Position numbers and translations under genes: made by a program
Virus record (IMG/VR): IMGVR_UViG_2811995017_000004
Span: 62,001 to 126,000 of that record
Reading direction: 5' to 3' (one strand)
From: an uncultured virus (IMG/VR IMGVR_UViG_2811995017_000004)
Lineage: Duplodnaviria > Heunggongvirae > Uroviricota > Caudoviricetes
DNA: 64,000 nucleotides
Part shown: positions 1-64,000 of the stretch, piece by piece
How the letters are laid out: every line of letters starts with the position of its first letter
Position numbering within the stretch: the stretch's first letter is position 1
The notes under the pieces: generated by a model
Told to the model about the DNA's origin: nothing
Seen by the model: the letters and a program-made list of their open reading frames with translations, nothing else
Database searches by the model: none

Positions 1-42
1 TCGAGTGTATCCATAAATCATAATTTGTTCCCCCTCATCGTT

Positions 43-279
43 TTAAATTTTTGTCACCGTTTCTTCTATTTCTAGCCCAGAGTTTAACCCATGAACTGTT
101 TCTGTAATTGCAGTAACACCCTCAATAGATTTCATATACAACTCAGTGAGTTCTCTAATTTTCGTCATAGTCTCATCCTGATTTCTAATATTCAGTTCCA
201 TTTGACACAAGACGCTATTGTCTTGATCTTTCAGTGTAACATTAAACCTTTCTAATTCAGCTTTCAGATTTTTAACCAT
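43..279 (-). CDS. hypothetical phage protein
   Basis: 78-aa ORF with purine-rich RBS. Confidence 0.6.
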   Translation of the reverse strand: MVKNLKAELERFNVTLKDQDNSVLCQMELNIRNQDETMTKIRELTELYMKSIEGVTAITETVHGLNSGLEIEETVTKI

Positions 280-579
280 TTGATTCCTCTTCCTTTAATC
301 AATAATACAAACACAATCTATGTATTCTCATTATTAATATTATACAACATAGGAAAGGATTAGTACCCAAAATGTGCGAGAGATAATACAAACACTGTTA
401 GTCCTAGACTTAAAACACCAATAAAGATCAAATTGTCTTTCCAATTTTCAATAATCAATCTTAATCACCCCATGTAATTATTTTTAATTCGATTAAATTG
501 GCCGTAATCATTGTCGGCTGCTGTTATGTCTGATTTATGTTTTGTTTATACTTTTAATTAGGATTAAAACGGTAATGCT

Positions 580-1029
580 TTATTCTTCATCGATGTAATC
601 GTACCAAGAGTATCCGAAAGGATCATAGCCGTTAACATTTAATTTTACGCCAGCTTTTTCAAAATCATCTAATGTCCAAACAGGTTTATCTTTTAATAAA
701 TTGTTCAATTTATCAAGCATATCTCCATTATAGTCGCCGCGAAAGCGTAGTTCATTGATTAGCTTTACATTGTCCGCTTTTTTGATAATAATTGCTGTTT
801 CAGTTTGAAAAACTCTTCCGATGCCACTTTCAATATCTTCTTCCTCAAGGTCATACCCTGAAACATTCACAAACACTACAGCATTTTCATCTTCATGCAA
901 TTCAAAAAAGTAGCTGAAATCATTGTTGTTTAATTTGTTTACTTCCATCAAACCTTCAATATCTTCAATCCTTTTATCACTGTTAAGCTCATTCCATTCG
1001 ATTTCAATTTTGACTTTGGGCAGTTTCAT
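580..1029 (-). CDS. acidic hypothetical phage protein
   Basis: 149-aa ORF with GAGGAG RBS. Confidence 0.75.
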   Translation of the reverse strand: MKLPKVKIEIEWNELNSDKRIEDIEGLMEVNKLNNNDFSYFFELHEDENAVVFVNVSGYDLEEEDIESGIGRVFQTETAIIIKKADNVKLINELRFRGDYNGDMLDKLNNLLKDKPVWTLDDFEKAGVKLNVNGYDPFGYSWYDYIDEE

Positions 1030-1122
1030 TTTGTCTCCTCATTTCTTTGATATTGATCTGTATTTGGATTTCGAAATTTGTTATTCTTATAAAGCTGACT
1101 TTATTTTTTGAAGGTGATTTTT

Positions 1123-1302
1123 ATGGAGAAAGAGTTTGAAACAAAGGGTTATGATACTTCTATTGTCTACGACTACAAAGAATATCCAGATGCTCATCAT
1201 GGCCGATGTGACAATTGTGACAATACCTTGTTTAAAAGCTCAGTTAAGGACGGCATATTCTTGCGGGAATGTCGCCGCTGCGGGATGAAGAAGAGTATTT
1301 AA
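1123..1302 (+). CDS. small zinc-ribbon protein
   Basis: CDNC...CRRC motif; AAGGTGA RBS before ATG 1123; opposite strand to neighbours. Confidence 0.7.
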   Translation: MEKEFETKGYDTSIVYDYKEYPDAHHGRCDNCDNTLFKSSVKDGIFLRECRRCGMKKSI

Positions 1303-1352
1303 CCGCTCTTCTTCCGCTGCCTGTTATGTTAAAATGCTTCTTTTATTTAAAG

Positions 1353-1574
1353 TTACTTAACGGGAAACATGTAGCTAACATAAACGTCAATATCCCCATT
1401 CTTAAATACTGCAACTTTATCAACATCAGGCTCAATTTTGTTTATAATCTCTTTAGCATCCTTGTTTTTCTTCGGTGTATTTGCAGTAACAATCCAATTC
1501 CAGTAATTCCATTCAGAAATACATGCCTTGATCTCTTCAGGGATTCTATGTCCGACTGTATAAGCCTTAATCAT
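1353..1574 (-). CDS. hypothetical protein
   Basis: 73-aa ORF overlapping the upstream stop (ATGA coupling). Confidence 0.65.
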   Translation of the reverse strand: MIKAYTVGHRIPEEIKACISEWNYWNWIVTANTPKKNKDAKEIINKIEPDVDKVAVFKNGDIDVYVSYMFPVK

Positions 1575-2083
1575 CCTGCAGCCTCCAATTCGTTCAACAT
1601 ATTCTTAACCCTTGCAATCTCTTCTTCTGAATGAACAGTACCGCCTGTGTTCAATTCAATATACCACTTAAGAACATCTTTCTTTGTAGGAAGATCGTTT
1701 ATAACAAACTCTAATGCAATCAAATTACTCAAACTATCTTCGTATTCACCTAAAAAGTGCCCAAATACAGGGATTTCATTATTGAGGAATCTTAAACATG
1801 CTGTTATTCTTTGTAAACCATCAACACATACAAATTCACCTTCAGGCTTTTTCATCCAACCTTTTTGATTCAGATAGACTGGAGTTGTTTTACCACCCCT
1901 CAATAAATGTTCAACGAATTTAACTTGCTGCTCTTCAGTCCATACATGACCGCGCTGAAAGTCTGGGTTAAGCTGCAACCCTTCTTCAATATACGTTTCT
2001 ATGGTGCTTTTTAAATATTTTAAAGGATGATGTACCCTATAGTTACCATCTTTCGTATAAGGTTTGATATCCGAAAATTTCAT
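1571..2083 (-). CDS. stand-alone DUF262 (ParB/GmrS-like) domain protein
   Basis: PDFQRGHVW and VDGLQRITA motifs, ELNTGG at C-terminus. Confidence 0.85.
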   Translation of the reverse strand: MKFSDIKPYTKDGNYRVHHPLKYLKSTIETYIEEGLQLNPDFQRGHVWTEEQQVKFVEHLLRGGKTTPVYLNQKGWMKKPEGEFVCVDGLQRITACLRFLNNEIPVFGHFLGEYEDSLSNLIALEFVINDLPTKKDVLKWYIELNTGGTVHSEEEIARVKNMLNELEAAG

Positions 2084-2132
2084 AAGTGATCTCCTCTCTA
2101 TGTATTAAAATCAAATGAAAGAGTTGTTTTAT

Positions 2133-2318
2133 TTAAACTTTTTGCAGTGTTTTAATATCATTAGCAGAAAGGCACTGCCATCCGTTTTCCTTTGTATACA
2201 AATCATACCGCCCTGTATCATTTAGAGTTTCTTTAATAGCGTCTATTGAGTTGAGATTCCATCCAATTGAAGGATCGTTTAAAAGCGTCTGACCATCATT
2301 CAAAATTATTCGCAACAT
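2133..2318 (-). CDS. hypothetical protein
   Basis: 61-aa ORF, AAGGAAGG RBS. Confidence 0.6.
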   Translation of the reverse strand: MLRIILNDGQTLLNDPSIGWNLNSIDAIKETLNDTGRYDLYTKENGWQCLSANDIKTLQKV

Positions 2319-2349
2319 ATACAGCGCCCTTCCTTATAAAATCGTAATT

Positions 2350-3590
2350 TTATATAAACTCTAACAATACAGTTGTAAAAATACCGATCAATGATGCAAT
2401 GAGTGATAAAGTTGCTATTAGTATAACTAAATTTTCCTTCTGAATAGAATAAGCCATTTTAATATGATCAAAGCATTCCTCATAGATAGTATTATATTTC
2501 TTTGTATATTGCCCATTTTCAAAACTAATTGAATCTTCTTCTTCCCCCCATAAAAAGGTGTCCAGTTTTCTAATAATTCTTTAGAATCGCGATAGCCCTG
2601 ATGTAGTTTATTATCATTTAATGAACGTATTTTGTTAATCAACCATTTATAATCGTTTAGGGAGACCCTCTTTTTTGAACCTGAAAAATATTTGTTAATC
2701 CTTGAGTCAATTTCAAAACTTTCTATTTTTTCGAATAGAAAATAATAAAAATCCATCCTATAATTAGAAAGTAGTTGCAAAAAATTCATTGCTGAATATG
2801 CACCAGAAAAGTACAAATTCATTTTTAATCCTTCTTCGCTCGTTAAATCAACAACCAGATATTTATTTTCAATTTCATAAGTTCTACAGAGAAAGACATC
2901 GTTAAAATACTCGTTTTTAAAATGTTCTTGAGGAACATAAACTGCGTTATATTGTGGCAAAATATATTCGCTTCCAAAATTCAATCTAAACGTATTTAAT
3001 AGCTTTGCTTGCAGGGCTGCATCTCTAACCTTAGAAATAGAATTATAAATCAAGGAATAATGCTCTGATCTAATTATTTTATCAATATCGTAACATCCAA
3101 AAAACTTTTTCTTGTAAAGCAGCTCTTTATTTTCTTTTATGAAATCAATCCAGAGCTCATGAGTCATAGATTTTTTAAATGAGATTCTAAATTCAACTAC
3201 TGCTTGATTATTATTTATTTGTGTAAAACCTGCTTCCACATCATCTATAAATAAATCATCTAAAAAAGTTACTTTGCATAACGACCGCGTACTAGAACGA
3301 TCGTATTGGATATTCAAATACATTAAATTCTTATATTTTTTAGGAATTAATGAAAGTTCAATTCTGTATTTTTTATTATTTAAATTATGTATTCCCTTTA
3401 TTAAATTGTTCAATTGTTTATTATTAAAAACATCAAAAAATGTAACTTCCCAAACACCTATATTATAGTTAGATAAAAGCTCTTCTTTATGAGTATTAAT
3501 GAATTCTAAATAGCTTTCATTACGCTCTATGGTTTCAAGAAATTTATTAATAAATTTTTCTCGGTATTTATGTATCTCTCTTTTTCGCAA
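2350..3590 (-). CDS. hypothetical protein with C-terminal membrane anchor (apparent frameshift in G-run near 2545)
   Basis: ORF 2427-3590; adding one G extends it to LVILIATLSLIASLIGIFTTVLLEFI and a stop at 2350-2352. Confidence 0.65.
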
Positions 3591-3638
3591 AAAGCATCAC
3601 CCTTATTCCAATTACTATTACTATATAAAAGACTGGTT

Positions 3639-3950
3639 TTATTCTAACTCTTGATCAGAAGAATCTTTCTTTTCCTTTTTGCTTTCCTTGATCTTATGTA
3701 GCAGCTCATTCATTTCTTTAGCATCGTCTTCAGGAAGCAAATCAGACTTTAAAAGAAATTCGTTTGCTTCCCCAACCACATGCGCGGTCATTTCCAAACA
3801 CTCAAAATGGATCTTGGATAATTCGCGGAGCTCTTCTTTTGTAATTGATCCATCATGCAGTTTAAACAGCAACTCTTTCAATCTTTCGACATGTGTGCTA
3901 AAAATTAAAGATCTAACTGAAGTTGAGCTGTTATCCATTTGATTTATCAT
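3639..3950 (-). CDS. hypothetical helical protein
   Basis: 103-aa ORF. Confidence 0.6.
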   Translation of the reverse strand: MINQMDNSSTSVRSLIFSTHVERLKELLFKLHDGSITKEELRELSKIHFECLEMTAHVVGEANEFLLKSDLLPEDDAKEMNELLHKIKESKKEKKDSSDQELE

Positions 3951-4039
3951 CCTTTTTCAATGACTTAAGAAACCCACAAAAATCTCTCTAATGATTCCTT
4001 TAAAAGTATGATTTCATTCAAACTTACTTTGAGATAAAC

Positions 4040-4255
4040 TCACTCATCTTTTTCGAATTTTATTAAATCACCTGGTTCACAGTTGAAATGCTTACAAAGC
4101 TTATCAAGCAATTCCCGTGGGTATCGTTCCATGTCATCGTTGTACATTTTTCTCACAGTTTCTTTCCCATGATTTATTTCGGCACTTAACCGAGAAATTG
4201 AGATACCTGCTTCATCTGCGATAGCCTTTAAATTTGATCTAATCATTTTTCTCAC
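4040..4255 (-). CDS. Cro/C1-type helix-turn-helix regulator
   Basis: SISRLSAEI...[16 protein letters not shown] is a typical XRE/Cro HTH. Confidence 0.85.
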
Positions 4256-4265
4256 CTCTTATTCA

Positions 4266-4294
4266 ACTTTACTTTGACTACTTAAAAACGTCAA
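4266..4294 (-). promoter_or_regulatory. sigmaA-type promoter with palindromic operator upstream of the HTH gene
   Basis: Minus strand TTGACG-N17-TAAAGT; TTGAC...GTCAA dyad overlaps the -35. Confidence 0.65.
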
Positions 4295-4318
4295 TCAAAA
4301 TTTTCCTATTTCAGAAAA

Positions 4319-4486
4319 TGCCCGTGATTTTTCAAGTTGGCTGTTATATCGTTTCCGCAAAAATTGCCCGCAACTTTTTACCGCTGCTGTTATACTGTTT
4401 TAATTTTTTTAGTGAGCTATGTGGCATCTTAAAAAATCCATTTGTGTACAAAATTTTGCCCGCAATAAAGGATAAGAGCTGTTATA
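4319..4486. repeat. three bipartite repeats TGCCCG-N16-CTGTTATA
   Basis: Copies at 4319-4348, 4365-4394 and 4457-4486, each with an exact 16-nt spacer. Confidence 0.85.
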
Positions 4487-4644
4487 CGCTTTATAAAGGG
4501 TATCCCTTTTTGGTTGCTTTAAACTCTTTTTAAAATGGTGTTTTTATTCAATTCTGTCGCCTTTCTTTTTGATTTTCTTTGAACAGCACGATCACCATTT
4601 ACTCAATAATAGTACGGCCGTGTAAATGTGGGTCAAGATCAACC

Positions 4645-4851
4645 TTATAAACGATTTTCGTTTTTTGTTTGGTTAACTTTTTCAGCTTTATCAGAAGACG
4701 CTTTAATCCTTTCACTAACCTGCTTAAATTGTTCTTTTGCCTCTGGGGTCTCTAAAGCTCCAAAGAACTTATCAGCAAACTCATCCCCTAAAGTCTCCGC
4801 CGACCGCTTCTTAAATTCTTCTTTATCCTTATCCAACTTTAACCCTCCCAC
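4645..4851 (-). CDS. hypothetical protein
   Basis: 68-aa ORF; may extend past an A-run frameshift. Confidence 0.5.
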   Translation of the reverse strand: MGGLKLDKDKEEFKKRSAETLGDEFADKFFGALETPEAKEQFKQVSERIKASSDKAEKVNQTKNENRL

Positions 4852-4968
4852 TCTTTTTGTTGCTTAAATATTAACATCTTTAACGGCATCATTCATTAAT
4901 TAATCAAATTACACTTTATAAACACAGTAGCAGCCACCCGAAAACAACGTTCGTCATTTTAATTTGTT

Positions 4969-5181
4969 TTAATGATAGCAAGGCAGCTCCGCGCACCATT
5001 CAAGATAATCGTTAATACTGCCGCCATACTGCTGTTGGTATTCAATATAGCCTTCCGCAAGCTCATCTAGTACCTGTTCCTGGCTTCCCCATTCTTTGGA
5101 CAAGTCTGAAGACTCTGGAGAAAGCAAGTACAATTTAATTTGCTCTCTTGTTACTTGGAATTGATTGTTATGTAAGATCAT
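4969..5181 (-). CDS. hypothetical protein
   Basis: 70-aa ORF, GAGGAG RBS. Confidence 0.7.
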   Translation of the reverse strand: MILHNNQFQVTREQIKLYLLSPESSDLSKEWGSQEQVLDELAEGYIEYQQQYGGSINDYLEWCAELPCYH

Positions 5182-5224
5182 TGATTAACTCCTCTTTCTT
5201 GTTATATTAAAACAAAGTATACTT

Positions 5225-5641
5225 TCAAATATTTCTTAACCTTTGTGCTAATGCTTGTTGATATTTTTTCCCTTCCTCAGTAGCTGAACAGTCAATTAAA
5301 TTAAGTGTATGCCCACCTTTTTCTATAGCCTCTAATAATTGATCTCCAACATCGCGGTTAACCCATTTCTTATGTTTTCTTTCGAACATGTACGAAAAAC
5401 CAAAATTGTTTTGGGTATATAAGTTAACTTTACAACTATAAGAAAGACTCTCTATTGCTATTTTAGAAGCCAAAATAATTGATCTGTTTTGTGTCCTCTC
5501 TAAGCAAGTAAAATATGTTTCCTTCGCTATTTCTTTATATCTATGTATTACAACAGCCTTTCCGGATTCAGCAGGCGCTTTCTGTAAGACTCTAACGAAT
5601 ATATCAATTTCCATCATAGACATAATATTCACCTTTTCCAA
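5225..5641 (-). CDS. hypothetical protein
   Basis: 138-aa ORF; true start may be the internal Met after AAGGTGA. Confidence 0.65.
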   Translation of the reverse strand: MEKVNIMSMMEIDIFVRVLQKAPAESGKAVVIHRYKEIAKETYFTCLERTQNRSIILASKIAIESLSYSCKVNLYTQNNFGFSYMFERKHKKWVNRDVGDQLLEAIEKGGHTLNLIDCSATEEGKKYQQALAQRLRNI

Positions 5642-5661
5642 AGATTTTATATTATATCCAA

Positions 5662-5907
5662 TTATCCCACATATTCCTTGAAATGCTCAATATCATTTAA
5701 GATAAAACTCCGTGTCATTGATATTTTTCTATACAGAGCAAGGACTTTTCTATTTTCCCTTTCCCATTCAGGATTTTTCAAAATGGGAATACAAAACTCT
5801 TTTTCTAGCTCTGTCATGAGAATGGCAAGTTTTTCATCTTTTGTTTTTTCTGTAAAATTAGAATTTAAAATATCTTCGTATCGATTTTGATATTCTGACA
5901 ATATCAT
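5662..5907 (-). CDS. hypothetical protein
   Basis: 81-aa ORF, GGAGG RBS. Confidence 0.7.
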   Translation of the reverse strand: MILSEYQNRYEDILNSNFTEKTKDEKLAILMTELEKEFCIPILKNPEWERENRKVLALYRKISMTRSFILNDIEHFKEYVG

Positions 5908-6033
5908 TGTCTCATTCCTCCATTCTGTCTAAACTGCTCCTTATCAGTAATTGCAATTACATGTTTCATGACTTCTCCACATTCTGGACATTATCAAGCA
6001 TTCTTTACCCTCCTATCTGTTTGAACAACTGTT

Positions 6034-6247
6034 TTATTTTCTGTAAAGCAAACCGCTTTTTAGTTCTACATTAAGTATTTCTAAAGAATCTTTGTCAAAT
6101 TCAACAGGGCTTGACTGCATATAATCTATATAAAAATCAAGAGCATGATCAGGATTACAAAAAAAACTCGCTGCACCATTTGCTGTATTCTACCTCTGTT
6201 TTATCGGTTATAGGTTTACCACACTGTCCGCACTTTATTTTTCTCAT
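6034..6247 (-). CDS. small Cys/His zinc-finger protein (apparent extra base in homopolymer near 6160)
   Basis: MRKIKCGQCGKP...EFF(C)NPDHA; removing one T restores the frame to a stop at 6034-6036. Confidence 0.55.
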
Positions 6248-6288
6248 TAGAAAAAAGTCCTTTCTGTTTAGAACTGCTGTTTTATTCA

Positions 6289-6531
6289 TTAGTTTTCAAA
6301 AATCAGTTTTGTTTTATTGCCTATTAAAGAATCTGATAATATAACATTTTCATATTCGTCATATTCTAACTTAGAAAGATAAACTTTAAAGCCTTTTTTA
6401 TTGCTTGATTTTATCAGATTTACGAGTTTTTCTGCTTCATTAAGCGCACTATTTTCAGTTAAAAAACTATTCATTTTTTCCCCGCCGTTATTGGATTTCA
6501 ACACTACGCCGTAAAGAGTTTTAATATTCAT
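6289..6531 (-). CDS. hypothetical protein
   Basis: 80-aa ORF, AGGAGG RBS. Confidence 0.7.
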   Translation of the reverse strand: MNIKTLYGVVLKSNNGGEKMNSFLTENSALNEAEKLVNLIKSSNKKGFKVYLSKLEYDEYENVILSDSLIGNKTKLIFEN

Positions 6532-6803
6532 AATATCATTTACCTCCTATGTAAAATTGTTGTTTTATTTAGAGTCCAAGTACCTTTTAGCTACTTCATC
6601 AATGTGCTTTTCAAGCCCTCCAATTGTTGCTCGTGTATTATTTCTCGCACATTCTCGAATATAGATCGTTACGTTTTCGCCTAATTCTGTGAGCCAATTT
6701 TCTCCACACTGTCCTTCATATGCTTTTCTTTCATACGATTCCAGCTTTTTCTACAAATCTTTTTCCCCATTTCAACCTTCTCCATTCTGTTTAAATTACT
6801 GTT

Positions 6804-7073
6804 TTATTCATCCTTAGAAAATTGTCTATTGAAAAGTTCAATCGCTCTATCATAGGTTGCTAATTGTGCGAGATGTTTGTCAATATTACTGCCATTTCCT
6901 TGCAAGCCATCCGATATATATAATTGCTGATTGTTTTTTAACTTTGATTCTAAATTATCTAACATGTTACGAATGCTTGAAATTTCATTCTCTAATCGCA
7001 TTTTAGCCTGTTCTCTTTCTGCTTCAAGTATAACTAGGTTCCTATTTTCTTTCGTCATATCATTCTCTTTCAT
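6804..7073 (-). CDS. hypothetical coiled-coil protein
   Basis: 89-aa ORF, GGGGAG RBS. Confidence 0.7.
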   Translation of the reverse strand: MKENDMTKENRNLVILEAEREQAKMRLENEISSIRNMLDNLESKLKNNQQLYISDGLQGNGSNIDKHLAQLATYDRAIELFNRQFSKDE

Positions 7074-7106
7074 TTCAATCTCCCCGTTCTGTTTAAAATA
7101 TGCATT

Positions 7107-7301
7107 TTATTTATTTAGTAGTTGATACACGTTTTCCATACTGTCCATCATGTCAGGAAACACTGTATGAAATACTTCTAGGTCATACTCTTCTAAAAGC
7201 ACATTTTCTAATTCTTCGTACTTCTCATCAATTTCTAGTTCGTATTCTCTAGCTACCATTAACATTGATTTAAATGCATGAATTAAATCAATTTCATTCA
7301 T
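7107..7301 (-). CDS. hypothetical acidic protein
   Basis: ORF from MNEIDL with AAGGA RBS. Confidence 0.65.
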   Translation of the reverse strand: MNEIDLIHAFKSMLMVAREYELEIDEKYEELENVLLEEYDLEVFHTVFPDMMDSMENVYQLLNK

Positions 7302-7455
7302 ATTATCATTCCTTTTCTTTTTAATTCGCATTTTAATCGCGATAAATAATATAGAGTTATTCCTGTTGCAACCTACCCAATAAGGGGAACGCTGGCGGCT
7401 TAATGCCTAGTTAACGTCACCGCCACGACTGTTATACTGTGTCTGATATATCCTT

Positions 7456-7668
7456 TTAATTTGTTTTATTTTTATTTAATAAGCTTTTTTGTGTCATTAC
7501 CCAGTCACCGATTTTTTCAACCACTTCACAGAAATCATTATCAAATGGATAATCATCACAAAGATTACTATCTGTTATGCTGTCGGCTTGCTCCCAAGAT
7601 TCCCGGATTTCATATGCTGAATTTTTGAACTGCATTAATGCGTTTATTAATTTTTCGTTGTGTGTCAT
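7456..7668 (-). CDS. hypothetical protein
   Basis: ORF from MTHNEK with GGGAAGGA RBS. Confidence 0.65.
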   Translation of the reverse strand: MTHNEKLINALMQFKNSAYEIRESWEQADSITDSNLCDDYPFDNDFCEVVEKIGDWVMTQKSLLNKNKTN

Positions 7669-7700
7669 TGTTAAATCCTTCCCATCTATGTAAAATATCT

Positions 7701-8141
7701 TTACTCGCAATATTCTTCTGTTACACTGATTTCAAAAGAACTGTTATCACTCTCTACACTGCTAGTATTTAAACCTTTCATAAACTCGTAGCCCCATGTG
7801 TGCCCTTCTCTCCCTCTGTTGTGAATATGCAGAGTATAGACAACAAACACCCTGTTAGGCTCTTCGGCTTCTTCCCACTTCCTCCCGCTGAATTTCTCCC
7901 ATTCTTCCACCTGTTGCGGGGTAGGATATGCAATTAATTTATATTCGTACTCGTCTTGGACAAAATCTATTTTCTCGGCTTCTGTGTACTGTTTAAATTT
8001 TGTTTCGAACTCCTCGGCTTCTTCATTAGTCCAATCATTAGAAAGATAATCTTGAACTAAGTCGTCGAAAATATCGTTTAACGTTGTATGGTGTGAAAAT
8101 TCTCCTGTCTGAAGATCTTTAATGATATACTGTTTTGTCAT
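7701..8141 (-). CDS. hypothetical acidic protein
   Basis: ORF from MTKQY with GGAG RBS. Confidence 0.7.
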   Translation of the reverse strand: MTKQYIIKDLQTGEFSHHTTLNDIFDDLVQDYLSNDWTNEEAEEFETKFKQYTEAEKIDFVQDEYEYKLIAYPTPQQVEEWEKFSGRKWEEAEEPNRVFVVYTLHIHNRGREGHTWGYEFMKGLNTSSVESDNSSFEISVTEEYCE

Positions 8142-8161
8142 TTTAACCGCTCCATTCTTTT

Positions 8162-8512
8162 TCAATTAACATATGTTTCAAACTCATCTGCTAAGCTAGC
8201 ATTAAAAAATCTTACAGCGTCAATAAAATAGTGAACTCCATTTTTAAACTCTTTTATTTTATCGATATCATTTTTTTCTTTAGCTCTGTTTAGGAATTTC
8301 AATTCACTATAGAATTCTTTTCTTATTTCATCATCGGATAGAGTAATCTCTCTCTCATAATCTCTTGCTGGCTTGTTGATTTCATCTCTTTTAACTCCAA
8401 ACGCTTTCATGATTATTGCTATTTGTATCATTACTCTTGTACTATGCTCTCGTGTACTTAAATTTTGAGTACCTAAATCATTTACTTTTTCCATTAACTT
8501 TTTATTTCTCAT
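8162..8512 (-). CDS. hypothetical protein
   Basis: 116-aa ORF, GGAGAGGG RBS, downstream of the 8588-8616 promoter. Confidence 0.75.
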   Translation of the reverse strand: MRNKKLMEKVNDLGTQNLSTREHSTRVMIQIAIIMKAFGVKRDEINKPARDYEREITLSDDEIRKEFYSELKFLNRAKEKNDIDKIKEFKNGVHYFIDAVRFFNASLADEFETYVN

Positions 8513-8587
8513 TTCCCTCTCCCCTTTTCAAATTTTACTTTTAATTAGTGTTTTGGGTTTTTATTAATCGCTTTTTCTTATGTTTTT

Positions 8588-8616
8588 ATTATACTACGAC
8601 TATTTTAAATAGTCAA
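8588..8616 (-). promoter_or_regulatory. sigmaA promoter with GACTA...TAGTC operator
   Basis: TTGACT-N17-TATAAT on the minus strand. Confidence 0.8.
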
Positions 8617-8625
8617 CACATCTTT

Positions 8626-8883
8626 TTAATTTATTTTTAATTCGTCTTTGATTTCTCTTAAACATTCTAGAATTAAAGAAAATTTATCATCAGGAAACAT
8701 TTTGTACCCTACAGCATCAACTTTAATCAGCTTGCATAAGGATTCTTTATAATGTTCTTTAAGCTCTTGAGCTTGCCTTTGTTTATTCATGATATCAATT
8801 TCAAATTGATCACGATTTAAACCGTATTTGCTTGATGGATCGCCTACACGCTTGCTATACATGAACCCAACTCTTTTTCTCAT
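8626..8883 (-). CDS. hypothetical protein
   Basis: 85-aa ORF. Confidence 0.65.
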   Translation of the reverse strand: MRKRVGFMYSKRVGDPSSKYGLNRDQFEIDIMNKQRQAQELKEHYKESLCKLIKVDAVGYKMFPDDKFSLILECLREIKDELKIN

Positions 8884-8889
8884 ATATCC

Positions 8890-9591
8890 TTACCACCTTG
8901 TTATATTAATTATTGGTGTTAAATTAGTTGAGTTTGCCGCATCTGTTATAAACCGAGCGTCAAAAGCTCCATATCTGCTTTGTTTTACAATCAAGTCCGC
9001 TGTCTCGCTTACTACTTCTGTAGCTCTTGGATCGATGTCATGCCACCCTTTATAAACAATCAATGTATTAACAGGTGTAAACACTTCCTTATAATCAGTG
9101 CGTTTACGCTTCACCCTGTGAGTTAGAAAAAGACTGTATTTATATTGAGCATAAGCTTCTACTGACACATCTTTGACAACTGTTTGCGTAACACTTGGAA
9201 AACCAAAGTCATCATATTCAAGCATTGTTACCCTCTCGCCTTTTAAGGGTTCAAGTTGCCTAGCCGCTTCGGTGAATGTTTTTTTGTCTTCGCGATACAT
9301 AAATGATTCTAAAAGATCAGTAACACAGTTCCCCGGATACATTCCTTTGAAATCGTAAATCATCATAGGAAATTTGTATTTTTTATCAAAGTCTTTTTCG
9401 ATTTCCGTTTGTTCAAGCATTTCAAAGAATGTTTGTTTCACCTTCTTTTGCTGCTCCTCTGTCATATCTCCATAGACACAATGATCAACACTAAAGACAG
9501 CCTCCGCAAAGCAATCTAAGATAATATTTTCAAAAAAGTCTACCGGGCTCATTTCTTGCCCTTTGTATGTATAAGTTTTCATGCATATCAC
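8890..9591 (-). CDS. hypothetical protein
   Basis: 233-aa ORF downstream of the 9626-9654 promoter. Confidence 0.75.
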   Translation of the reverse strand: MICMKTYTYKGQEMSPVDFFENIILDCFAEAVFSVDHCVYGDMTEEQQKKVKQTFFEMLEQTEIEKDFDKKYKFPMMIYDFKGMYPGNCVTDLLESFMYREDKKTFTEAARQLEPLKGERVTMLEYDDFGFPSVTQTVVKDVSVEAYAQYKYSLFLTHRVKRKRTDYKEVFTPVNTLIVYKGWHDIDPRATEVVSETADLIVKQSRYGAFDARFITDAANSTNLTPIINITRW

Positions 9592-9625
9592 TCTCTTCTA
9601 TAACTTTTAATTTGCTTATGTCTTT

Positions 9626-9654
9626 ATTATAAGACGACTATGTTAAATAGTCAA
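9626..9654 (-). promoter_or_regulatory. sigmaA promoter with GACTA...TAGTC operator
   Basis: TTGACT-N17-TATAAT on the minus strand. Confidence 0.8.
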
Positions 9655-9891
9655 TATATTTCTTTTAATTTGTTTATAAATGTGTATTAGTCTGTGAAGG
9701 GTTTGGGATGGTGCAGACCAAAACATTTAAGGCAGCGAAGCTGTTTTAAATGTTTGTCAGCATCCCAATGTTTTTCTTTATTTATTCTTTTAATTTATAT
9801 ACATCCTTTGTTTTACGAGACAAGCCTAAAAACCCCTTGTGTATCAAGCTTTTTAAAAATGGTTTATTGCTTTTTTTTTCATATCCTTCTT

Positions 9892-11121
9892 TTAAATTTT
9901 GTTTTCAAGCCAGTTTTTTAACAATCCCCTCATTCTTGCAGATGGAACATATATATTTATTGTTCCTCCGTTTCGTATAGCTGATCTCCAAATCCATTGA
10001 ATCATCTCAGATAACGCATAGATATCTTGGTTAATTAATATTCCTTTTGATCTGAAATAATCGTCAATAGCTGGATTGACAAATCTGTTTATTGAATAGA
10101 CTAATGTCTTTTTGTGGCTATATTCATTTGTTGCCTTTGTATTGCAAGGTAAAAAGCCTTTTGTGTATCCCTTCCCGCTCAATTTGCTTTTATGTGTTTT
10201 GAATGTTGTCCAAAGATTATCTTTTGATTTTGATTTAATAATATTTTGATAATAATTTAAGATATTATTTTTAAGTCTTTTATGTAGTGCTGAACGTCTT
10301 TCAAACCAGTTTTTAGATAATGCATATTTGTCATCACCTATTTTGTTTAATTGCCCTTCATATATCTTTATTTTGTCTTTTAGATCCGCTTTTATTTTCT
10401 TATCATTGTCTTTATTATAGTTAATTAGTTTATATTCATTCCCATCGTTAATTACTGTGTATAGACTGTATTGAATATTATTCAGATCATAATAATATTT
10501 TTGTATTTGGGCATCAAACAAATAAGTTAAATTATATACCTGTTTAAACTGTTTAAAGATATCGGCTGGAAATTGCCAAAAAAGAACGCTGTCGTTATGT
10601 AAAATTAAATTTCTGCTCAATGCTAATTGTTTAAGGTTTTGAAATTCTCCTTTGTATTCCCTGTTTAACTTTTCTTCATGTTCTGCATTCCAAACAATTT
10701 GACCGTTATTATTTATAATCCATTTGTTTTTAAACAGCATATCTAAATCATCTTTTGATATGTTTAATTTTTTTACAACCTCCATAGCTTCATCTAGGAT
10801 TAGTGTATAGTTACCAGAATAAATAAGTTCTTTTGTTGTTTCATTAGCCATGCTAAATAATGCGTGTGTTGTTACAATATCTCTGTTTTCTGCTAAATAT
10901 TTGTGAAGTGAATCAAGTTTATATACTGTTTCCCCTTCCTCGCTGTGAACTTTAGGTTCATAAAATTTTCTATTCGTACATGATTTCTTTATTCTTGCCA
11001 CCTCATCAAGATAAGGCGTAATAAAAATAAAGTGTTCATCTTCTGAAGAATTATTCATCATATTAATTACATACGTTGTTTTGCCGCTTCCCATTATTGA
11101 ATCAATTACTTTAACTTTCAC
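9892..11121 (-). CDS. yonV: YonV-like P-loop NTPase / SF2 helicase-like protein
   Basis: Walker A MGSGKT, Walker B LILDE, motif VI-like QWIWRSAIR; 409 aa as recalled for SPbeta YonV. Confidence 0.8.
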   Translation of the reverse strand: MKVKVIDSIMGSGKTTYVINMMNNSSEDEHFIFITPYLDEVARIKKSCTNRKFYEPKVHSEEGETVYKLDSLHKYLAENRDIVTTHALFSMANETTKELIYSGNYTLILDEAMEVVKKLNISKDDLDMLFKNKWIINNNGQIVWNAEHEEKLNREYKGEFQNLKQLALSRNLILHNDSVLFWQFPADIFKQFKQVYNLTYLFDAQIQKYYYDLNNIQYSLYTVINDGNEYKLINYNKDNDKKIKADLKDKIKIYEGQLNKIGDDKYALSKNWFERRSALHKRLKNNILNYYQNIIKSKSKDNLWTTFKTHKSKLSGKGYTKGFLPCNTKATNEYSHKKTLVYSINRFVNPAIDDYFRSKGILINQDIYALSEMIQWIWRSAIRNGGTINIYVPSARMRGLLKNWLENKI

Positions 11122-11986
11122 TATAACGACTCTCCTTTTTATTATGTTTTATCCAACCTTTTAGGATATCCTCCATTCTTTTTGAAGCAACATAAATGTG
11201 AATAGGTTTATTTATATTTGAAACATCTACAATCCATTTAAGTAAAACCGAAAGCGCATAAGTCTCTTCAGTAAGATCTTTTAATTCTTCATATTTTCGT
11301 TTCAAAAATGGATTCAGAAAACAATTCGCCGCAAAACAAAGAGTATTACGTCTGTCATCCTCTTCAAGTTTATCTGTCAAAGGGACAAAAGACTTGATAT
11401 TACCAACATAAGATAACCTTTTATACTGTTGTGTAAATGTTGTCCATGCCCTGTCGTTATGGACAGTTTTAATTTGATTCGCAAAGTAATTGTTTATGTT
11501 AAGCCTTAATCTTTTTACCCCTTCACTATTTTTATTGAACCATAGTTTAGAATAGTCATATTTACCATTACCATATTTAGATAGATTGCCTTTCTTTTCG
11601 TGTATATTTAGATTTTTAATTAGTTTATTTTTGATTTCTTCATCCATTCTGTCAGAAAAGAAAACACTGTTTAAAAAGTCTACAGGTGCTGACTTTCTCT
11701 TTAATGAAGTGTCCAACATCACATTATAAAGGGTTGATACATCTTCCCCATCTATCCACATTTGTTCGATTTTTAATAAGTCTTTCTTGTCCTCAACATA
11801 TTCCAACACTTCAAAAGTGAAATCATTCAAACTGTATTTTTTCCAATCTTTTTGTAACAGGTGTGAATGATGCAACCCATAGTGCAGATCAGTCACATGC
11901 TGTTCCCATCTTTTGAATACATTTGAACTACTGCCTATATACTTCTTCCCGTTTTGTTTATTTGTTATTTGGTAAACGCCTTTCAT
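11111..11986 (-). CDS. GIY-YIG nuclease fused to a paralog of the YonV C-terminal domain
   Basis: GVYQI...YIGSS..V.KRW..H N-terminus; C-terminal half aligns by eye with the YonV C-terminus. Confidence 0.85.
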   Translation of the reverse strand: MKGVYQITNKQNGKKYIGSSSNVFKRWEQHVTDLHYGLHHSHLLQKDWKKYSLNDFTFEVLEYVEDKKDLLKIEQMWIDGEDVSTLYNVMLDTSLKRKSAPVDFLNSVFFSDRMDEEIKNKLIKNLNIHEKKGNLSKYGNGKYDYSKLWFNKNSEGVKRLRLNINNYFANQIKTVHNDRAWTTFTQQYKRLSYVGNIKSFVPLTDKLEEDDRRNTLCFAANCFLNPFLKRKYEELKDLTEETYALSVLLKWIVDVSNINKPIHIYVASKRMEDILKGWIKHNKKESRYSES

Positions 11987-12037
11987 TCACTATCTCCTTT
12001 TAATTTATGTTATGTATTGATGAGCGATTACCTTCAC

Positions 12038-12226
12038 TCATCTTTTTTGATTACGCTTGATTCCAAAGTAAACAAACCATGAAACCACAATAAGGACAAG
12101 CGTAACAATAAACACCGTATAAATAATGATCTGTGTTGTGCTGCTGAAGTATTGTTTATTGAACAAGAATAGAACAAAGCAAACAATAAACAATAAATGT
12201 GTTAGCCATAATGGATTACGCTTCAT
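12038..12226 (-). CDS. small two-TM membrane protein at the yoyJ position of the yonT operon
   Basis: Two hydrophobic segments and a basic tail, directly downstream of yonT. Confidence 0.65.
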   Translation of the reverse strand: MKRNPLWLTHLLFIVCFVLFLFNKQYFSSTTQIIIYTVFIVTLVLIVVSWFVYFGIKRNQKR

Positions 12227-12261
12227 GTTTTATCATGTGCTTGATTGTGTTATACTGTAGG

Positions 12262-12360
12262 TGTAGCTAAGGGAGAAGCCTCCCCTAGCCTTGCTGTATT
12301 ATTGGCGTGTACGTCTGCGATGCCTTGCCCGGATTCGCTTATGTATACGCCTTTTCTTTT
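12262..12360 (+). ncRNA. SR6-like antisense antitoxin RNA
   Basis: Extended -10 TGTTATACT at 12248-12256, hairpin GCTAAGGGAG/CTCCCCTAGC, closing stem GGCGTGTAC/GTATACGCC plus U-tract; antisense to the yonT 3' end. Confidence 0.7.
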
Positions 12361-12478
12361 GCTGTTTTTGGCGTTCCTTTCTTATCGCTGTCAGCTTCTC
12401 AATGATCGTTAAGATATTAAGTGTTAACGTTGATAAAGAAAGGACGGTAGCCAATACAACACCTACCTTATCAAGCAC
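12299..12478 (-). CDS. yonT: type I toxin YonT homolog (59 aa; below the ORF-track cutoff)
   Basis: MLDKVGVVLATVLSLSTLTLNILTIIEKLTAIRKERQKQQRKRRIHKRIRARHRRRTRQ: TM helix plus Arg-rich tail; AAAGGAGG RBS. Confidence 0.85.
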   Translation of the reverse strand: MLDKVGVVLATVLSLSTLTLNILTIIEKLTAIRKERQKQQKKRRIHKRIRARHRRRTRQ

Positions 12479-12503
12479 ATTTTCCCCTCCTTTCTATATA
12501 TTA

Positions 12504-12532
12504 ATTTTATCACGACTCCTTTAAATAGTCAA
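12504..12532 (-). promoter_or_regulatory. sigmaA promoter of yonT with the same operator dyad
   Basis: TTGACT-N17-TAAAAT. Confidence 0.75.
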
Positions 12533-12669
12533 TCATTATTTTTAATTTGTTTATAATTTTTAGGATGATAGATAAAGAGTGTTTACGTTCGATATAACAA
12601 GGATTAAAGTTGATGAGTGTATTTGGGTTAGGATTTGATTGTAACGTCTGTATGAGGCTGTAAAGGTGG

Positions 12670-13006
12670 TTAGAATAGAAATAAAAAAGACCCAGTTATA
12701 AAACTGAGTCGTGTTTTATTTCTATTTTTAATTTGTTTTGTCATTTTATGAATCCCTTTCTTGTTTCGTTCCTTTACTAGACCTTTCAGTCTTCGTGTTG
12801 CTTTGATTTCCTGGCATTCACCTTTTGCAACTGACAGCCTATACTTTGCCCATTGTTTAGTTGAATCATCTAAGCCCCAACAGAAACGCAAAAGAGTCAT
12901 AACGTTTAGATCGTTATTATATTCAGCATGGGCAAACTCTTTAAACCATTTACCGGATTGGATAAGTCTTAACGAACGCTTGCGAGATTTTTCGCGAATG
13001 ATTCAA
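12670..13006 (-). CDS. hypothetical basic protein (apparent frameshift in A-run near 12990)
   Basis: AAGGAGG RBS before TTG 13006; the frame joins ORF 12670-12900 after a one-base correction. Confidence 0.5.
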
Positions 13007-13089
13007 AATTATCCTCCTTCCTCTAAACATATTATATATTCAATGAGTATGAAATAAAAGAGAAAAATTTAAAGGGCCATATCCCTTTT

Positions 13090-13371
13090 TTAAAAGATCC
13101 TATACATTGCTTTCTCATCATCGTTTTCAATGTGATTTTTCCACTTGGAAAGGAATTTATCTACTTTGTTGATGTGTTTTGAAGGCACATTCGTATGTCC
13201 CTCAATCGCAAGGTCGCGCTCAGATAAAACCTTAAACATTACACTAGAAATCGTTTTGCTTTCAAGGTTATCAAGTTCGGGCGCGAATTCATCTAAATGC
13301 AGCCCCCACGCTTCATTTAAACATTTCTCGAATTTTTCATTTTGACCCATAAATTTGATCGCTTTTGCCAT
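13090..13371 (-). CDS. hypothetical protein
   Basis: 93-aa ORF downstream of the 13420-13448 promoter. Confidence 0.7.
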   Translation of the reverse strand: MAKAIKFMGQNEKFEKCLNEAWGLHLDEFAPELDNLESKTISSVMFKVLSERDLAIEGHTNVPSKHINKVDKFLSKWKNHIENDDEKAMYRIF

Positions 13372-13419
13372 TTTTCATTTCCCCTTTCGGTTATATATGT
13401 ATCGATTAACTATATTTAA

Positions 13420-13448
13420 ATTGTATCACGACTATTAAAGATAGTCAA
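13420..13448 (-). promoter_or_regulatory. sigmaA promoter with GACTA...TAGTC operator
   Basis: TTGACT-N17-TACAAT. Confidence 0.75.
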
Positions 13449-13607
13449 TATATCATGTAATTATTTTTAATTTGTTTATGTTTGGATTCTCAACATACAT
13501 AAAATACCAATCTATTGACACATTGAATTAAGAGAGTTGCTAGGCTATGATTTCATCAGATGGAATTATTTATGTAAAGTTCCATCAAAAAGGAGGAGAG
13601 TTAAGAG

Positions 13608-14033
13608 ATGAAAAAAGTATTAAAACTATGTGTGTTGTTCGGTGTGAGTATGGCGATCTTATTAGGGTTCTCACCTCAGAATGCTTCTGCGGCTTGGTCA
13701 GATTGGCAAAGCTTTAATGGATTTAAACAAGGATGTCAAGTTCGCGTGTATACTGATGCATTGAACTACTCATCTAGAGCTAAGACAGTTGATGTGAAAG
13801 CCGAACAGAACGGTAAATGCGGGACTATTTATTATGAAATGTTTTTGTCTTGGAAAGGAGATTGGTCAATAGGAATGGGTGAAAATCTGCCAACAGGTTC
13901 GTTTACTTCCGTTACTCCTTTGAAATCTATAACTATCATACATCCGGAAGAAAAAACTGATGCTATTGTATATGTAGGATTGAAAAATCTTCAAACGGAG
14001 ATAATTTATATGAAGCTAAATCGAAATGGTTGA
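13608..14033 (+). CDS. secreted protein (moron)
   Basis: Sec signal peptide ending ASA-A, AAGGAGG RBS, own terminator at about 14051-14083. Confidence 0.8.
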   Translation: MKKVLKLCVLFGVSMAILLGFSPQNASAAWSDWQSFNGFKQGCQVRVYTDALNYSSRAKTVDVKAEQNGKCGTIYYEMFLSWKGDWSIGMGENLPTGSFTSVTPLKSITIIHPEEKTDAIVYVGLKNLQTEIIYMKLNRNG

Positions 14034-14739
14034 CTATAGAATAAATAACAAAGGGGATCAGTCTTGTGGCTGGTCTCTTTTTTAATGTGAGGAATAGCAA
14101 TGGAGAGAAATTTATAATATAGTACAAGTGTGTTAAAAAGAAAATAAGTCTTCGGCTCGCGGCTTGCTGTTATTCTCACGATTATAAATAAAAAAAGAAA
14201 TGTTTCAAGGGTTATTGTGAACACAAATTAAATTTTTTTGAAATATATTCACACAAACTATTGACTTTTCATTACAATGTGTTCTCAGGAAGATTCTGAA
14301 TAACGGTTCAATAAATCCAGTTATAATAGTGCTTATAACCGTAAATGAATTCCATATATTAGGTTATAGAGGGGGGTATATTAACATCCAAATTGCGTCA
14401 AATGGGGTTATATTCGCCCCTAGCACTTCCATTTCCACACCAAGATTATTTTTTCGATTTCAGTCAAAATTCAATCGTAATCGCTATCGTAAAATCCATT
14501 AATATCAACACATTTCACACTCTCCACTCCCTCTAAATCATTCCTCGTCCTACTCAAATCTTTCTCATCACCTTCTCCATCAAGGGTTTCACGATTCACC
14601 CTCCCCCTTTCCTAAATAAATAACACATAATTCCCTTGCAGCTACTGTCTTTTATTTACTTCTATCACCTCATAACGATAGCTACATTTTTTCGGTTTCA
14701 ATACAATATGAGGAAACAAAAAGAGATAATCGTTTCTGA

Positions 14740-15165
14740 TTATCCCCCTACAATATTTTTCCATAATGAAAGTAAGTTGTTCTTATTAGCTGCTGTATAG
14801 TCGGTATCTAATTTAAATTCTAACTTTTCATTCACGTGCCTTGGGATTACATGAAAATGAAGATGTTTAATATCTTGTTGAGCAAAATGCCCATTATCCG
14901 ACAATATAGTGTAATCTTCACAAACACCTGAGTTAATTAATATTCGAGGAACATTTATAAGAGAATTCATTAAAGCCTTTGAAAGTGAAGGATCGTTTAA
15001 GTGATCTAATCTTTCAATATGATTATTAGGGATAATTAATGTATGACCATATGAAATAGGATTTATATCAAGAAATGCTGTTACAAAGTCATTTTTGTAT
15101 ATCTCAAAACAAGAAATTTTTTGTCTAACTATATCACAAAATATACATTTATCCATTTCACTCAT
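14740..15165 (-). CDS. HIT-family nucleotide hydrolase
   Basis: CIFCDI N-terminus, FLDINP..GHTLIIP, HLHFHVIPR histidine triad. Confidence 0.92.
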   Translation of the reverse strand: MSEMDKCIFCDIVRQKISCFEIYKNDFVTAFLDINPISYGHTLIIPNNHIERLDHLNDPSLSKALMNSLINVPRILINSGVCEDYTILSDNGHFAQQDIKHLHFHVIPRHVNEKLEFKLDTDYTAANKNNLLSLWKNIVGG

Positions 15166-15436
15166 ACTTTGTTAAGTGTTCCCCTCTTTCTGACATTGTT
15201 TTCGCACATAATAAAAAATAAAATTCCATTTGTATAGTATTTCCGACTACACTTCTTTTCAAAAGTGAGGGTATAGAATATAAAGGTACAATATCGGTGA
15301 AAAAGTCTGTGTTAAAAGGTAATGACATTGCAGCTAACAACAAACTTACTAATTCACCTGGATTAACATTAAAAGAAACATTATCAATAACACGTGACTT
15401 TCCAAATGTCTTACTGACATAAGAAATAGCCAACAT
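15158..15436 (-). pseudogene. deletion remnant of an ABC exporter (ATPase N-terminus fused to probable permease tail)
   Basis: LAISYVSKTFGKSRVIDNVSFNVNPGELVSLL stops just before the expected Walker A, then switches to hydrophobic sequence. Confidence 0.65.
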
Positions 15437-15517
15437 TTATCTATCCCACCTCTAAACAGTTAAAAACAAGCCTACGTTTTCTTTTTGTAAGAAAACCTAG
15501 GCTTTTTATGTGTTCAA

Positions 15518-16186
15518 CTACACATTTACACTTGAATTTTTGCTATTTACATTTTCATATAGCGTATTGTCAGTAATTCCATTGTCTTTGAAAGCCTTTT
15601 GCCTATTTTTGCATGGATCACACCAACCACAATGAATAGTGCTATTAGAAGCGCAACTCCAAGTTTCTTCAAGTGGTACACCAAGATCGAATCCAATTTT
15701 TAAAACCTCTGCTTTTGTCTTATCAAGAAATGGTGTGTGAATTTTAAATTCGCGACCCAATTCAATTGAAATAGCTTTTGAAAGTAAATTGAAAAATTCA
15801 TAATTGTTTTCTCTAAAGATCGTATCATCCTTGTGAACCGCGTAAAATAAATGATGAATGTCATTCTCTGCTGCATAAGAAGCAGCTAAAGAAATAGCAA
15901 TTCCTGCTCCAAATGCTTTAATAGGAGATGGTAGATGGGCTATACGAAGAATATGAATTGGATCGTCTTCCATATAGAATTCTCGTAAAACGCTTTCAAA
16001 ACTAATGAATTTATGAGACTTACTAATATCTTTCGCGATGAAATTAGCGGTTCTCTTTTCTGCCTCCCCCTCTTCTTCTCCAAAATTGAACGTTAATGTG
16101 TGCAGTTCATATCCCTGATGTTTAATCCAGTAAGCCAAGGTTGAAGAATCTGGTCCTCCTGATAACATTAGCAACGCTTTTTCCAT
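15518..16186 (-). CDS. divergent QueC-family PP-loop enzyme
   Basis: LSGGPDS PP-loop, TPF...KAEV, TWSC...HCGWCDPC..R zinc site; lacks canonical YVPxRN and YPDC segments. Confidence 0.85.
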   Translation of the reverse strand: MEKALLMLSGGPDSSTLAYWIKHQGYELHTLTFNFGEEEGEAEKRTANFIAKDISKSHKFISFESVLREFYMEDDPIHILRIAHLPSPIKAFGAGIAISLAASYAAENDIHHLFYAVHKDDTIFRENNYEFFNLLSKAISIELGREFKIHTPFLDKTKAEVLKIGFDLGVPLEETWSCASNSTIHCGWCDPCKNRQKAFKDNGITDNTLYENVNSKNSSVNV

Positions 16187-16497
16187 TAAAAATCACCTCT
16201 TCCATATTTTTATTATATTGTAACCACAGCCCTTATTTGGATCAATATATTTTTTGAAATTATTGAAAATACAATTAATATTGCCTATTTTGGGTCGTGT
16301 TATGTTCAAACCTGAAAGGTTATGGTATTAAAAAAACATTAGACATAAACAAATTAAAAGGATATAATTAATATAGAAAAGTAAGCAGGGAGTGATTTTG
16401 ATATGTGATTAGGATCAGTTGATCAGTGTTAACCGCCCTAAGAATATTCAATAGGAGTGTGATTCAATGAATAAATCGAATATTTTGGAGGAGAAGC

Positions 16498-16950
16498 ATG
16501 TTACTACATAATACAGAAGGATATACATTAACAAAAGACATTCAAATCAAAGAAAACGGTCATACATACATTAAACGAGAAGTATTAAACCGTGCTCTGA
16601 ACATTGGTGAATCAGCCTTTGTTGGTAATAGCAGAAACAAGATTAAGAGATTAAGTGAAGAAGAATATATGTTTATTAGAAAAGAACCTGTTACCAGTGA
16701 AAACACTGTTGTTTCAAAAAGGTTATTAAACAAATTAAAAGGATTGGTCGAAGATGAATTTAGAGATGATATTTGTCTTTCTTCAGAAGAGAAACTGAAA
16801 CACGTTAAATTGATCATCAAGAGGAATCCTTGGATTGAAGATATGTCATTTATTTCTTCTCCATCCGATATGAGTAATGAGGATCTTCACTATTTGCTTG
16901 ATCAGATTGCATCATACATAACTGAAATTGAGTTATTTAAAACTAATTAA
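16498..16950 (+). CDS. hypothetical protein upstream of the RNA polymerase
   Basis: 150-aa ORF, GGAGG RBS. Confidence 0.7.
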   Translation: MLLHNTEGYTLTKDIQIKENGHTYIKREVLNRALNIGESAFVGNSRNKIKRLSEEEYMFIRKEPVTSENTVVSKRLLNKLKGLVEDEFRDDICLSSEEKLKHVKLIIKRNPWIEDMSFISSPSDMSNEDLHYLLDQIASYITEIELFKTN

Positions 16951-16980
16951 AAATACATAGTGTAAAATGAGGGGTGCCTA

Positions 16981-19755
16981 TTGGACAATCAACAATTTTA
17001 TACATATAAATTTAATTCTTCGCGCCTAAAAGAATTTGGATACAACATTACTCTTTCTTTTCAAGAAGCACAGGAATACAACGAGGTAATTGCCTTATTT
17101 GATAATCAAATTTTAAGATCAATAAGAGACATTAAGAACGAAATCATCGATTATGCTTACCTTGAGACTCTTAACAAAGAGAAAGAGCATTTACAAAAAC
17201 AAAAGCATTCTCAAGAAATCTCTAAAAGATTAAAAGAAATTCAATCAGAAATCAATGAGATGCTTTTCGTACCAGAATACATAACGATCAAAATGGATCA
17301 CAACAGCCATTATAGAGACTTACATAAAAATGGATTGATCTTAAATAACAAACGGTTTGTCCGCTTCTCTTCTTCTGCAGGTCAAGCAAGAGTGTCCACT
17401 GTCGTATTTATCGAAGAAGAGACATCCAAAAGACTTAATGAAATCCTGGATAACGGAAGAGATTTAAACAAAGCCCTAGTCCCTTCTAAGTTTAATGCTT
17501 ATAAGGGATTGGCTGGCAGCGCCACTCAAGTAGTTAGCGCTCCCCGGTTTTGTTTAGTTCCTGATTATTATAGCGACACTAAAGTAAAAGTAAACTTTGT
17601 GACAGAAACAGATTGTGAAGATGATGACATTATCGAAGTTAAAGATATTGTTGAATCATTTAACCGTTTTGATGGCCAAGGCTTGATTAGCTATGAGATG
17701 GCGAAAAAATGGGCAAATGAATTAGGCTTAGATTATGTACCTGCACAATGGTGTATCAGACAGAACTTCATCAAAGGAATGCTTAACACCTTCCCCATTC
17801 ATGAGTTTTGTGAAAAAGTCAATAACGGCAATTACAGAATAAGAACTTCATATAAGGACGCAAATGGGAAACCGAAAATTGTTGACTTAAGAGACATCGA
17901 TGTAATCCTTACCGAAAGCCAATTTAAACTTTGGGACAGCTTCCCTTCTATTGAAGTTTATGAACATAATTGCGAAAAGAACAATTTAAAATGGGGAGTA
18001 TCACTGCATAGTCCTAAAAAAGATAAAGACATTTTGAAAATGAATTATCAATTTTTGCAGACACTGAACCTTAACAACGAGGACATTGAAAAGATCTGTG
18101 AGAAGTTTGTAAATTGGATTACTGGTGTTAATTCAGGGAACATATATTACACCATTCTGTTCTTGCTTGGAACTGACGTTACAGACGAAAAAATCATGAA
18201 TTACTTAGAGAAATCTGAAAATCATTGGGTTAAGTCCTTAATCGTGAACCCCAGTTTAATCAATGACAAATACATAAAAAAGAAAATATATGACCTTATG
18301 AAAAAGAAAATCCAACGTGGCTGCCTAGGGGATATTATCTTAGACGGAAATTTTCAGACGCTTGTCAGCGATCCCTATGCAATGATGCAGCACGTTTGTG
18401 GGTTAGAGGTAACGGGGCTTTTAGGTAAGCGTGAATACTACTCAAACTATTGGAATCAAAAAGGGGTCAAATATGTTGACAGTATGCGCGCTCCCCTCAC
18501 CTATCGCAGCGAACATTTGATTTTGAATCTTAAGCGAAATGAGGATTTGGATTATTGGTACAGATACAATTACACAGGCATCATTGTGAATGTGCATGGA
18601 TCTGAAACAATGAACTGGGCTGGTAGTGATTTTGACTATGACATTATTGCAACCACGTCCAATGAAACAGTATTAAGAGGGGTTTATAAAGATGAGCTGC
18701 CAGTTGCATACACCCCTCCCACTTCGACTAAAAAGGTTTTAACAGAGGAAGATTTGTTTAATGCAGACCTGTTTTCGTTTGGGTCAATCATTGGCTCGAT
18801 AACAAATAAAAGCACGAGTGGATATGCCCTTCTTTCGCAATTAGACGTTGATACTGATGAATATTTGACTACATTGAACCGTGTAAAGATGTGTACGAAA
18901 TTGCAAAGTGCTCAAATCGACAAAGCAAAAATTGGGAGAGAAGTTAAAGGAATTCCTTCGCGTTGGATCAATTATCAAAAGATCAAAAAAGATGATCCGG
19001 AGAAAACAAAACTGGAAAAGGAATTTCACAATAAAATCCTATTGGATAAGCATCCCTACTTCTTTATTTATTTGTATAAAGGCACAAAGAATAAGTATAA
19101 AAAACATGTCAAAACCTACGATATCACTTGCAAGCAGAAGTTTGGAATTAGCCTTGAGGAGCTAAGGAAAGTAAAACGAAAGACAAAGGAGCAACATGAA
19201 TTCCTTAAGCTATTTGAAAGGTTTAACCCTGTGATTGAGAGCGACTGTGTAATGAATAGGCTATGTAAATACATTGAATCTGTTGATTTCGGTATAAGAA
19301 GCATTGTAAACAAGGATGTTGACTATGAGATTTACAAGCTTTACATGGACGACACTATTGACTTTGATGAATCGCGTTACAAAAAAATAATGAAAGCATA
19401 CCAAAAACATAAGAAGAGCATTAATCAATCCTTTTCATTTGGAACAAGTAATGAATCTGATAAGAATCTCTATGATGCAGAGCTCTGTAACAATTTCTCA
19501 AACTCCCTAGAATTATTTAAGCAAAAGATAAGCGATATCTGTTCCAATGTTTATGAAGCAGTTAATTACCTTATTCGCTTATTCTATGTTGATGAGAAGA
19601 GCTCCAATAAAGAGATTCTATGGCATTTATACGGCCAATACATATTTGAAAACGTAAAAAGAAAACAAGACAGCTTCTACCTCCCTGTTTTGGATCAAGA
19701 CGGAGATATTAATTACCTTAATAAACACTATTCATTAAGAAAGGTGTGTCTATGA
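16981..19755 (+). CDS. yonO: YonO-type single-subunit (double-psi barrel) DNA-dependent RNA polymerase, divergent
   Basis: SSSAGQAR, DGQG, IKGML, SQFK.W, R.P...EH and DFDYD metal-binding loop; heads the late cluster. Confidence 0.85.
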   Translation: MDNQQFYTYKFNSSRLKEFGYNITLSFQEAQEYNEVIALFDNQILRSIRDIKNEIIDYAYLETLNKEKEHLQKQKHSQEISKRLKEIQSEINEMLFVPEYITIKMDHNSHYRDLHKNGLILNNKRFVRFSSSAGQARVSTVVFIEEETSKRLNEILDNGRDLNKALVPSKFNAYKGLAGSATQVVSAPRFCLVPDYYSDTKVKVNFVTETDCEDDDIIEVKDIVESFNRFDGQGLISYEMAKKWANELGLDYVPAQWCIRQNFIKGMLNTFPIHEFCEKVNNGNYRIRTSYKDANGKPKIVDLRDIDVILTESQFKLWDSFPSIEVYEHNCEKNNLKWGVSLHSPKKDKDILKMNYQFLQTLNLNNEDIEKICEKFVNWITGVNSGNIYYTILFLLGTDVTDEKIMNYLEKSENHWVKSLIVNPSLINDKYIKKKIYDLMKKKIQRGCLGDIILDGNFQTLVSDPYAMMQHVCGLEVTGLLGKREYYSNYWNQKGVKYVDSMRAPLTYRSEHLILNLKRNEDLDYWYRYNYTGIIVNVHGSETMNWAGSDFDYDIIATTSNETVLRGVYKDELPVAYTPPTSTKKVLTEEDLFNADLFSFGSIIGSITNKSTSGYALLSQLDVDTDEYLTTLNRVKMCTKLQSAQIDKAKIGREVKGIPSRWINYQKIKKDDPEKTKLEKEFHNKILLDKHPYFFIYLYKGTKNKYKKHVKTYDITCKQKFGISLEELRKVKRKTKEQHEFLKLFERFNPVIESDCVMNRLCKYIESVDFGIRSIVNKDVDYEIYKLYMDDTIDFDESRYKKIMKAYQKHKKSINQSFSFGTSNESDKNLYDAELCNNFSNSLELFKQKISDICSNVYEAVNYLIRLFYVDEKSSNKEILWHLYGQYIFENVKRKQDSFYLPVLDQDGDINYLNKHYSLRKVCL

Positions 19756-20551
19756 TAGACAAATTTAAGTTTAAAGAGAAAGAATATGCAGAAGCAATTA
19801 TTGAAAATGGATTTATTTCAAAAAACCTGAATTATGAATTGAAGCTATTGGCCAAGTATTATAAAGAATTAGGATATAAACCTAAAAAACGAGAAGAACT
19901 CCTTTATGATTTCTGTGAAAAAAACATAGAGAATTTTAGCCGGGTGCTATATTACAAAAAATTAATACAGTACTCAATCATGCAAGAAAAAAAGAAAATA
20001 TTTTAATCAATATAGATGAAATTGATATAACCGATAATGAACTTCGATTTATTGATTCTTTAGATATCAACCATCAACAAAAAAAGCTCTGCTTTACCCT
20101 TCTCGTCTTAGCAAAATTATATTCGACAGTTCATCACATCAAATACGGGGAGCATACAACAGAACACTATTTTGGCGGAAACAACAAAAGATACAAAGAA
20201 CTTATAGATGCTTCTCATACTTCGCTAACTGCCAACAAGCTGCATCAAAACATTGGAGAGTTGGCCACGAAAGACATTGTTGAGATTCGAAATAAAGGAT
20301 TCATTAAATTAAGTTTTATCTATGGTATTGAACCTGGCGGAGAAACGGCTATCAAAATAAGATCGTTTGACAGTATCGGCCTTTATTATGATCTGCACAC
20401 TGGTCAAAAGAAAGTTAAACCATGTGTCAATTGTCAAACCCCATTTAGATTTAAAAGTAACAAATCTAAATACTGCCCTTTTTGTGCATCCGTTATAGCA
20501 AAAGAAAAAACAAGGGCAAGAGTAAGAAAATATCGAAATGTAACGCTTTAG
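19752..20551 (+). CDS. RNAP-coupled protein with C-terminal zinc finger (apparent frameshift in A-run 19956-19961)
   Basis: ATGA overlap with RNAP; one added A joins ORFs 19746-20006 and 20261-20551; CVNC...KSKYCPFC. Confidence 0.75.
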
Positions 20552-20656
20552 AAAAACGCTAAAACCCTTGATATATAAGCGTTTTTGAACCATACATAAA
20601 TTTTTATTATATGGAAGGATACATAAAATTAAACTTACATTTAGGAGGAAATAAGA

Positions 20657-20931
20657 ATGAATAAAAAGAACTAATTGGTGCAGTTGCAGAGGCTACAGGA
20701 CTAACAAAGAAAGATGTGGAATTGGTTGTTGACTCAACATTTGATGTAATCACATCTGCTCTAAAAGATGGTGAAAAAGTTAAAGTGCACGGTTTTGGCA
20801 GTTTCGAAGTGCGAGAGCGTGCTGCACGCAAGGGGCGCAACCCTCAATCAGGGGAAGAAATTGAAATCCCAGCAACAAAAGCACCAGCATTTAAAGCTGC
20901 TAAAGCTCTTAAAGATGCTATCAAACAATAA
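20657..20931 (+). CDS. yonN: HU-family DNA-binding protein (apparent frameshift in A-run near 20665)
   Basis: MNK(K)[16 protein letters not shown]...[28 protein letters not shown]. Confidence 0.9.
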
Positions 20932-20951
20932 TTAAAAGGAGAATTATTCTG

Positions 20952-21095
20952 TTGATTGAGTTTAACTATGATGATTTAGAAAAAGTAATATTAAAAAATG
21001 CAAAGAAGCACAATATTACGATTACCAAAGAACAGATCGAGCTTTTCTTCGCCTCAGAGGAAGAGTATATGAGGAGTATTGGGTTAATCCCTTAG
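20952..21095 (+). CDS. small hypothetical protein (47 aa)
   Basis: AAAGGAG RBS, TTG start, open to TAG. Confidence 0.5.
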   Translation: MIEFNYDDLEKVILKNAKKHNITITKEQIELFFASEEEYMRSIGLIP

Positions 21096-21115
21096 AATAA
21101 TTACTCCTTTTCCCT

Positions 21116-21362
21116 CCACTTCCATTTGAAGTGGGTCGGATAATAGTCATTTGCGAGGGATCGAGGTTAGATCGATCGTCTGTATCTCTAGGAGACAGGC
21201 AAGTGGCTATTATCGGGCTGGATATTGTCGATAAGACCTAAGCGCATAAAGACGGGCGAACCCATCGCAGTCTTATCATGGGGGACAATTAAGCTCACCA
21301 ATTAATTGCGGTGTACAGCTTCGGCTTGCACTTAAGGGGATTGGATGCGTCTTGTCCCCTTC
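21116..21362 (+). ncRNA. putative multi-domain structured RNA
   Basis: 16-bp stem 21139-21154/21199-21214 with G-U pairs, stems GATAAGAC/GTCTTATC and GGGGACAA/TTGTCCCC, cUUCGg tetraloop. Confidence 0.7.
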
Positions 21363-21457
21363 TAAAAATAATCTATCAGAGATAATGTGTAATAGTTGGC
21401 AATATATCAAAATTATATTAAAATCAGTCTATATTCCTAAAAAGGAGTCGATAGAAA

Positions 21458-21973
21458 ATGTCAAAAATCGCACTATTCGAGGCTCTTCCTTTAAGAAATA
21501 CTATTTCTAAACGTATTCAGGAACTCTTACAAGAACGTGACAGTGTTGCATATGTTGAGTATGATAAAGGCGAAGAATACATCAAACCTACAAAAAGTGT
21601 AGATCAAATTACATCTGATCTGGAAGAGGCTAGAAAAGATTATCGAGATCTGGTAGTATTAATGTCCGAAGCTAACCTTAATGCTAAAGTTGTATGGGAT
21701 GAAAAAGAATTGTCTATTACTGAGGCTCTTGAGTTAGCTCAGCAACTTAGAGGTGAAGCTAATAGACTTAAAAGCTACGGCCGTTCTAAAGAAACTGAAC
21801 GACTATCATCTTACTCTGATGTTATTAGCTATCGTAAAGCAATGTTTGATCCTGAGAAAATGCAATCTAAAGGATTAAAACTTGAAAGAATGGCGAATCG
21901 CTTATCAAATGCAATTGAAAAAGCAAATCATAACTATGAAATTGAGTTTGAGGCCGCTGACAAGTATCTATAA
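21458..21973 (+). CDS. DIP1984/DUF6847-like helical protein (SPbeta youA position)
   Basis: L.EAL.LR..I.KRI.EL...EAN...SITEAL...L.NAIEKAN two-fold helical pattern. Confidence 0.7.
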   Translation: MSKIALFEALPLRNTISKRIQELLQERDSVAYVEYDKGEEYIKPTKSVDQITSDLEEARKDYRDLVVLMSEANLNAKVVWDEKELSITEALELAQQLRGEANRLKSYGRSKETERLSSYSDVISYRKAMFDPEKMQSKGLKLERMANRLSNAIEKANHNYEIEFEAADKYL

Positions 21974-21989
21974 ATGCTGGGCTTTTGCC

Positions 21990-22313
21990 TTAGCTATGAG
22001 GGTGAAACTGATTTCACCTTGATAGCTGATGTAAAATCATCAGCACGGAGCATCAGAGAAGTAGAGAGCCGCCTTGGTTTAGAGCGTATCTGAACTGTAA
22101 TACCGATAAAATTACAACATTTATTTGTAGGATGGGAAACGGATAACGTTTAACAGCTTACGATTTACGTGATTTACGATTTGACGGACGTTAGATATTT
22201 AGTGTGGTCATATTTCGATAAAATAACTTTAACTCTGTTCTCTGCTGCTTCACTTTTAGCTCATCTGCCACGTGTAGAAGGAGTTCCTGAAGACGTCTTA
22301 TAAAGGCGTCTTT
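21990..22313 (+). ncRNA. putative structured RNA with internal short-repeat tract, ending at a terminator
   Basis: Closing stem 22047-22066/22233-22251, TTACGAT-type repeats 22144-22190, terminator AAGACGTCTT/AAGGCGTCTT plus T-tract. Confidence 0.65.
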
Positions 22314-22449
22314 TGTTATTTCGGCTTACTTAAATTTTTGCCGATTTAAAGGTTTTGGCTAACCCGTAATCAGCCACATTCCCTGTCGATCCGAAGGCTT
22401 GCGTTCCTACGTGAGCTACTTATGTAGGTGAGAGGGGCTTTATTTTTTG

Positions 22450-22572
22450 TAAATTCCTTCGGGTGTTTTCCCTCAACACCTATCCGATTTATTCATTTCT
22501 TATTATTCCCCTCCATCCCCTCTTTTCGGATTGGCCGATGCTGTCGGATCATCGGACTTCCGAAGGAATTTA
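22450..22572 (+). ncRNA. putative sRNA with C-rich loops
   Basis: Closing stem TAAATTCCTTCGG/CCGAAGGAATTTA enclosing three hairpins with CCCTC/CCCCTCC loops. Confidence 0.6.
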
Positions 22573-22619
22573 TTTAAGTTTATATATCAATTAAAAGGAT
22601 AACAAGGAGGAATTTTGGT

Positions 22620-22823
22620 ATGGCAAAAGGTAGATCAAGTAAAAAAGTTAACCAAGTGAATTTAAAAGGTTTTTTGGATATGGATTTAATGGAGATAACT
22701 GAACAAACAAAAGAAGATGAGTACACATATGATTTAAGGGAACGATTATATGAGTTTAATGGGAAAAACGTGTCAATCACAATCAAGGAAGAAAATGAAC
22801 TTCCTGTTAAAGAAGATGAGTAG
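22620..22823 (+). CDS. yonK: YonK family protein
   Basis: SKKVNQVNLKGFLDMD...EFNGKNVSITIKEENELPVK. Confidence 0.85.
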   Translation: MAKGRSSKKVNQVNLKGFLDMDLMEITEQTKEDEYTYDLRERLYEFNGKNVSITIKEENELPVKEDE

Positions 22824-22835
22824 GATGGTGATTGA

Positions 22836-24053
22836 GTGATCGATCCTATTCAAACGAAACGTCGCCCTGATGAGAATTTAAAAGAATGGAAAATTAGAAT
22901 TTGCTCCAATAAAGATGCTTACGATTTAAACTGGGAAGAAATTAAGGAGCTTATTAACAAAGAAACTGGTGAAAATAAAGGAGAATCCGTTTATAGGAAA
23001 TGGTTCAAAAACTTCATTGAAGGCGTTGAATACCAAAAAGAAAAATCAGTAGATTCCAACGCTGCCTTGATAGAATTAGAAATGAAAAAGCTTGAAGTTA
23101 TGGAAGAACGAAAGAAACTTCAGGCCGTTAAACATGAATTTCATAAGGAAACACGAATAAAAAGCAGAACTGAACTGCTTTATGAAAATGTATCTCAAGC
23201 AATTAAAGAAATTGGCACTCTTCCCCCTCCCTCTTTTCAAGTGTTGGAAAAGAACGTGGGAAAAAGAGCTGCTGTTCTTGGCTTTGGTGATGAACATTTT
23301 GGTAAACAATTTAAAAGTTGTAACAATGAATACAACGAGCAAATTTATCTTGAACGTATGAACCAAATTCTCTCTGAGACTATTGAATACATAAAAAAAG
23401 AAAGCTTAGATGAATTGGTCGTACTAAATGGTGCTGACAGTGTTGAAGGAATGGCATTACGGGTATCTCAACTGACGGCTTTACAGTACGGTTTCATTGA
23501 TCAAGTTATTAAATACTCACGTTATAAGGTTGAGTGGCTTAAAGAACTTTCTAAATACGTAAAGATCAAGTACATACATATCCCTTCTGCTAACCATACA
23601 GAGTTAAGATTACATAATTCAAGTCGTTTGGAAATGCCTAAAGAGGATGTTGAGCGTATCATTGCCACATATATTCATGACATGCTTAAAGACAATGAGC
23701 GAATTGAAGTTCCGCTTCAAGATGAAGCTATCGTAGACTTCAAATTACTGGAGTTTGAAATTGCAGCTTGTCATGGTCACCAATTAAAAAATAAAAAGAA
23801 CGCTATTCGTGACATTTCACAGCTGAAGCGAAAATTCTACGACTATTTATATGTGTCCCACTTCCATCATGGAAACATGCTTACAGTTGGCGAAGCAGCC
23901 ACGCATAATATTCAAGTTATTCAACTCCCTTCTGTGATGGGCTCTGATGAGTATAGCGACGGTCTAATGACAGGTGCGAAAGCTGGAGCTAACCTCTCAA
24001 TTTATGAGTCTGGTAAAGGTCGGACTATTCAGTATGATTACATATTAAATTAG
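22836..24053 (+). CDS. yonJ: YonJ, calcineurin-like metallophosphoesterase
   Basis: GDEHFG, GADSVEG, ANH, CHGH, SHFHH motifs; 405 aa. Confidence 0.85.
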   Translation: MIDPIQTKRRPDENLKEWKIRICSNKDAYDLNWEEIKELINKETGENKGESVYRKWFKNFIEGVEYQKEKSVDSNAALIELEMKKLEVMEERKKLQAVKHEFHKETRIKSRTELLYENVSQAIKEIGTLPPPSFQVLEKNVGKRAAVLGFGDEHFGKQFKSCNNEYNEQIYLERMNQILSETIEYIKKESLDELVVLNGADSVEGMALRVSQLTALQYGFIDQVIKYSRYKVEWLKELSKYVKIKYIHIPSANHTELRLHNSSRLEMPKEDVERIIATYIHDMLKDNERIEVPLQDEAIVDFKLLEFEIAACHGHQLKNKKNAIRDISQLKRKFYDYLYVSHFHHGNMLTVGEAATHNIQVIQLPSVMGSDEYSDGLMTGAKAGANLSIYESGKGRTIQYDYILN

Positions 24054-24072
24054 ATTAAAAGGAGTTGTAAAC

Positions 24073-24225
24073 ATGAGCAATGAAAGAGAATCAGCTTTTA
24101 ATAATTTAGTAACATTGATTTGTAAAGAGTGTGAAAAACACGGTTTTACGTTAAATGAGTTAGAGAGGATTCAACCCCTTGTAAAAAAGTTTTACTACGA
24201 CAATGCTATTCCTTTTAAGCATTAG
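24073..24225 (+). CDS. small hypothetical protein (50 aa)
   Basis: AAAAGGAG RBS, open frame. Confidence 0.5.
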   Translation: MSNERESAFNNLVTLICKECEKHGFTLNELERIQPLVKKFYYDNAIPFKH

Positions 24226-24521
24226 AATGATAAAGCCTTTCTCAAAATTAATCGTATATAATGATGAAGATATTGAAGCTATATACATAATTCGTTTTAC
24301 ATGAGAAAAACTTTAGGAGGATTTTAATGAAACTAAGAAGGTTTTTAATTGAAAAGTTGGCTGGGAACTGACCTGTAGCCCTTAATTTAAAAGTAAATGG
24401 AACATTGGATGCAGATAAAACAAAAGAAGGTTTGTTTAAAAACATTAAGTGTATCTGAATAAATCTTTAATTTTATTTGAATTTAAAGATCATTAAGAGG
24501 GTATGATTCCCCTCTTAATGA

Positions 24522-24896
24522 TTAATGTTTTTTTGATAATATGATCATAGATGTAAATAGTGTGATGAGTGTGAGTGCTATTACAGTACTTATGATTTCA
24601 AAGATTGTTAACGTTATAACATTAAAATAAGTACCATACAATATCAAAACCAAATATATAAGTAGAGCAATGAATGAGTATTTCGTCCCTTTTTGCTTAA
24701 TAAAATTTGCTCTTTCGTCTTTCTGTTTGAATTGATGATAAATATATCCTCTTGCAAAGCATATAAATGCTGCGGTTCCATACATTAGTATTTCTATAAA
24801 TGATAAAGAGTTTGTTGCTACTCTAAAAAAAGCTATTACACCTAAAAGGATCAAGAATAAAACCCCAAGAAAATAGAAGTTTCTTTGAGAAGTCAT
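24522..24896 (-). CDS. four-TM membrane protein co-transcribed with the XRE regulator
   Basis: Hydrophobic segments around KQKDERANFI. Confidence 0.75.
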   Translation of the reverse strand: MTSQRNFYFLGVLFLILLGVIAFFRVATNSLSFIEILMYGTAAFICFARGYIYHQFKQKDERANFIKQKGTKYSFIALLIYLVLILYGTYFNVITLTIFEIISTVIALTLITLFTSMIILSKKH

Positions 24897-24921
24897 AATC
24901 ATCCCCCTATATAAATAATTG

Positions 24922-25125
24922 TTAATCATCTTCCAACAAAAAAATTTCCTCAACAATGGTATTAAATGTTTTTGCAATTTGTAACGCCAAAGGTAATGAA
25001 GGATTGTATTTACCTTTTTCAATGGAAATAATCGTTTGCCTACTTACGTTCAGCAAATCTGCAAGTTTATCTTGTGAAAAACCATATTTTTTTCTATATT
25101 CTATTACTCGATTTTTCAAAGGCAT
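24922..25125 (-). CDS. XRE-family HTH regulator
   Basis: [31 protein letters not shown]. Confidence 0.9.
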
Positions 25126-25149
25126 TCCCCCTTGTTTATTAATCATAAC

Positions 25150-25181
25150 GTAAAACCCCCTTTACGTAAAGGTTACTTTAC
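25150..25181. promoter_or_regulatory. tandem palindromic operators of the XRE regulator
   Basis: GTAAAA-CCCC-CTTTAC abutting GTAAAG-GTTA-CTTTAC. Confidence 0.6.
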
Positions 25182-25290
25182 ATATTGCAAGCACATTTTT
25201 AGAACGCCCAGTGATGATTAAGGTTGCCCCTCCTTCCTATTGCTGGGCGTTTTATAAAACGTGTTTAACTTAAGTATTGGAGGTGAATTA

Positions 25291-26223
25291 ATGGCTACAC
25301 AAAAAATTATGTGTTCTTGCTGTGGGAAAGTTCAAAATATAAATCAATTTTACAAATCTGAATCATTATTTAATGCTGCTACTGGAAAGCTGACAGTTTG
25401 TAAGACATGCCTTCAAACTGAATACAAAAAAGATCCTGAAAACTTAAAGCATGTGCAAAATATTTTACGCATGATTGATCGTCCTTTTATTTATGATATT
25501 TGGACAGCTTCAATTGAGGAAGCTAAAACAAAATCCAAGAATGGCGATGCTAATGTTTTTGGTGTATACATGAAAAATATTGGCATGAAAGATTTCATCG
25601 CTAAAAACTGGTCAGACAGTGAATATGATTTTGAAGATGATCAAGAACATACTACAAAAATGCTGCTCGCTAAAAGTAATGAAGATGTAACTCCAGAAGA
25701 TATTGAGGAGTTTATTCAATTTTGGGGACGCGGTTTATCGGTTGAGGACTATTTGTGGCTTCAAAATGAGTACATTGATTTTACAAATCGGTATGAGTGC
25801 GATTCTAAAGGAATGGAACTGCTTATAAATCAAATCTGTCTTACAATGTTGGATATTCGTAAGCGCCGTGAAAATGGAGAGAAAGTCGATCAGCAACAAA
25901 AAACACTCCAAGACTTATTGGGTTCAAGTAATTTGAAGCCGGTTCAAGAATCAGGAGCTAGTGGCGTTGAGCAAGAGACCTTCGGAACATTAATAAAGAA
26001 ATATGAAAACGAAAGGCCAATTCCAGAACCTGAGCCTCGCTGGAAAGATCCTGATAAGATCGGTAAGTACATAAAAGTATTTTTCTTAGGTCACTTATCG
26101 AGGATGCTTGGTATCAAAAATGAGTATTCAGATGAATATTGGAGCGAAATGCAAAAGCACACTGTTGAAGAGCCTGTAGATGATGAAGAAGACGAGGTAA
26201 CAGAAAATGGCCTCATACAGTAA
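25291..26223 (+). CDS. yonG: YonG, probable terminase small subunit
   Basis: N-terminal CSCC...CKTC zinc finger; overlaps the terminase gene. Confidence 0.75.
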
Positions 26224-27976
26224 CTTCACAACAGATCGTAAAAAACACAGCAGAGGTATTAACCTCTTCAATAAAGGCAGGAACTTCAACAAGAAATCTA
26301 AATCAGAAAGACTAATGGATGGTATTGGTGCTTGGGCTTCTTTTTATCGAGCAAATCCCCATCGTTTTGTAAAAGAATACTTAGGGATAACCCTTAAACT
26401 ATTTCAATGTATTTTGATTTACATGATGGTACATAACCATTATTTTATGTATTTAGCTAGTCGTGGACAGGGTAAAACTTGGTTAACCTCGGTGTACTGC
26501 TGTGTTCAAGCCATACTATTTCCTGGCACAAAGATAGTCATTGCTTCAGGAACTAAAGGACAAGCAAGAGAAGTTATTGAAAAGATTGATGATTTGCGAA
26601 AAGAGTCTCCGAATTTAAGACGAGAAATTGAGGACTTAAAAACTTCAACTAATGACGCAAGGGTCGAATTCCATAATGGTAGTTGGATTAAAATTGTTGC
26701 ATCAAACGACGGAGCTCGCTCAAAACGTGCAAACCTTTTGATTGTGGACGAGTTCAGAATGGTCGATTTTGAGATCATCAGCAAAGTATTGAGAAAGTTT
26801 CTTACCGCTCCAAGGTCTCCAAAATATCTTGAAAAAGAAGAATATGCTCATCTAAAAGAACGAAACAAAGAAATTTACTTATCATCCTGCTGGTATAAGG
26901 TTCACTGGTCATATAATAGATTTGTCACCTATTTTAATGCAATGATGAAAGGATCAAAATATTTTGTATGTGGTCTTCCTTATCAAATTGCCATTAAAGA
27001 AGGATTGCTTGATAAAGATCAAGTAAAAGACGAAATGTCTGAAGAGGACTTTGACCCAATTGGCTGGTCAATGGAAATGGAAGCATTGTGGTTTGGAGAA
27101 TCAGAAAAAGCTTATTTTAAATTTGAAGATCTCGAAAAAAATCGAAAGCTCGCCTCTCCCCTATTTCCACCTGATTATTATGACCTCATTAAAGATTCAA
27201 ATTTTAAATTTGAAAATAAAAAACCTGGTGAACTAAGGTTAATTAGCAACGACATTGCTGGCATGGCTGGTAAAGATAATGACGCCAGTGTTTACACTAT
27301 TTTTAGATTAATTCCAAATTCAAATGGTTATGATAGACACATTGTTTATATGGAGAGCATAGTTGGTGGACACACAGGTTCACAAGCAACAAGGATAAGA
27401 CAATTATTTGAAGATTATGCATGTGACTATATTGTGCTAGATACTCAAAGCATTGGTCTAGGTGTATATGATGCTCTTTGTCAGCCTCTATATGATAAAG
27501 AAAGAGCTAAAGAATATGAACCACTCTCTTGTATCAATGACGAAAAAATGGCTGAACGTTGCACGTATCAAAATGCCGAAAAACTCATTTACAGCATTAA
27601 AGGTAACGCTCAGTTAAATAGTGAGATTGCAGTTCTTCTTAAAGACGGATTTAAACGAGGAAAAATTAAAATCCCTATAAATGAAAATGAAGGTCGAGAG
27701 TATTTGAAGCGATTCAAGGGATACGAAGCCTTACCAGAAGAAACCAAGGCCAAATTTGTTTCATCTTATGTTCAAATCACCTTGTTGATCAATGAAATGA
27801 TAAACCTTGAAGCTGAATACAGCGATAACGGACAAATCAAGCTAAAAGAACCTAAGAGTAAACGAAAAGACAGATATAGTTCCGTGGCGTATGGGAATTA
27901 TGTTGCTACCCTTTTAGAACGAAAACTCAACAAACAAACAGAATATGACATTGATGATGATCTTGTCTACTTTTAA
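26207..27976 (+). CDS. yonF: terminase large subunit
   Basis: ASRGQGKT Walker A, LIVDE Walker B, RNase H-like domain ending KDRYSS; 589 aa. Confidence 0.92.
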
Positions 27977-27993
27977 AAGAAATGAGGTGAATT

Positions 27994-29514
27994 ATGGCTG
28001 GTATTAATAAAATCGATATTGAATCAGAGGAGTACCAAAAGCTGCTAAACGATTACAGTACCTATGTGTCTACTTTTGCATCTGGCTTCGTTTCTAACCT
28101 ATTTTCTCAAGGTATTATAAGTGAAGTAGATGCTAAGCAGTTAAAAGAATACTTTTCTAACCCTGATAAGTTTCAGGAAGAGATAGAAAATCTTGCTCAA
28201 TATTTCTATATTTCAACCGCTGAGATCCACCAACTTTTTGAGTTAATCGAAGCTCTCCCAACTTTGAATTATAAAATTGATTCCTTTGTGAAAAGCAAGT
28301 CCTCTGATAAGCACATCTCCCTTTTAAATAAATCCCTCCATAGAGTAAAACATAAAAGATTAACTCGCGACTTGCTAAAACAAACTGCAGCAGCAGGAAC
28401 ACTCGTTGGAATTTGGCTAGGAGATGAAAAATCCCCCTACCCTTTTGTGTTTGACAGCGTTAAATATGCTTTTCCAGCTTTCAGAAGAAATGGTGATTGG
28501 GTTTGTTTAATCGATATGGAGTATTTCAGCAACATCAAAGAGGACTATAGAAAAGAGCTACTACACAGCTTTTCCCCTTTCATTAAGAATTCAGATTATG
28601 AAAACTTCCTAAAAGATCGAGAGAAATACAGATATAAGGAACTCCCTCAAGAACGGACATTCCCACTTCGAACCGGAACTTTAAAAAGGAATCAAGGGTT
28701 AGGTACATCTTGGGTAACACCAGGTTTATATGATGTTCTACATAAGAAGAAACTTAAAGACGTTGAAAGAGCTATCGCCAATAAAATCATTAATGCAGTT
28801 GCTGTTTTAACCATCGGGACTGATAAAGGTAAAGGCGAGTACACAAATCTTAAGCTTCCAAGACCAGTAAAGCAAAAAATTCATTCTGGAGTGAAGACTG
28901 CTTTAGAAAAAAACAATAAAGATGGAGTTACAGTCGTTTCCATCCCCGACTTTGCAAATTTGGAGTTCCCGGATGTAAAAGCCGATGGATTAGACGGAAC
29001 AAAATTTGACCACATCAACAGTGACATACAATCTGCTTATGGTTTATCAGGATCTTTGCTAAATGGTGATGGCGGCAACTATGCAACGTCCTCATTAAAC
29101 TTAGATACCTTTTACAAAAGAATTGGCGTCTTAATGGAGGAAGTTGAACAGGAAGTATATCAAAAACTCTTTAACCTTATCCTTCCTGCAGGTCAAAAAG
29201 ATAATTATTACATGAACTATGACAAAGATAAGCCTTTAACACTTAAAGAAAAGATGGACATTCTCATTAAGCTTAATGATAAAGGATGGTCAATTAAACA
29301 TGTTATCGACAATATTGCAGGCGTGTCATGGGAAAGTTATTTGGAACAAACTTTATATGAAACAGATGAATTAAATCTTCAAGATAAGATAAAGCCTTAT
29401 CAAACATCCTATACATATACAGGCAATGAAGCTGGACACCCTGTTGTAGATGAAAGTACTAATGAAAACACTATTAAATCTGCAACATCAAATGGAAACA
29501 GCTTACCAGACTAA
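27994..29514 (+). CDS. yonE: portal protein
   Basis: 506 aa, position after terminase. Confidence 0.8.
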   Translation: MAGINKIDIESEEYQKLLNDYSTYVSTFASGFVSNLFSQGIISEVDAKQLKEYFSNPDKFQEEIENLAQYFYISTAEIHQLFELIEALPTLNYKIDSFVKSKSSDKHISLLNKSLHRVKHKRLTRDLLKQTAAAGTLVGIWLGDEKSPYPFVFDSVKYAFPAFRRNGDWVCLIDMEYFSNIKEDYRKELLHSFSPFIKNSDYENFLKDREKYRYKELPQERTFPLRTGTLKRNQGLGTSWVTPGLYDVLHKKKLKDVERAIANKIINAVAVLTIGTDKGKGEYTNLKLPRPVKQKIHSGVKTALEKNNKDGVTVVSIPDFANLEFPDVKADGLDGTKFDHINSDIQSAYGLSGSLLNGDGGNYATSSLNLDTFYKRIGVLMEEVEQEVYQKLFNLILPAGQKDNYYMNYDKDKPLTLKEKMDILIKLNDKGWSIKHVIDNIAGVSWESYLEQTLYETDELNLQDKIKPYQTSYTYTGNEAGHPVVDESTNENTIKSATSNGNSLPD

Positions 29515-29547
29515 TTTGCAATGTTTTGAAAGGAGGTGAATAAACGT

Positions 29548-30986
29548 TTGTCCAAAGAGCAAAAGAAAAAAGTTTTTCAATTGCAGCTAAATGAGATAAA
29601 GAAAACAGATGATCCCACAAAGCTCCCCTGCACTTTTATCATTTTTGACTTTGAGGCATCTCATAACAATACAGTCATTTCTAAGGAAGTTGCTTTGGAC
29701 GCCTCCCCTACTATTATCAATAAGCCTATTGTTGCAAAATACCATGAGGTTGAAGAAGTCAACACGGCTACCGATGCTCTTGGATCTCATGAAGCATTTT
29801 TAGGTACTGATAAACATGGTGAACTTGAAGTTAAGACAGATACTACTCCAATTGGCGTGTTTACTTCTGAAGGATACATTATGCAGATCGATACTCCAGA
29901 AGGAAAAAAAGAAGTTTTGGCCGCCGATGCAGTTTTATGGAGTTCACGTTTCAGCGATGCCTGCGAGCTTTTATTGGAATGGTATTCGCGGGGCATCAAT
30001 ATAAACACAAGCTGCGAAATTCTATACTCAAATTACTCTGTTAAAGATGGGATAGAGTATATTGAAACACCCATTTATTTAGAAGGTCATGCGATCTTGA
30101 ATTCTGAAAAGCGAGGTGAACACGATGTTGTCCTCCCTGCTTATGATTCATCTCGTTTAGTGAGCTTTAATGAGATGCAAAAATTCGAGAAATTAATAGC
30201 GCAAGCCGCTATCCAAGAAAAACAAAAGGAAGGTGAAAAAGTGGATAAATTTAAAAAAGTCTTTGAGTTATCACATTCAGACATAAGAGCACTTATCTAT
30301 AATCAGCTTGATCCAACTCTCGAATCAAATGAGGAATCATACATTGCTGATGTGTATGATTCATATTTTATTGTAAACATTTATAGCTGGTCTGAAGATA
30401 ATTCTTACGACAAATATTACAAAGTTAACTACACCAAAAATGGGGATACTTTGACAATTGATTTGGACTCTAAAACTGAAGTCTTCTTAAAAAGAAATTG
30501 GGAAGAAGTTGTCCCCGAAGATATCCAAAGTCAACTGAATGAGAAAAACAAAAAATTTCAGAGCTCTCCGAGCAATTTAATGAAATCAAGGAGAGTAAAG
30601 CTAAGCTTGAAGAGCAGTTTAATGCAGCAAGCGAAAAACTCGTTCAGTTAAATTCTGCTGTAGAAGAGCTAAAACCGTTCAAAGAAAAACATGAAAAAGC
30701 AGAGTTCGAAAAAAGAATCCAAGAAAAGAAAGAATTCTATAAATCTAAATTTGAAGCTCTTAATGCTGAAGAGAAATATGAAACTGAAGAAGTTCAAAAT
30801 CTTATTCTGGCATCTGCTAAAGACAACGAAGAAGCCGATAAAGCAGTTCTTCAATTGAATTCAATGTTGGTCGAACTTGTTGATCATGCAACTGATCAAG
30901 ATGGAATTTTTATTAGAGAGATGTCCAGCAAACGTGAAAAATTACTAAAAGATGATGATTCGTTTGAATCGCGTTATTCATCTTAA
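29548..30986 (+). CDS. yonD: prohead protease/scaffold (apparent frameshift in A-run near 30550)
   Basis: One added A extends ORF 29536-30651 through a coiled-coil to the stop at 30984-30986. Confidence 0.78.
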
Positions 30987-31011
30987 AAAACTTAAAATGG
31001 AGGATTTATAA

Positions 31012-31614
31012 ATGGCTACTAGACTACAAACTGCCCTCACAGAAGTAGGCACCCACACTACTGGTAACTTGAATTCATTAAAAATCAAAACTCTTGCTCA
31101 CGGTGCTAAGGTGTCTGGATCAGATATCGACAACTTTATGCTTGTGGAACTCGGTTTTGATGAAGAAGGAAACCGCATTGCAAAAAAACTTTCCGACAAA
31201 AAGCACAGAGCTTATTTAATTGCAGCCCCAGAAGTTCGTTATTTGGGCGAGTCTTTGACTGATTTCTATAATGCTAAAGGTGAACATGCTCGTATCGTTA
31301 TTTTGGAACCAGGATACACACGTTTTGATGTTTCTGCTTTTTCTCTGAATGAAGGCGTCAAAGAAGTTAAACGAGGACAAGTGGCGCACTTTGATATTAA
31401 AACTGAAAAATACATTTTAAGTGACGCTGCTTCACCACATGCTGACTTTGCAGACTCTTCTGCTAAATTCCTTGTTGTAAACAGCGAGGATGATCTCCAA
31501 TACACAATGGGACAAAAGCTCGTACGTCTCGAAGTAATCACAGGATCAGAAACAGGATTAGTCCCAAGAACAAGTGCAGAAACTCAAACTAAAGCCGTAG
31601 ACATTGGCGATTAA
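31012..31614 (+). CDS. yonC: YonC, probable head decoration protein, with C-terminal TQTKAVDIGD tag
   Basis: Position between scaffold and capsid genes. Confidence 0.75.
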   Translation: MATRLQTALTEVGTHTTGNLNSLKIKTLAHGAKVSGSDIDNFMLVELGFDEEGNRIAKKLSDKKHRAYLIAAPEVRYLGESLTDFYNAKGEHARIVILEPGYTRFDVSAFSLNEGVKEVKRGQVAHFDIKTEKYILSDAASPHADFADSSAKFLVVNSEDDLQYTMGQKLVRLEVITGSETGLVPRTSAETQTKAVDIGD

Positions 31615-31657
31615 TACATAAATTTGAATAAACACTTATTGAAAAGGAGTACGTTAT

Positions 31658-32674
31658 ATGAAACTTGACACTGTAAAAATTAAAGGCTTATTCAGCCGTG
31701 TGGTTAACAATAAGATGGAAACCACAGATAAATCAGATATCGAAACTTATATTAAAAAAGTATTTGGTGATGGAACTGTTACTCCTGACCCTTCTATGTT
31801 GCATCAGTTTAATACACTTGTAGTCCAACAGGCTGATGAAATTGCAAAACCGATGGTAACGAATCTTCTTTCGCTATTTGCAAATCTCGAACAAGAGAAG
31901 CCTGGGAATCTAAAACTAATCAGAATCCCTAAGAAAAACAAAGCAAAAGTGATTTGGTCTGCTAGTGGATCAGGCGTAGATCTGGTTCGAGTTGAAGGTC
32001 GGGAGAATGTACCTGCTGTTCCTCAAACCCTATCTACTGGTTTTTACTACGAGCCACTTGATCTTGTAACTGATTCTGTTGAGTACTTCAACAAATTAGT
32101 TAATGATATTGCCAATGCAAAAGTTCGTTTGTATTTGGATAATATTCATCAATTAACTGCGGCTGCCATTGCTAAAGGAAAAATCCCACCAAAAAACGTT
32201 TCTGTTGGTTCAAACCTAACACTAAAAAAATACAGTGAAGTTGCCTCTGTTCTTCAACGTTATGGAGGTAGACCGGTATTCATCGCCGATTCCCTACTCA
32301 TTGATTACTTTGCATTCCAACAATCTACAGATTCTACATATAAAAACCTTCTAACTGATGGCATTAAAAATGAACTTTTGACTGCCTTAAACCCTGCAAC
32401 AATTGGAAGAACCACAGCAGTAAACCTTACAAATCCATTTACTGATGAAACTAATTCAAAAGTTGAACTTCCAGTAAATAAAGGCTATATGTTTGCTGGT
32501 GGTGTATCACAAAAACCATTTTCAATTGTTGAGTATGGTGGACTTCGCCAATATACAGAACAGGATATCGAAGACGAAAGAGTCAAAATGAAAATTGCTC
32601 AATCAGCTTCCGTCAACCTTCTGTTTGGTGAGGCAATTGGAATTATCGAGGAGCAAGCAGCAGTATCTATTTAA
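31658..32674 (+). CDS. yonB: major capsid protein
   Basis: 338 aa, strong RBS, position. Confidence 0.82.
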   Translation: MKLDTVKIKGLFSRVVNNKMETTDKSDIETYIKKVFGDGTVTPDPSMLHQFNTLVVQQADEIAKPMVTNLLSLFANLEQEKPGNLKLIRIPKKNKAKVIWSASGSGVDLVRVEGRENVPAVPQTLSTGFYYEPLDLVTDSVEYFNKLVNDIANAKVRLYLDNIHQLTAAAIAKGKIPPKNVSVGSNLTLKKYSEVASVLQRYGGRPVFIADSLLIDYFAFQQSTDSTYKNLLTDGIKNELLTALNPATIGRTTAVNLTNPFTDETNSKVELPVNKGYMFAGGVSQKPFSIVEYGGLRQYTEQDIEDERVKMKIAQSASVNLLFGEAIGIIEEQAAVSI

Positions 32675-32714
32675 GGATTTAAATATAACAATAAGGATTT
32701 ATTAGGAGGAAGAA

Positions 32715-33185
32715 ATGGCTGAAACAGTTAAATTGGCTCGATATAGAAACACTTCTTATTTTGTTGGAGACACTGGAGATGGCACACATAAACAATACAC
32801 CTGGGCAGGAAGCAAAAACGGTAAGGCTGACATTAAAGAAGTGCCAAAAGAGGTCGTTGAATGGTTGACAATGAACAGCGTCTGCTTTGATAAAGGTGAA
32901 TTGGTTATTGTCGATGAAGATGACTCAACAAAAGAACTTAAAGAATCTATTGTTGATGCAGAGACATATTCAAATAACACCCACACAAAAGAAGAAATCA
33001 CAAAAATGATCAAAACAGGTAACATTGCACAAATGAAAAGTAAACTTGAAAAGATAACAGTTGACTCGGAAAAACAGTTTGTTATTGATGTTGCCTCTGA
33101 ATTCAGTGATGATATTCCTGCTGGGAAACTTAAAGCATTAGCTGAATGGATGGGTGTCGAAGATCCTTCCTTGCTTTTTGACTAG
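32715..33185 (+). CDS. yonA: YonA virion/assembly protein
   Basis: 156 aa, synteny. Confidence 0.75.
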
Positions 33186-33196
33186 GAGGTTCAATA

Positions 33197-33595
33197 ATGA
33201 CTTCTTATGATGAAATTTGGGAGTTTTTCTTGCTAAACTGCAAAACGTCTGATATCAATTTACCCACAGACGAAACGCTAATTTATAAGTCTATAAGGAA
33301 TGCAGTTCTTCGATTCAACAATCGACTTCGCGACAAAAAAATAAAGTGTAACGATGAAACCGAAACGGTAAATAGAGTAATGAACGAGGATGATTTATTG
33401 ATTCTCGTTCATTATTTACGTCTAATTTTTTTAACTAATGAACAGACTTTTTTCCAGACAACATGGCAGCCATTTGCAAAAGACGTTGGCGTTACTAACT
33501 ATGGTACACAAATCAATTCATTAGGAAAGTCTATCGAAGAGCAAAAAGCAGAAATTGATCGCCTCATTATGAATACAGAGGTGGACTATTTATGA
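33197..33595 (+). CDS. yomZ: head-tail connector-region protein
   Basis: Size and synteny. Confidence 0.7.
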   Translation: MTSYDEIWEFFLLNCKTSDINLPTDETLIYKSIRNAVLRFNNRLRDKKIKCNDETETVNRVMNEDDLLILVHYLRLIFLTNEQTFFQTTWQPFAKDVGVTNYGTQINSLGKSIEEQKAEIDRLIMNTEVDYL

Positions 33596-33834
33596 GCAAT
33601 AAAAGTGTTTTTCAACCCTTTGATGAAGGACAAGCACCTTTCTCATTACAAGAGCACTGCGTAAGATTAAGCAAGAAAAACAACTCAGTTCTTTATAAAG
33701 TAGAGCAACATCTAAATAAGAAAATGCTTGCTGATGCAGAACTGGCTGAAATTCGTGAAATCATTTTGGACGTGAGTGCTGAAATCGTAAGATTAGGTCA
33801 ATACCTATCCGGTGATTTAAATGAAGGACTTTAG
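33592..33834 (+). CDS. yomY: hypothetical virion-region protein
   Basis: Size and synteny. Confidence 0.6.
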   Translation: MSNKSVFQPFDEGQAPFSLQEHCVRLSKKNNSVLYKVEQHLNKKMLADAELAEIREIILDVSAEIVRLGQYLSGDLNEGL

Positions 33835-34480
33835 AAATTATTATCAGATTGATGCTAATAAAAAAATTGAACATGATGGAAAATTGATTTTTCAGGCTGG
33901 TCTAAAAGGATTTCAATCCGAGACTGTATCAATTGACGGGAAAGAATCGATACAGTGTTTGATTACCTCGAAGTATTCCAATGGTGATGGAATGACTAAA
34001 TACATTCTTGGACTGCCCGAAGATATCTATATTGGAGGAGTTGTTAAATGGGGTACTGAGCAATGGTTAATCAGTACATTCCCAAGCTTTAATAAAATTT
34101 ATAAAAAAGCAGAAATTAGACTGTGCAACTCCTCAATAAAGATCACCGCTAATGACAAATGGATTGATTCAGACAAGATAAGCGAAGTTACTGGAAAACC
34201 AATCAAAGTTAAAGTGCCTGGAGAAGTTATTAAAATACCCTGCATTTTTGAACGATCCACATCTATAAATGGGACTGACCTCGCTGTAAATCTCCCTGAC
34301 GGCCAAGCGAACATCACAATTCCAAATGTAAATAACGACAAAATTAAAATTGGGCTCCTCCTCTCTTTCTTTGGTGAGGATTATCTTGTTAATGACATTG
34401 ACTACTCTAAGGTTTATGGAGATCACGGCACAATAAAATTAATTGCTAAAAAGAAAGTCAGAGGTGATGGTAGTGCATGA
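33821..34480 (+). CDS. yomX: head closure/adaptor-region protein
   Basis: Size and synteny. Confidence 0.7.
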   Translation: MKDFRNYYQIDANKKIEHDGKLIFQAGLKGFQSETVSIDGKESIQCLITSKYSNGDGMTKYILGLPEDIYIGGVVKWGTEQWLISTFPSFNKIYKKAEIRLCNSSIKITANDKWIDSDKISEVTGKPIKVKVPGEVIKIPCIFERSTSINGTDLAVNLPDGQANITIPNVNNDKIKIGLLLSFFGEDYLVNDIDYSKVYGDHGTIKLIAKKKVRGDGSA

Positions 34481-35007
34481 GCAATATGGTTGAACACATG
34501 ACCAAGATTTTCAGAACATTGATTAATGATTCTGAACTCAACAGGCTTCTGTATTATAAGGACAACCCCCTCTCCCCTGACCTCCCGGATGTTCAGGACT
34601 TAGAAGGCTATGAAGTCGAAACAACTGTTGAAGAAGATGGAAAAGTCCGCATTATCCCCCCTATTTTCAAGACAATCTTCAAAAGAGCTCCAAAAACCGA
34701 TGACATTACTGAATCACCAATCTGTAGAGTATGCATGTATTTAGGAAGTGGCTTATCAAAGCCCTCTAATCAAAGCTATTTGCTTATGGATCAAGACCTT
34801 CATATTGATGTCTACACTCATATTGAGACATATGAAGAAAATGAATTTAGATCTTTAAAAATTTTGGACAGGTTATCTGAGCTTCTTTTCAATAAAAATA
34901 TCGCTGGCTTCGGAAAGGCTATGGCTCCTAAAAGAATGCTGATCGGAAACCCACCTACTGGGTATTTGGGTTATAAAATGATTTTCACATTCGGAGCAAT
35001 GAAATGA
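34477..35007 (+). CDS. yomW: probable tail completion protein
   Basis: Size and synteny. Confidence 0.7.
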   Translation: MSNMVEHMTKIFRTLINDSELNRLLYYKDNPLSPDLPDVQDLEGYEVETTVEEDGKVRIIPPIFKTIFKRAPKTDDITESPICRVCMYLGSGLSKPSNQSYLLMDQDLHIDVYTHIETYEENEFRSLKILDRLSELLFNKNIAGFGKAMAPKRMLIGNPPTGYLGYKMIFTFGAMK

Positions 35008-35723
35008 ACGAAAATTCTCAAGAACTATTTATCTTAGGTATCCCCGTTGACACTCCTATTGGTAAGTGTCATTTCCTCAAAATGAAGGATTACAACGACT
35101 ATGCGGCATACCTGAACTTAATAAAGATGAGCAAAAATGAGATTGTTTATAGATATAGCCAGCTTAATAAAAACGGTGAATTAAACGAGCTTATTGAAGA
35201 AATGAAGAAGCTGCCTCTTTTTGATATCGTTAATCAATTACCAAATTTCAATGAGGCTTATTCTGAAGTGTTCCAAAAGGTCTTTCAGAATGAGGGTATA
35301 TTTGAATTAATTGATCGAGATAATTTCATTTCAATAAGAAAACTTATTATAGAAATGCACTGTCTCAAAGAAGAAAAGATTAGTCCAAACCCAGAAGTTC
35401 AACGAAGAATCGAGCAAAGTAAAAGATTAAAAAGACAAGAACAAGAGCTGCTTGAAGTGTATGACATGATCAGTTCAATCATGGCCTTTACAGGTGTCCC
35501 ATACAAAGAAATTGCAGAAATGACAATGTATCAAATGTATATGACTTTCTATCGTATCGATAGAATCAAGGATTACGATACATCTATTTTATTTGCAACA
35601 GTATCCCCTGAAGCAGGTAAGAATATTAAACACTGGAGTGAACATGTTGACCTCTTTGAAGAAGAGAGTCATGCACTGACTGATGAACAAGTTAAAAACT
35701 TAAAAAGATTGTTTCAAGGCTGA
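35004..35723 (+). CDS. yomV: tail assembly-region protein
   Basis: Size and synteny. Confidence 0.7.
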   Translation: MNENSQELFILGIPVDTPIGKCHFLKMKDYNDYAAYLNLIKMSKNEIVYRYSQLNKNGELNELIEEMKKLPLFDIVNQLPNFNEAYSEVFQKVFQNEGIFELIDRDNFISIRKLIIEMHCLKEEKISPNPEVQRRIEQSKRLKRQEQELLEVYDMISSIMAFTGVPYKEIAEMTMYQMYMTFYRIDRIKDYDTSILFATVSPEAGKNIKHWSEHVDLFEEESHALTDEQVKNLKRLFQG

Positions 35724-35746
35724 TTAATCATCAGTCTTTTTTTATT
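35718..35746 (+). terminator. intrinsic terminator
   Basis: GGCTGAT/ATCAGTC hairpin plus T-tract. Confidence 0.65.
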
Positions 35747-35767
35747 TAAATTCAAGGAGGATATTTA

Positions 35768-36562
35768 ATGACCAAGAAAACAGTTATTCATGATACAGCA
35801 GATGTTACTTGGAAACGAAAATCCGATGGACATGTGATTTCTGCTGCCGAAGCTCAATTGGCTTCTATTTCTCAATCAATTTCAGAAGAAGAGTTAAAAG
35901 GTGGTATTGGAAACAAAACTCTTTATCTCCTTCGTTCTGATAAGTCAATTGATGCAAAAGTTAAAAATGCATTCTTTGACATGGAATTCATGGCAATGAC
36001 TCAAGGGGTTGCAATTGAAGAAAACAAATTCAATGTATTTGAACGCGAAGATGTAACCGTTGATACAGATGGGACAGTAAAACTGCAGAAAACTCCTATT
36101 GGTACGGTATCGCTTAAAAATAGCAAAGGTGCAGCTGTACAAGCTGAATTTAAAGATGGCGTAGTTACGGTTCCTGAAGGTTTTGCCGAAGAGGGAGATG
36201 TGCTTACTGCAGTATACAAAGTTGAAGTAACTGGTGAAACAGTAGAAATCAACACGAACAAATTCTCTGAAATGTACGAGCTTGAATATCACACTATCGA
36301 GTATGATCCGGACACTGGTGTTGTTTACAGTGACCTCTATATTCAATTCGACAAGGTTGCACCATCTGGTGAATTTGAAATGTCTCTTGAAAATGGCTCT
36401 GCTTACACGCCAGAGCTTTCATTTAAGGTTCTTGCAGCAGACAGCAAAGGTAAAATTGGTAGGTTCGCACGAGTGCCTCGAACTGAAACCAACACACCTG
36501 TAACTCCTCCCCCATCTCCAGATACAGGAACTCAAACAAAAGCTGTAGATATTGGTGACTAA
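35768..36562 (+). CDS. yomU: major tail (tube) protein with Pro/Thr linker and TQTKAVDIGD tag
   Basis: 264 aa, AAGGAGG RBS, synteny. Confidence 0.78.
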   Translation: MTKKTVIHDTADVTWKRKSDGHVISAAEAQLASISQSISEEELKGGIGNKTLYLLRSDKSIDAKVKNAFFDMEFMAMTQGVAIEENKFNVFEREDVTVDTDGTVKLQKTPIGTVSLKNSKGAAVQAEFKDGVVTVPEGFAEEGDVLTAVYKVEVTGETVEINTNKFSEMYELEYHTIEYDPDTGVVYSDLYIQFDKVAPSGEFEMSLENGSAYTPELSFKVLAADSKGKIGRFARVPRTETNTPVTPPPSPDTGTQTKAVDIGD

Positions 36563-36601
36563 TAATCAAAATTCAAAACATAAATAAGGAGAGATTCTAT
36601 T

Positions 36602-36973
36602 ATGGCAGAACAATTTCTAAACGAAAGTAACGGAGTATTCACTGCTGCAGAGAACGATGGCACAGGTAAACCAGTAACTCCCGTATATCTGAAAGGTAAC
36701 AGTGAGGTCAATCCTTTATACATTAAAGGAATGCAGGGTGAACCTGGACCACAAGGGCCAAAAGGTGATAAGGGAGATAAAGGTGACAAAGGTGATCCGG
36801 CTGTCATTGAAGCAAAAAGTATCACCAACGAAATGCTAGCAGACAAGTCTGTAAGAAGTAACAACATCGGAACCGGCAGCGTCATGCTGGATCACTTTAA
36901 CAGCGAAGTAAAGGCCGTTTTAGATGGTCTGCAAAAGCAAATCGATGAGTTGAAAGGTGGAACAACTAGTTAA
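36602..36973 (+). CDS. small collagen-like (Gly-X-Y) fibre protein
   Basis: GMQGEPGPQGPKGDKGDKGDKGD and a C-terminal coiled coil. Confidence 0.8.
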   Translation: MAEQFLNESNGVFTAAENDGTGKPVTPVYLKGNSEVNPLYIKGMQGEPGPQGPKGDKGDKGDKGDPAVIEAKSITNEMLADKSVRSNNIGTGSVMLDHFNSEVKAVLDGLQKQIDELKGGTTS

Positions 36974-37006
36974 AAAGAGTAGTATTCGAATACAGAATAT
37001 AATGAC

Positions 37007-37033
37007 GAGGGGATTTCTCCCCTCTTCTTTTTT
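37007..37033 (+). terminator. intrinsic terminator
   Basis: GAGGGGA/TCCCCTC hairpin plus T-tract. Confidence 0.7.
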
Positions 37034-37082
37034 ATTTCGATAAAATACAAGTTTTATGCAAATCAATATAAGGAGGCGTGTA

Positions 37083-37448
37083 ATGTCAGTTTGCGATTAT
37101 AAGAAATTGCCTCGAAAAATCGAACCCTTAGTTACCCCCTTCACCTTTCACGATTCAGTTACTGAAGTCGGAGAAGGAGAAAAATTCATCGTGGAGTCTC
37201 ATCGAACACTTACAGTAGAGATTACAGGTGACTGTACTTCAAGAGAAGTTAAGTTTTTCACCGTTACACAGAATGGGAAAAAGATCGCTCTTGAAGGAAT
37301 TAACACATCTAATCACATGTTTGGCGCAAGTACACTCGGTATTGATGAGATTTGGGAGTTCGACATTGCTGGGAAGACCGCAGTTCTACTTGAAGTGACA
37401 AAGATTAATGGTGGTTCAATTACCATCAAAGGAAATGCGGTGACTTAA
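37083..37448 (+). CDS. yomS: YomS-like protein
   Basis: AAGGAGG RBS, synteny. Confidence 0.65.
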   Translation: MSVCDYKKLPRKIEPLVTPFTFHDSVTEVGEGEKFIVESHRTLTVEITGDCTSREVKFFTVTQNGKKIALEGINTSNHMFGASTLGIDEIWEFDIAGKTAVLLEVTKINGGSITIKGNAVT

Positions 37449-37450
37449 CT

Positions 37451-39121
37451 ATGGATAATCTCTCAAGAGCACAGAACAAAGAAAATGAAATTAAGATTGA
37501 GAACCTTAAAGGGAAGTTTTCTGGATTTGAAAAACACAGCCTTGACACAGAAAAAGAACTAAGGGTAACAATCGAGCAGCTTACAGATTTGATTAATTAT
37601 CACATAGATAATAAATCGAACCCTCATAATGTTACATCAGAGCAAGTCACCATTATCAGTGACCCATCACCATTTCAAGATGCTTCTTACTCTGGAGATA
37701 ACTATCCAATAGGAATTTCAACATTTCACCTCTCAACAGGTTCAGTTGGATATCCAAGTTCCTATGGTGAGTGTTTAAATGTAAAGACAACTAAATATCG
37801 ATTTGCACAGTTTTTCTTTCATGCTGGAAACCGTAATGATTCAAGAATTTATCTTCGTCACTGGTATCCATCTATTGGATGGACTGAATTTATAACTATC
37901 CCCTCTTCTTCTGATTTGGATTCTGCTTTAGCTTCTATGAAGGCTTACATAGATGCCCATGCGAATAATAAAGATAATCCACATAAAGTTACAAAAACAC
38001 AAGTCGGACTGTCTAATGTTGATAACGTAAAGCAGGCATCGAAGACTGATTTTGATAAACACAACTCAGACAACACAAGGCACATAACAGTTGATGAACG
38101 GACAAAATGGGACTCTGGGCAGCTCTTTAAAATGACCGACGATAATGGTAAGCCTTTTTATAAGGGAAGCAATGAGATAACAGACTATGACACACTGACT
38201 CAAACCGGTATGTATCTTATCTACAATGAAGGAGTAAATTCCCCTCCATCTTCGAACCGTGTGTTTTTAATGGTTATAAGCTTCGGGAACACGCTTGCTC
38301 AGGTTGCATATGAATCCTATAATGGAACGCAGTCTTTCTTTAGATTCAGAAAGAGTGATTCAACAACGTGGACACCGTGGCAGACACAAGAAACGACTTC
38401 GGGTGCACAAACAAAAGCAGATAAAATGTTGAGTGATGCTAAAGCTTATACAGATACTCATGCGAAAAATAAAATTCTGCACATTACTGATTCTGAGCGC
38501 GCAAAATGGAATAGCGGACAGCTTTATAAAATAACTGGTGATAACGGAAACCGAACAAAACTTCCTGACGGTACAGATTTGCTAACTTTACCTACTGGAT
38601 TTTATTATGCACAAGGTCACCTTGTACAAAACAATCCCGTACCAAACGATTTAAATTGGTTTAACTATGATGTCGTTGAAACTGGAATGGGGAGAAAAAC
38701 ATTTTTGGTTTGGCGTAGCTCCGATAATACCCTATGGCATTCAACTACTCATAATGATGGGGTTTTTAAAGGTTGGAAAAAAGTCTTAACTGACTCAGAT
38801 ATATTAGCAACATGGAACACGGTTACGTTAATCAATGGTGCAAAGCAAGATTCAGCTTATCCTCTGAAATTCTCTGTGGTTAATAACGTTATATGGCTAA
38901 GAGGCACTTTTGGTTCCTTACCTGCTATCGGAACAAACGTTGCAAAGTTTGCAAATACTCCCTCTCAATTAGTTGATATAGTTGTCCCTACTGTGGGCTC
39001 TTATGGAACTGCTCGATTTGCTTTTACTACAGAAGGATATCTCCGTTATGACGGGATAAACGCTAATGATCCTGCTAGTGTAACTAGGGTTTCCTTTAAT
39101 GTTGGAATTCCGCTATGGTAA
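37451..39121 (+). CDS. yomR: tail fibre-like protein with repeated modules
   Basis: Repeated H..NK.NPH.VT..QV and HIT..ER.KW.SGQL.K.T.DNG motifs; followed by XkdW/XkdX-like genes. Confidence 0.7.
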   Translation: MDNLSRAQNKENEIKIENLKGKFSGFEKHSLDTEKELRVTIEQLTDLINYHIDNKSNPHNVTSEQVTIISDPSPFQDASYSGDNYPIGISTFHLSTGSVGYPSSYGECLNVKTTKYRFAQFFFHAGNRNDSRIYLRHWYPSIGWTEFITIPSSSDLDSALASMKAYIDAHANNKDNPHKVTKTQVGLSNVDNVKQASKTDFDKHNSDNTRHITVDERTKWDSGQLFKMTDDNGKPFYKGSNEITDYDTLTQTGMYLIYNEGVNSPPSSNRVFLMVISFGNTLAQVAYESYNGTQSFFRFRKSDSTTWTPWQTQETTSGAQTKADKMLSDAKAYTDTHAKNKILHITDSERAKWNSGQLYKITGDNGNRTKLPDGTDLLTLPTGFYYAQGHLVQNNPVPNDLNWFNYDVVETGMGRKTFLVWRSSDNTLWHSTTHNDGVFKGWKKVLTDSDILATWNTVTLINGAKQDSAYPLKFSVVNNVIWLRGTFGSLPAIGTNVAKFANTPSQLVDIVVPTVGSYGTARFAFTTEGYLRYDGINANDPASVTRVSFNVGIPLW

Positions 39122-39133
39122 GGAGGGATTGAC

Positions 39134-39451
39134 ATGCATGTTCTTTTTTATGATAAAAATTTGATGTATGCTGGTGAAGGTGATATTGAAATAAACCTTG
39201 AAGCAGGTGAAGAAATGCCGCCGAATTGTACAACAACTTCGGTATCAGTAGATATCATCAATCCTAAATATGATCCTCAAAAAGACGTTTGGGTCGAAGC
39301 AGCTACACCGGAATATATTGAAAAAATAAAACCGACTAAACCTAATCCAAGTGAATTAGAATTGCTGAAAAGGCAAAACGCGTTACTCTCCTATCAACTA
39401 GCCCAGGTTCAAGCAGAAATTGAAAAATTGAAAGGTAGCGTTGCTACATGA
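39134..39451 (+). CDS. yomQ: tail fibre assembly chaperone-like protein
   Basis: P.YDP.K..WVE motif plus coiled coil; synteny. Confidence 0.65.
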   Translation: MHVLFYDKNLMYAGEGDIEINLEAGEEMPPNCTTTSVSVDIINPKYDPQKDVWVEAATPEYIEKIKPTKPNPSELELLKRQNALLSYQLAQVQAEIEKLKGSVAT

Positions 39452-39639
39452 AGTATCCTGACTATGCTGCAATTAAACAATTTTATGATTGGGGCTGCTA
39501 TGAAGACGATTCTATTATGAGAGATTACGTTGAGTGGGGTTATATCACTCCTGCTGAATATGAAGAGATTACGGGTAGAAGTTATGATAAACCATTCATT
39601 AATGTCAGTGTGGATTTAGGAACGTGTGTGACACCTTAA
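39448..39639 (+). CDS. yomP: XkdX-family protein
   Basis: IKQFYDWG.Y...YVEWGYITPAEYEEITG. Confidence 0.85.
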   Translation: MKYPDYAAIKQFYDWGCYEDDSIMRDYVEWGYITPAEYEEITGRSYDKPFINVSVDLGTCVTP

Positions 39640-39676
39640 TAAGTGTTTTTTATTTGGATTTAAAAAAGGAGGAAAT

Positions 39677-40162
39677 TTGATGACAACACAAAAATTAACG
39701 CTCAGTCATATTAAAGAGGATAATAAGAAATACAATGAGAAGCAAAGAATCGAATTGAATGATCAATATCATACTTACATTTATCCGAATTTCGATCCTA
39801 CAAGGATAAACAAGATGATTAAAACTCTCGTTAAAGACTATGTTGAGATCCAATCAAACAAAGGAGTTAAAACTGATTTAGGTGCTGGAGATTTAGCTTA
39901 TCTCTATACGGTTATTGAATTTAGTGATATCGCTGATATGCCCCAGACTTTAACAGCTAAAATTAAAATGCTTGAAGAAGTTGCTAAATCAGAGCACATT
40001 AGAACTATTCATGAAGCCTTCCCTAAAGAAAGTTTAAAAAAAGTTGAAGATGCTGCTAATGGTTTTGTTGATTTTATATCAAGAGCAGCAAATGAAAATG
40101 CAGACAAAATAAACGAAGACATCCTAAAAAAAGTTGAAGAGCTTACTAAAGAGGACAGCTAA
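39677..40162 (+). CDS. yomO: probable tail assembly chaperone
   Basis: Size and synteny. Confidence 0.65.
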   Translation: MMTTQKLTLSHIKEDNKKYNEKQRIELNDQYHTYIYPNFDPTRINKMIKTLVKDYVEIQSNKGVKTDLGAGDLAYLYTVIEFSDIADMPQTLTAKIKMLEEVAKSEHIRTIHEAFPKESLKKVEDAANGFVDFISRAANENADKINEDILKKVEELTKEDS

Positions 40163-40581
40163 TGGCGACTTACAAAGATCTCGCCATTTTAGTTCAAAAA
40201 GAAGCTTTAAAGGCCATCCAACAGTCAAATAGCAGCACAAAGCAAACATTAATCAAAACTGGGCAGGATCATGTTGAAACAGATGTTTACGATGTATACG
40301 ATCCCCTAGTTTACGAAAGGACACATGAGTTGAAAAGCTCTTTTGTAGCAGAAAATGAAGTAAACGGGATCTCATTGGATAACATTCGCGAAGATGATGG
40401 GCGTGACGTTGCAACGATTGTTGAAACTGGGCAAGGTTACACATATCCAGATGAACATGGTTATGGATATGGAAAACCAAGACCTTTCATGGCTAACACT
40501 GCTGAAGCTTTAAAGGATGGCCGATTAATTGAAGCTGTGTCCAAGGATGTGAACAGGCTTGGACATAAGACAATAAAATAG
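40162..40581 (+). CDS. yomN: HK97 gp10-like tail component
   Basis: YERT..LK.S and PRPFM motifs; 139 aa. Confidence 0.75.
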   Translation: MATYKDLAILVQKEALKAIQQSNSSTKQTLIKTGQDHVETDVYDVYDPLVYERTHELKSSFVAENEVNGISLDNIREDDGRDVATIVETGQGYTYPDEHGYGYGKPRPFMANTAEALKDGRLIEAVSKDVNRLGHKTIK

Positions 40582-40595
40582 TCGGTGGTGGATTA

Positions 40596-41597
40596 ATGGC
40601 AAAAGAAATTAAGAAAAATATGATACGCCCCCGTGCAAAGAAGCTGCCTGAAGTAACTGATGAAATGTGGTCTCAGGTTGATGAAGAGCACAGAAATTTA
40701 ACACAAGAATTTTTGGACGCTCACTCATTCCGTGATAAAACAAGAAAACAGTACACCTCTTCCCTTCGGCAATTCTTTTGGTGGGTGCATAATTCTCTAA
40801 ATGGAAAAAAATTATACAAAATCACTAAACGTGACTTCATTAAATATCAAAGTTTCCTAAAAAACAGAGGCATGTCTTCTAGTGGTATTGCGCTTAAAAA
40901 AGCTGGTGTTTCTTCTTTAAACAACTATATTGAAAATGTTGTAGCTGAAGATGATGACAATTATAAAACATTCAGGAACTTTACCCGCGGCCTCCCTGCT
41001 ATTCCTAAGACAGTCACTTATGAGAAAGTAAAGATTACATATGAAGACTATCAAACAATGATGAATACGCTTGAGGAAGATGAGAATTATTTGGGAATGG
41101 CCTGGCTTGCAACGGCTTTTAACGTAGGTGCCAGGAGAGCTGAAATCATTCAGTTTAAGACAGAAATCTTAGATTACCCTATCCCTGCCGGACAACCATA
41201 TGTGTTGTCACATAAAGTGTTTGGTAAAGGAGGCGGTGAAGGCAAGGTATTGGAATATATGATTAACACCGAAGCTCTAAAATATTTAAAGTTGTGGCAT
41301 GAAAAACGTGGATATGACCATGAATACCTCTTTACCACTACATACGGTGGACAACCAAAACAAATGTCAGAAACGTGGGCTGATTATTTTTGTTCTGATG
41401 TTCTGTCAGACATTCTTGGCCGTAGAATCAACCCTCACCTATTTAAAGCCTCTTGTATTACCTACTTACTCGAAGTCAAGAAAATCAAGATTGAACTTGT
41501 CAGCAAATACATCGCTCAACATGAGGATGTTTCCACTACAATCAAACATTATGATCTTCGTGATTTTAAAGAAGAAAAGAACCAAATATTTATGTAA
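40596..41597 (+). CDS. yomM: tyrosine recombinase
   Basis: GARRAE (Arg I), GKGG (Lys), NPHLFK, QHEDVSTTIKHY (Tyr); 333 aa. Confidence 0.9.
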   Translation: MAKEIKKNMIRPRAKKLPEVTDEMWSQVDEEHRNLTQEFLDAHSFRDKTRKQYTSSLRQFFWWVHNSLNGKKLYKITKRDFIKYQSFLKNRGMSSSGIALKKAGVSSLNNYIENVVAEDDDNYKTFRNFTRGLPAIPKTVTYEKVKITYEDYQTMMNTLEEDENYLGMAWLATAFNVGARRAEIIQFKTEILDYPIPAGQPYVLSHKVFGKGGGEGKVLEYMINTEALKYLKLWHEKRGYDHEYLFTTTYGGQPKQMSETWADYFCSDVLSDILGRRINPHLFKASCITYLLEVKKIKIELVSKYIAQHEDVSTTIKHYDLRDFKEEKNQIFM

Positions 41598-41736
41598 AAT
41601 CACTCTTTTATTCAAAATCAAGATCCCTTCCCTAGAGGGGGTTTTGCTTTTGAGTGAAATAAAAATTTTGTAAAAAAAGAAGGTATTTCCTCCTATTCTG
41701 TCGAATCGATTATTCATCAAGTTTTGGGAGGATCAA

Positions 41737-42414
41737 ATGCTTAAACCTGATTTTAGCAAGTTTAACAATTTATCAAATAATATTAAGGCTTCTGATTCAG
41801 AAAAAGTATGGAGAGAGTTTCTCCTCACATCTTTTAACTTTGTAAATCACTGTTCTTATAAAGTTAATGAAGATGAGCTGTCAGAAATAACAAAGAGCCT
41901 ACAGAACTGGATTCAAAGAAGGCGGTTTAATCAGTATAAGGAAAGGAACAATATAGTAACACCACAACAAGGGGAAATCTTTTTAGCCGATTTAGGACTA
42001 AATTTCGAATTTGCTTATTGTCATCCTGTTCTAATTCTCGATGAAATTGAAAACAAATTGATCGTGTTACCTGTTACATCAAGTCCTGACAAAGTGAAAG
42101 ATGCTTTTCATCCAATAACAAATCCTTCTGGACTTAAACGTTACAGGAGGGTTACTCCTGCTGATGGATTTGAATCTGAATCAGCTATTGTAATGGATGA
42201 ATTGAGGATTATAAGTAAAGGGCGATTATTGAATAAGATATCCTCTTTGAATGAAGATATTTATTTAGTGGGATCAATTTTTCAAGAAGTAATTGAAACT
42301 TCCTTTTCATTGCTTTATAGCTTACAGTATCAAAAAATCAATGACATGGAACAAGAAATTGCTGAACTAAGAGATGAAATAAAGGTTTTAAAAGAAAAAA
42401 ACCATCAAGTTTAA
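41737..42414 (+). CDS. PemK/MazF-fold protein with N-terminal extension and C-terminal coiled coil
   Basis: QGEIFLADLG...HPVLIL...IVLPVTS...S.IVMDELRIISKGRL. Confidence 0.8.
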   Translation: MLKPDFSKFNNLSNNIKASDSEKVWREFLLTSFNFVNHCSYKVNEDELSEITKSLQNWIQRRRFNQYKERNNIVTPQQGEIFLADLGLNFEFAYCHPVLILDEIENKLIVLPVTSSPDKVKDAFHPITNPSGLKRYRRVTPADGFESESAIVMDELRIISKGRLLNKISSLNEDIYLVGSIFQEVIETSFSLLYSLQYQKINDMEQEIAELRDEIKVLKEKNHQV

Positions 42415-42456
42415 AACAACCATTGACAAAATAAAAACTTAGATGTATTATAATAG

Positions 42457-42550
42457 TAACAAAAATGTTAATCGCTTTTTAAGAGTGCATCCTTACAGAG
42501 ATGCACCGATTAATAACCAATCCCACTTATCATTAAGTGGGATTTTATTT
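42457..42550 (+). ncRNA. putative small RNA downstream of the PemK-fold gene
   Basis: TTGACA(42423)-N17-TATTAT promoter, stems TTAATCG/CGATTAA and GTGCATC/GATGCAC, terminator AATCCCACTTA/TAAGTGGGATT. Confidence 0.6.
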
Positions 42551-42856
42551 TTATATTTGATCTAGGATAGCTAAAAGTTCCGGGTCATTAATTTTGAATA
42601 CTATAAATTGAATATAATCAATTTTGTTTGTGTCAGGGAAATGCAAAGTGGTTATAGTAAAGTTCGTAGCGTGTTTTCCAAAAAGTCCAGCAATACGCAA
42701 AGCGACGTCTACATTCTCAAAATCAATATCGAAAGATACAAACTCTTGATACTCTTGATTCACATAATAGTTCTTTATTTTTGTATCCTTTGGATTTGAA
42801 GGATTTGACGCAGAATTAAGAAGTTTCTTGAATTTCTCAGGATCGAAGTTCATCAA
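42551..42856 (-). CDS. hypothetical protein
   Basis: 101-aa ORF, GGAGG RBS. Confidence 0.75.
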   Translation of the reverse strand: MMNFDPEKFKKLLNSASNPSNPKDTKIKNYYVNQEYQEFVSFDIDFENVDVALRIAGLFGKHATNFTITTLHFPDTNKIDYIQFIVFKINDPELLAILDQI

Positions 42857-42962
42857 TGTTCAACCTCCAATATTTTGGTAATTAAAGTATAGCACATTGT
42901 CATATCCCCCTCTTTAAAATTTTCCACATTTGCCCGATAATAGGATCGAGGTGAATGATGGG

Positions 42963-43422
42963 ATGTTTAGATGGTGGATTAGGAAAAGGAATAAACTAAA
43001 AAAAGAGCCTGAAGATTTAGGAGAGGTATTGCTAACGTGGCCTGATGAAGAAATACAGAAATACATTAGAGATTATTTTGGTTATAGTTCAAACAAAAAC
43101 AAGAAAATCGAGCTTCAACGAATTAGACGGCTTGATTTAGATACAGTCATACTTGGTATCGCAAGGATGAAAGAAATCGAGGAGTCTTTCGACAATTCGA
43201 AGACAGTTCCCAGTTTAATTGCGGCAACTGTTTTTATGCTTACTCAAATTTTCAATTATTATACAGATGACGAAATGTATCGATTGTTCCTTATTCTGGT
43301 GTCTTACATTATTTTCTTCGTTTTTCTATTTGCCTATTAAAAATGGTAGTGATCATCGATCCCGAGCAGCTCAATATACGAGCTTACTGGAACAGGTGAA
43401 ATCGGAAAAAGAGAAACAGTAA
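42963..43422 (+). CDS. two-TM membrane protein, paralog of 44944-45417 (apparent frameshift in T-run near 43321)
   Basis: Shared RRLDLD..ILGIA/RGLDND..FYGIA, FD.SK and SLLEQVK.EKEK. Confidence 0.7.
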
Positions 43423-43497
43423 GCAAAAGAGGATACAGAAAACCACGCAGTCTGAATCGATGTTATAATTGAGGAAAATATTACTGGTGGTGAGAAA

Positions 43498-43872
43498 ATG
43501 ACTGAATTGAATGCAAAAGAAAGGGTTTTAGTCGCCCTTTATTTAGAATATCAAAAGGATTTACCTATGCTTGAAAATGTAGATGCAAACTGTTTAGGAA
43601 TGAGTCAGCAAATGTTTTACGAAGCAATTAAAAAGCTTGAGAACGAAGGATTCTTAAATAATGTTAAATATACGAAGCCATACGGCGTACTTTTGCAGTT
43701 TGCTTATCTCAGTCGCTTTGGAATAAATTATGTTGAAGAAAAATTGAAAATTGACGAACACCTTAGTAAACCTGAAAAACTTAAAGAGATAGCACGCAAA
43801 CTGGCTAAAGGTGGCTACAATGAAATAAAAGACATAGCAATAAAATTGGCAGCAGAATTACTTAAAAACTAA
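43498..43872 (+). CDS. YjcQ-like winged-helix protein
   Basis: LGMS...FYEAIKKLENEGFL...LSRFGINYVEE. Confidence 0.7.
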   Translation: MTELNAKERVLVALYLEYQKDLPMLENVDANCLGMSQQMFYEAIKKLENEGFLNNVKYTKPYGVLLQFAYLSRFGINYVEEKLKIDEHLSKPEKLKEIARKLAKGGYNEIKDIAIKLAAELLKN

Positions 43873-43964
43873 CCAAGGCATCCTAATGGGTGTCTTTTTC
43901 AATTTGAGATATGTGGTGAATTATCCAACATTTTTCTGTAAAATTAATTTAAAGGAGTGTCAGG

Positions 43965-44690
43965 ATGGAAAACTTTGTAGCAATTTTGATTTTTACTTTA
44001 CCAGGATTATTGAGTTATTTTTGGATACAGTTATTTGGATTACATCCAGCAAGTAAACATATAAACTTTGAGATAGCAGCAATAAGCGCAATTCTATGGT
44101 TCCCTGTTGGTATGGTTGTGCTTGGGATTTATCAGCTTGCCGCGAAAATTATTAATGCGAATTCGGTAAATAATCCTTGGTTATCTGTTCATACACTTAG
44201 TGACGTTCTCGAATTATCGAATAACCTTGGTTTCCTTGTTTACTTTGTGTCATTCAGTGTTATTTTTAGCTTTCTTTTCTCTTGGTTTGTATCAAGGTTC
44301 GCTTACAGATGGATGATCAGATTAGTGAATGTTGTGAGGAGAGGAAGTGGAACTGCTGAACTTTCAGATACAAGTACAGTATGGAATGAGACATTTTTAA
44401 AGAATGATGCTCAGCTCGTTTCATTTAGAAAAATTGATAATCCAGATGAAGTAATTTATGGAGAAATAAAAAAAGTGTCCAGACCTGTTGAATTAGAAAG
44501 GAATCTATTACTCTCTAATACAGAATACTGGACAGAACTTTTAAAAGACAATAAAGATGTTAGGGTACCATATGTATTCCTTGATACTAAGACAGGGTTT
44601 ATCATATCTATTTATAATACAGAAGATGCCCTGAAAGCCCATGAACAATACCTAGAAACACTTGAAGAAAGCGAAAACAGTGAAATTTAA
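43965..44690 (+). CDS. three-TM membrane protein (DUF6338-like)
   Basis: FTLPG, hydrophobic helices, TVWNETF, IYG.I motifs. Confidence 0.65.
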   Translation: MENFVAILIFTLPGLLSYFWIQLFGLHPASKHINFEIAAISAILWFPVGMVVLGIYQLAAKIINANSVNNPWLSVHTLSDVLELSNNLGFLVYFVSFSVIFSFLFSWFVSRFAYRWMIRLVNVVRRGSGTAELSDTSTVWNETFLKNDAQLVSFRKIDNPDEVIYGEIKKVSRPVELERNLLLSNTEYWTELLKDNKDVRVPYVFLDTKTGFIISIYNTEDALKAHEQYLETLEESENSEI

Positions 44691-44833
44691 TTCTTCTTTA
44701 TTTTCGGCGGATTTAATATTAATGATGGTTTATCGGCTGAATTTTGCTCATGTCTTGGTGTGTTCATTGCATTCTCAGTCGGTCTACTATCTGGTCTAAT
44801 TTCTGCTGCTCTGTTATCTGGTCTTTTTTCCAT
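44687..44833 (-). CDS. 48-aa hydrophilic peptide (below the ORF-track cutoff)
   Basis: AGGAG RBS; MEKRPDNRAAEIRPDSRPTENAMNTPRHEQNSADKPSLILNPPKIKKN; stop overlaps the convergent gene. Confidence 0.55.
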   Translation of the reverse strand: MEKRPDNRAAEIRPDSRPTENAMNTPRHEQNSADKPSLILNPPKIKKN

Positions 44834-44943
44834 AACAATCTCTCCTCGTTTGGTAATCATTCTAATCGTACCACAATTTTTGGGGGTTTCCCTCCCTCCT
44901 CTTTAAAATTTTCCATCTGTGTACGATAATCACCTTGAGGTGA

Positions 44944-45417
44944 ATGTGTGATATGTGGCCGTTTAGAAGAAAGAAAAACGATATAGACCTTGAAGATGTG
45001 AAAAGTTGGTCTAAAGAAGATACAAAGCACTTTTTCTTAACTGCATCGGATGAAGAATTCCATGTATTTATCGAAACTTGTTTTTCAGTTAAATCTGAAG
45101 GAAACTGTGTCGATATGTTAAACCTTTTAAGGGGTCTTGACAATGATGGATTATTTTATGGGATTGCAAAGGCAACAAAAGTTGAATCCCAATTTGATCA
45201 TTCTAAATACTTTGCGGCAATAGTTGCTTTGATAGGATTATCATTAAAACTTTACATGGAGATTAGTATTTGGTGGGCTTTGTTTGTGACTTCGCTTATA
45301 ACTGGAGTGTTGTTGAAAATGATTGCCAGAGAAACTAGAAGACGTGTAAGTGCTGTTTATTTAAAAAGCTTACTGGAGCAAGTTAAAACTGAAAAAGAGA
45401 AAGAAAAGGCGTCCTGA
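44944..45417 (+). CDS. two-TM membrane protein, paralog of 42963-43422
   Basis: Hydrophobic hairpin and shared C-terminus. Confidence 0.75.
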   Translation: MCDMWPFRRKKNDIDLEDVKSWSKEDTKHFFLTASDEEFHVFIETCFSVKSEGNCVDMLNLLRGLDNDGLFYGIAKATKVESQFDHSKYFAAIVALIGLSLKLYMEISIWWALFVTSLITGVLLKMIARETRRRVSAVYLKSLLEQVKTEKEKEKAS

Positions 45418-45457
45418 CGGATGTCTTTTTTATTTTGAAATTGAAGGTGAAAAGCCC

Positions 45458-45619
45458 ATGAACAAAAGTGAAGTTTTAGAAATATTCGAGAAGGTTCTTG
45501 AAGAGTGGTTTTCTGCTGAATTGATTCTTTTAAGCCAAGGTGGTGATGGTACTGATGACCTTGAAATTAGAAAAGAATTGTATAGGCAGCGTTTTATTGA
45601 GGCGTTGAGTGGAAATTGA
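45458..45619 (+). CDS. small hypothetical protein (53 aa)
   Basis: GAAGGTGA RBS, open frame. Confidence 0.5.
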   Translation: MNKSEVLEIFEKVLEEWFSAELILLSQGGDGTDDLEIRKELYRQRFIEALSGN

Positions 45620-45699
45620 TGAACCTCTCCTCTTCTAAAGAAGAATTAAAGAGAGTGAAAGCCCACTCCCTTTAAATGGCGTTGTTTAAGCAAAACTGT

Positions 45700-46635
45700 T
45701 TAAAATGGCAACTCAAAATAATGTGAATTTACAACCTCATATATTTCTTGTTTGACAACGGGGGCTAAATTGCGAAGCTCATCAAATATTGGCATAGGCA
45801 TTTTATACAACTTCACATTACCATATTCCGTATAATCTTTCGGCTCAATTAAACCTCTATCCAGAAAATTTTCTAAAACAGATTCATAATTATCTATTAA
45901 ATTACTCTTACCTAAAGATCTTTGATTCTCCCATTTTAAAATCATGTTCTTCGAATCATCCGCCATCCACCTAACTCCAAAAGAGCGATTCCCGGTCTCC
46001 AATATGTAACCAAGCAACAAAAATTCATTAACAGTTAGACTGCCGGAATAAATTAGATTTTTAAGGTTGACTTCTTCGATCTTTTTCTTCGTTAATTCCC
46101 TTTGAATAAATGCACTTTCTGGGTTGTTTCTTTTATATTCAACTACTTTATCGTATAGATGATCAATAACTTTATACTTGTCATAAGAACTGTATAGTCC
46201 AGTGTATTTCTTTTTAAATTCATCTACTCGCTTTAGCTCATCATAGTTAATTCCTTCTCGAGGAATGTCCTTGTCAACAAAGTAAATTAACACTTCTTTT
46301 TGTTGCTGTATAAAACTTTCGATTTCTTCAAGTGTTCCTGATGGGGCACTAGTAGTACGAGTCCCAAGTTTTGTCCAAAAAACACCTATTAAAATATCGC
46401 ATTTCTTCACAAGTGTTTCATTTATAATTCGCTGTGGCTCAATAGGATGGTATGTTGGTGCAACATCTTTTTCCCAGCGATTAGGCAGAAGTACAATGTT
46501 CAATTCTTCTGCAAAACGTCTGTTCCAATCAAAAATCGCATTTTCAATTTCGTCTCGTTGGCTTGATACATCGGAAGGTGATGCAATAAAAACCTGCAGT
46601 ACATCAGCTTTAAAACTCACAGTAATCAACTCCAC
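45700..46635 (-). CDS. DUF4062 (TIR/nucleoside deoxyribosyltransferase-like) domain protein with extra C-terminal domain
   Basis: VFIASPSDV..QR...RWE...PQ.IIN...CDILIGVFWTKLGT...SGTLEEI. Confidence 0.8.
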   Translation of the reverse strand: MELITVSFKADVLQVFIASPSDVSSQRDEIENAIFDWNRRFAEELNIVLLPNRWEKDVAPTYHPIEPQRIINETLVKKCDILIGVFWTKLGTRTTSAPSGTLEEIESFIQQQKEVLIYFVDKDIPREGINYDELKRVDEFKKKYTGLYSSYDKYKVIDHLYDKVVEYKRNNPESAFIQRELTKKKIEEVNLKNLIYSGSLTVNEFLLLGYILETGNRSFGVRWMADDSKNMILKWENQRSLGKSNLIDNYESVLENFLDRGLIEPKDYTEYGNVKLYKMPMPIFDELRNLAPVVKQEIYEVVNSHYFELPF

Positions 46636-46860
46636 TCTCTAAATCGTTTGCTCTCTATATAATGAACATCTCTAAGTGTTTACTTCACTGTTAAATTATA
46701 TCAGAAGAGGTGAATGTTAAACAGATTATTAAGGATTGGAAGTAATCCATCTTGTATTTAACGCAAAGTGAATATTGTTGGATTTAAACTATCCCCTTCC
46801 CTTTTGCTCAAGATAAACATTCCTGGGGAAGAAAATTGTGGTATAATTTAGGCATATTGT

Positions 46861-47505
46861 TTGATGAGGTGGTTTGGTGTGTTTATCGCAATGTTAATTA
46901 TTGCAGGGTTTATTGTTTTCTTTTTGATTGGATTTATAGGAATGAATAAACAAAAAGAAGACGAAAAACAAATTTTAAATTTGCTCGAATCCGCAGGTAA
47001 TTATCCATCTGATTATAAATTTCATATTACACCTGATAAAGATATGAAGCTTACTTTAATTGAATCCGAGGAAAAATTCGTTGCACATCGATTACATAAA
47101 GATCAATCTTTAGAGGAAATCGAAATCCCATTTAATAAAATTATCGAAGCAGAAGTAACAGTAGACGATAATTCTGTTTCAAAAGTTTCTAGAGGAAGTC
47201 AGTTGGCCGGAGCAATAGTCGGTGGGGCTGTAGCTGGTGGTATTGGAGCTGTGATTGGTGGATTATCTTCAGACAAAGTAGAAGCAAAACGCTTTCGAAA
47301 AATTGCACTTAAAATAAAATTGGATGATTTCAAGTCCCCCATTATCAAAATTGATTTCCTGCCAAGTAAAACTGATATGGGCTTAGAGAATGTTACTGGA
47401 TTTAAACAAGATGATCCTAAGGTTAAAAAAGCTCTATCTAATGTTGAAATATGGCAAAGCATTTTTAAAATTGCTATTAAAAAAACAAATCAAGTCGCTC
47501 ATTAA
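46861..47505 (+). CDS. membrane-anchored protein with glycine zipper (yomJ position)
   Basis: N-terminal TM; GAIVGGAVAGGIGAVIGGLS. Confidence 0.75.
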   Translation: MMRWFGVFIAMLIIAGFIVFFLIGFIGMNKQKEDEKQILNLLESAGNYPSDYKFHITPDKDMKLTLIESEEKFVAHRLHKDQSLEEIEIPFNKIIEAEVTVDDNSVSKVSRGSQLAGAIVGGAVAGGIGAVIGGLSSDKVEAKRFRKIALKIKLDDFKSPIIKIDFLPSKTDMGLENVTGFKQDDPKVKKALSNVEIWQSIFKIAIKKTNQVAH

Positions 47506-47520
47506 TTGGGCGACTTATTT
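47492..47520. terminator. bidirectional terminator
   Basis: AAGTCGCTCA/TGGGCGACTT hairpin between convergent genes. Confidence 0.65.
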
Positions 47521-47673
47521 ATTATCTTCTTTATTTTGATTATCCATAAATTCTTTAAGAATGTGCACTATCTGTCCATTTAAGCTTCTCATATTGTCGT
47601 CCGCTTCTTTAACAAGCTTAGAATGAAGCTCCTTAGGAAGCCTTAATGTCATTCGTTCAATCTCCTTTGACAT
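47515..47673 (-). CDS. Arc-family ribbon-helix-helix repressor (52 aa; below the ORF-track cutoff)
   Basis: MSKEIERMTLRLPKELHSKLVKEADDNMRSLNGQIVHILKEF; GGGGAGGG RBS. Confidence 0.85.
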   Translation of the reverse strand: MSKEIERMTLRLPKELHSKLVKEADDNMRSLNGQIVHILKEFMDNQNKEDNK

Positions 47674-47761
47674 GGAACCCTCCCCTTACTTACACTGCTT
47701 TACACTAACCACACATACAGAATACTAACACAAATCAATCGAATAAAAAGTAAATATTTAA

Positions 47762-47802
47762 TTGACAACAGTGTCATTATGGTGTCATAATAGTGTCATA
47801 AT
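47762..47802 (+). promoter_or_regulatory. promoter overlapped by three GTGTCAT direct repeats at 11-bp pitch
   Basis: TTGACA at 47762, TG-n-CATAAT; repeats at 47771, 47782, 47793. Confidence 0.75.
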
Positions 47803-47823
47803 AAATCGAGAGGATGACTAACA

Positions 47824-48078
47824 ATGTGGAGTACAAATGTGTATGGCACTATTATTCTTACCGTTTCGCGCAAAACAGCAGCTTCAAGCAAATGTTTAGC
47901 AATACTGGATTCATACTATGCCATATCCGATGACAGAGTTGATTTAACAGAGTTAACTTTGCTTCACCAAAATGGAAAAGTTCTAGGGACTGTAAAGATT
48001 CACAATATCGATTTAAGATGGAATGGTTTTTGTTCTAAGTTCAAAAGTGGAGATGTAAACTGTGGCAGTAATAATTAA
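47824..48078 (+). CDS. hypothetical protein
   Basis: 84-aa ORF, GAGAGGA RBS. Confidence 0.65.
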   Translation: MWSTNVYGTIILTVSRKTAASSKCLAILDSYYAISDDRVDLTELTLLHQNGKVLGTVKIHNIDLRWNGFCSKFKSGDVNCGSNN

Positions 48079-49519
48079 TCAATTTGTTAAAGTCCGAGCA
48101 AGTAACAGAAACAAAACTTATTATGCCAATTTGGGTTATACGCCAAATGAAAAACAAGAATTCAAAATCCATTTAAAAGATCTCCCATTATCGAGTCCTT
48201 CTGAGGTTAAAATTGTATGTGATTATTGTAATAAATGTTCAAGTAAACCCTACAAAAATATTTCTAGTCAAAAAAACCATTTTTGTTCACGAGAATGTGC
48301 TAACAATTTTCTAATAGGTAAACCTTCGTGGAATGCGAGGCTAATACATATTAAATGCTCAGAATGTTCAAAAGATATTATAAGATCTGAATGGGAAACT
48401 AAACAGCATAAAAACCTTTTTTGCAGTAGATCTTGTGCAGACAATTTCATGAGAAGGAATAGAAAAGGAAAACTGAAAGTAAAACGATATGAATTAAAAT
48501 GCTCTTTCTGTAATGCGACTATTGAAAGAACAGAAAATGAGTTAAAAAGAGCTAAAAATCATTTTTGCTCTCAAAAGTGTTTGAGTGAATTCTCTAAAGG
48601 TAAGCCGAAAAATACTAAAGAAAAGATAAAGAAACTATGTCACAATTGCAATAAGCCAATATACATGACTCCATATAGAGCTTTACAAAGTAAACGAACA
48701 TTTTGCTCAAGAAATTGTCGTTCTAGTTGGATGAGAGAGTCAGATGAGTACAGAAAAATTGTTTTTAAAGGAAAAAGCGTGGAGCTTACATGCTCTAATG
48801 AATCATGTAACAAAACATTCACTCGGAAATTTTCTGAACTAAAAGAAAAGAATTTTTGCTCTATGGAGTGCGCAAAATCACTCAAAAAACTATCCTTTAT
48901 AAGGAATAATCCTAATCCAAAGAAAGAAAAAATAAGTGTCAGCTGCTATACATGTGGTGCTGGTAAAAAGGTACATGAGAGTGTTTTTAAAAAGAATAAA
49001 CATTTTTTCTGCTCCTATGACTGCTACCATCAAAAAAGACTTGAAATTACTGAAAAGAAAGTTACTTTGACTTCAATTCATAAAAAAATAAATAGGCTCT
49101 TGAATGAATGTGAAATAGAACACATCAATGAAAAAAACATTGGATATTTTTCATTGGATATATATCTACCTGAACATAAACTAGCCATTGAAGTTATGGG
49201 AGATTATTGGCATGGACATCCACAAAGGTACAATTTCAATAGTCTCAATAACATTCAAAAAAAGAACATCAAAAGAGACTACAGAAAGAACAGATATATC
49301 ACAAAGAATGGCATAGTAATTCTCTACCTTTGGGAGAACGATATAAATCAAGATTTTGAGTTGTGCAAACAGCTTATTTTGAAATTTATTTCAAAAAGAG
49401 ACGGTCTTCAAAATTTTCATAGTTTCAATTGGGCACTCGACAGTAATTCAAAAATAGTTTTACGAACCGAACTTTTTTGTCCCTTTTTTGATTATTTTCA
49501 AGGAGATGAACAAAAATGA
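48062..49519 (+). CDS. free-standing endonuclease: six Cys zinc-finger repeats plus C-terminal Vsr/DUF559-like nuclease
   Basis: Six CxxC...FCSxxC units; LDIYLP...AIEVMGDYWHG...RD..K...LYLWE.DI. Confidence 0.82.
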   Translation: MAVIINQFVKVRASNRNKTYYANLGYTPNEKQEFKIHLKDLPLSSPSEVKIVCDYCNKCSSKPYKNISSQKNHFCSRECANNFLIGKPSWNARLIHIKCSECSKDIIRSEWETKQHKNLFCSRSCADNFMRRNRKGKLKVKRYELKCSFCNATIERTENELKRAKNHFCSQKCLSEFSKGKPKNTKEKIKKLCHNCNKPIYMTPYRALQSKRTFCSRNCRSSWMRESDEYRKIVFKGKSVELTCSNESCNKTFTRKFSELKEKNFCSMECAKSLKKLSFIRNNPNPKKEKISVSCYTCGAGKKVHESVFKKNKHFFCSYDCYHQKRLEITEKKVTLTSIHKKINRLLNECEIEHINEKNIGYFSLDIYLPEHKLAIEVMGDYWHGHPQRYNFNSLNNIQKKNIKRDYRKNRYITKNGIVILYLWENDINQDFELCKQLILKFISKRDGLQNFHSFNWALDSNSKIVLRTELFCPFFDYFQGDEQK

Positions 49520-49767
49520 AAAAATACGTTAATCATTTGACATTGACTATAGCCGCTTGCCAAACAACACTTGGAAACTCTGAAGATGGAGCTAAACGAT
49601 TTACAGAGTATGATCTCTTGGATTTTGGAGAGTTTGAAGAACTTAAAGAAATAACATTAATAAATTTTGACGGTGATAAGATAACCCTTCAAGCCTTTAA
49701 TATGGGGCTTGAAATTGAGGACACCGAAGAAATCGATGAAGAAGATGAACTGCTATACATAAAATAA
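49516..49767 (+). CDS. acidic hypothetical protein
   Basis: 83-aa ORF, AGGAG RBS, terminator at about 49779-49803. Confidence 0.7.
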   Translation: MKKYVNHLTLTIAACQTTLGNSEDGAKRFTEYDLLDFGEFEELKEITLINFDGDKITLQAFNMGLEIEDTEEIDEEDELLYIK

Positions 49768-49855
49768 ATGATTTTCTTGACTCTGCTAATGCAGAGTTTT
49801 TTTATTTTTGTCCACCTCTCCCCCACTCTTCGCTTTGAAAGGATGTGATTATTAA

Positions 49856-52800
49856 TTGAGCCAACAGTTGAAAATTGTAGTTACTCCAGTTGCCGACACC
49901 TCCGCTCAATCAGTTGAACAAATTAACAAGCAACTTAAAACACTACAATCTAAGTTAAACTCCCTTCAGCTCCAAACAAATATTGATGCTTCTGCTTTAA
50001 AAACCCTCAAAGAATTCTCTTCTGCAATTGAAACATATCAAAAAAATCTTAAGAATTACAATCAGACAGTTAAAGAAACACAAACGGTCATTAAGAATGC
50101 TGATGGGACAACTGAAAAAATCATTCAGCAGCACAAAAAGAATGGAGAAATACTTCAGCGAGAAATTAAGACGATTGATAATCGAAATCAAAAGATTCGT
50201 CAAGAAACTCAAGAAACAGCAAAATTAACCTCTGAAATTCAAAAGCTTGGCCAAGCTCAAAAGATAATTGAACGTCAAAATGCTCAAGGTATCAAGACAG
50301 GCACTACTCAAAAAAATCGTGATGGTTTTAAGGATATTACGTACAATCTCGACCAAAATGGGAATATTAAAAACTCAACCACTGTAACAAATATTGATCA
50401 ACAAAGAAAAGCAATCGAACAGCTTAGAGTAAGCCTACAAAGACTAAAAGAGCAAGGGCAACTGTCTGAAGTCACGCTCTCCTCTCTTGGAAGAAAAATT
50501 AATTTAGTTCAGTCTACAGAACAAATTGAAGCACTCAGAGTCAAGCTTAAGACTCTTGATGACAAGTCAGCAGCAGTTGCAAAGACTAAAGAGCTTGAAA
50601 GGCAGTTAGAACTATATAGAAGACAAGCACAGGTAAATACTCAGAACCTGCAAAACAGATACGGCAGCTCATTGAGCAATACAAGTAATCAACAGCTTCA
50701 ACAGTATTTGAATTCAGTTAATCAATTAACTGCAAGGACACCTAATCTAAGAAATCAGATGGCTAGTCTTAATGTGCAGTTTAGGGAAATGTCCTCTAAC
50801 ATTGCTGCTACTACAAGGCAGACAATGAGTTTTGGAGAGCAGCTTCAAGTAGCAATGTCCCGCGTGCCTGTGTGGATGGCATCTATGACACTTTTTTATG
50901 CACCTTTGAGACTGCTTCAAGATCTCACCAGCCAAGTAATATCGCTTGACACTCAAATGACTGGCTTACGACGGGTTATGGACTTACCTGATTATAAGTT
51001 TAACGAGCTTCTTCAAAAATCTATTGATTTGAGTGATGAGTTAGCAAACAAGACTTCAGATGTTCTAACTATAATGAACGAATTTGGGCGTATGGGTTAC
51101 AAAGATGATGAGCTATTAGATCTAACCAAGACAGCTCAAATGATGGAGAACATTAGTGAACTACAACCTGAAGATACCGTTAAAGCTCTCACAGCAGCGA
51201 TGGTCAACTTCGGAATTCAATCTAAAGACAGCTTAAAAATCGCCGATGCATTGAACGAGGTTGACAATAATTTCCAAACAAGTACATTGGACTTGGCTCA
51301 ATCAATGAGAAAGTCAGCTGCCGCTGCAAAAGTATATGGCGTGAGTATGGAACAGCTTTTAGGATACACAACTGCTATTCAATCTAGTACCAAAGAATCT
51401 GGTAACATTGTCGGTAGAATAATTGCTGACATTAAATCTCTTCTGATTGACTTGGAAATCCTAACGTTCAGTCGAGGACGACAAGGGGCAAGCGTAATGG
51501 TAGCCTGAACGACTGAGTGAAGAGACACAGAAATGTGAAGCGACAGTCTGAACTCTATGGAAACATAGAGAGTGAGGTTGAAGCGCCTCACCGCCATTTA
51601 TAATGGTCAGTAGCCTTTTGGTGAAAGTAACAGAATTGAACGCCTTAAAAACAATATTCGCCAGAATCCAAACAAATGGAGCAGCCATTAAAAGTCTTGA
51701 GAGTGTAGGAATTGCAGTTAAAGATGTAGGTGGAGAAGCTATACCTGTATCTGAAATCCTTGAGAATCTTGCTTCTAAGTGGGACAGTCTCTCTGAGGCA
51801 CAGAAGCAGCAAATCGGGGTTTCGTCAGCAGGTATGTTTCAAAATACTCGATTAATTATAGTCGCCTTATACAGTAATGTATAAGTGAAAACCCAGTGAA
51901 CCCTATTGCTCAGGGGTGTGTCCTTTTCACAGGATGCTAACGGTGGAACTCTAAGGGAGAAATCCTATGACAATACCGTGCCAAGCCTATTTTAGGAAGG
52001 TGTAACGACTAGCCTAACGGCGTAGAACAGACATTGAGCTACTGTTCAAAGTGCTGGGCATCCTTTTAGGATGAAGATATAGTCTAGTCCCCTACTTAAA
52101 TATCGGGAAACCGAGGGTATAAACGTTTTAGCGCTCATGGAGCAATGGAGTACGGCTACCAAGGCCACTACTACTGCAATTAACAGCCAGGGATCTGCAA
52201 TGCGTGAGCAAGAACGATACTCTGAAAGTTTGGAAGGACGCCTCAACAGATTGTCTGCTTCTTGGTCAGGTCTTGCAGCAAATGCAGGTGATGCTTTCCT
52301 TTCTGATGGAATAATTTCATTTGCCGAAATATTGAAAGATATAGTCCAAGCAGGAGCAAGCGTAACAAAAACAATTGGATTTTTGCCAAGTGTATTCGCG
52401 ACAGCATCTGCTGCAATTCTCCTGTTTAATAGCAATCTAAGGTCAACCATGATTCTTGCCGGATCAAATATGGGAACCGCGTTAAAGTCTCTTATAGCTA
52501 ATTTTAGTTTGCTCAATGTGGCTTCAACTGGTGCTGCCGCAGGACAGAGAATGCTTGCAATTGCGACTAACGTAACTTCTGTTGCAATAACTACATTAGG
52601 CAAAGTAACCAAAACAACAATGGCTTTTCTTGCAGGTGCTGTACTGCCTATGGCAGGTTTCATGGCTTTAGGCTTCGTAATCGAAAAACTTGTCTCTGCT
52701 TTTTCTGATGCTAAACAAGAACAAGAAAAGCTTGCAGAGTCACAAAAGAAAAGCGTTGAAGCAATAACCACAAATAAAGAACAGACCGATCAGTTAATAC

Positions 52801-55800
52801 AAAAATATAAAGAGCTGCAAAAAGCAAAAGATAATGGCTCCCTCTCCCCTGACAAGGAGCAAGAATATCTACAGGTCACGCAACAATTAGCACAAACGTT
52901 CCCTAATTTGATTTCTGGCTATGACTCCCAAGGTAATGCCATCATTAAAAATAACGAAGCATTAGAAGATGCCATAAAATACACCAAAGAATTAGCTGAA
53001 TTAAACAAAAAAGACATTCAAACTGGCGCAAATAGCAACTTTAAAGAAACCCTCAGTGATATCAGTAATCTGACTGATGAAATGAAAGAGTATCAAAAAG
53101 TTGCAGACCATTATAAAAACAACGATCGGCCATTCTGGGATATCTTCGACAGCGACAGTGATTATAAAAATTTTGGGATTAAAGCTGAACAACAAGCTCT
53201 TCAAGTCAACCAGAAGCTATCTAGCTCACAAGCTAAACTTAGAGAGCAAGTGCTGCAAACTGTTGACGCTTATAACTCCATTAAAATCAACCCTCAGTTA
53301 ACCAAAGATATCAACGAAGCCTTCAATAAAATTGACTTTAGTAAGATGACTTCTGATGAATTAGAGTCGTTTTCCATTAATGTTTCAAAATACATGGATG
53401 ACATTCAGAAAGCATTGGAATCAGGGAATAAAGTTGATTTCTCAAGAGCATCTCAAGCACTTCAGAATTTAATTAACCAACAAATCAAAGGTTCTGATGA
53501 AGCTGACAAACTTTCCTTATCTTATGATGACCTAAAGAATGCTATAGACTCTACAAAAAATGCTGCTGATTCTGCAAAGGTCACTTGGGATGAAAATGGT
53601 GAAGGGGTAAACGAATTAACAGGAGAAGTCGAAGATTTAAGTCAAAAGCTCAAGGATGCTAAAGGCGATCTAGAGGCAATAAAAGCTGTAATGGACGATT
53701 TGGTGGCTTCTCAGCAAACAGAACTAGCTATTTCTGCCCTTCAAAATGAAGCATATGATTCTTTTGCTGACTCCATCTCCCCTCTCAATGAACTGCTTGA
53801 GAAAATGGCTGAAGGAAAAAGCATCTCAGCTGCTGAAGCAATGAAACTGGTTCAAAAAGAAAAAGACTTGGCTGGAGCTATTAGTGTTGAAAACGGCGTA
53901 GTTAAATTAAACCGAGATGCTATCATAAAACTACGTGATGCAAAACTTAAAGCATACAATGATATGCAAAAGTCAGTTAAACAGGATCTAATCAACCAGG
54001 CAAACGCAACAGTAAAGAAAATAAAGAACTATGGTTTAGAGGTCAAATCAATCCAGACTGTTGCCGATGCGCAAGCCAACCTTTCCAAAATGAGAAAACA
54101 AGTAGACACTTTGATGGAAAGTGGCAATATCCAGATGGCAATGCCAATCATTAAAGAAATAAACGAGTTGAGCGACGTCACTGGACAGTTAGAAGATCTG
54201 GATAAAATGGCTGAATTGGCCAACTCATCTTTAAATGAAGTTGGTACGTCCCTTGAGAAATATTCTGATGAACAAGAGAAAGCCAGCAAAGAAACTGAGA
54301 AATCCAAATACGTCATTGATAAATATAAAGAAGCCCTTGAAAAAGTAAATGCAGAAATTGAGAAATACAACAAGCAAACCAATGATTATCCTAAATGGTC
54401 ACAAAAATACAGAGACGCAATCAATAAGGAAATCAAGGCATTAGAGCGTAAGAAAAAGCTAATGCAAGATCAGATTAAACTGCTGAAACAGCAAATCAAA
54501 TCTGGTTATATTCCTCAAACTGGACTTGTTACCTCCTCTTCCTCTTCTGGTTCTTCATCAGGATCATATTCTTCTGGAGGATCATATTCCGGAAAATACT
54601 CTTCTTATATTAATACTGCAGCAAGCAAATATGGTGTTGACCCTGCACTAATCGCTGCGATTATTAAACAAGAATCAAACTTCAATGCCAAAGCTCGTTC
54701 TGGCGCTGGAGCAATGGGTTTGATGCAACTCATGCCTGGTACTGCAAAAAGTCTAGGTGTAAACAATGCATATGATCCTTATCAAAACATCATGGGCGGT
54801 ACAAAATATATCGCTCAAATGCTCAATAAGTTTGGCGGCAACATTGAAAAAGCATTGGCTGCTTACAATTCGGGGCCAGGAAACGTTATTAAATACGGTG
54901 GCGTCCCTCCTTTCAAAGAAACACAAAATTACGTTAAGATCATTCTTTCCAACTACAATAAGAGCTTATCTACTGCGACATCAAAAATTGCTAATTACTA
55001 CACCAGCGCGAATGGATTTAGAGTAAGCTCAAAATTTGGACAAAAAGAAAGTGGTCTCCGCTCCTCCCCTCATAAAGGATTAGACTTAGCAGCTAAAGCA
55101 GGTACTCCTGTTAAAGCTTTAAAAGCTGGTAAAGTCATAACCGCTGCCTATTCTAAAACAGCAGGCAACTGGGTTGTCATTCAACAGGATGATGGAACAG
55201 TTGCAAAATACATGCACATGCAGAAAGGTCTTAAAGTCAAAAAAGGCGATGTTGTTTCTGCTGGTCAAACAATAGGTAAAGTTGGAAGCACTGGACATTC
55301 AACAGGAAATCACCTTCACTTACAGATTGAACAGAACGGAAAACCAATCGATCCAGAAAAGTATATGAAAGGTTTGACGTCTGACCTATCTCAATCTGAA
55401 GCCGAAAGACAACAGGCTATTGCTCAAGCAAAGTCTGATCTAATCGGCTTACAAGGTGATTTGGACTCAGTAAATGATCAGATCCAAGAACTTCAATATG
55501 AATTAGTTCAATCTAAGCTCGATGAATTTGATAAGCGTAAATCAGATTTGGAAGTTAAGATTGCTAAAAACGAATCCTTAGCTAAACACTACCTCACCGA
55601 CAGCAAAGAATTCCGTAAATACACTAACGAGCAAAAGAAAGCTGTTGATGAGCAGCGGAAAATTCAACAGGAAAAGCTCAATTGGATTAACAAAGAGCTT
55701 AAAACAAACAAAAAGCTCAACTATGCTCAACGTGATCAGCTTAGAGAAGAACTGAAACAGGCCAAATTAGATTTAATCTCCCTTGAGGATCAAGTCAGAG

Positions 55801-57065
55801 AGCTACAAGGTCAGCTTGTTCAATCTAAAGTTGATCAAGTACTCAACAACATCGAGAAATCAGTCAAGAAAACTGAGGGTAAGCTTAAAGATGTTGATAT
55901 CAAGATTCAGATGACTGAGGATGACAATCAAAAAGTCAAATACTACAGTCAGCAAGTAAAATTGATTCAACAGCAACAAGCTGAAGCCAAAAAGTACATC
56001 AAACAGCTTGAGGAACAGAAAAAGGCAGCTAAAGGTTTTCCTGATATCCAGAAACAAATCACAGAGGAAATTGAAAACTGGAAAGATAAACAAAAGGACT
56101 ACAACCTTGAGCTTTATAACACCAAGAAGTCCATTAAGGATATTTACAAATCACTTGCAGATGAAGTCGTTTCTATTTATAAAGAAATGTACGAAAAGAT
56201 GCGTGATATTGAACTTGAAGCCCATCGAAAAGCAACTCAAAACATCATTGATGAAATTGACAAAGAAGACGATGAAGCCAAGTTCCAGAAGTCCCTTAAA
56301 GAGAAACAGGAATCCATTCAGGAAACAAAAGATCAAATCAATAAGCTGTCTTTAGATGATTCTGATGAAGCCAAAGCAAAATTAAAGGATTTGGATAAAC
56401 AGCTTCAGGAACAAGAGCAAGACCTTGAAGAGTTTCTGAAAGATCGTGAAAACACGAAACGAAAGGAAGCACTCCAAGATCAGCTTGAAAAAGATGAAGA
56501 ATCAATCAACAAAAAGTATGATGACCTTGTTAATGATGATCGAGCCTTTAAGGAACTTGAGAAAAAACTTTTGGATGGTAAGATAACCGATATTGCTAAA
56601 CAGCTTAATGAATTCACTAAGTTCATCAACAGCAACATGGATTCCATCGGTAAGAGTATTTCAAACAACCTTATCGATAAACTTAAAGAAGCTTCCAATG
56701 CTTTAAATGTCGTGATTGCCGGAAATAAAACTGGCAAGAAGGTTTCCTCTTTTGATGTTGGTGGGTATACCGGAAAATGGGGAAGCTCAGGAAAGCTTGC
56801 TATGCTTCATGAGCAAGAGCTTGTATTGAACAAATCTGATACAAGCAATGTCCTGAAAATTGTTGAGCTGACTAGAAACATCTTCGGAGACATTCCAACA
56901 AAAGCTACGCTCCCTTCCCCTTTTACTGCACCTAATCAAACGACAAGCAATCAAACAATCAATATTAACTTTAACGTGGATAAAATGACTGGTTCTAAGG
57001 CTGATGCAGAGAAATTCTTAGGAGAAGTGTATAACATTGCATCAGCTAGAGGAGTGAAAATTTAG
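49856..57065 (+). CDS. yomI: tape measure protein / cell-wall hydrolase CwlP, three exons (49856-51415, 51639-51852, 52126-57065), 2237 aa spliced
   Basis: Splicing restores [15 protein letters not shown] and QNTR(F)LALMEQ; SLT motif IKQESNF...GLMQLM and M23 motifs HKGLD...HLH. Confidence 0.9.
51416..51638 (+). ncRNA. group I intron 1 (223 nt, no ORF)
   Basis: 5' exon ends in U with U-G wobble in P1 (GTCGGT/GCTGAC); P3 TCTCTTC/GAAGAGA; P7 GACTG/CAGTC; P9 CTCTATG-GAAA-CATAGAG; terminal G. Confidence 0.9.
51853..52125 (+). ncRNA. group I intron 2 (273 nt, no ORF, IA-like with P7.1/P7.2)
   Basis: P1 CGAT/GTCG with U-G wobble; P2 CTTATAC/GTATAAG; P3 CCCAG/CTGGG; P7 GACTA/TAGTC; P8 CATCCT/AGGATG; TCGG-GAAA-CCGA; terminal G. 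Confidence 0.9.
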
Positions 57066-57096
57066 AGTCGGCAAAATTTGTCGGCTCTTTCTTTTT
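57064..57096 (+). terminator. intrinsic terminator
   Basis: AGAGTCGGCAA/TTGTCGGCTCT plus T-tract. Confidence 0.75.
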
Positions 57097-57118
57097 AGAA
57101 AGGATGTGAGAAACATCA

Positions 57119-57880
57119 GTGATAAGAGAGAGCCGTTACTTTTTCTTCGGAGATAGAAAATCAACAGATATGGGGATTGAAAATGTCAATACTGAAGGCG
57201 GTTTAGTTGAAGAAACATTTCTAGCTACCTCTTCAATAAACGAGACAACCATAAAAGGAAATGACACTCCCTTTTATGAAGGAAAAAAACGCGATCCTAA
57301 ACAATTCAACCTTAATTTTTATATTGTAGATTACTGGAATGATAAAAGACTCGCTGACATTAAACGATGGCTGGATGTTGATACATACCAGCCTTTATCT
57401 TTCAGTGAAAACTTAGACATCGTTTATTATGCTATGCCTGTTGATACAAATGATTTAGTTCATAACGCAAGCAAAGAGGGCTATGTCAGGTTAACAATGC
57501 GATGCGATTCCCCTTATGCCTACAGTAGATCGATAACCACTCCATTGTACGATGCTTCTAAGGAAGACATTACAATTGAAATCAACAATAAAGGTGAATG
57601 CACCATTGTCCCATCGTTTAAAATTCAAAAGATTGGTAAAGGCGATGTTCAAATTGAAAATCTAAGTAACTTCTCCTCCCCTTCTAAGTTTATTGATCTT
57701 GAGGATGGCGAAGTCATAACAGTTACAGGTGAAAAAGAGATTGTAGATTCATCAAAATATGGAGACGAACGATACGACAATTTCAATGAAGAGTATCTTC
57801 AACTCGGTTATGGAATGAACCGAATTAGAGTGACAGGCAGATGTAAAATTCTTTTCAACTATAGATTCAAATATCGTTAG
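57119..57880 (+). CDS. yomH: distal tail protein (Dit)
   Basis: Follows tape measure; CDSPYAYS, L.YGMN.I.V motifs. Confidence 0.8.
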   Translation: MIRESRYFFFGDRKSTDMGIENVNTEGGLVEETFLATSSINETTIKGNDTPFYEGKKRDPKQFNLNFYIVDYWNDKRLADIKRWLDVDTYQPLSFSENLDIVYYAMPVDTNDLVHNASKEGYVRLTMRCDSPYAYSRSITTPLYDASKEDITIEINNKGECTIVPSFKIQKIGKGDVQIENLSNFSSPSKFIDLEDGEVITVTGEKEIVDSSKYGDERYDNFNEEYLQLGYGMNRIRVTGRCKILFNYRFKYR

Positions 57881-57883
57881 GAG

Positions 57884-60523
57884 GTGTCGGTACTGTTTCA
57901 AGAGGTATCAAGATCATTCAATTTATTAAAGCCCAAACTTTCCCTAGCCAAAGCAAATAAAAAGAAAATCGCCAACCTGGTTGATGTCTCAAACGTTAAT
58001 TTGACTATAAAGTTAGGCGAAATTAATGAGCTTTCCTTCACTGTGCCTTTGAAAATTGAGATAGACAAACAATGGGTAAAGAACCCCCATCTCAAGAGAT
58101 TGAAGCTCCGAAGGCTGGTGAAATTGTCTGCTTATAATTTCAAGGATGAATGGTTTATCATCAAAACTAAGCAAAAATCAGGGGCAGAGAATGAATCAGT
58201 TACATTTACCTGTATGTCTTTAGCTCATCAATTAAGCTACCGGAAAGTCAGAAGGTACGAAGTCACTTCCTATAACATGAAACAGGTAACTGATGATTGT
58301 TTTGCAAATACGAACTGGAAAGCCGGATATATCAATCCACTATTCAATGAAAAATTCAGGAGTTTTGATATCACATCTTCAACCAAGTTAGATTTCCTAA
58401 TGAAAATTTGTGAAACGTTTGAAGCTGTTCCGGTGTTTGACACTATAGAAAAAAAGGTTCATTTCTATACTGAAGATGAAGCGTCAAAATATAAAGGAAT
58501 GAGAATTAAGTACGGCCAATACTTAGACACCATTGAAGACACTGAGGAGCTTGAAGAAGTTTGCACCAGGCTTTATGTGACTGGTAAAGATGATCTTTCA
58601 ATTAACGCGGCCAATCCAACCGGACAAGCATACATTGAAGATTTTACGTACTACCTCTACCCTTTTGAACGAGACAAGGATCGAAATGTAATATCCCATA
58701 GCTATGAGATGAGTGATGAATTATGTCATGCCATTCTTGACTTTAATGAGTTCATCGATTCTCAAACAGAAACGTTCTCCTCCCTTCTTGCTCGACAAAC
58801 TGAAGAAGAAAAGAAATTGGCCAAATTGAAAGCTCAAAAGACGCAGCTTGATTTAGAGCTTCAAGTTATTTTGGATAAGATTGTAGTCGCAACTGAAGCG
58901 AAAGATCCCACTGCTGAATTGATTAAAGAAAGAAATGCGAAAGAAGCAGAGATTGCTGCTAAAAAGAATGAAATCAAAAACAGGGAGAATTTGATTGCCG
59001 ATATTCAAAACAAAATTACACTTTTAAAGGGAAAATTAACCCTTGAAAGTCATCTTAGCAATGAACTCAAAGAAGAGTTGGCTGAGTTTATCAATGAGCA
59101 AGAATGGTCAAATGACAACCTATATGATGAAACTGACCTTTATGAAGCTGGTCTGGAGGAAATGAAGAAACGAAATACCCCACCAGTCAATATCACAATG
59201 AGCATCGTAAACTTCTTTGGCATCATAAGTGAACATCAAAACTGGAATCGGCTTTCTATTGGGGATATTATTCGAGTTCAACACGACCGTTTAGGCATCG
59301 ATGTTAAAACAAAAGTAATTGAAATGAGTTTTGATTTTGAATCTAATAAGATCAATTTGACTATTTCAAACTCAAAACGTGTTGAGACTGTAAAAGAGAA
59401 AATGGTTAAGCTCGTTTATACCATAAATCACATCGACAATGATTATGCTGTTAGAAAAATTGATTGGATGAAGACTGCGGAAAACTTCAACATCAGGAAT
59501 GATCGAATTTCTACTCCTGTCGCAGCCCCTACGGTTAAATCAGATGGGACAGCGATCTCTCATGAATACAACGATAATGGATCGGTTGATATTGTTTTGA
59601 AATGGGAGTATCCAGAATCTGATGAAGATCAGTACAACATAGATGGATTTGAAGTATATCTCTATTCCAGCGAATCATCTGATGAATATATTTTTGGTTC
59701 TAAGATGAGTCATGAGGAAATGGTAAATGTGAAGTATGATAAGCGTTCCTATAAATTCACGGGATTAGCATCAAATAAATACTACACATTAGGTGTTAGA
59801 GCCTACCGTAGGGTTGATGCAGATATTGAAAGAGCAGGAATTATTCTTTCAGATATTGCTCAATCGAAACATGCTTCTGAAAACCCCTACCTCCCTTCTG
59901 CTATTGCTGAGGTCAAAGGGAGAGTGAATGGATTAATTCAAGCAGTTTCTGAGGTAAGACCAGAAAATCCGGATGTAAACACTGTTTGGATTAATCCCAA
60001 AACGAATAAACAGGAACTTTACGACGGTGAAAAGTGGATTGAGCAATCCGTTACATCCGCTGAATCTTTGAATGGATACACTGCTGAAGTTGCATCAACT
60101 CCTAATACAATAGCTGTTCGAGATGAAACAGGAACAATTAATGCTTCAATTACAGGAAGTGCAACTCAACTCGGCGGTTATGATTCATCTGCGTATGTTC
60201 TTAAGTCTGATCTCCCCTCTTCTCCTCAATACGCAACAGGAGAGTACATCGGTGACGGAAAGCAAAGCAGATCAATTAGTTTAAACTTCATTCCTACTTT
60301 GGTCAAGATTTATTCTACTTCCCCTACTGATTCAACACTTATCATTCAAAACAGTTTAGGTGGCTACTCAATTCAAAATGGAGAAGCAGGTTCCTACCTT
60401 AAAGGCGGCGATAAAACATACGGGTCAATGAATTTGAATTATTTTATTACCGGCTCAGACATCAACACACGCGGAAATAAGCTGAACGTTAAATATATTT
60501 GGGAAGCATTCAAACAAAATTAA
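57884..60523 (+). CDS. yomG: Tal-like tail tip protein with FN3-like domain
   Basis: CTRLYVTG, L.IGD.IRV; FTGL..NKYYTLGVRAY; 879 aa. Confidence 0.8.
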   Translation: MSVLFQEVSRSFNLLKPKLSLAKANKKKIANLVDVSNVNLTIKLGEINELSFTVPLKIEIDKQWVKNPHLKRLKLRRLVKLSAYNFKDEWFIIKTKQKSGAENESVTFTCMSLAHQLSYRKVRRYEVTSYNMKQVTDDCFANTNWKAGYINPLFNEKFRSFDITSSTKLDFLMKICETFEAVPVFDTIEKKVHFYTEDEASKYKGMRIKYGQYLDTIEDTEELEEVCTRLYVTGKDDLSINAANPTGQAYIEDFTYYLYPFERDKDRNVISHSYEMSDELCHAILDFNEFIDSQTETFSSLLARQTEEEKKLAKLKAQKTQLDLELQVILDKIVVATEAKDPTAELIKERNAKEAEIAAKKNEIKNRENLIADIQNKITLLKGKLTLESHLSNELKEELAEFINEQEWSNDNLYDETDLYEAGLEEMKKRNTPPVNITMSIVNFFGIISEHQNWNRLSIGDIIRVQHDRLGIDVKTKVIEMSFDFESNKINLTISNSKRVETVKEKMVKLVYTINHIDNDYAVRKIDWMKTAENFNIRNDRISTPVAAPTVKSDGTAISHEYNDNGSVDIVLKWEYPESDEDQYNIDGFEVYLYSSESSDEYIFGSKMSHEEMVNVKYDKRSYKFTGLASNKYYTLGVRAYRRVDADIERAGIILSDIAQSKHASENPYLPSAIAEVKGRVNGLIQAVSEVRPENPDVNTVWINPKTNKQELYDGEKWIEQSVTSAESLNGYTAEVASTPNTIAVRDETGTINASITGSATQLGGYDSSAYVLKSDLPSSPQYATGEYIGDGKQSRSISLNFIPTLVKIYSTSPTDSTLIIQNSLGGYSIQNGEAGSYLKGGDKTYGSMNLNYFITGSDINTRGNKLNVKYIWEAFKQN

Positions 60524-60538
60524 TACGGAGGTGATCAT

Positions 60539-61336
60539 TTGGAAGATACTGCAAAACTTTATAATGATCCTATTCTTTCTAAGAAGAGAAAAGGATCGAT
60601 TGATGATCCTTACCAGCTTTACAATGAAACACAGGTGGTTTATAACGGAAAAGCTCAATTAACCGAAGTCCCCAACAGAGAAATGAGAGTTGAAGTCACT
60701 GGGGACGACAAAGTGTGGAAAGAAGTTGAAGACGGTGAGTTACAAGACGACTACTTTAGGGTTGATTACCTTAATGGAGTTGTCTATTTTAATGCCTCAA
60801 ATGAAGGGAAATCTCTTCAATTCAAATACAGCGGCGAAGGTGCTTATTACTTCCCAGGCTCACGTATTTGGACAAAACGCGACGGAAATGAAGTTGTTGA
60901 AACACTCGACTCATTGACTGAAAGAACACGAAAAGCGACAGAAGAATGCGAAGAAGCAACTGAGGAATCAAGAGAAGTTACAAAATGGACTAAGTATGCT
61001 ACTTCAGATTATGAAGATGTGGTGGCTAACACAAGGAAGATATACCTCCCTAAAGTTTATACATACACAGATATCATGACTACATATCCAAACCCTCAAA
61101 TCGGATGGACAGTTGTAACCGAGGACACACACATTGAATGGAGATGGGATGGGTTTGATTGGATCGATATAGGTGTGTCAGATGCCTATGATGGATTCAA
61201 TGTAATCGTCAGTGAAGTCCCTCCTAACAATGTTAATCACTTATGGCTCCAAGCACCTGTCTCTCCATTTGCAGCAAGAATCAAAAAATCAGAGACTGCT
61301 CCCCTTACCAATCAAATATGGCTCAAGATCGAATAG
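60539..61336 (+). CDS. yomF: tail/baseplate protein
   Basis: Size and synteny. Confidence 0.7.
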   Translation: MEDTAKLYNDPILSKKRKGSIDDPYQLYNETQVVYNGKAQLTEVPNREMRVEVTGDDKVWKEVEDGELQDDYFRVDYLNGVVYFNASNEGKSLQFKYSGEGAYYFPGSRIWTKRDGNEVVETLDSLTERTRKATEECEEATEESREVTKWTKYATSDYEDVVANTRKIYLPKVYTYTDIMTTYPNPQIGWTVVTEDTHIEWRWDGFDWIDIGVSDAYDGFNVIVSEVPPNNVNHLWLQAPVSPFAARIKKSETAPLTNQIWLKIE

Positions 61337-61354
61337 CAATTCAGGAGGTATATA

Positions 61355-63919
61355 ATGAATTATTTAAAATATTATGATCCACTCTTGGAAAAGTGGGTCT
61401 CTATTGAACTTGAAGCAATAAGCTCAGACGGGGAAAGATGGACAGCCCCAATGATTACAGAAAAATTTAAAGAAGTATTAGGCAATATCGGCGACGTTAA
61501 ACAAGATATCATCAATGTCAAAATTGAATTTCAAAAAGAAATCACCAATGTTTCGGATAAGATCAGCAACGTCGAAAAGATTATTGGTGATGTATCAAAG
61601 TTTAAGGTTATTGGTGACACCCTAGTTGATAAAATCATTAATGAATTCAATATGAGAAGTGTTAATGTTAAAGATTTTGGAGCAAAAGGAGACGGAGTAA
61701 CTGACGATACCGCTGCGTTTGAGAAAGCTATAGGAAGTGGATTTTCAAGTATTTACGTTCCTGATGGCACATACATGGTCAAAGGAGTTAAACTTCCCTC
61801 TTTCACAAAACTTTATGGCAATGGTATGAAGTCAGTGATCAAACTTCATCCTGATACCCCTCCTACTACACATGTCATTACAAACAAAGATTATACAAAT
61901 GGTAACTCATATATCCAGATCGAAAATCTGCTTGTTGATTGGAATTTAAATAAAAAAGACAACAAGATTGGATCGGGGCCAAATGCAAGCTGCGTAAACA
62001 TCACTAACAGTCAATTTGTTTGGATTAATAAAGTTCACGCAAAAGATGCTGGTCTTCATGGTTTTGATGTCACCTCTCCAAAGTACAACTCTTCCTCAGA
62101 TGGTGCTGAATACTATCAGCCTAAAGGTTCCAAGTACGTTTGGATCGACAATTGTACAGCTTGGAACTTCGGGGATGACGGGTTCACAACTCACTTTTCT
62201 GACTACATTTTCTTTTCAAATTGTTATTCATATGATGGAAATGGTTCGGCTCACCGTGCTGGAGGCAGTAACACAAATGGTTTTGAGATCGATGATGGTT
62301 CTAAACATGCATGGCTTATGAACTGTCATAGTAGAAAAAATTGCAGAGGTTTTGAAGTAAAAGCGCACGCTTTAGCACCTGCAGCCCAAGATGTTCATTT
62401 TGTAAATTGTTCCTCTGAGAATGATATTCGAGGCTTTGACTTCAGACATATTGGATTCCACCGCGCTTCAGATCCAGTTTCAAAAAGTGCTTTTAATGTT
62501 AGTGCTACAAATTGTAGAGTTCTTAACCCTATTTTCAACAGCTTGTATGAAGGACTGTCCCCTAGAGCCTTGGTAATCTCCGCATTTCGCAATGTAAATA
62601 TAAACAACTTCACAGCAATTGGAGATCCCTCTTATGACTACAAAGGAAATCCTGCAATTGCAACTCAATTTAAATCTAGAAACATTAATTTAAACAATAT
62701 TTCCGTTTCTGGCTTCAAGACGGCTGAAGCAGACATTTACGTGATCGGAGGAAGTCAAAAATCTGACAACGTAAATATAAGCAATATCAATTCCTTTGAA
62801 TCAGCGAGAGTCGGTGTAAGAATCGGCAGCAAAACAGAGAATGTAAAATTAACCAATGCAAGCTTAATCGGGTATGGTCGGAAAGATAGTGTTGGTGTTT
62901 ATTGCTCGAATTCTCAAGCTTACATATTTGGAGTCACTGCTGAAAAGTATGGCAAAGCTTCAACAATCGCTGGCTATGATTACTCATATGTTCCAAACAA
63001 CTTTAAAGGTGGGACAAGAGCTGCCACTACTTCTGGACATGTTAAAACATCGACGGGTTTTATCGCCGCTTCTTCAGGTACGCCAGAAGTTACTGGAGAA
63101 GCATCTGCAGCTATTGGAACAACTGGAGGAGCAAAGGCTAAAGGAGTTCGAACAGGGGTTTATTCTTCATCTGGCGGAAGCTCTGTTGATGGTTCCCGTA
63201 GCACAGTCATGTCTTCGAATGATTCCCATATTGAAGGTGAAAATGTCTCTAGAACCATTCTGTCTTCTGGTGGGGTTAAGCTCGGAGCAAATGATCGCTA
63301 TATGGTTGTTGGCGGATATGGAGAAACCCCTTCACGTTCAAATATAAAGTGGATGCTTAACTCTATGAATGGAGACATCTCCGCCACAGGGAAGATCAAT
63401 GGTGGAGCAACATTCAGTGACTACGCGGAGTATTTTGAAAGCCTTGATGGCAAAAGCATACCTTCTGGAACCATCGTTACCCTTGAAAAAAATAAAATAA
63501 GACCTGCTCAAAAATCTGAATTTATGCTCGGCGTTATATCTGAAACAGCAGGAACTGTACTTGGAAGCGCTGAGGTTTATTGGAAAGATCGTTATTTAAA
63601 AAATGAGTTCGGCGGTCTTATTTATGAAGATGTTCTTGATGAAAAAACAGGCGAATACGTCAAAATGCCTGTTGAAAACCCTGAATGGAAGTCAAAAAAA
63701 GATTATATACCAAGAGAACAAAGACCTGAATGGAATATCGTAGGACTTGTTGGACAGGTGTATATTCGCATTGATGGAACTGTCGAAGTTGGAGATTGCA
63801 TTGAAGCAAATAACGGAATAGCTACAAAATCAGAGAACTCCACTTGGAGAGTTATGGAGATTACAAAACCATACTTTAAAAAGGATGGATATGGAGTGGC
63901 AATTTGCTTTATTAGATAA
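61355..63919 (+). CDS. tailspike with pectate-lyase-like beta-helix and C-terminal peptidase G2 chaperone (phi29 gp12-like); yomE position
   Basis: VNVKDFGAKGDGVTDDTAAF; DYAEYFES...W..VGLVGQ autocleavage domain. Confidence 0.85.
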   Translation: MNYLKYYDPLLEKWVSIELEAISSDGERWTAPMITEKFKEVLGNIGDVKQDIINVKIEFQKEITNVSDKISNVEKIIGDVSKFKVIGDTLVDKIINEFNMRSVNVKDFGAKGDGVTDDTAAFEKAIGSGFSSIYVPDGTYMVKGVKLPSFTKLYGNGMKSVIKLHPDTPPTTHVITNKDYTNGNSYIQIENLLVDWNLNKKDNKIGSGPNASCVNITNSQFVWINKVHAKDAGLHGFDVTSPKYNSSSDGAEYYQPKGSKYVWIDNCTAWNFGDDGFTTHFSDYIFFSNCYSYDGNGSAHRAGGSNTNGFEIDDGSKHAWLMNCHSRKNCRGFEVKAHALAPAAQDVHFVNCSSENDIRGFDFRHIGFHRASDPVSKSAFNVSATNCRVLNPIFNSLYEGLSPRALVISAFRNVNINNFTAIGDPSYDYKGNPAIATQFKSRNINLNNISVSGFKTAEADIYVIGGSQKSDNVNISNINSFESARVGVRIGSKTENVKLTNASLIGYGRKDSVGVYCSNSQAYIFGVTAEKYGKASTIAGYDYSYVPNNFKGGTRAATTSGHVKTSTGFIAASSGTPEVTGEASAAIGTTGGAKAKGVRTGVYSSSGGSSVDGSRSTVMSSNDSHIEGENVSRTILSSGGVKLGANDRYMVVGGYGETPSRSNIKWMLNSMNGDISATGKINGGATFSDYAEYFESLDGKSIPSGTIVTLEKNKIRPAQKSEFMLGVISETAGTVLGSAEVYWKDRYLKNEFGGLIYEDVLDEKTGEYVKMPVENPEWKSKKDYIPREQRPEWNIVGLVGQVYIRIDGTVEVGDCIEANNGIATKSENSTWRVMEITKPYFKKDGYGVAICFIR

Positions 63920-63944
63920 GTCGCTTGGACGATTGGAGGTTCAG

Positions 63945-64000
63945 ATGAATACATTAAGTTTCTACAACAAAAAGAAAGATAAATGGGAAGACATCTACAC
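63945..64000 (+). CDS. start of the next tail gene (yomD position), truncated by the window edge
   Basis: GGAGG RBS; MNTLSFYNKKKDKWEDIY resembles the N-terminus of the tailspike. Confidence 0.6.
   Translation, partial: MNTLSFYNKKKDKWEDIY

What the first reader, a model, noticed from the sequence alone, without database searches (positions are those of the whole stretch)
1330..7335. Integron-like cassette array: a 16-bp TAAAA-N6-TTTTA site closes most small early genes, and also the yomM recombinase
Seen: inverted 5-bp arms around a variable 6-bp spacer occur perfectly at 1330, 2337, 3626, 4531, 6552 and 7094, and with 1-3 mismatches at 2116, 4001, 5212, 6021, 6269, 6791 and 7320. In seven cases (2337, 3626, 5212, 6021, 6552, 6791, 7094) the stop codon of the upstream gene is the first 3 nt of the site. 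The site is then usually followed by a short leader and RBS for the next gene (AACAGAATGGAG-like). A perfect copy sits on the yomM stop codon (41595-41610), at the head of a second accessory hotspot, and another at 37041. A rough expectation at about 33% A and T is about one perfect copy per 60 kb, versus six in 6 kb. Established: inverted arms flanking a 6-8 bp overlap is tyrosine-recombinase core-site geometry, and Tn916-type integrases tolerate heterologous 6-bp spacers. Inference: these genes are mobile cassettes shuffled by a phage tyrosine recombinase. Alternatives are protein-binding or RNA-processing signals.
Basis: partly seen in the sequence, partly recalled or inferred. Interest (0 to 1): 0.85.

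Follow-up and report, generated by a model that had tools for sequence, protein, structure and literature searches.

The report
Numbered gene-swap joints in Bacillus phages
A short mirror-image DNA word sits between many genes of this large Bacillus phage; each copy has its own six-letter centre, and related phages trade genes where two copies share the same centre, so the copies look like numbered joints for swapping genes, although the enzyme is not shown.

Summary
The motif is real and genome-wide: 8 exact copies in the window (1.0 expected) and 27 in this 129-kb SPbeta-like phage. It is a 28-bp imperfect palindrome (11+6+11) with a strict 6-bp spacer. It is not integron- or Tn916-like. In 36 related records each spacer occurs once per genome, in a conserved order, while neighbouring genes are replaced. 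At junctions the partners almost always share the spacer (83-90% identical, chance 0.9%; repeated in 50 further loci). Allele switches inside alignable DNA also concentrate at sites (42 of 200 places, against 15 of 638 motif-less joints and 21 of 325 mid-gene points), although this comes mainly from named B. subtilis phages. Best reading: spacer-matched crossover points that let related phages swap modules at fixed addresses, probably through a tyrosine recombinase (0.6). The enzyme is unshown. YomM is not singled out: unrelated recombinases fill its slot in four genomes with the same addresses. Against: about half of junctions lack a site, and three lab hybrids needed none. The scan found this motif and the address reading before on other genomes. 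Ten literature searches found no description.

The parts
1324..1351 (-). 28-bp site (core 1330-1345), spacer GAAGCA on the coding strand
   Evidence: exact core; score 19.3; G001 has the same upstream gene and spacer followed by a different 348-aa gene; metagenome contigs diverge here
2110..2137 (-). 28-bp site (core 2116-2131, right arm TTTCA), spacer CAACTC
   Evidence: score 13.3; same upstream gene and spacer with another downstream gene in G012
2331..2358 (-). 28-bp site (core 2337-2352), spacer TTACGA; stop of the upstream gene at position 1
   Evidence: the upstream gene is a 415-codon open frame in G001 and frameshifted in the window
3620..3647 (-). 28-bp site (core 3626-3641), spacer CCAGTC; stop of a 103-aa gene at position 1
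   Evidence: BLAST ends at 3622/3626 in relatives; contig loose ends at 3626
3995..4022 (-). 28-bp site (core 4001-4016, left arm TGAAA), spacer TCATAC
   Evidence: score 18.6
4525..4552 (-). 28-bp site (core 4531-4546), spacer ACACCA
   Evidence: spacer in 10 other genomes, both flanks different in 8
6263..6290 (-). 28-bp site (core 6269-6284, right arm TTCTA), spacer CAGCAG
   Evidence: score 17.8; spacer in 19 other genomes, both flanks different in 18
6546..6573 (-). 28-bp site (core 6552-6567), spacer CAACAA
   Evidence: exact; spacer in 20 other genomes, both flanks different in 17; the BUCT083 match ends at 6554
6785..6812 (-). weak site (core 6791-6806), spacer CAGTAA; stop of an 89-aa gene at position 1
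   Evidence: score 10.1, below the threshold of 13 used for the comparisons
7088..7115 (-). 28-bp site (core 7094-7109), spacer TGCATA, first address of the early arm
   Evidence: exact; spacer in 28 other genomes, both flanks different in 22; also in phage FADO
24454..24481 (.). late-region site (core 24460-24475, 1 mismatch), spacer CTTTAA read on the - strand
   Evidence: the same address in SPbeta and phi3T
37035..37062 (.). late-region site (core 37041-37056)
   Evidence: exact; score about 22
40596..41597 (+). yomM-like tyrosine recombinase, 333 aa; candidate catalytic residues R180, K211, H281-x-x-K284, H309, Y319 (second Arg replaced by Lys)
   Evidence: 86.5% identical to SPbeta YomM; integrase families; residue positions; matching them to the R-K-H-R-H-Y set is my reading
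41589..41616 (+). 28-bp site on the yomM stop (core 41595-41610), spacer TCACTC (TCCCTC in relatives)
   Evidence: the address follows three different slot recombinases at +4, +56, +277/+280 and +402 bp
59005..59032 (.). late-region site (core 59011-59026, 1 mismatch)

Best explanation
The sites are fixed, spacer-matched crossover points ('addresses') spread along the genome of SPbeta-like and related large Bacillales phages. A dimeric protein binds two common 11-bp arms (TYTnnWTAAAA / TTTTAWnnARA). The 6-bp centre differs at every site, so a site can exchange only with the same-numbered site of another phage genome (co-infecting phage, prophage or remnant). One crossover makes a mosaic. Two crossovers replace the block between two addresses, as in recombinase-mediated cassette exchange. 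The left arm often supplies the upstream stop codon and the right arm leads into the next ribosome-binding site, so exchange leaves genes whole. Unique, asymmetric spacers would protect the genome from deleting or inverting itself. Shown: anatomy, uniqueness, order, spacer identity at junctions, and concentration of exchange at sites. Inferred: cleavage at the spacer borders by a tyrosine recombinase. Unshown: which enzyme. My odds: YopP family 0.35, YomM slot 0.3, host XerC/D 0.1, other 0.25.
For: (1) Strict N6 and a 28-bp consensus palindrome from 745 contexts. The outer arms do not covary within single sites, so this is a duplex protein site and not a hairpin. (2) Junction pairs with one flank shared and the other unrelated have identical spacers in both classes: 89.4 of 108 (upstream shared) and 98.5 of 110 (downstream shared) weighted flank types, chance 0.9%. 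Replicate in 50 further loci: 170 of 189 and 194 of 213 pairs. (3) Shared identity stops at arm variants: position 15 is at chance in upstream-shared pairs (0.83 vs 0.82), and in 10 pairs identity ends 0-2 bp from the spacer. (4) Order is conserved, also in FADO. Single addresses have up to 16 unrelated upstream and 18 unrelated downstream flank families. (5) Anchor-free: 380 of 1002 sharp junctions lie at a site in both genomes. (6) Inside alignable DNA with the central 16 bp identical, sharp allele switches occur at 42 of 200 site places (23 addresses), 15 of 638 motif-less joints and 21 of 325 mid-gene points. (7) 0 of 185 spacers are self-complementary (4.2 expected, P 0.015; genome-wide 6-bp palindromes are only at 0.8-0.9 of expectation). 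Within genomes, 5-of-6 spacer matches number 21 vs 39 expected. (8) Spacers stay 0.99 identical where flanks are 0.74 (20 pairs). (9) YopP keeps R, K, HxxK/R, H and Y in 7 of 7 aligned proteins and has a homologue in all 7 motif-rich phages compared (SPbeta, FADO, E3, Perkons, the Staphylococcus SPbeta-like phage, Tsamsa, BcoS-136).
Against: 544 of 1002 sharp junctions have no site in either genome. Three lab phi3Ts-SPbeta hybrids cross in kb-long identical tracts, one switch has no site, and none uses a site-only homology. The paper reports 15 of 16 sites in homologous regions (bioRxiv 2020.05.06.055103, section 15; its supplementary table was not visible). The allele-switch excess is clear among named B. 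subtilis phages (36 of 116 vs 11 of 340 and 14 of 177) but not among unnamed prophage pairs (4 of 53 vs 5 of 223 and 5 of 106; 0 of 25 with 28 bp identical). Perfect identity on the unshared side runs longer than chance (9 bp or more in 26% vs 3% of upstream-shared cases), which homology-driven recombination also predicts. Zero identical spacers within genomes is only against 2.6 expected. No recombinase tracks the motif by sequence: YomM-slot proteins are 24-35% and YopP types 29-46% identical among phages with the same addresses, and phiL47 has both families but few sites (7). Genome pairs are not independent.
Confidence: 0.6

Rival explanations
1. The palindrome is the binding site of a non-recombinase protein (architectural or regulatory). 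Exchange falls there because the 16-28 bp site is the only identity between unrelated neighbours and is used by short-homology recombination (host RecA or a phage annealing protein), as with PeSL linkers.
For: It also predicts identical spacers, conserved order and long shared tracts on the unshared side. Lab hybrids cross in long homology. SPbeta has a precedent for a recombinase fold turned repressor, MrpR (PMC10516654, passages and section 31).
Against: Switches still concentrate at sites where both flanks align (median 89% identity on the diverged side) and where control points have an equally long identical centre. Asymmetric, non-repeating spacers and a strict 6 bp are not needed for a linker. 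Some junctions share only about 14-17 bp.
Confidence: 0.27
2. An RNA-level or transcription signal (processing, termination or promoter element) at gene joints. Breakpoints coincide with it only because recombinants at gene borders survive.
For: It lies between stop codon and ribosome-binding site (432 of 638 downstream contexts have RBS plus start within 54 nt). Motif-less gene borders are also common breakpoints (472 of 1002).
Against: No covariation of the arms. No terminator at any site and no clear promoter excess in 1000-7700 (1 terminator-like vs 2.5; 40 promoter-like vs 30.1 +/- 5.2). Joints with a site break far more often than joints without (438 of 613 vs 781 of 2699). It does not explain spacer identity between partners.
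Confidence: 0.08
3. One reading: integron- or Tn916-like cassettes, each carrying its own site, excised and re-inserted in any order by YomM regardless of spacer.
For: Breakpoints fall at sites. A site sits on the yomM stop. A minority of junctions join neighbouring, unlike addresses.
Against: Spacers match in about 90% of junction pairs, order is fixed, and no direct repeats flank cassettes. Adjacent spacers are no more alike than distant ones (1.80 vs 1.76 matches). The orientation is opposite to the Tn1549 target. The YomM slot is itself swapped.
Confidence: 0.05

Closest known systems
pdif sites and dif modules of Acinetobacter plasmids (XerC/XerD; PMC6449649, three passages seen)
   Same: 28 bp built as 11+6+11, conserved inner palindrome, variable outer parts and centre, many copies delimiting exchangeable gene modules.
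   Different: The sequence is not dif-like (B. subtilis dif as printed in PMC3025954 scores -8.6 on the profile; sites score 13 or more). The arms are near-symmetric, early-arm copies lie in direct orientation, and spacers are unique and ordered. It is a phage, not a plasmid.
Heterospecific lox/FRT sites used for recombinase-mediated cassette exchange (recalled, no call)
   Same: Common arms, asymmetric spacer that must match between partners, swap of the block between two different spacers.
   Different: Engineered, two or three spacers. Here about 35-45 natural addresses per genome with 11-bp arms and a 6-bp spacer, and no enzyme shown.
PeSL linkers of T4-type phages (PMC2839356, passages; PMC4122927, term search with no hit for Bacillus, palindrome or recombinase)
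   Same: Repeated intergenic elements at which accessory genes are gained, lost and replaced.
   Different: PeSLs are promoter plus terminator stem-loop, recombine within one genome and give mini-circles by homologous recombination. These sites have no promoter or terminator and carry unique spacers.
Tn916/Tn1549 conjugative transposon sites (PMC5871717, passages)
   Same: AT-rich 11-bp imperfect inverted repeats around a short crossover region.
   Different: Target TTTT-n6-AAAA (opposite orientation), 5-7 bp centre, no spacer homology needed. Here the centre is strictly 6 bp and matched.
SPBRE, the MrpR (YopR) operator of SPbeta (PMC10516654, passages and section 31)
   Same: A repeated intergenic element of the same phage, bound by a protein of tyrosine-recombinase fold.
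   Different: 15-bp motif with ten ChAP-seq peaks in promoter regions. This motif has 34 exact copies in SPbeta, largely at joints inside operons. The SPBRE sequence itself (a figure) was not visible.

Membership tests
Integron cassette array | Integron integrase (IntI) beside the array (feature recalled) | tested here: not met
   YomM and the genome's YopP have no hit to TIGR02249. Two relatives' recombinases hit it far below its cut-off of 265 bits (19.9 and 27.4).
Integron cassette array | attC sites that fold as long single-strand hairpins of variable length (recalled) | tested here: not met
   Fixed 28 bp, 5-bp A/T stem, no within-site covariation of outer arms.
Integron cassette array | Single-gene cassettes inserted at one attI site and reordered (recalled) | tested here: not met
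   Order concordant in 54,298 vs 818 pairs; 250 of 985 blocks hold one called gene.
Tn916/Tn1549-type sites | TTTT-n6-AAAA target orientation | tested here: not met
   TTTTA-N6-TAAAA has 0 copies in the early arm against 25 for TAAAA-N6-TTTTA; consensus.
Tn916/Tn1549-type sites | Crossover without spacer homology, 5-7 bp centre | tested here: not met
   Spacers identical in 83-90% of junction classes; N5 and N7 not enriched.
dif/pdif (XerC/XerD) | 28 bp as 11+6+11 with conserved inner palindrome | tested here: met
   Profile of 745 contexts; definition in PMC6449649.
dif/pdif (XerC/XerD) | Arms resembling host XerC and XerD binding sites | tested here: not met
   B. subtilis dif scores -8.6 and -8.2.
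dif/pdif (XerC/XerD) | Recombination by host XerC/XerD | not testable with these tools
   Needs codV/ripX mutants or an in vitro assay.
PeSL linker | Strong promoter plus terminator stem-loop in the element | tested here: not met
   no terminator at sites, promoter-like matches near background.
PeSL linker | Gene gain and loss at the element in relatives | tested here: met
PeSL linker | Mini-circles from exchange between neighbouring elements | tested here: inconclusive
   Only assembled contigs were available. Joints at sites were replacements with unknown sequence between.
Tyrosine-recombinase core site with homology-dependent overlap | Inverted arms around a fixed 6-8 bp asymmetric overlap | tested here: met
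Tyrosine-recombinase core site with homology-dependent overlap | Overlap identical between partners, crossover confined to it | tested here: met
   (bracketed to about positions 4-11 in 10 pairs; later point mutation cannot be excluded).
Tyrosine-recombinase core site with homology-dependent overlap | A cognate recombinase binds and cleaves at the overlap borders | not testable with these tools
   Candidates only.

The most novel reading that the evidence does not exclude
SPbeta-like and Tsamsa-like phages carry a natural, genome-wide cassette-exchange grid: one tyrosine recombinase, about 35-45 orthogonal 6-bp addresses in fixed order, used to swap whole modules (and alleles) between phages without deleting or inverting the genome. 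It would be the enzymatic form of the modular theory of phage evolution and a ready library of orthogonal recombination sites.
Probability: 0.5. Interest if true: 0.92.

Novelty: new variant of a known kind. Interest (0 to 1): 0.75.

Why it matters
Phage mosaicism is usually put down to illegitimate or homologous recombination filtered by selection. Here a model phage family appears to carry dedicated, numbered joints that account for about four in ten sharp mosaic junctions. This makes the old linker idea directly testable in B. subtilis with SPbeta and phi3T. It would give the unexplained recombinases YomM and YopP a possible job, predict where defence and anti-defence genes enter these genomes, and could supply many orthogonal sites for genome engineering.

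Tried and rejected
Reads: only assembled contigs were held. Food-fermentation metagenomes show variants diverging at or near sites 1346, 3626, 6573 and 7111 but no clean excision joint; contigs cannot show RNA ends, so RNA processing was not tested. Lab hybrids: uninformative on site-only crossovers (3 hybrids; the first 20 kb of Hyb2 not examined). Insertion-duplication footprint: none. Host dif likeness: rejected at sequence level. Host-wide motif: extended pattern matches in three Bacillus genomes (21, 16, 37; N7 control 1, 2, 2) cluster on a few contigs and carry phage addresses. MrpR/YopR as the acting protein: homologues occur in SPbeta, FADO, Tsamsa, E3 and BcoS-136, but MrpR lacks catalytic residues and gave ten peaks at SPBRE. 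YomM as owner of the site at its stop: rejected. A search with the 78-aa window ORF 43-279 found nothing in 17 records. The PDB search with YomM gave only weak Cre matches (E 7e-4). One search printed site positions one base off; corrected from then on. Literature: ten searches found no description of the motif. Term searches in bioRxiv 2021.11.22.469490 (SPbeta relatives; no hit for 'motif' or 'yomM'), PMC7648647, bioRxiv 2023.04.06.535777, PMC5467207 and PMC13492144 gave nothing on it. The 1999 SPbeta genome paper and the 2023 sro-operon paper were not seen. No structure, complex or large protein search was run.


Full report
Setting. The window is bases 62,001-126,000 of a 129,459-bp provirus record. 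It is SPbeta-like: its yomM is 86.5% identical to SPbeta YomM, and its YopP is 98% identical to a protein in a Bacillus glycinifermentans contig. The reported stretch is the start of the early arm, whose genes run on the - strand.

Observation. The eight exact copies are present (expected 1.02; 0 of 100 shuffles reach 8). The genome holds 27, of which 25 lie in the 72-kb early arm. Other spacer lengths from 0 to 12 give 1-3 copies, and the inverse arrangement gives 0. Three of the seven mismatched copies named (5212, 6021, 7320) fail a 28-bp profile and 6791 is marginal. The stop codon falls on position 1 at several window sites, but in only 143 of 591 upstream contexts across relatives. 29 of 101 same-strand early-arm joints of this genome carry a site.

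Anatomy. I compared 36 records: this genome, fetched regions (mainly the early arm) of 21 unnamed prophages and 14 named B. subtilis phages. From 745 distinct contexts the consensus is TYTnnWTAAAA-N6-TTTTAWnnARA, an imperfect 28-bp palindrome of 11+6+11. The outer arms are complementary only in consensus, not within single sites. That fits a duplex protein site and not a hairpin. No terminator and no clear promoter excess accompanies the sites. At profile score 13 or more there are 1150 sites with 185 different spacers. None is self-complementary (4.2 expected, P 0.015; general palindrome avoidance in these genomes is only 0.8-0.9).

Addresses. Within a genome a spacer is not repeated: 3 of 19,059 pairs are identical, all three inverted. 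Counted as distinct pairs, 0 are identical against 2.6 expected and 21 match at 5 of 6 against 39 expected, a modest signal. Between genomes the order is kept: 54,298 concordant against 818 discordant pairs, the latter mostly from two addresses moved in one clade. The flanks change: the 25 commonest addresses have 4-16 unrelated upstream and 3-18 unrelated downstream families. The window's TGCATA, CAACAA and CAGCAG sites recur in 28, 20 and 19 other genomes, with both flanks different in 22, 17 and 18, and in the same order in the distant phage FADO. Exact counts, N6 against N7: FADO 33/9, SPbeta 34/3, E3 30/1, Perkons 17/1, Staphylococcus SPbeta-like 17/4, Tsamsa 23/3, BcoS-136 23/2. They are low in phiL47 7/0, VPE25 7/2, SEP9 10/1, 015DV004 2/1 and 276BB001 0/0, where the reversed-pattern control is close (3, 4, 9, 0, 0). 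In three Bacillus genomes the extended pattern clusters on a few contigs with phage addresses.

Junctions. Where one 60-bp flank is at least 93% identical and the other unrelated, the spacer is identical in both classes: 89.4 of 108 and 98.5 of 110 weighted flank types, chance 0.9%. In 50 further loci (20 duplicates of the first set dropped) it is 170 of 189 and 194 of 213 pairs. The spacer therefore belongs to neither gene; both partners must have it. Identity stops at arm variants (position 15 at chance), and in 10 pairs it stops 0-2 bp from the spacer. Without anchoring on sites, 380 of 1002 sharp junctions lie within 20 bp of a site in both genomes, 78 in one and 544 in neither, most of those at ordinary gene borders. 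Joints with a site break in 438 of 613 cases, joints without in 781 of 2699.

Site-directed or just short homology? Both models predict matched spacers, so I tested DNA where both flanks align. With the central 16 bp identical in the pair, a sharp switch from identical to diverged sequence occurs at 47 of 365 site comparisons (42 of 200 places, 23 addresses). It occurs at 16 of 1535 motif-less joints (15 of 638) and 29 of 727 mid-gene points (21 of 325). The excess is clear among named phages (36 of 116 vs 11 of 340 and 14 of 177; with 28 bp identical, 17 of 69 vs 7 of 266 and 10 of 145). It is not seen among unnamed prophage pairs (4 of 53 vs 5 of 223 and 5 of 106; 0 of 25 with 28 bp). Pairs are not independent. 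Identity on the unshared side runs somewhat longer than chance, which favours a homology component. Three lab hybrids of phi3Ts and SPbeta cross in long identical tracts, one without a site, and none at the six site-only homologies the parents share. This matches the authors' report of homologous crossovers (bioRxiv 2020.05.06.055103, passages and section 15; supplementary table not visible). Site-directed exchange, if real, is not the dominant short-term route between close relatives.

Enzyme. YomM has R180, K211, H281-x-x-K284, H309 and Y319 (assignment mine). Four of 12 near-complete prophages lack it. They have a different tyrosine recombinase there; the two I translated sit in the same tail-operon slot and are 24-35% identical to YomM and to each other. 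They keep the same addresses, including the one behind the slot. The yomM stop on a site is thus not special. One partner's enzyme would be enough for an exchange, so this does not exclude YomM. YopP (genome 55,425-56,525, outside the window) keeps R, K, HxxK/R, H and Y in 7 of 7 aligned proteins. Its family is in all seven motif-rich phages compared and also in phiL47, and it is transcribed in lysogens (bioRxiv 2021.11.22.469490, passage). I recall that it was described as an auxiliary repressor, but that paper was not held. It also varies (29-46%). MrpR/YopR is inactive and binds SPBRE (PMC10516654). Host dif scores -8.6 on the profile.

Mechanism and comparison. Most likely (0.6) a dimeric tyrosine recombinase binds the common arms and exchanges strands across the 6-bp overlap only when it matches, so related phages swap blocks between equal addresses. 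The main rival (0.27) is short-homology recombination at a site bound by a non-catalytic protein. It works like heterospecific lox exchange (recalled) and has the geometry of pdif sites (PMC6449649). It fails the membership tests for integrons, Tn916-type sites, PeSLs and, by sequence, dif.

Novelty. Ten searches of the held library found no description; subscription papers, including the original SPbeta genome paper, were not searchable. Earlier notes of this scan report the motif on other genomes. Several also give the address reading, which I saw after reaching it; they are not independent support. I rate it a new variant of linker-mediated modular exchange, with an even chance that it is a categorically new multi-address recombination system. 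Interest 0.75.

Noticed in passing
window 2353-3590, 6034-6289, 6565-6770: Three early genes look frameshifted in homopolymer runs. The first is a 415-codon open frame in G001 and the third is an annotated gene in BUCT083. All four runs show an extra T after 4565.
   Followed up: partly
L001 / G001 next to the GAAGCA site (window 1330): A 348-aa gene absent from the window follows the same address in G001; it looks DUF262-like by eye, not tested. The window's own gene 1571-2083 has a GmrSD N-terminal domain.
   Followed up: no
window 41737-47505: Accessory block after yomM: PemK/MazF-like gene (41737-42414), DUF6338-like (43965-44690) and DUF4062-like (45700-46635) genes.
   Followed up: no
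L265, L270, L271, L272 (G006, G016, G021, G014): The yomM slot is filled by unrelated tyrosine recombinases in these prophages; at least three types share one position in the tail operon.
   Followed up: partly
L405 (G022:C82) and L404 (G024:C10): Host genomes carry a second cluster of the first addresses (TGCATA, CAACAA, CAGCAG) apart from the main prophage, a possible reservoir of modules.
   Followed up: partly
SPbeta 99498 and phi3T 89340: At the same place in the order, some phages have spacer TGATAA and others its reverse complement TTATCA, with unrelated flanks.
   Followed up: partly
18 nt after the right arm: A second word, roughly AWTTAAAA, follows 144 of 1150 sites before the ribosome-binding site.
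   Followed up: no
window 11111-11986: GIY-YIG homing-endonuclease-like gene directly upstream of the yonV-like gene.
   Followed up: no
window 6804-7073: This 89-aa gene also occurs in unrelated 52-kb phages that have no sites (276BB001) and far from this region in SPbetaL6 and Goe11, so genes also move without the addresses.
   Followed up: partly

Follow-up and report, generated by a model that had tools for sequence, protein, structure and literature searches.

A structured RNA family is tied to genes encoding proteins of the DIP1984 fold. Comparison of homologous loci gives good support to the view that this family is real, and it is previously undescribed within the literature searched. 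The example examined here lies in the window, a 64,000-nt stretch of DNA that forms part of a 129-kb virus record. There, a gene for a 171-aa protein is followed by an RNA domain of about 205 nt, which is closed by a stem and contains a tract of seven short units. A protein–RNA module had been put forward in a preliminary description of this DNA. Linkage of the RNA to homologs of the gene, covariation of its stems and a fixed number of units now strongly support, at the level of sequence, a conserved module of protein and RNA. No RNA partner of the DIP1984/DUF6847/3KDQ family was found in the literature searched, most subscription journals being outside it. The overall reading that best fits the locus, held with slightly more than even confidence, is that of a self-contained two-part module forming a defined ribonucleoprotein. 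This reading starts from what is observed directly: the gene, its fold, the structure of the RNA, the geometry of the repeats and the linkage between them.

The locus in the window

An HU-like gene stands on one side of the gene and YonK on the other, with terminase and portal genes downstream, an order that resembles that of SPbeta-like Bacillus phages. Close homologs of the protein come from Bacillus species. The HU gene (window 20607–20931) has a 71-aa frame only, and the gene that comes after a 924-aa ORF appears to be in pieces (window 19746–20551); frameshifts or errors are possible in both. The promoter-like site that precedes the gene (Table 1) is a consensus match only, with four such sites found versus 6.7 expected in shuffles. 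Also upstream is a structured stretch at 21120–21365 on the plus strand (z = −3.7; no Rfam match), in place of which five related phages carry tRNA-Trp(CCA) directly before the gene. A Pistol ribozyme, scoring above the gathering threshold, occupies 7367–7430 of the minus strand.

The protein had been described as DIP1984-like. The fold bears this out, and the profile scores, which are significant and yet beneath the curated cut-offs (33.3 bits versus 70 for NF038048; 22.7 bits versus 27 for PF20935), mark it as a remote member. The top match of the predicted model (pLDDT 93) in both fold searches was 3KDQ, a Corynebacterium diphtheriae protein without assigned function, with the next matches far below (Foldseek E 8e-6; VIA Z 12.8 over 152 residues). 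As modeled, the 171-aa protein is thus a remote member of the DIP1984 (3KDQ) fold. Its two halves align with each other (HHalign 97.6%, E 4.6e-12) and each terminates in a conserved Asn, N73 and N157. Lys or Arg is conserved at positions 13, 18, 27, 37, 46, 63, 98, 144 and 148, and the overall charge is net acidic (28 K+R versus 32 D+E).

At 50% clustering, this protein has 228 relatives. The Bacilli subfamily to which it belongs gives strong matches (E < 1e-35) in 70 of 401 Bacilli genomes and is 16–27% identical to canonical DIP1984 members. Pfam and NCBIfam returned DUF6847/DIP1984 only, and a sequence search of the PDB gave nothing useful. No fusions of subfamily proteins were found. Eight longer proteins of the canonical family are mostly singletons resembling read-through, and no partner recurs among them, the evidence on fusions being weak. 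In BFVD, the fold recurs among uncharacterised proteins of large phages of Vibrio, Erwinia, Aeromonas, Cronobacter, Acinetobacter and Caulobacter, with weak matches in giant viruses.

Table 1. Positions of the gene, the RNA elements and the flanking signals in the window
Feature	Position	Strand	Remark
Sigma-70-type promoter-like site, TTGGCA-17-TAAAAT	21396..21424	+	10/12; consensus match only
Gene for 171-aa remote DIP1984/DUF6847 protein, phrog_25222	21458..21973	+	Two pseudo-equivalent helical-hairpin halves
H1, long hairpin directly past the stop	21975..22045	+	From folding; candidate processing site
P1 closing stem, 5′ arm	22047..22066	+	Conserved AA-G-bulge-UG motif
P2 hairpin, GCGUA pentaloop	22076..22096	+	6/6 pairs changed on both sides
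Tract, seven UNAC/AAAC units	22137..22189	+	AC spacing 7,7,7,7,9,8; final ACGGAC
P1 closing stem, 3′ arm	22233..22251	+	
Intrinsic terminator-like hairpin with U tail	22289..22313	+	

The 347 nt past the stop codon (21974–22320) fold at z = −6.19, and 0 of 100 shuffles did as well. Every sequence quoted in the preliminary description is present at the locus. These include AGCTATGAGGGTGAAA at 21992–22007, TTTCACCTTGATAGCT at 22012–22027, GCTGATG at 22025–22031 and CATCAGC at 22038–22044, from which two hairpins past the stop had been deduced. Although the sequences exist, the two hairpins share 22025–22027 and are therefore alternatives rather than coexisting structures; the minimum-energy fold has the single hairpin H1, whose GCUG segment can pair either upstream or downstream. 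An H1-like arrangement was found in 21 of 59 subfamily representatives. The stem-closed domain stands as it had been proposed, with the two arms of P1 located in the window and covarying in homologs, and so does the terminator beyond it. The pentaloop of P2 is GNRNA-like. Just past the terminator is a DUF3800-VIII RNA (46 bits, window 22377–22441, plus strand); as this is absent from some close phages, such as L004, it was placed outside the module.

The repeat itself had to be redefined. TTACGAT had been read as the repeat; the unit is instead U-N-A-C followed by three free bases. There are seven units, the first of which is AAACGGA, one unit before the start given earlier, and the tract ends in ACGGAC. 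Among 386 tiles of the window, both strands included, the tract tile scored best for period-7 AC chains (4.6 versus 3.2 for the next). In the naked RNA of the window, part of the tract is predicted to be paired, and some 18 kcal/mol would be needed to force it open; across 49 homologs, the mean unpaired probability of the tract is only 0.49. No Rfam family covers the element at the gathering score in the window and 18 loci, and when the window was searched by E-value, along with 20 loci and 8 plasmid loci, all matches were at chance level. Inspection by eye of the loci revealed no shared promoter motif, and a candidate small ORF across the tract was rejected in the same way because its start codons are not conserved.

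Conservation and loss of the RNA

If the RNA belongs with the protein, a conserved closing stem and repeat tract should lie 3′ of homologs, as the preliminary description had anticipated. This check was run, and the element does follow the gene, its stems covary and its unit count is fixed. Sequences 3′ of 142 gene copies were grouped into 76 clusters at 90% protein identity, 59 of which are of the subfamily, and each locus was compared with 200 dinucleotide shuffles using a period-7 AC-chain score that was devised after inspection of the data. The tract was significant (p ≤ 0.02) in 49 of the 59 subfamily clusters, which span 28–100% protein identity. The tract scored 4.55 on average; the corresponding means were 0.93 for the reverse strand and 0.84 for upstream DNA, and only the coding strand carries the signal. 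The ten clusters that did not pass include four that keep the clade-B hairpin, three with other anchors, two with broken genes and one without the RNA. Twelve subfamily loci fetched later, and picked partly from low-scoring groups, gave seven passes, one degenerate tract, three loci without the RNA and one broken copy.

The number of units is seven in 26 of 42 parsed tracts (17 of the 59 were left unparsed), the span is mostly 43–45 nt, and most other parsed tracts have one degenerate unit within that same span. Seven-unit tracts occur in two clades that are about 30–40% identical. AC–AC distances were counted 279 times at 7 nt versus 60 times at 5 nt and, in nine close phages, the fixed bases of the tract vary at 1 of 21 columns and the free bases at 14 of 32. 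When sought by its strict pattern, the tract was present in 16 of 401 genomes, 15 times behind the gene and once behind a gene remnant; the reversed-pattern control gave no match in the 401 genomes, and copies of the RNA by itself were sought by exact pattern only. A scan of viral sequences returned two matches, one being a known locus. The other, at 1501–1550 (minus strand) of L179, is a tandem of perfect TAACCAA-type heptamers, has a phage gene on either side and is unrelated to the module.

Further support came from covariation. Twenty-eight clade-A RNAs were aligned by plain MAFFT, with regions cut by predicted duplexes and six atypical members excluded; on this alignment, RNAalifold found P1 alone and left the tract unpaired. 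For P1 and P2 together, 89.9% of cells are paired, 19 of 21 pairs show double changes and G-U pairs are frequent. This pairing exceeds that of 500/500 shuffles, and slid controls reach 46–50%. In clade B, the stop is followed by a hairpin that covaries and whose UGAGA loop, presumably of T-loop type, is invariant; here P1 is visible in per-sequence duplexes, and RNAalifold missed it because the alignment is poor.

The module is carried by prophages, lytic phages and plasmids. In lytic Agatevirus phages, its subfamily form sits among tRNA genes, and tRNA genes are present in 9 of 28 loci. Among 134 proteins of neighbour genes, the one family shared is that of a B3/4-domain gene, which a single clade has upstream. 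In a further protein clade, the third and a more distant one (L164, L165), the RNA has a different architecture with a short UNAC tract.

Each partner has at times been lost. In 11 genomes, the gene is open and has no adjacent RNA. According to the tree, a syntenic lineage of ten genomes (L159–L161, L183–L187, L189, L190) lost the RNA once. Here, S150, which is invariant in 64/64 RNA-bearing proteins, is changed in 10/10, and N157, K18 and K37 are lost in 8/10, while the genes stay open. This decay agrees with a role for S150, N157, K18 and K37 in RNA binding, as judged from sequence change in what is a single event. In L143, an unrelated gene without the RNA, all conserved residues are retained, and in two further RNA-less genes only S150 and a few more residues are changed. 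The reverse situation is found in L181 (G557:C10, about 26450–26750), in which the RNA is complete and the gene is cut to its last dozen codons. As a fully conserved gene can lack the RNA and an orphan RNA exists, the partners are not obligate.

Canonical DIP1984 genes and the rtc locus

Canonical DIP1984 genes were found in 19 of 401 Bacillota genomes and as nine plasmid copies from Cyanobacteria, alpha- and gamma-Proteobacteria, Actinomycetota and Enterococcus; a search of viral contigs with one pattern found none. They share the fold of the subfamily and also carry a conserved 3′ RNA with a 7-nt period, in four phyla (Bacillota, Cyanobacteria, Proteobacteria and Actinomycetota). AC–AC distances peak at 7, 14 and 21 in 18 of 23 anchorable sequences, one of them misanchored. 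The RNA nevertheless differs. The subfamily RNA is a simple P1-closed loop, whereas the canonical one has a helix that covaries well (5/5 pairs, 93% paired) and two weaker helices, one of which crosses it, so that its alignment points to a probable pseudoknot. Tandem canonical gene pairs (L098/L117 and L099/L116) have an RNA variant behind each gene.

The best clue to the role of the module is an Acinetobacter locus with the order rtcR-rbn-rtcB-hyp-DIP1984-RNA-rtcA (L157, L158). The record L158 is filed as phage and yet has housekeeping genes, and plasmid records of Acinetobacter often mislabel DIP1984 proteins as septicolysin. In Bacillota, rtcB is adjacent to the module in 0 of 61 genomes, 37 of which possess rtcB, and the neighbours of module genes are mixed across loci; the proposed link to RNA stress therefore draws on a single genus within the canonical clade. 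RNA-repair gene neighbourhoods were reportedly reviewed in 2016, and that review may bear on the rtc link.

A close parallel is Ro60 (Rsr) with its Y RNA, where a protein gene and an adjacent ncRNA on the same strand are found in bacteria and phages (PMC4201824, PMC7790460). In the latter source, the Salmonella operon rsr-yrlBA-rtcBA places Rsr and Y RNA as DIP1984 and its RNA are placed in the RtcR-rtcBA locus of Acinetobacter. The T-loop-type hairpins of some clades add to the likeness. There are also differences: the module protein is a 171-aa helical hairpin without a TROVE domain, its RNA has no tRNA-like or YrlA match, linkage to rtc is missing in Bacillota, and Y RNAs are not known to have a repeat tract. 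By this analogy, the likeliest role would be that the RNA holds or tethers its protein partner in the handling of RNA or tRNA stress. Such a role is proposed tentatively, at clearly less than even confidence, and any statement of what the module does is at present a guess.

A candidate ribonucleoprotein and its alternatives

In the proposed explanation, the gene and the structured RNA 3′ of it would be made as a single transcript. A protein oligomer, each chain of which contributes two similar helical-hairpin halves, would then bind the P1-closed loop, where in each of seven units, set 7 nt apart, it would read the fixed U and AC and leave the free bases unread. Fixed bases, fixed period and number, free spacers, a closing stem and a two-site protein together suggest an oligomer that clamps the tract; on these patterns, binding of the tract RNA by the protein is likely, and we would be fairly confident of it. 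Support for the repeats as multivalent sites of the protein is indirect only and comes from its two-half build, its conserved basic residues and the residue decay that followed one loss of the RNA. Counting against the explanation are the net acidic charge of the protein, the predicted pairing of part of the tract in naked RNA, and the genomes in which a conserved gene or the RNA stands alone. Seven units and a terminal AC could suit an eight-site tetramer or a seven-membered ring. TRAP and other oligomers read periodic short motifs, and the proposal of one motif per site with free spacer bases resembles them; fold, period and context differ and there is no ligand link. The P1-closed domain may be released from the mRNA at H1, an event to which about an even chance is given, and it would accumulate as a stable particle of fixed stoichiometry with P1 as the protective closing stem.

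Alternatively, the RNA may never be separate. As a cis-acting 3′-UTR, the tract would be bound by the protein on its own mRNA to set stability or translation. This would explain why the RNA always lies directly 3′ of the stop on the same strand, with one tract per locus, and why the alternative folds of H1 adjoin the stop codon. Assembled RNA contigs lean weakly the other way. Those of run X7 cover 21441–22295 and leave the rest of 3 kb nearly bare; their depth is 134 on the ORF versus 864–1691 on the tract domain (6–12 times higher); as contigs also break at strain variants and contig depth cannot rank parts of one gene, this difference is a weak hint. The X7 contigs stop at 22295, inside the terminator hairpin, and run X1 gave a 199-nt contig at 22051–22254 that matches the ends of P1, both again weak hints; cover in runs X4 and X5 is patchy and uninformative. 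Other clades show T-loop-type hairpins and probably a pseudoknot, which are elaborate features for a UTR, and one genome has an intact orphan RNA. Cis-acting feedback is thus considered unlikely.

The free bases might instead be the message. Here, the DIP1984 fold would be a widespread RNA-clamping oligomer that holds the fixed UNAC bases and exposes period-7 free bases, which jointly pair with a target as a gapped guide. The logic is that of VIPR (Vipr plus vrRNA), where, in the main text of the preprint (bioRxiv 10.64898/2026.10.21.760802), a small gene lies beside an RNA alternating fixed GGY and variable NN in a fixed number of repeats. As described there, VIPR has period 5 and ten GGY/NN units, as opposed to period 7 and seven UNAC/NNN units in the module; no Vipr entry occurs in the lists of fold matches of the protein. 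That main text does not mention the DIP1984 family, and the period-7 cluster it describes, unlike the module, is an array plus its reverse complement without a protein partner; its supplements and database list 20,149 RNA–protein candidates, among which the module may be. In keeping with a guide, free positions of units 2–6 carry 1.4–2.0 bits across 33 tracts. Against it, no match exceeded controls in the gene itself or the 1.5 kb preceding it, with 70 code/gap settings in 33 loci, and 60 settings applied to the 129-kb phage record gave no target, apart from one marginal 11/12. A second tract is present in 0 of 33 loci, free bases change at about the rate of linkers (14/32 versus 23/40 and 25/43), and the +1/+2 slip does not stay at the same unit. 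Because the target tests failed and each locus has one tract, a guide function is held to be quite improbable.

An equally doubtful possibility is that the RNA acts as a decoy that captures some RNA-binding protein of the host, the product of the upstream gene being linked without reading the repeats. Sponge RNAs of the CsrB/RsmZ type carry repeated short motifs, as does this stem-closed RNA, and RNA and gene are each able to persist alone. However, the 7-nt period tracks the protein family across the four phyla named above, the flanking consensus shifts with the protein clade (position 5 is G in 63% of clade A versus C in 64% of clade B), and the strict pattern is found nowhere else in the 401 genomes.

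A toxin–antitoxin variant, which had also been suggested, was weakened. In it, a toxic protein would be neutralised by the repeat RNA, as in a type III-like or abortive-infection pair. The module does have two parts, a repeat RNA beside a single small gene and a terminator, and is mobile. Type III systems (ToxIN, CptIN, TenpIN) have an RNA with repeats of about 35 nt 5′ of an endoribonuclease gene, whereas the module RNA is downstream with 7-nt units. No nuclease fold was among the fold matches of the model and PADLOC gave no match for the module. The RNA is dispensable in the 11 genomes with intact genes, one of which has all conserved residues; both this lack of obligate partnership and the open genes of the lineage with altered invariant residues count against such a pair, making it very unlikely. 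Heptad DNA repeats can occur in plasmid partition sites, but a centromere- or iteron-like function of the tract as DNA is hardly credible given that the flanking stems covary with many G-U pairs, the signal is on the coding strand alone and contigs from RNA libraries cover the locus.

With the ribonucleoprotein as the favoured reading, a protein family that had a solved structure and no function gains a specific RNA partner and a putative binding code that is directly testable. The subfamily is common and resides on both temperate and lytic phages, and a sister of its RNA occurs in four phyla. The fixed seven-by-seven tract lends itself readily to EMSA and cryo-EM, and would be either a new scaffold ribonucleoprotein or a new guide format. 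If the guide reading were true, the module would be an RNA-programmed system parallel to VIPR, built on a helical protein and found on plasmids as well as in bacteria and phages, with large phages and giant viruses added on the strength of the fold.

Follow-up and report, generated by a model that had tools for sequence, protein, structure and literature searches.

The tape-measure gene of the analyzed provirus very probably carries two unrelated self-splicing group I introns, I1 and I2, which appear to be passengers likely spread by endonucleases acting in trans. Both introns are ORF-less and lie in the conserved PhageMin_Tail domain. Each of them likely self-splices from the late mRNA, which would restore a 2237-aa tape-measure/cell-wall-hydrolase protein: first, guanosine bound in P7 would attack past the U-G pair of P1, and then the 5' exon would attack past the terminal G. 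Two-step splicing chemistry initiated by guanosine is established for group I introns. As selfish passengers, I1 and I2 have likely spread via DNA-break repair driven in trans by tape-measure-specific endonuclease families, predicted members of which occur both inside tape-measure introns and free-standing upstream. The nuclease gene upstream of the introns is a candidate helper rather than a fixed partner.

The window, that is, the whole analyzed stretch of 64,000 nucleotides, belongs to a provirus record of 129,459 bases; its main features are listed in Table 1. The gene order of the tail region is SPbeta-like. Among named relatives, a Bacillus paralicheniformis prophage was the closest found (89% identity across exon 2), and the host therefore likely belongs to the B. 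licheniformis group. The original prediction, made from the window sequence, described the anatomy of the two introns correctly but overlooked the endonuclease gene upstream, as well as the fact that the introns are present in some relatives and absent from others.

Table 1. Features of the window, with predicted intron helices (window coordinates)
Feature	Position	Strand	Remarks
Pistol ribozyme	7367-7430	-	46.2 bits, above Rfam cut-off
GIY-YIG endonuclease	11111-11986	-	
QueC-like protein	15518-16186	-	
DUF3800-VIII RNA motif	22377-22441	+	above Rfam cut-off
PemK/MazF-like toxin domain	41737-42414	+	
Weak DUF4062 match	45700-46635	-	
Predicted homing endonuclease, free-standing	48062-49519	+	485 aa; PHROG HNH/homing matches
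Exon 1, YomI/CwlP-like tape-measure	49856-51415	+	520 codons; Pfam PF10145 positions 3-134 of 201
Intron I1	51416-51638	+	223 nt, ORF-less group I; Rfam E 3.7e-4
I1, IGS	51425-51431	+	
I1, P3	51437-51443/51519-51525	+	
I1, P7	51509-51515/51544-51549	+	
I1, P9	51553-51570	+	GAAA loop
I1, terminal G	51638	+	
Exon 2	51639-51852	+	214 nt = 71 codons + 1 nt; Pfam PF10145 positions 136-197
I2 with flanking exon patch	51821-52190	+	~100 nt exon, about -32 to +65
I2, P1	51849-51864	+	
Intron I2	51853-52125	+	273 nt, ORF-less group I; Rfam E 1.5e-9
I2, P7	52005-52011/52080-52085	+	
I2, terminal G	52125	+	
Exon 3, CwlP-like	52126-57065	+	SLT transglycosylase PF01464 E 9e-34; M23 peptidase PF01551 E 2e-31

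Anatomy of the interrupted tape-measure gene

In the unspliced DNA, the tape-measure gene is seen as two ORFs of 550 and 1642 aa. Removal of I1 and I2 leaves 6714 nt with one stop, encoding 2237 aa, and the resulting frame has no further break. The product aligns with SPbeta YomI over 2303 columns at 56.9% identity (52% for exon 2), and the alignment is gap-free at both junctions. The PhageMin_Tail domain (PF10145), split by I1 at Pfam position 134/136, becomes a single continuous match to the domain HMM in the spliced product, with a score of 311 bits.

To place the boundaries, stop-free pairs of cuts were scored against SPbeta YomI, 585 for I1 and 577 for I2. The predicted boundaries belong to the top-scoring tie for each intron, and within the tie they are the sole pair with U before the first cut and G before the second. 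The I1 junctions consist of exon GTCGGT, the intron-terminal G, and exon AACGCC (phase 0), and those of I2 of exon CTCGAT, the intron-terminal G, and exon TTTTAG (phase 1); exon 1 ends with the U that pairs with G in P1. Intron-less alleles, in SPbeta and in sister phages, have a gap of 0 at both sites. Both introns contain stops in all three plus-strand frames. Translation ends prematurely at 550 aa if the gene is unspliced, at 601 aa if I1 only is removed, and at 521 aa upon exon skipping, so that two splicing events would be needed for the full-length tape-measure protein.

The Rfam group I model RF00028 matches I2 with 43.3 bits and I1 with 25.3 bits. Since the gathering score of this model is 50 bits, neither intron was picked up by an Rfam scan at the gathering threshold; applied to 14 related loci, the same threshold found only the codon-504 intron, in two of them. 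The hand-built helices P3, P4, P6, P7 (the G-binding helix with its bulge), and P8 base-pair in both introns, and both have P9.0/P9 with a terminal G. Further, the I2 model includes P2, P3.1/P3.2, P7.1, P7.2, and P9a with a GAAA loop, and the I1 model is devoid of P2, P7.1, and P7.2. By these features, I2 may be IA2-like (P7.1 and P7.2 present) and I1 IB-like (P2, P7.1, and P7.2 absent).

Comparison of related copies adds to the structural evidence. The P1 U-G pair at the 5' splice site is conserved in all seven I1 copies and in all nine members of the I2 family. Among the I1 copies, 98.8% of the cells are paired. The outermost exon-IGS pair of I1 (-7) occurs as U-A, A-U, C-G, or U-G, with a double-sided change in three of the seven copies, which ties the guide of I1 to its exon. 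The I1 core is invariant in these copies, hence the covariation of I1 rests on three pairs, a count matched by 41 of 500 shuffles. In the I2 family, 95.0% of the cells are paired, and 34 of the 80 pairs are changed on both sides. For both introns, the percentage paired and the score exceed those of 500 out of 500 shuffles, which ignore relatedness and are not readable as probabilities; slid controls are 32-45% paired across both introns (35-41% for I2). No similarity between I1 and I2 was detected by blastn, and this supports their independent origin.

Thus the main elements of the original prediction are borne out: two ORF-less group I introns 214 nt apart with exact boundaries, a U-G pair in P1, P3/P7 cores, a GNRA-capped P9 (GAAA in both), a terminal G, independent insertions, and a 2237-aa frame colinear with YomI. 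The predicted 550-aa truncation is confirmed by translation, the dependence of the full protein on two splicing events is supported by the ends of the partial products, and the group I covariance model matches both introns, albeit below its gathering score.

Two further group I introns were found outside the window, at G000:C1:15574-15788 (-) and 27029-27357 (-). One is located in nrdE and the other in a DNA polymerase III alpha-like gene, where the insert has a 335-aa ORF; both gene names were recognized from sequence and not by a family scan.

Splicing and the RNA contigs

Of 24 listed runs, eight were covered. The RNA evidence comes from five contig sets (X15-X19); X13 is DNA, and the raw-read runs X22 and X24 gave 0 reads. 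Neither exon-exon joint, 51415-51639 or 51852-52126, was found among the RNA contigs of X15-X19, and several of these contigs cross an intron junction in the unspliced form. As RNA contigs drop rare forms, the missing joint is no evidence against splicing. In run X19, an intron of the type present in the related locus L110 has its 3' end connected to its own nucleotide 17 in one contig (depth 12.5), forming a 259-nt circle. This intron is 91% identical to I2 and sits at another site. Intron circles are a kind of product that group I introns give. We infer that the window allele is spliced as well.

A 358-nt contig of the same run has both ends in a repeat common to the two I2-family introns of L110, and its length would fit a near full-length circle (~336 nt) of the 337-nt intron at codon 475. 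In X15, a joint 51844-52155 was considered as a splice product and rejected, as its sides are separated by 37 other letters; it is an I2-less allele. The depth in X15 is 943 over the introns and 75-86 in the exons; this difference was set aside because several related phages are summed in it. The X15 contig with depth 943 that covers 51395-51585 has an I2-like 3' end joined to the sequence just upstream of I1, and it diverges beyond 51585.

The unspliced junctions, the lack of a spliced one among the X15-X19 contigs, and the sub-threshold Rfam scores could also be expected of dead introns in a decayed prophage, the tail gene being a pseudogene. We consider this extremely unlikely. The core pairs are all intact, compensatory changes are present, including those between exon and IGS, the 2237-aa frame is otherwise unbroken, and near-identical intron copies reside within diverged alleles.

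Intron sites and nucleases in related phages

Inserts in the PhageMin_Tail domain were found at no fewer than seven sites, corresponding to codons ~464, 470, 475, 504, 520 (I1), 585, and 592 (I2) of the spliced product. Three introns each are present in L109, L110, and L112, two in L113, and one in G001, G021, G022, G091, and Geobacillus virus E3, and none in SPbeta. This distribution bears on the possibility that the introns are domesticated, with the rate of splicing or exon skipping tuning the tape-measure output, or with a role for the 550-, 601-, or 521-aa products. The partial products all terminate in stops, and exon skipping is reported in Twort orf142 and in the polymerase gene of SIOphi (PMC11878797). 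However, SPbeta and many sisters are intron-less, and the set of introns varies freely from one close relative to the next, which makes domestication very unlikely. Mobile passengers remain the preferred reading.

The domain forms a mosaic block, with 92-98% identity between L110 and the window on either side of it and 46-65% inside. Despite this divergence of the surrounding exons, I1 of L110 is 97% identical to that of the window, and the shared exon tract around it is short (about -15 to +17). A search for I1 in two Bacillus genomes found nothing. The exon patch flanking I2 differs from the I2-less sister alleles and is common only to the other I2 carrier, L109; the I2-less L113 is otherwise 96-100% identical to the window upstream (49860 to 51300). 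The patch is likely a co-conversion tract of DNA-break repair, such as homing leaves. Trans-homing of the introns is likely.

After L109, the nearest relatives of I2 are introns at codon 464, 382 exon nucleotides away: that of L110 is 91% identical (L110 5133-5407, reverse, against window 51853-52125) and those of L112 and L353 ~90%. These introns have the same CGAU exon end and the same IGS as I2, and the empty codon-464 site of the window (51247/51248) likewise ends in CGAT. I2 has either moved between the sites or arisen by recombination of two co-resident introns.

A move at the RNA level, by reverse splicing guided by the 4-nt exon end CGAU, would agree with the likeness of I2 at codon 592 to the codon-464 introns, with the circular form of the L110-type intron, and with the fact that the other intron at codon 592, in L112 and L353, has no blastn match to I2. 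We regard such a move as doubtful. The latest move of I2 carried ~100 nt of exon, an indication of DNA repair. Since codon 592 already harbors a related intron whose IGS is identical, recombination of co-resident introns explains the swap equally well. Moreover, a review (PMC3984707) states that the RNA route has no direct experimental evidence.

The gene upstream of the introns occupies a swappable slot 1.9 kb from them. Its product combines Cys-rich repeats with a Vsr-like/EDxHD-type nuclease domain. The profile of the family matches I-Bth0305I (PDB 3r3p) with E 9.4e-7, and the single sequence does so with E 0.058; DUF559 look-alikes of the domain stand at 0.92-0.93. In the EDxHD motif, the Asp, Glu, His, and Asp align, and the first position is His, which is mostly Gln in the family and Glu in I-Bth0305I. 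By eye, the I1 junction shows no evident TTxG-N6-CxAA, the target consensus of I-Bth0305I. The nuclease activity, its target, and the homing route are putative.

With the window gene as the only query, a tape-measure domain was found within 5 kb of its relatives in 41 of 47 viral loci, which sample the nearest subfamily as they were fetched by exact peptide words; one more locus, a truncated one, fell short of the cut-off. In a control with the GIY-YIG gene of the window, none of 13 loci, mostly close relatives, was near the domain. After clustering at 90% identity, with one short row dropped, 25 of 29 nuclease clusters are linked to the domain: 12 are inside inserts at the site of I1, nine at codon 470, and four free-standing upstream. 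Three of the I1-site inserts (L083, L279, and L289) have, by eye, group I motifs and an I1-like 3' end. Among six nuclease-bearing inserts tested, Rfam group I matches were found in one. When 25 nuclease-bearing loci were searched for a P7 motif, the method proved too crude to deal with the codon-470 class, and some loci were judged by eye.

At the nine I1-carrying loci, the upstream slot contains a member of the window nuclease family (four loci), a second family (three), or neither (two). In L284 and L307, the free-standing nuclease gene accompanies an uninterrupted domain. In a tree of 34 nuclease domains, from which rows shorter than 71 aa or within the 90% clusters were left out, free-standing and I1-site rows are intermixed in two starred clades; the window protein is not placed, having a long branch and unsettled bootstrap.

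Several other loci carry related elements. The second endonuclease family, with HNH_repeat domains, occupies the upstream slot in sisters (L072 1535-3310, L073 1009-3333) and is also found within an insert of the tape-measure gene near codon 585 (L211 688-1863). L176 has, at the site of I1, a 2-kb group I-like insert (3979-6000) with a third, different endonuclease-like ORF. Unannotated tape-measure introns were found in Geobacillus virus E3 (KP144388 gp42/gp43; L001) and in a record named Microcystis phage MaeS (MT362618; L363), whose intron-bearing locus carries a member of the window nuclease family. Finally, in Clostridium botulinum plasmid records (H205, H208-H212, H214, H215), the tape-measure matches either begin at reference position 100 or break off at 166, and these positions are the two intron-prone sites.

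A strict form of collaborative homing, in which the upstream nuclease cuts the empty I1 site, I1 blocks the cutting, and the pair is co-inherited, finds support in the 12 clusters of this family inside introns at the site of I1, in its free-standing members in four of nine I1 carriers, in the mixed tree clades, and in the layout of a nuclease next to an ORF-less intron, which matches T3, a cyanophage, and ICP1 terL. Still, we consider it unlikely. L113 is nearly identical to the window over 49860-51300 and has I1, yet a different nuclease family occupies its slot. The exon tracts around I1, as in L110, stop short of a gene 1.9 kb away, and nine clusters of the nuclease family reside at a different site, near codon 470. 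Among the relatives, the slot gene and the introns assort separately, and no co-inheritance of the nuclease gene with I1 was found.

A broader proposal joins a homing arena shared across Firmicutes phages, a nuclease family acting in trans, and a recent jump of I2 by reverse splicing. Under it, a Zn-finger/Vsr-like family dedicated to tape-measure genes would shuttle repeatedly between introns and the upstream slot, and I2 would have jumped between sites 382 nt apart that have in common only the exon end CGAU. If true, I2 would be a natural example, open to testing, of a group I intron transposed through reverse splicing in a bacterial virus. In this combined form the proposal seems improbable to us, and we retain the reading of two unrelated passengers likely spread by endonucleases in trans.

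Comparison with known systems

The novelty implied by the original prediction does not stand, since introns in tape-measure genes have been published for the B. cereus group (PMC2504315) and ICP1 (PMC10448857). The former reports, for prophages of the B. cereus group, three tape-measure sites that carry group I introns of subgroups IA1/IA2. Several strains have two introns in one gene, most of the introns lack an endonuclease, and 80%-identical introns occur at different sites. The B. cereus introns TMP-IVS1, IVS2, and IVS3a/b resemble I1 and I2 in being mostly ORF-less and in having relatives at different sites. IVS3b of pBWB404, like I1 and I2, is located in the PhageMin_Tail domain, although in a different phage group. 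It follows Pfam PF10145 position 201, that is, ~codon 585 here, compared with ~135 for I1, and I2 is ~7 codons beyond it, so its site is identical to neither; Pfam positions were used for this mapping, as our own domain HMM missed the pBWB404 tape-measure protein. Neither I1 nor I2 has blastn similarity to positions 1-50000 of pBWB404.

In ICP1, the tape-measure mRNA contains three introns confirmed by RT-PCR (PMC10448857). It is likewise a multi-intron gene, but the ICP1 introns contain HNH genes, whereas I1 and I2 are empty. The same paper describes an ORF-less intron in ICP1 terL with an adjacent T5orf172 endonuclease; the neighbor in the window is Vsr-like. Collaborative homing has been described for T3-like phages and a cyanophage (PMC3984707 and PMC10448857). 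The proximity of ORF-less introns to a free-standing endonuclease gene is the same here, but in the relatives of the window the two assort separately. I-Bth0305I, whose nuclease domain is matched by the family profile, has NUMOD repeats and is linked to recA (PMC3239194), whereas the window nuclease has Cys-rich repeats, is free-standing, and is linked to the tape-measure gene.

The introns of SPbeta, a member of the same phage group, are located in bnrdE/bnrdF, as PMC8270828 reports, and this agrees with the placement in ribonucleotide reductase genes given by the original prediction. An nrdE intron is also present in the provirus studied here, but the window pair is in the tape-measure gene, and yomI of SPbeta itself is uninterrupted. 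In line with the original prediction, which knew of no intron in yomI, we found no paper on yomI introns, or on this nuclease subfamily at tape-measure genes, in the main texts of the open-access literature; intron sites are listed in the supplements to PMC2504315 and PMC11878797, which could be relevant to the novelty of the sites.

From a practical standpoint, intron-split tape-measure genes are annotated as two fragments, for instance in Geobacillus virus E3 and Microcystis phage MaeS, and consequently tail length and gene content are misread. Tape-measure introns being already known, the window pair is a further example, and the introns themselves are ordinary. Their value lies in a natural series of closely related SPbeta-like prophages with 0 to 3 introns at differing sites and swappable nucleases in one fixed slot. 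In a host group convenient for laboratory work, this series allows tests of two old questions, the continued spread of ORF-less introns and the arrival of an intron at a new site.
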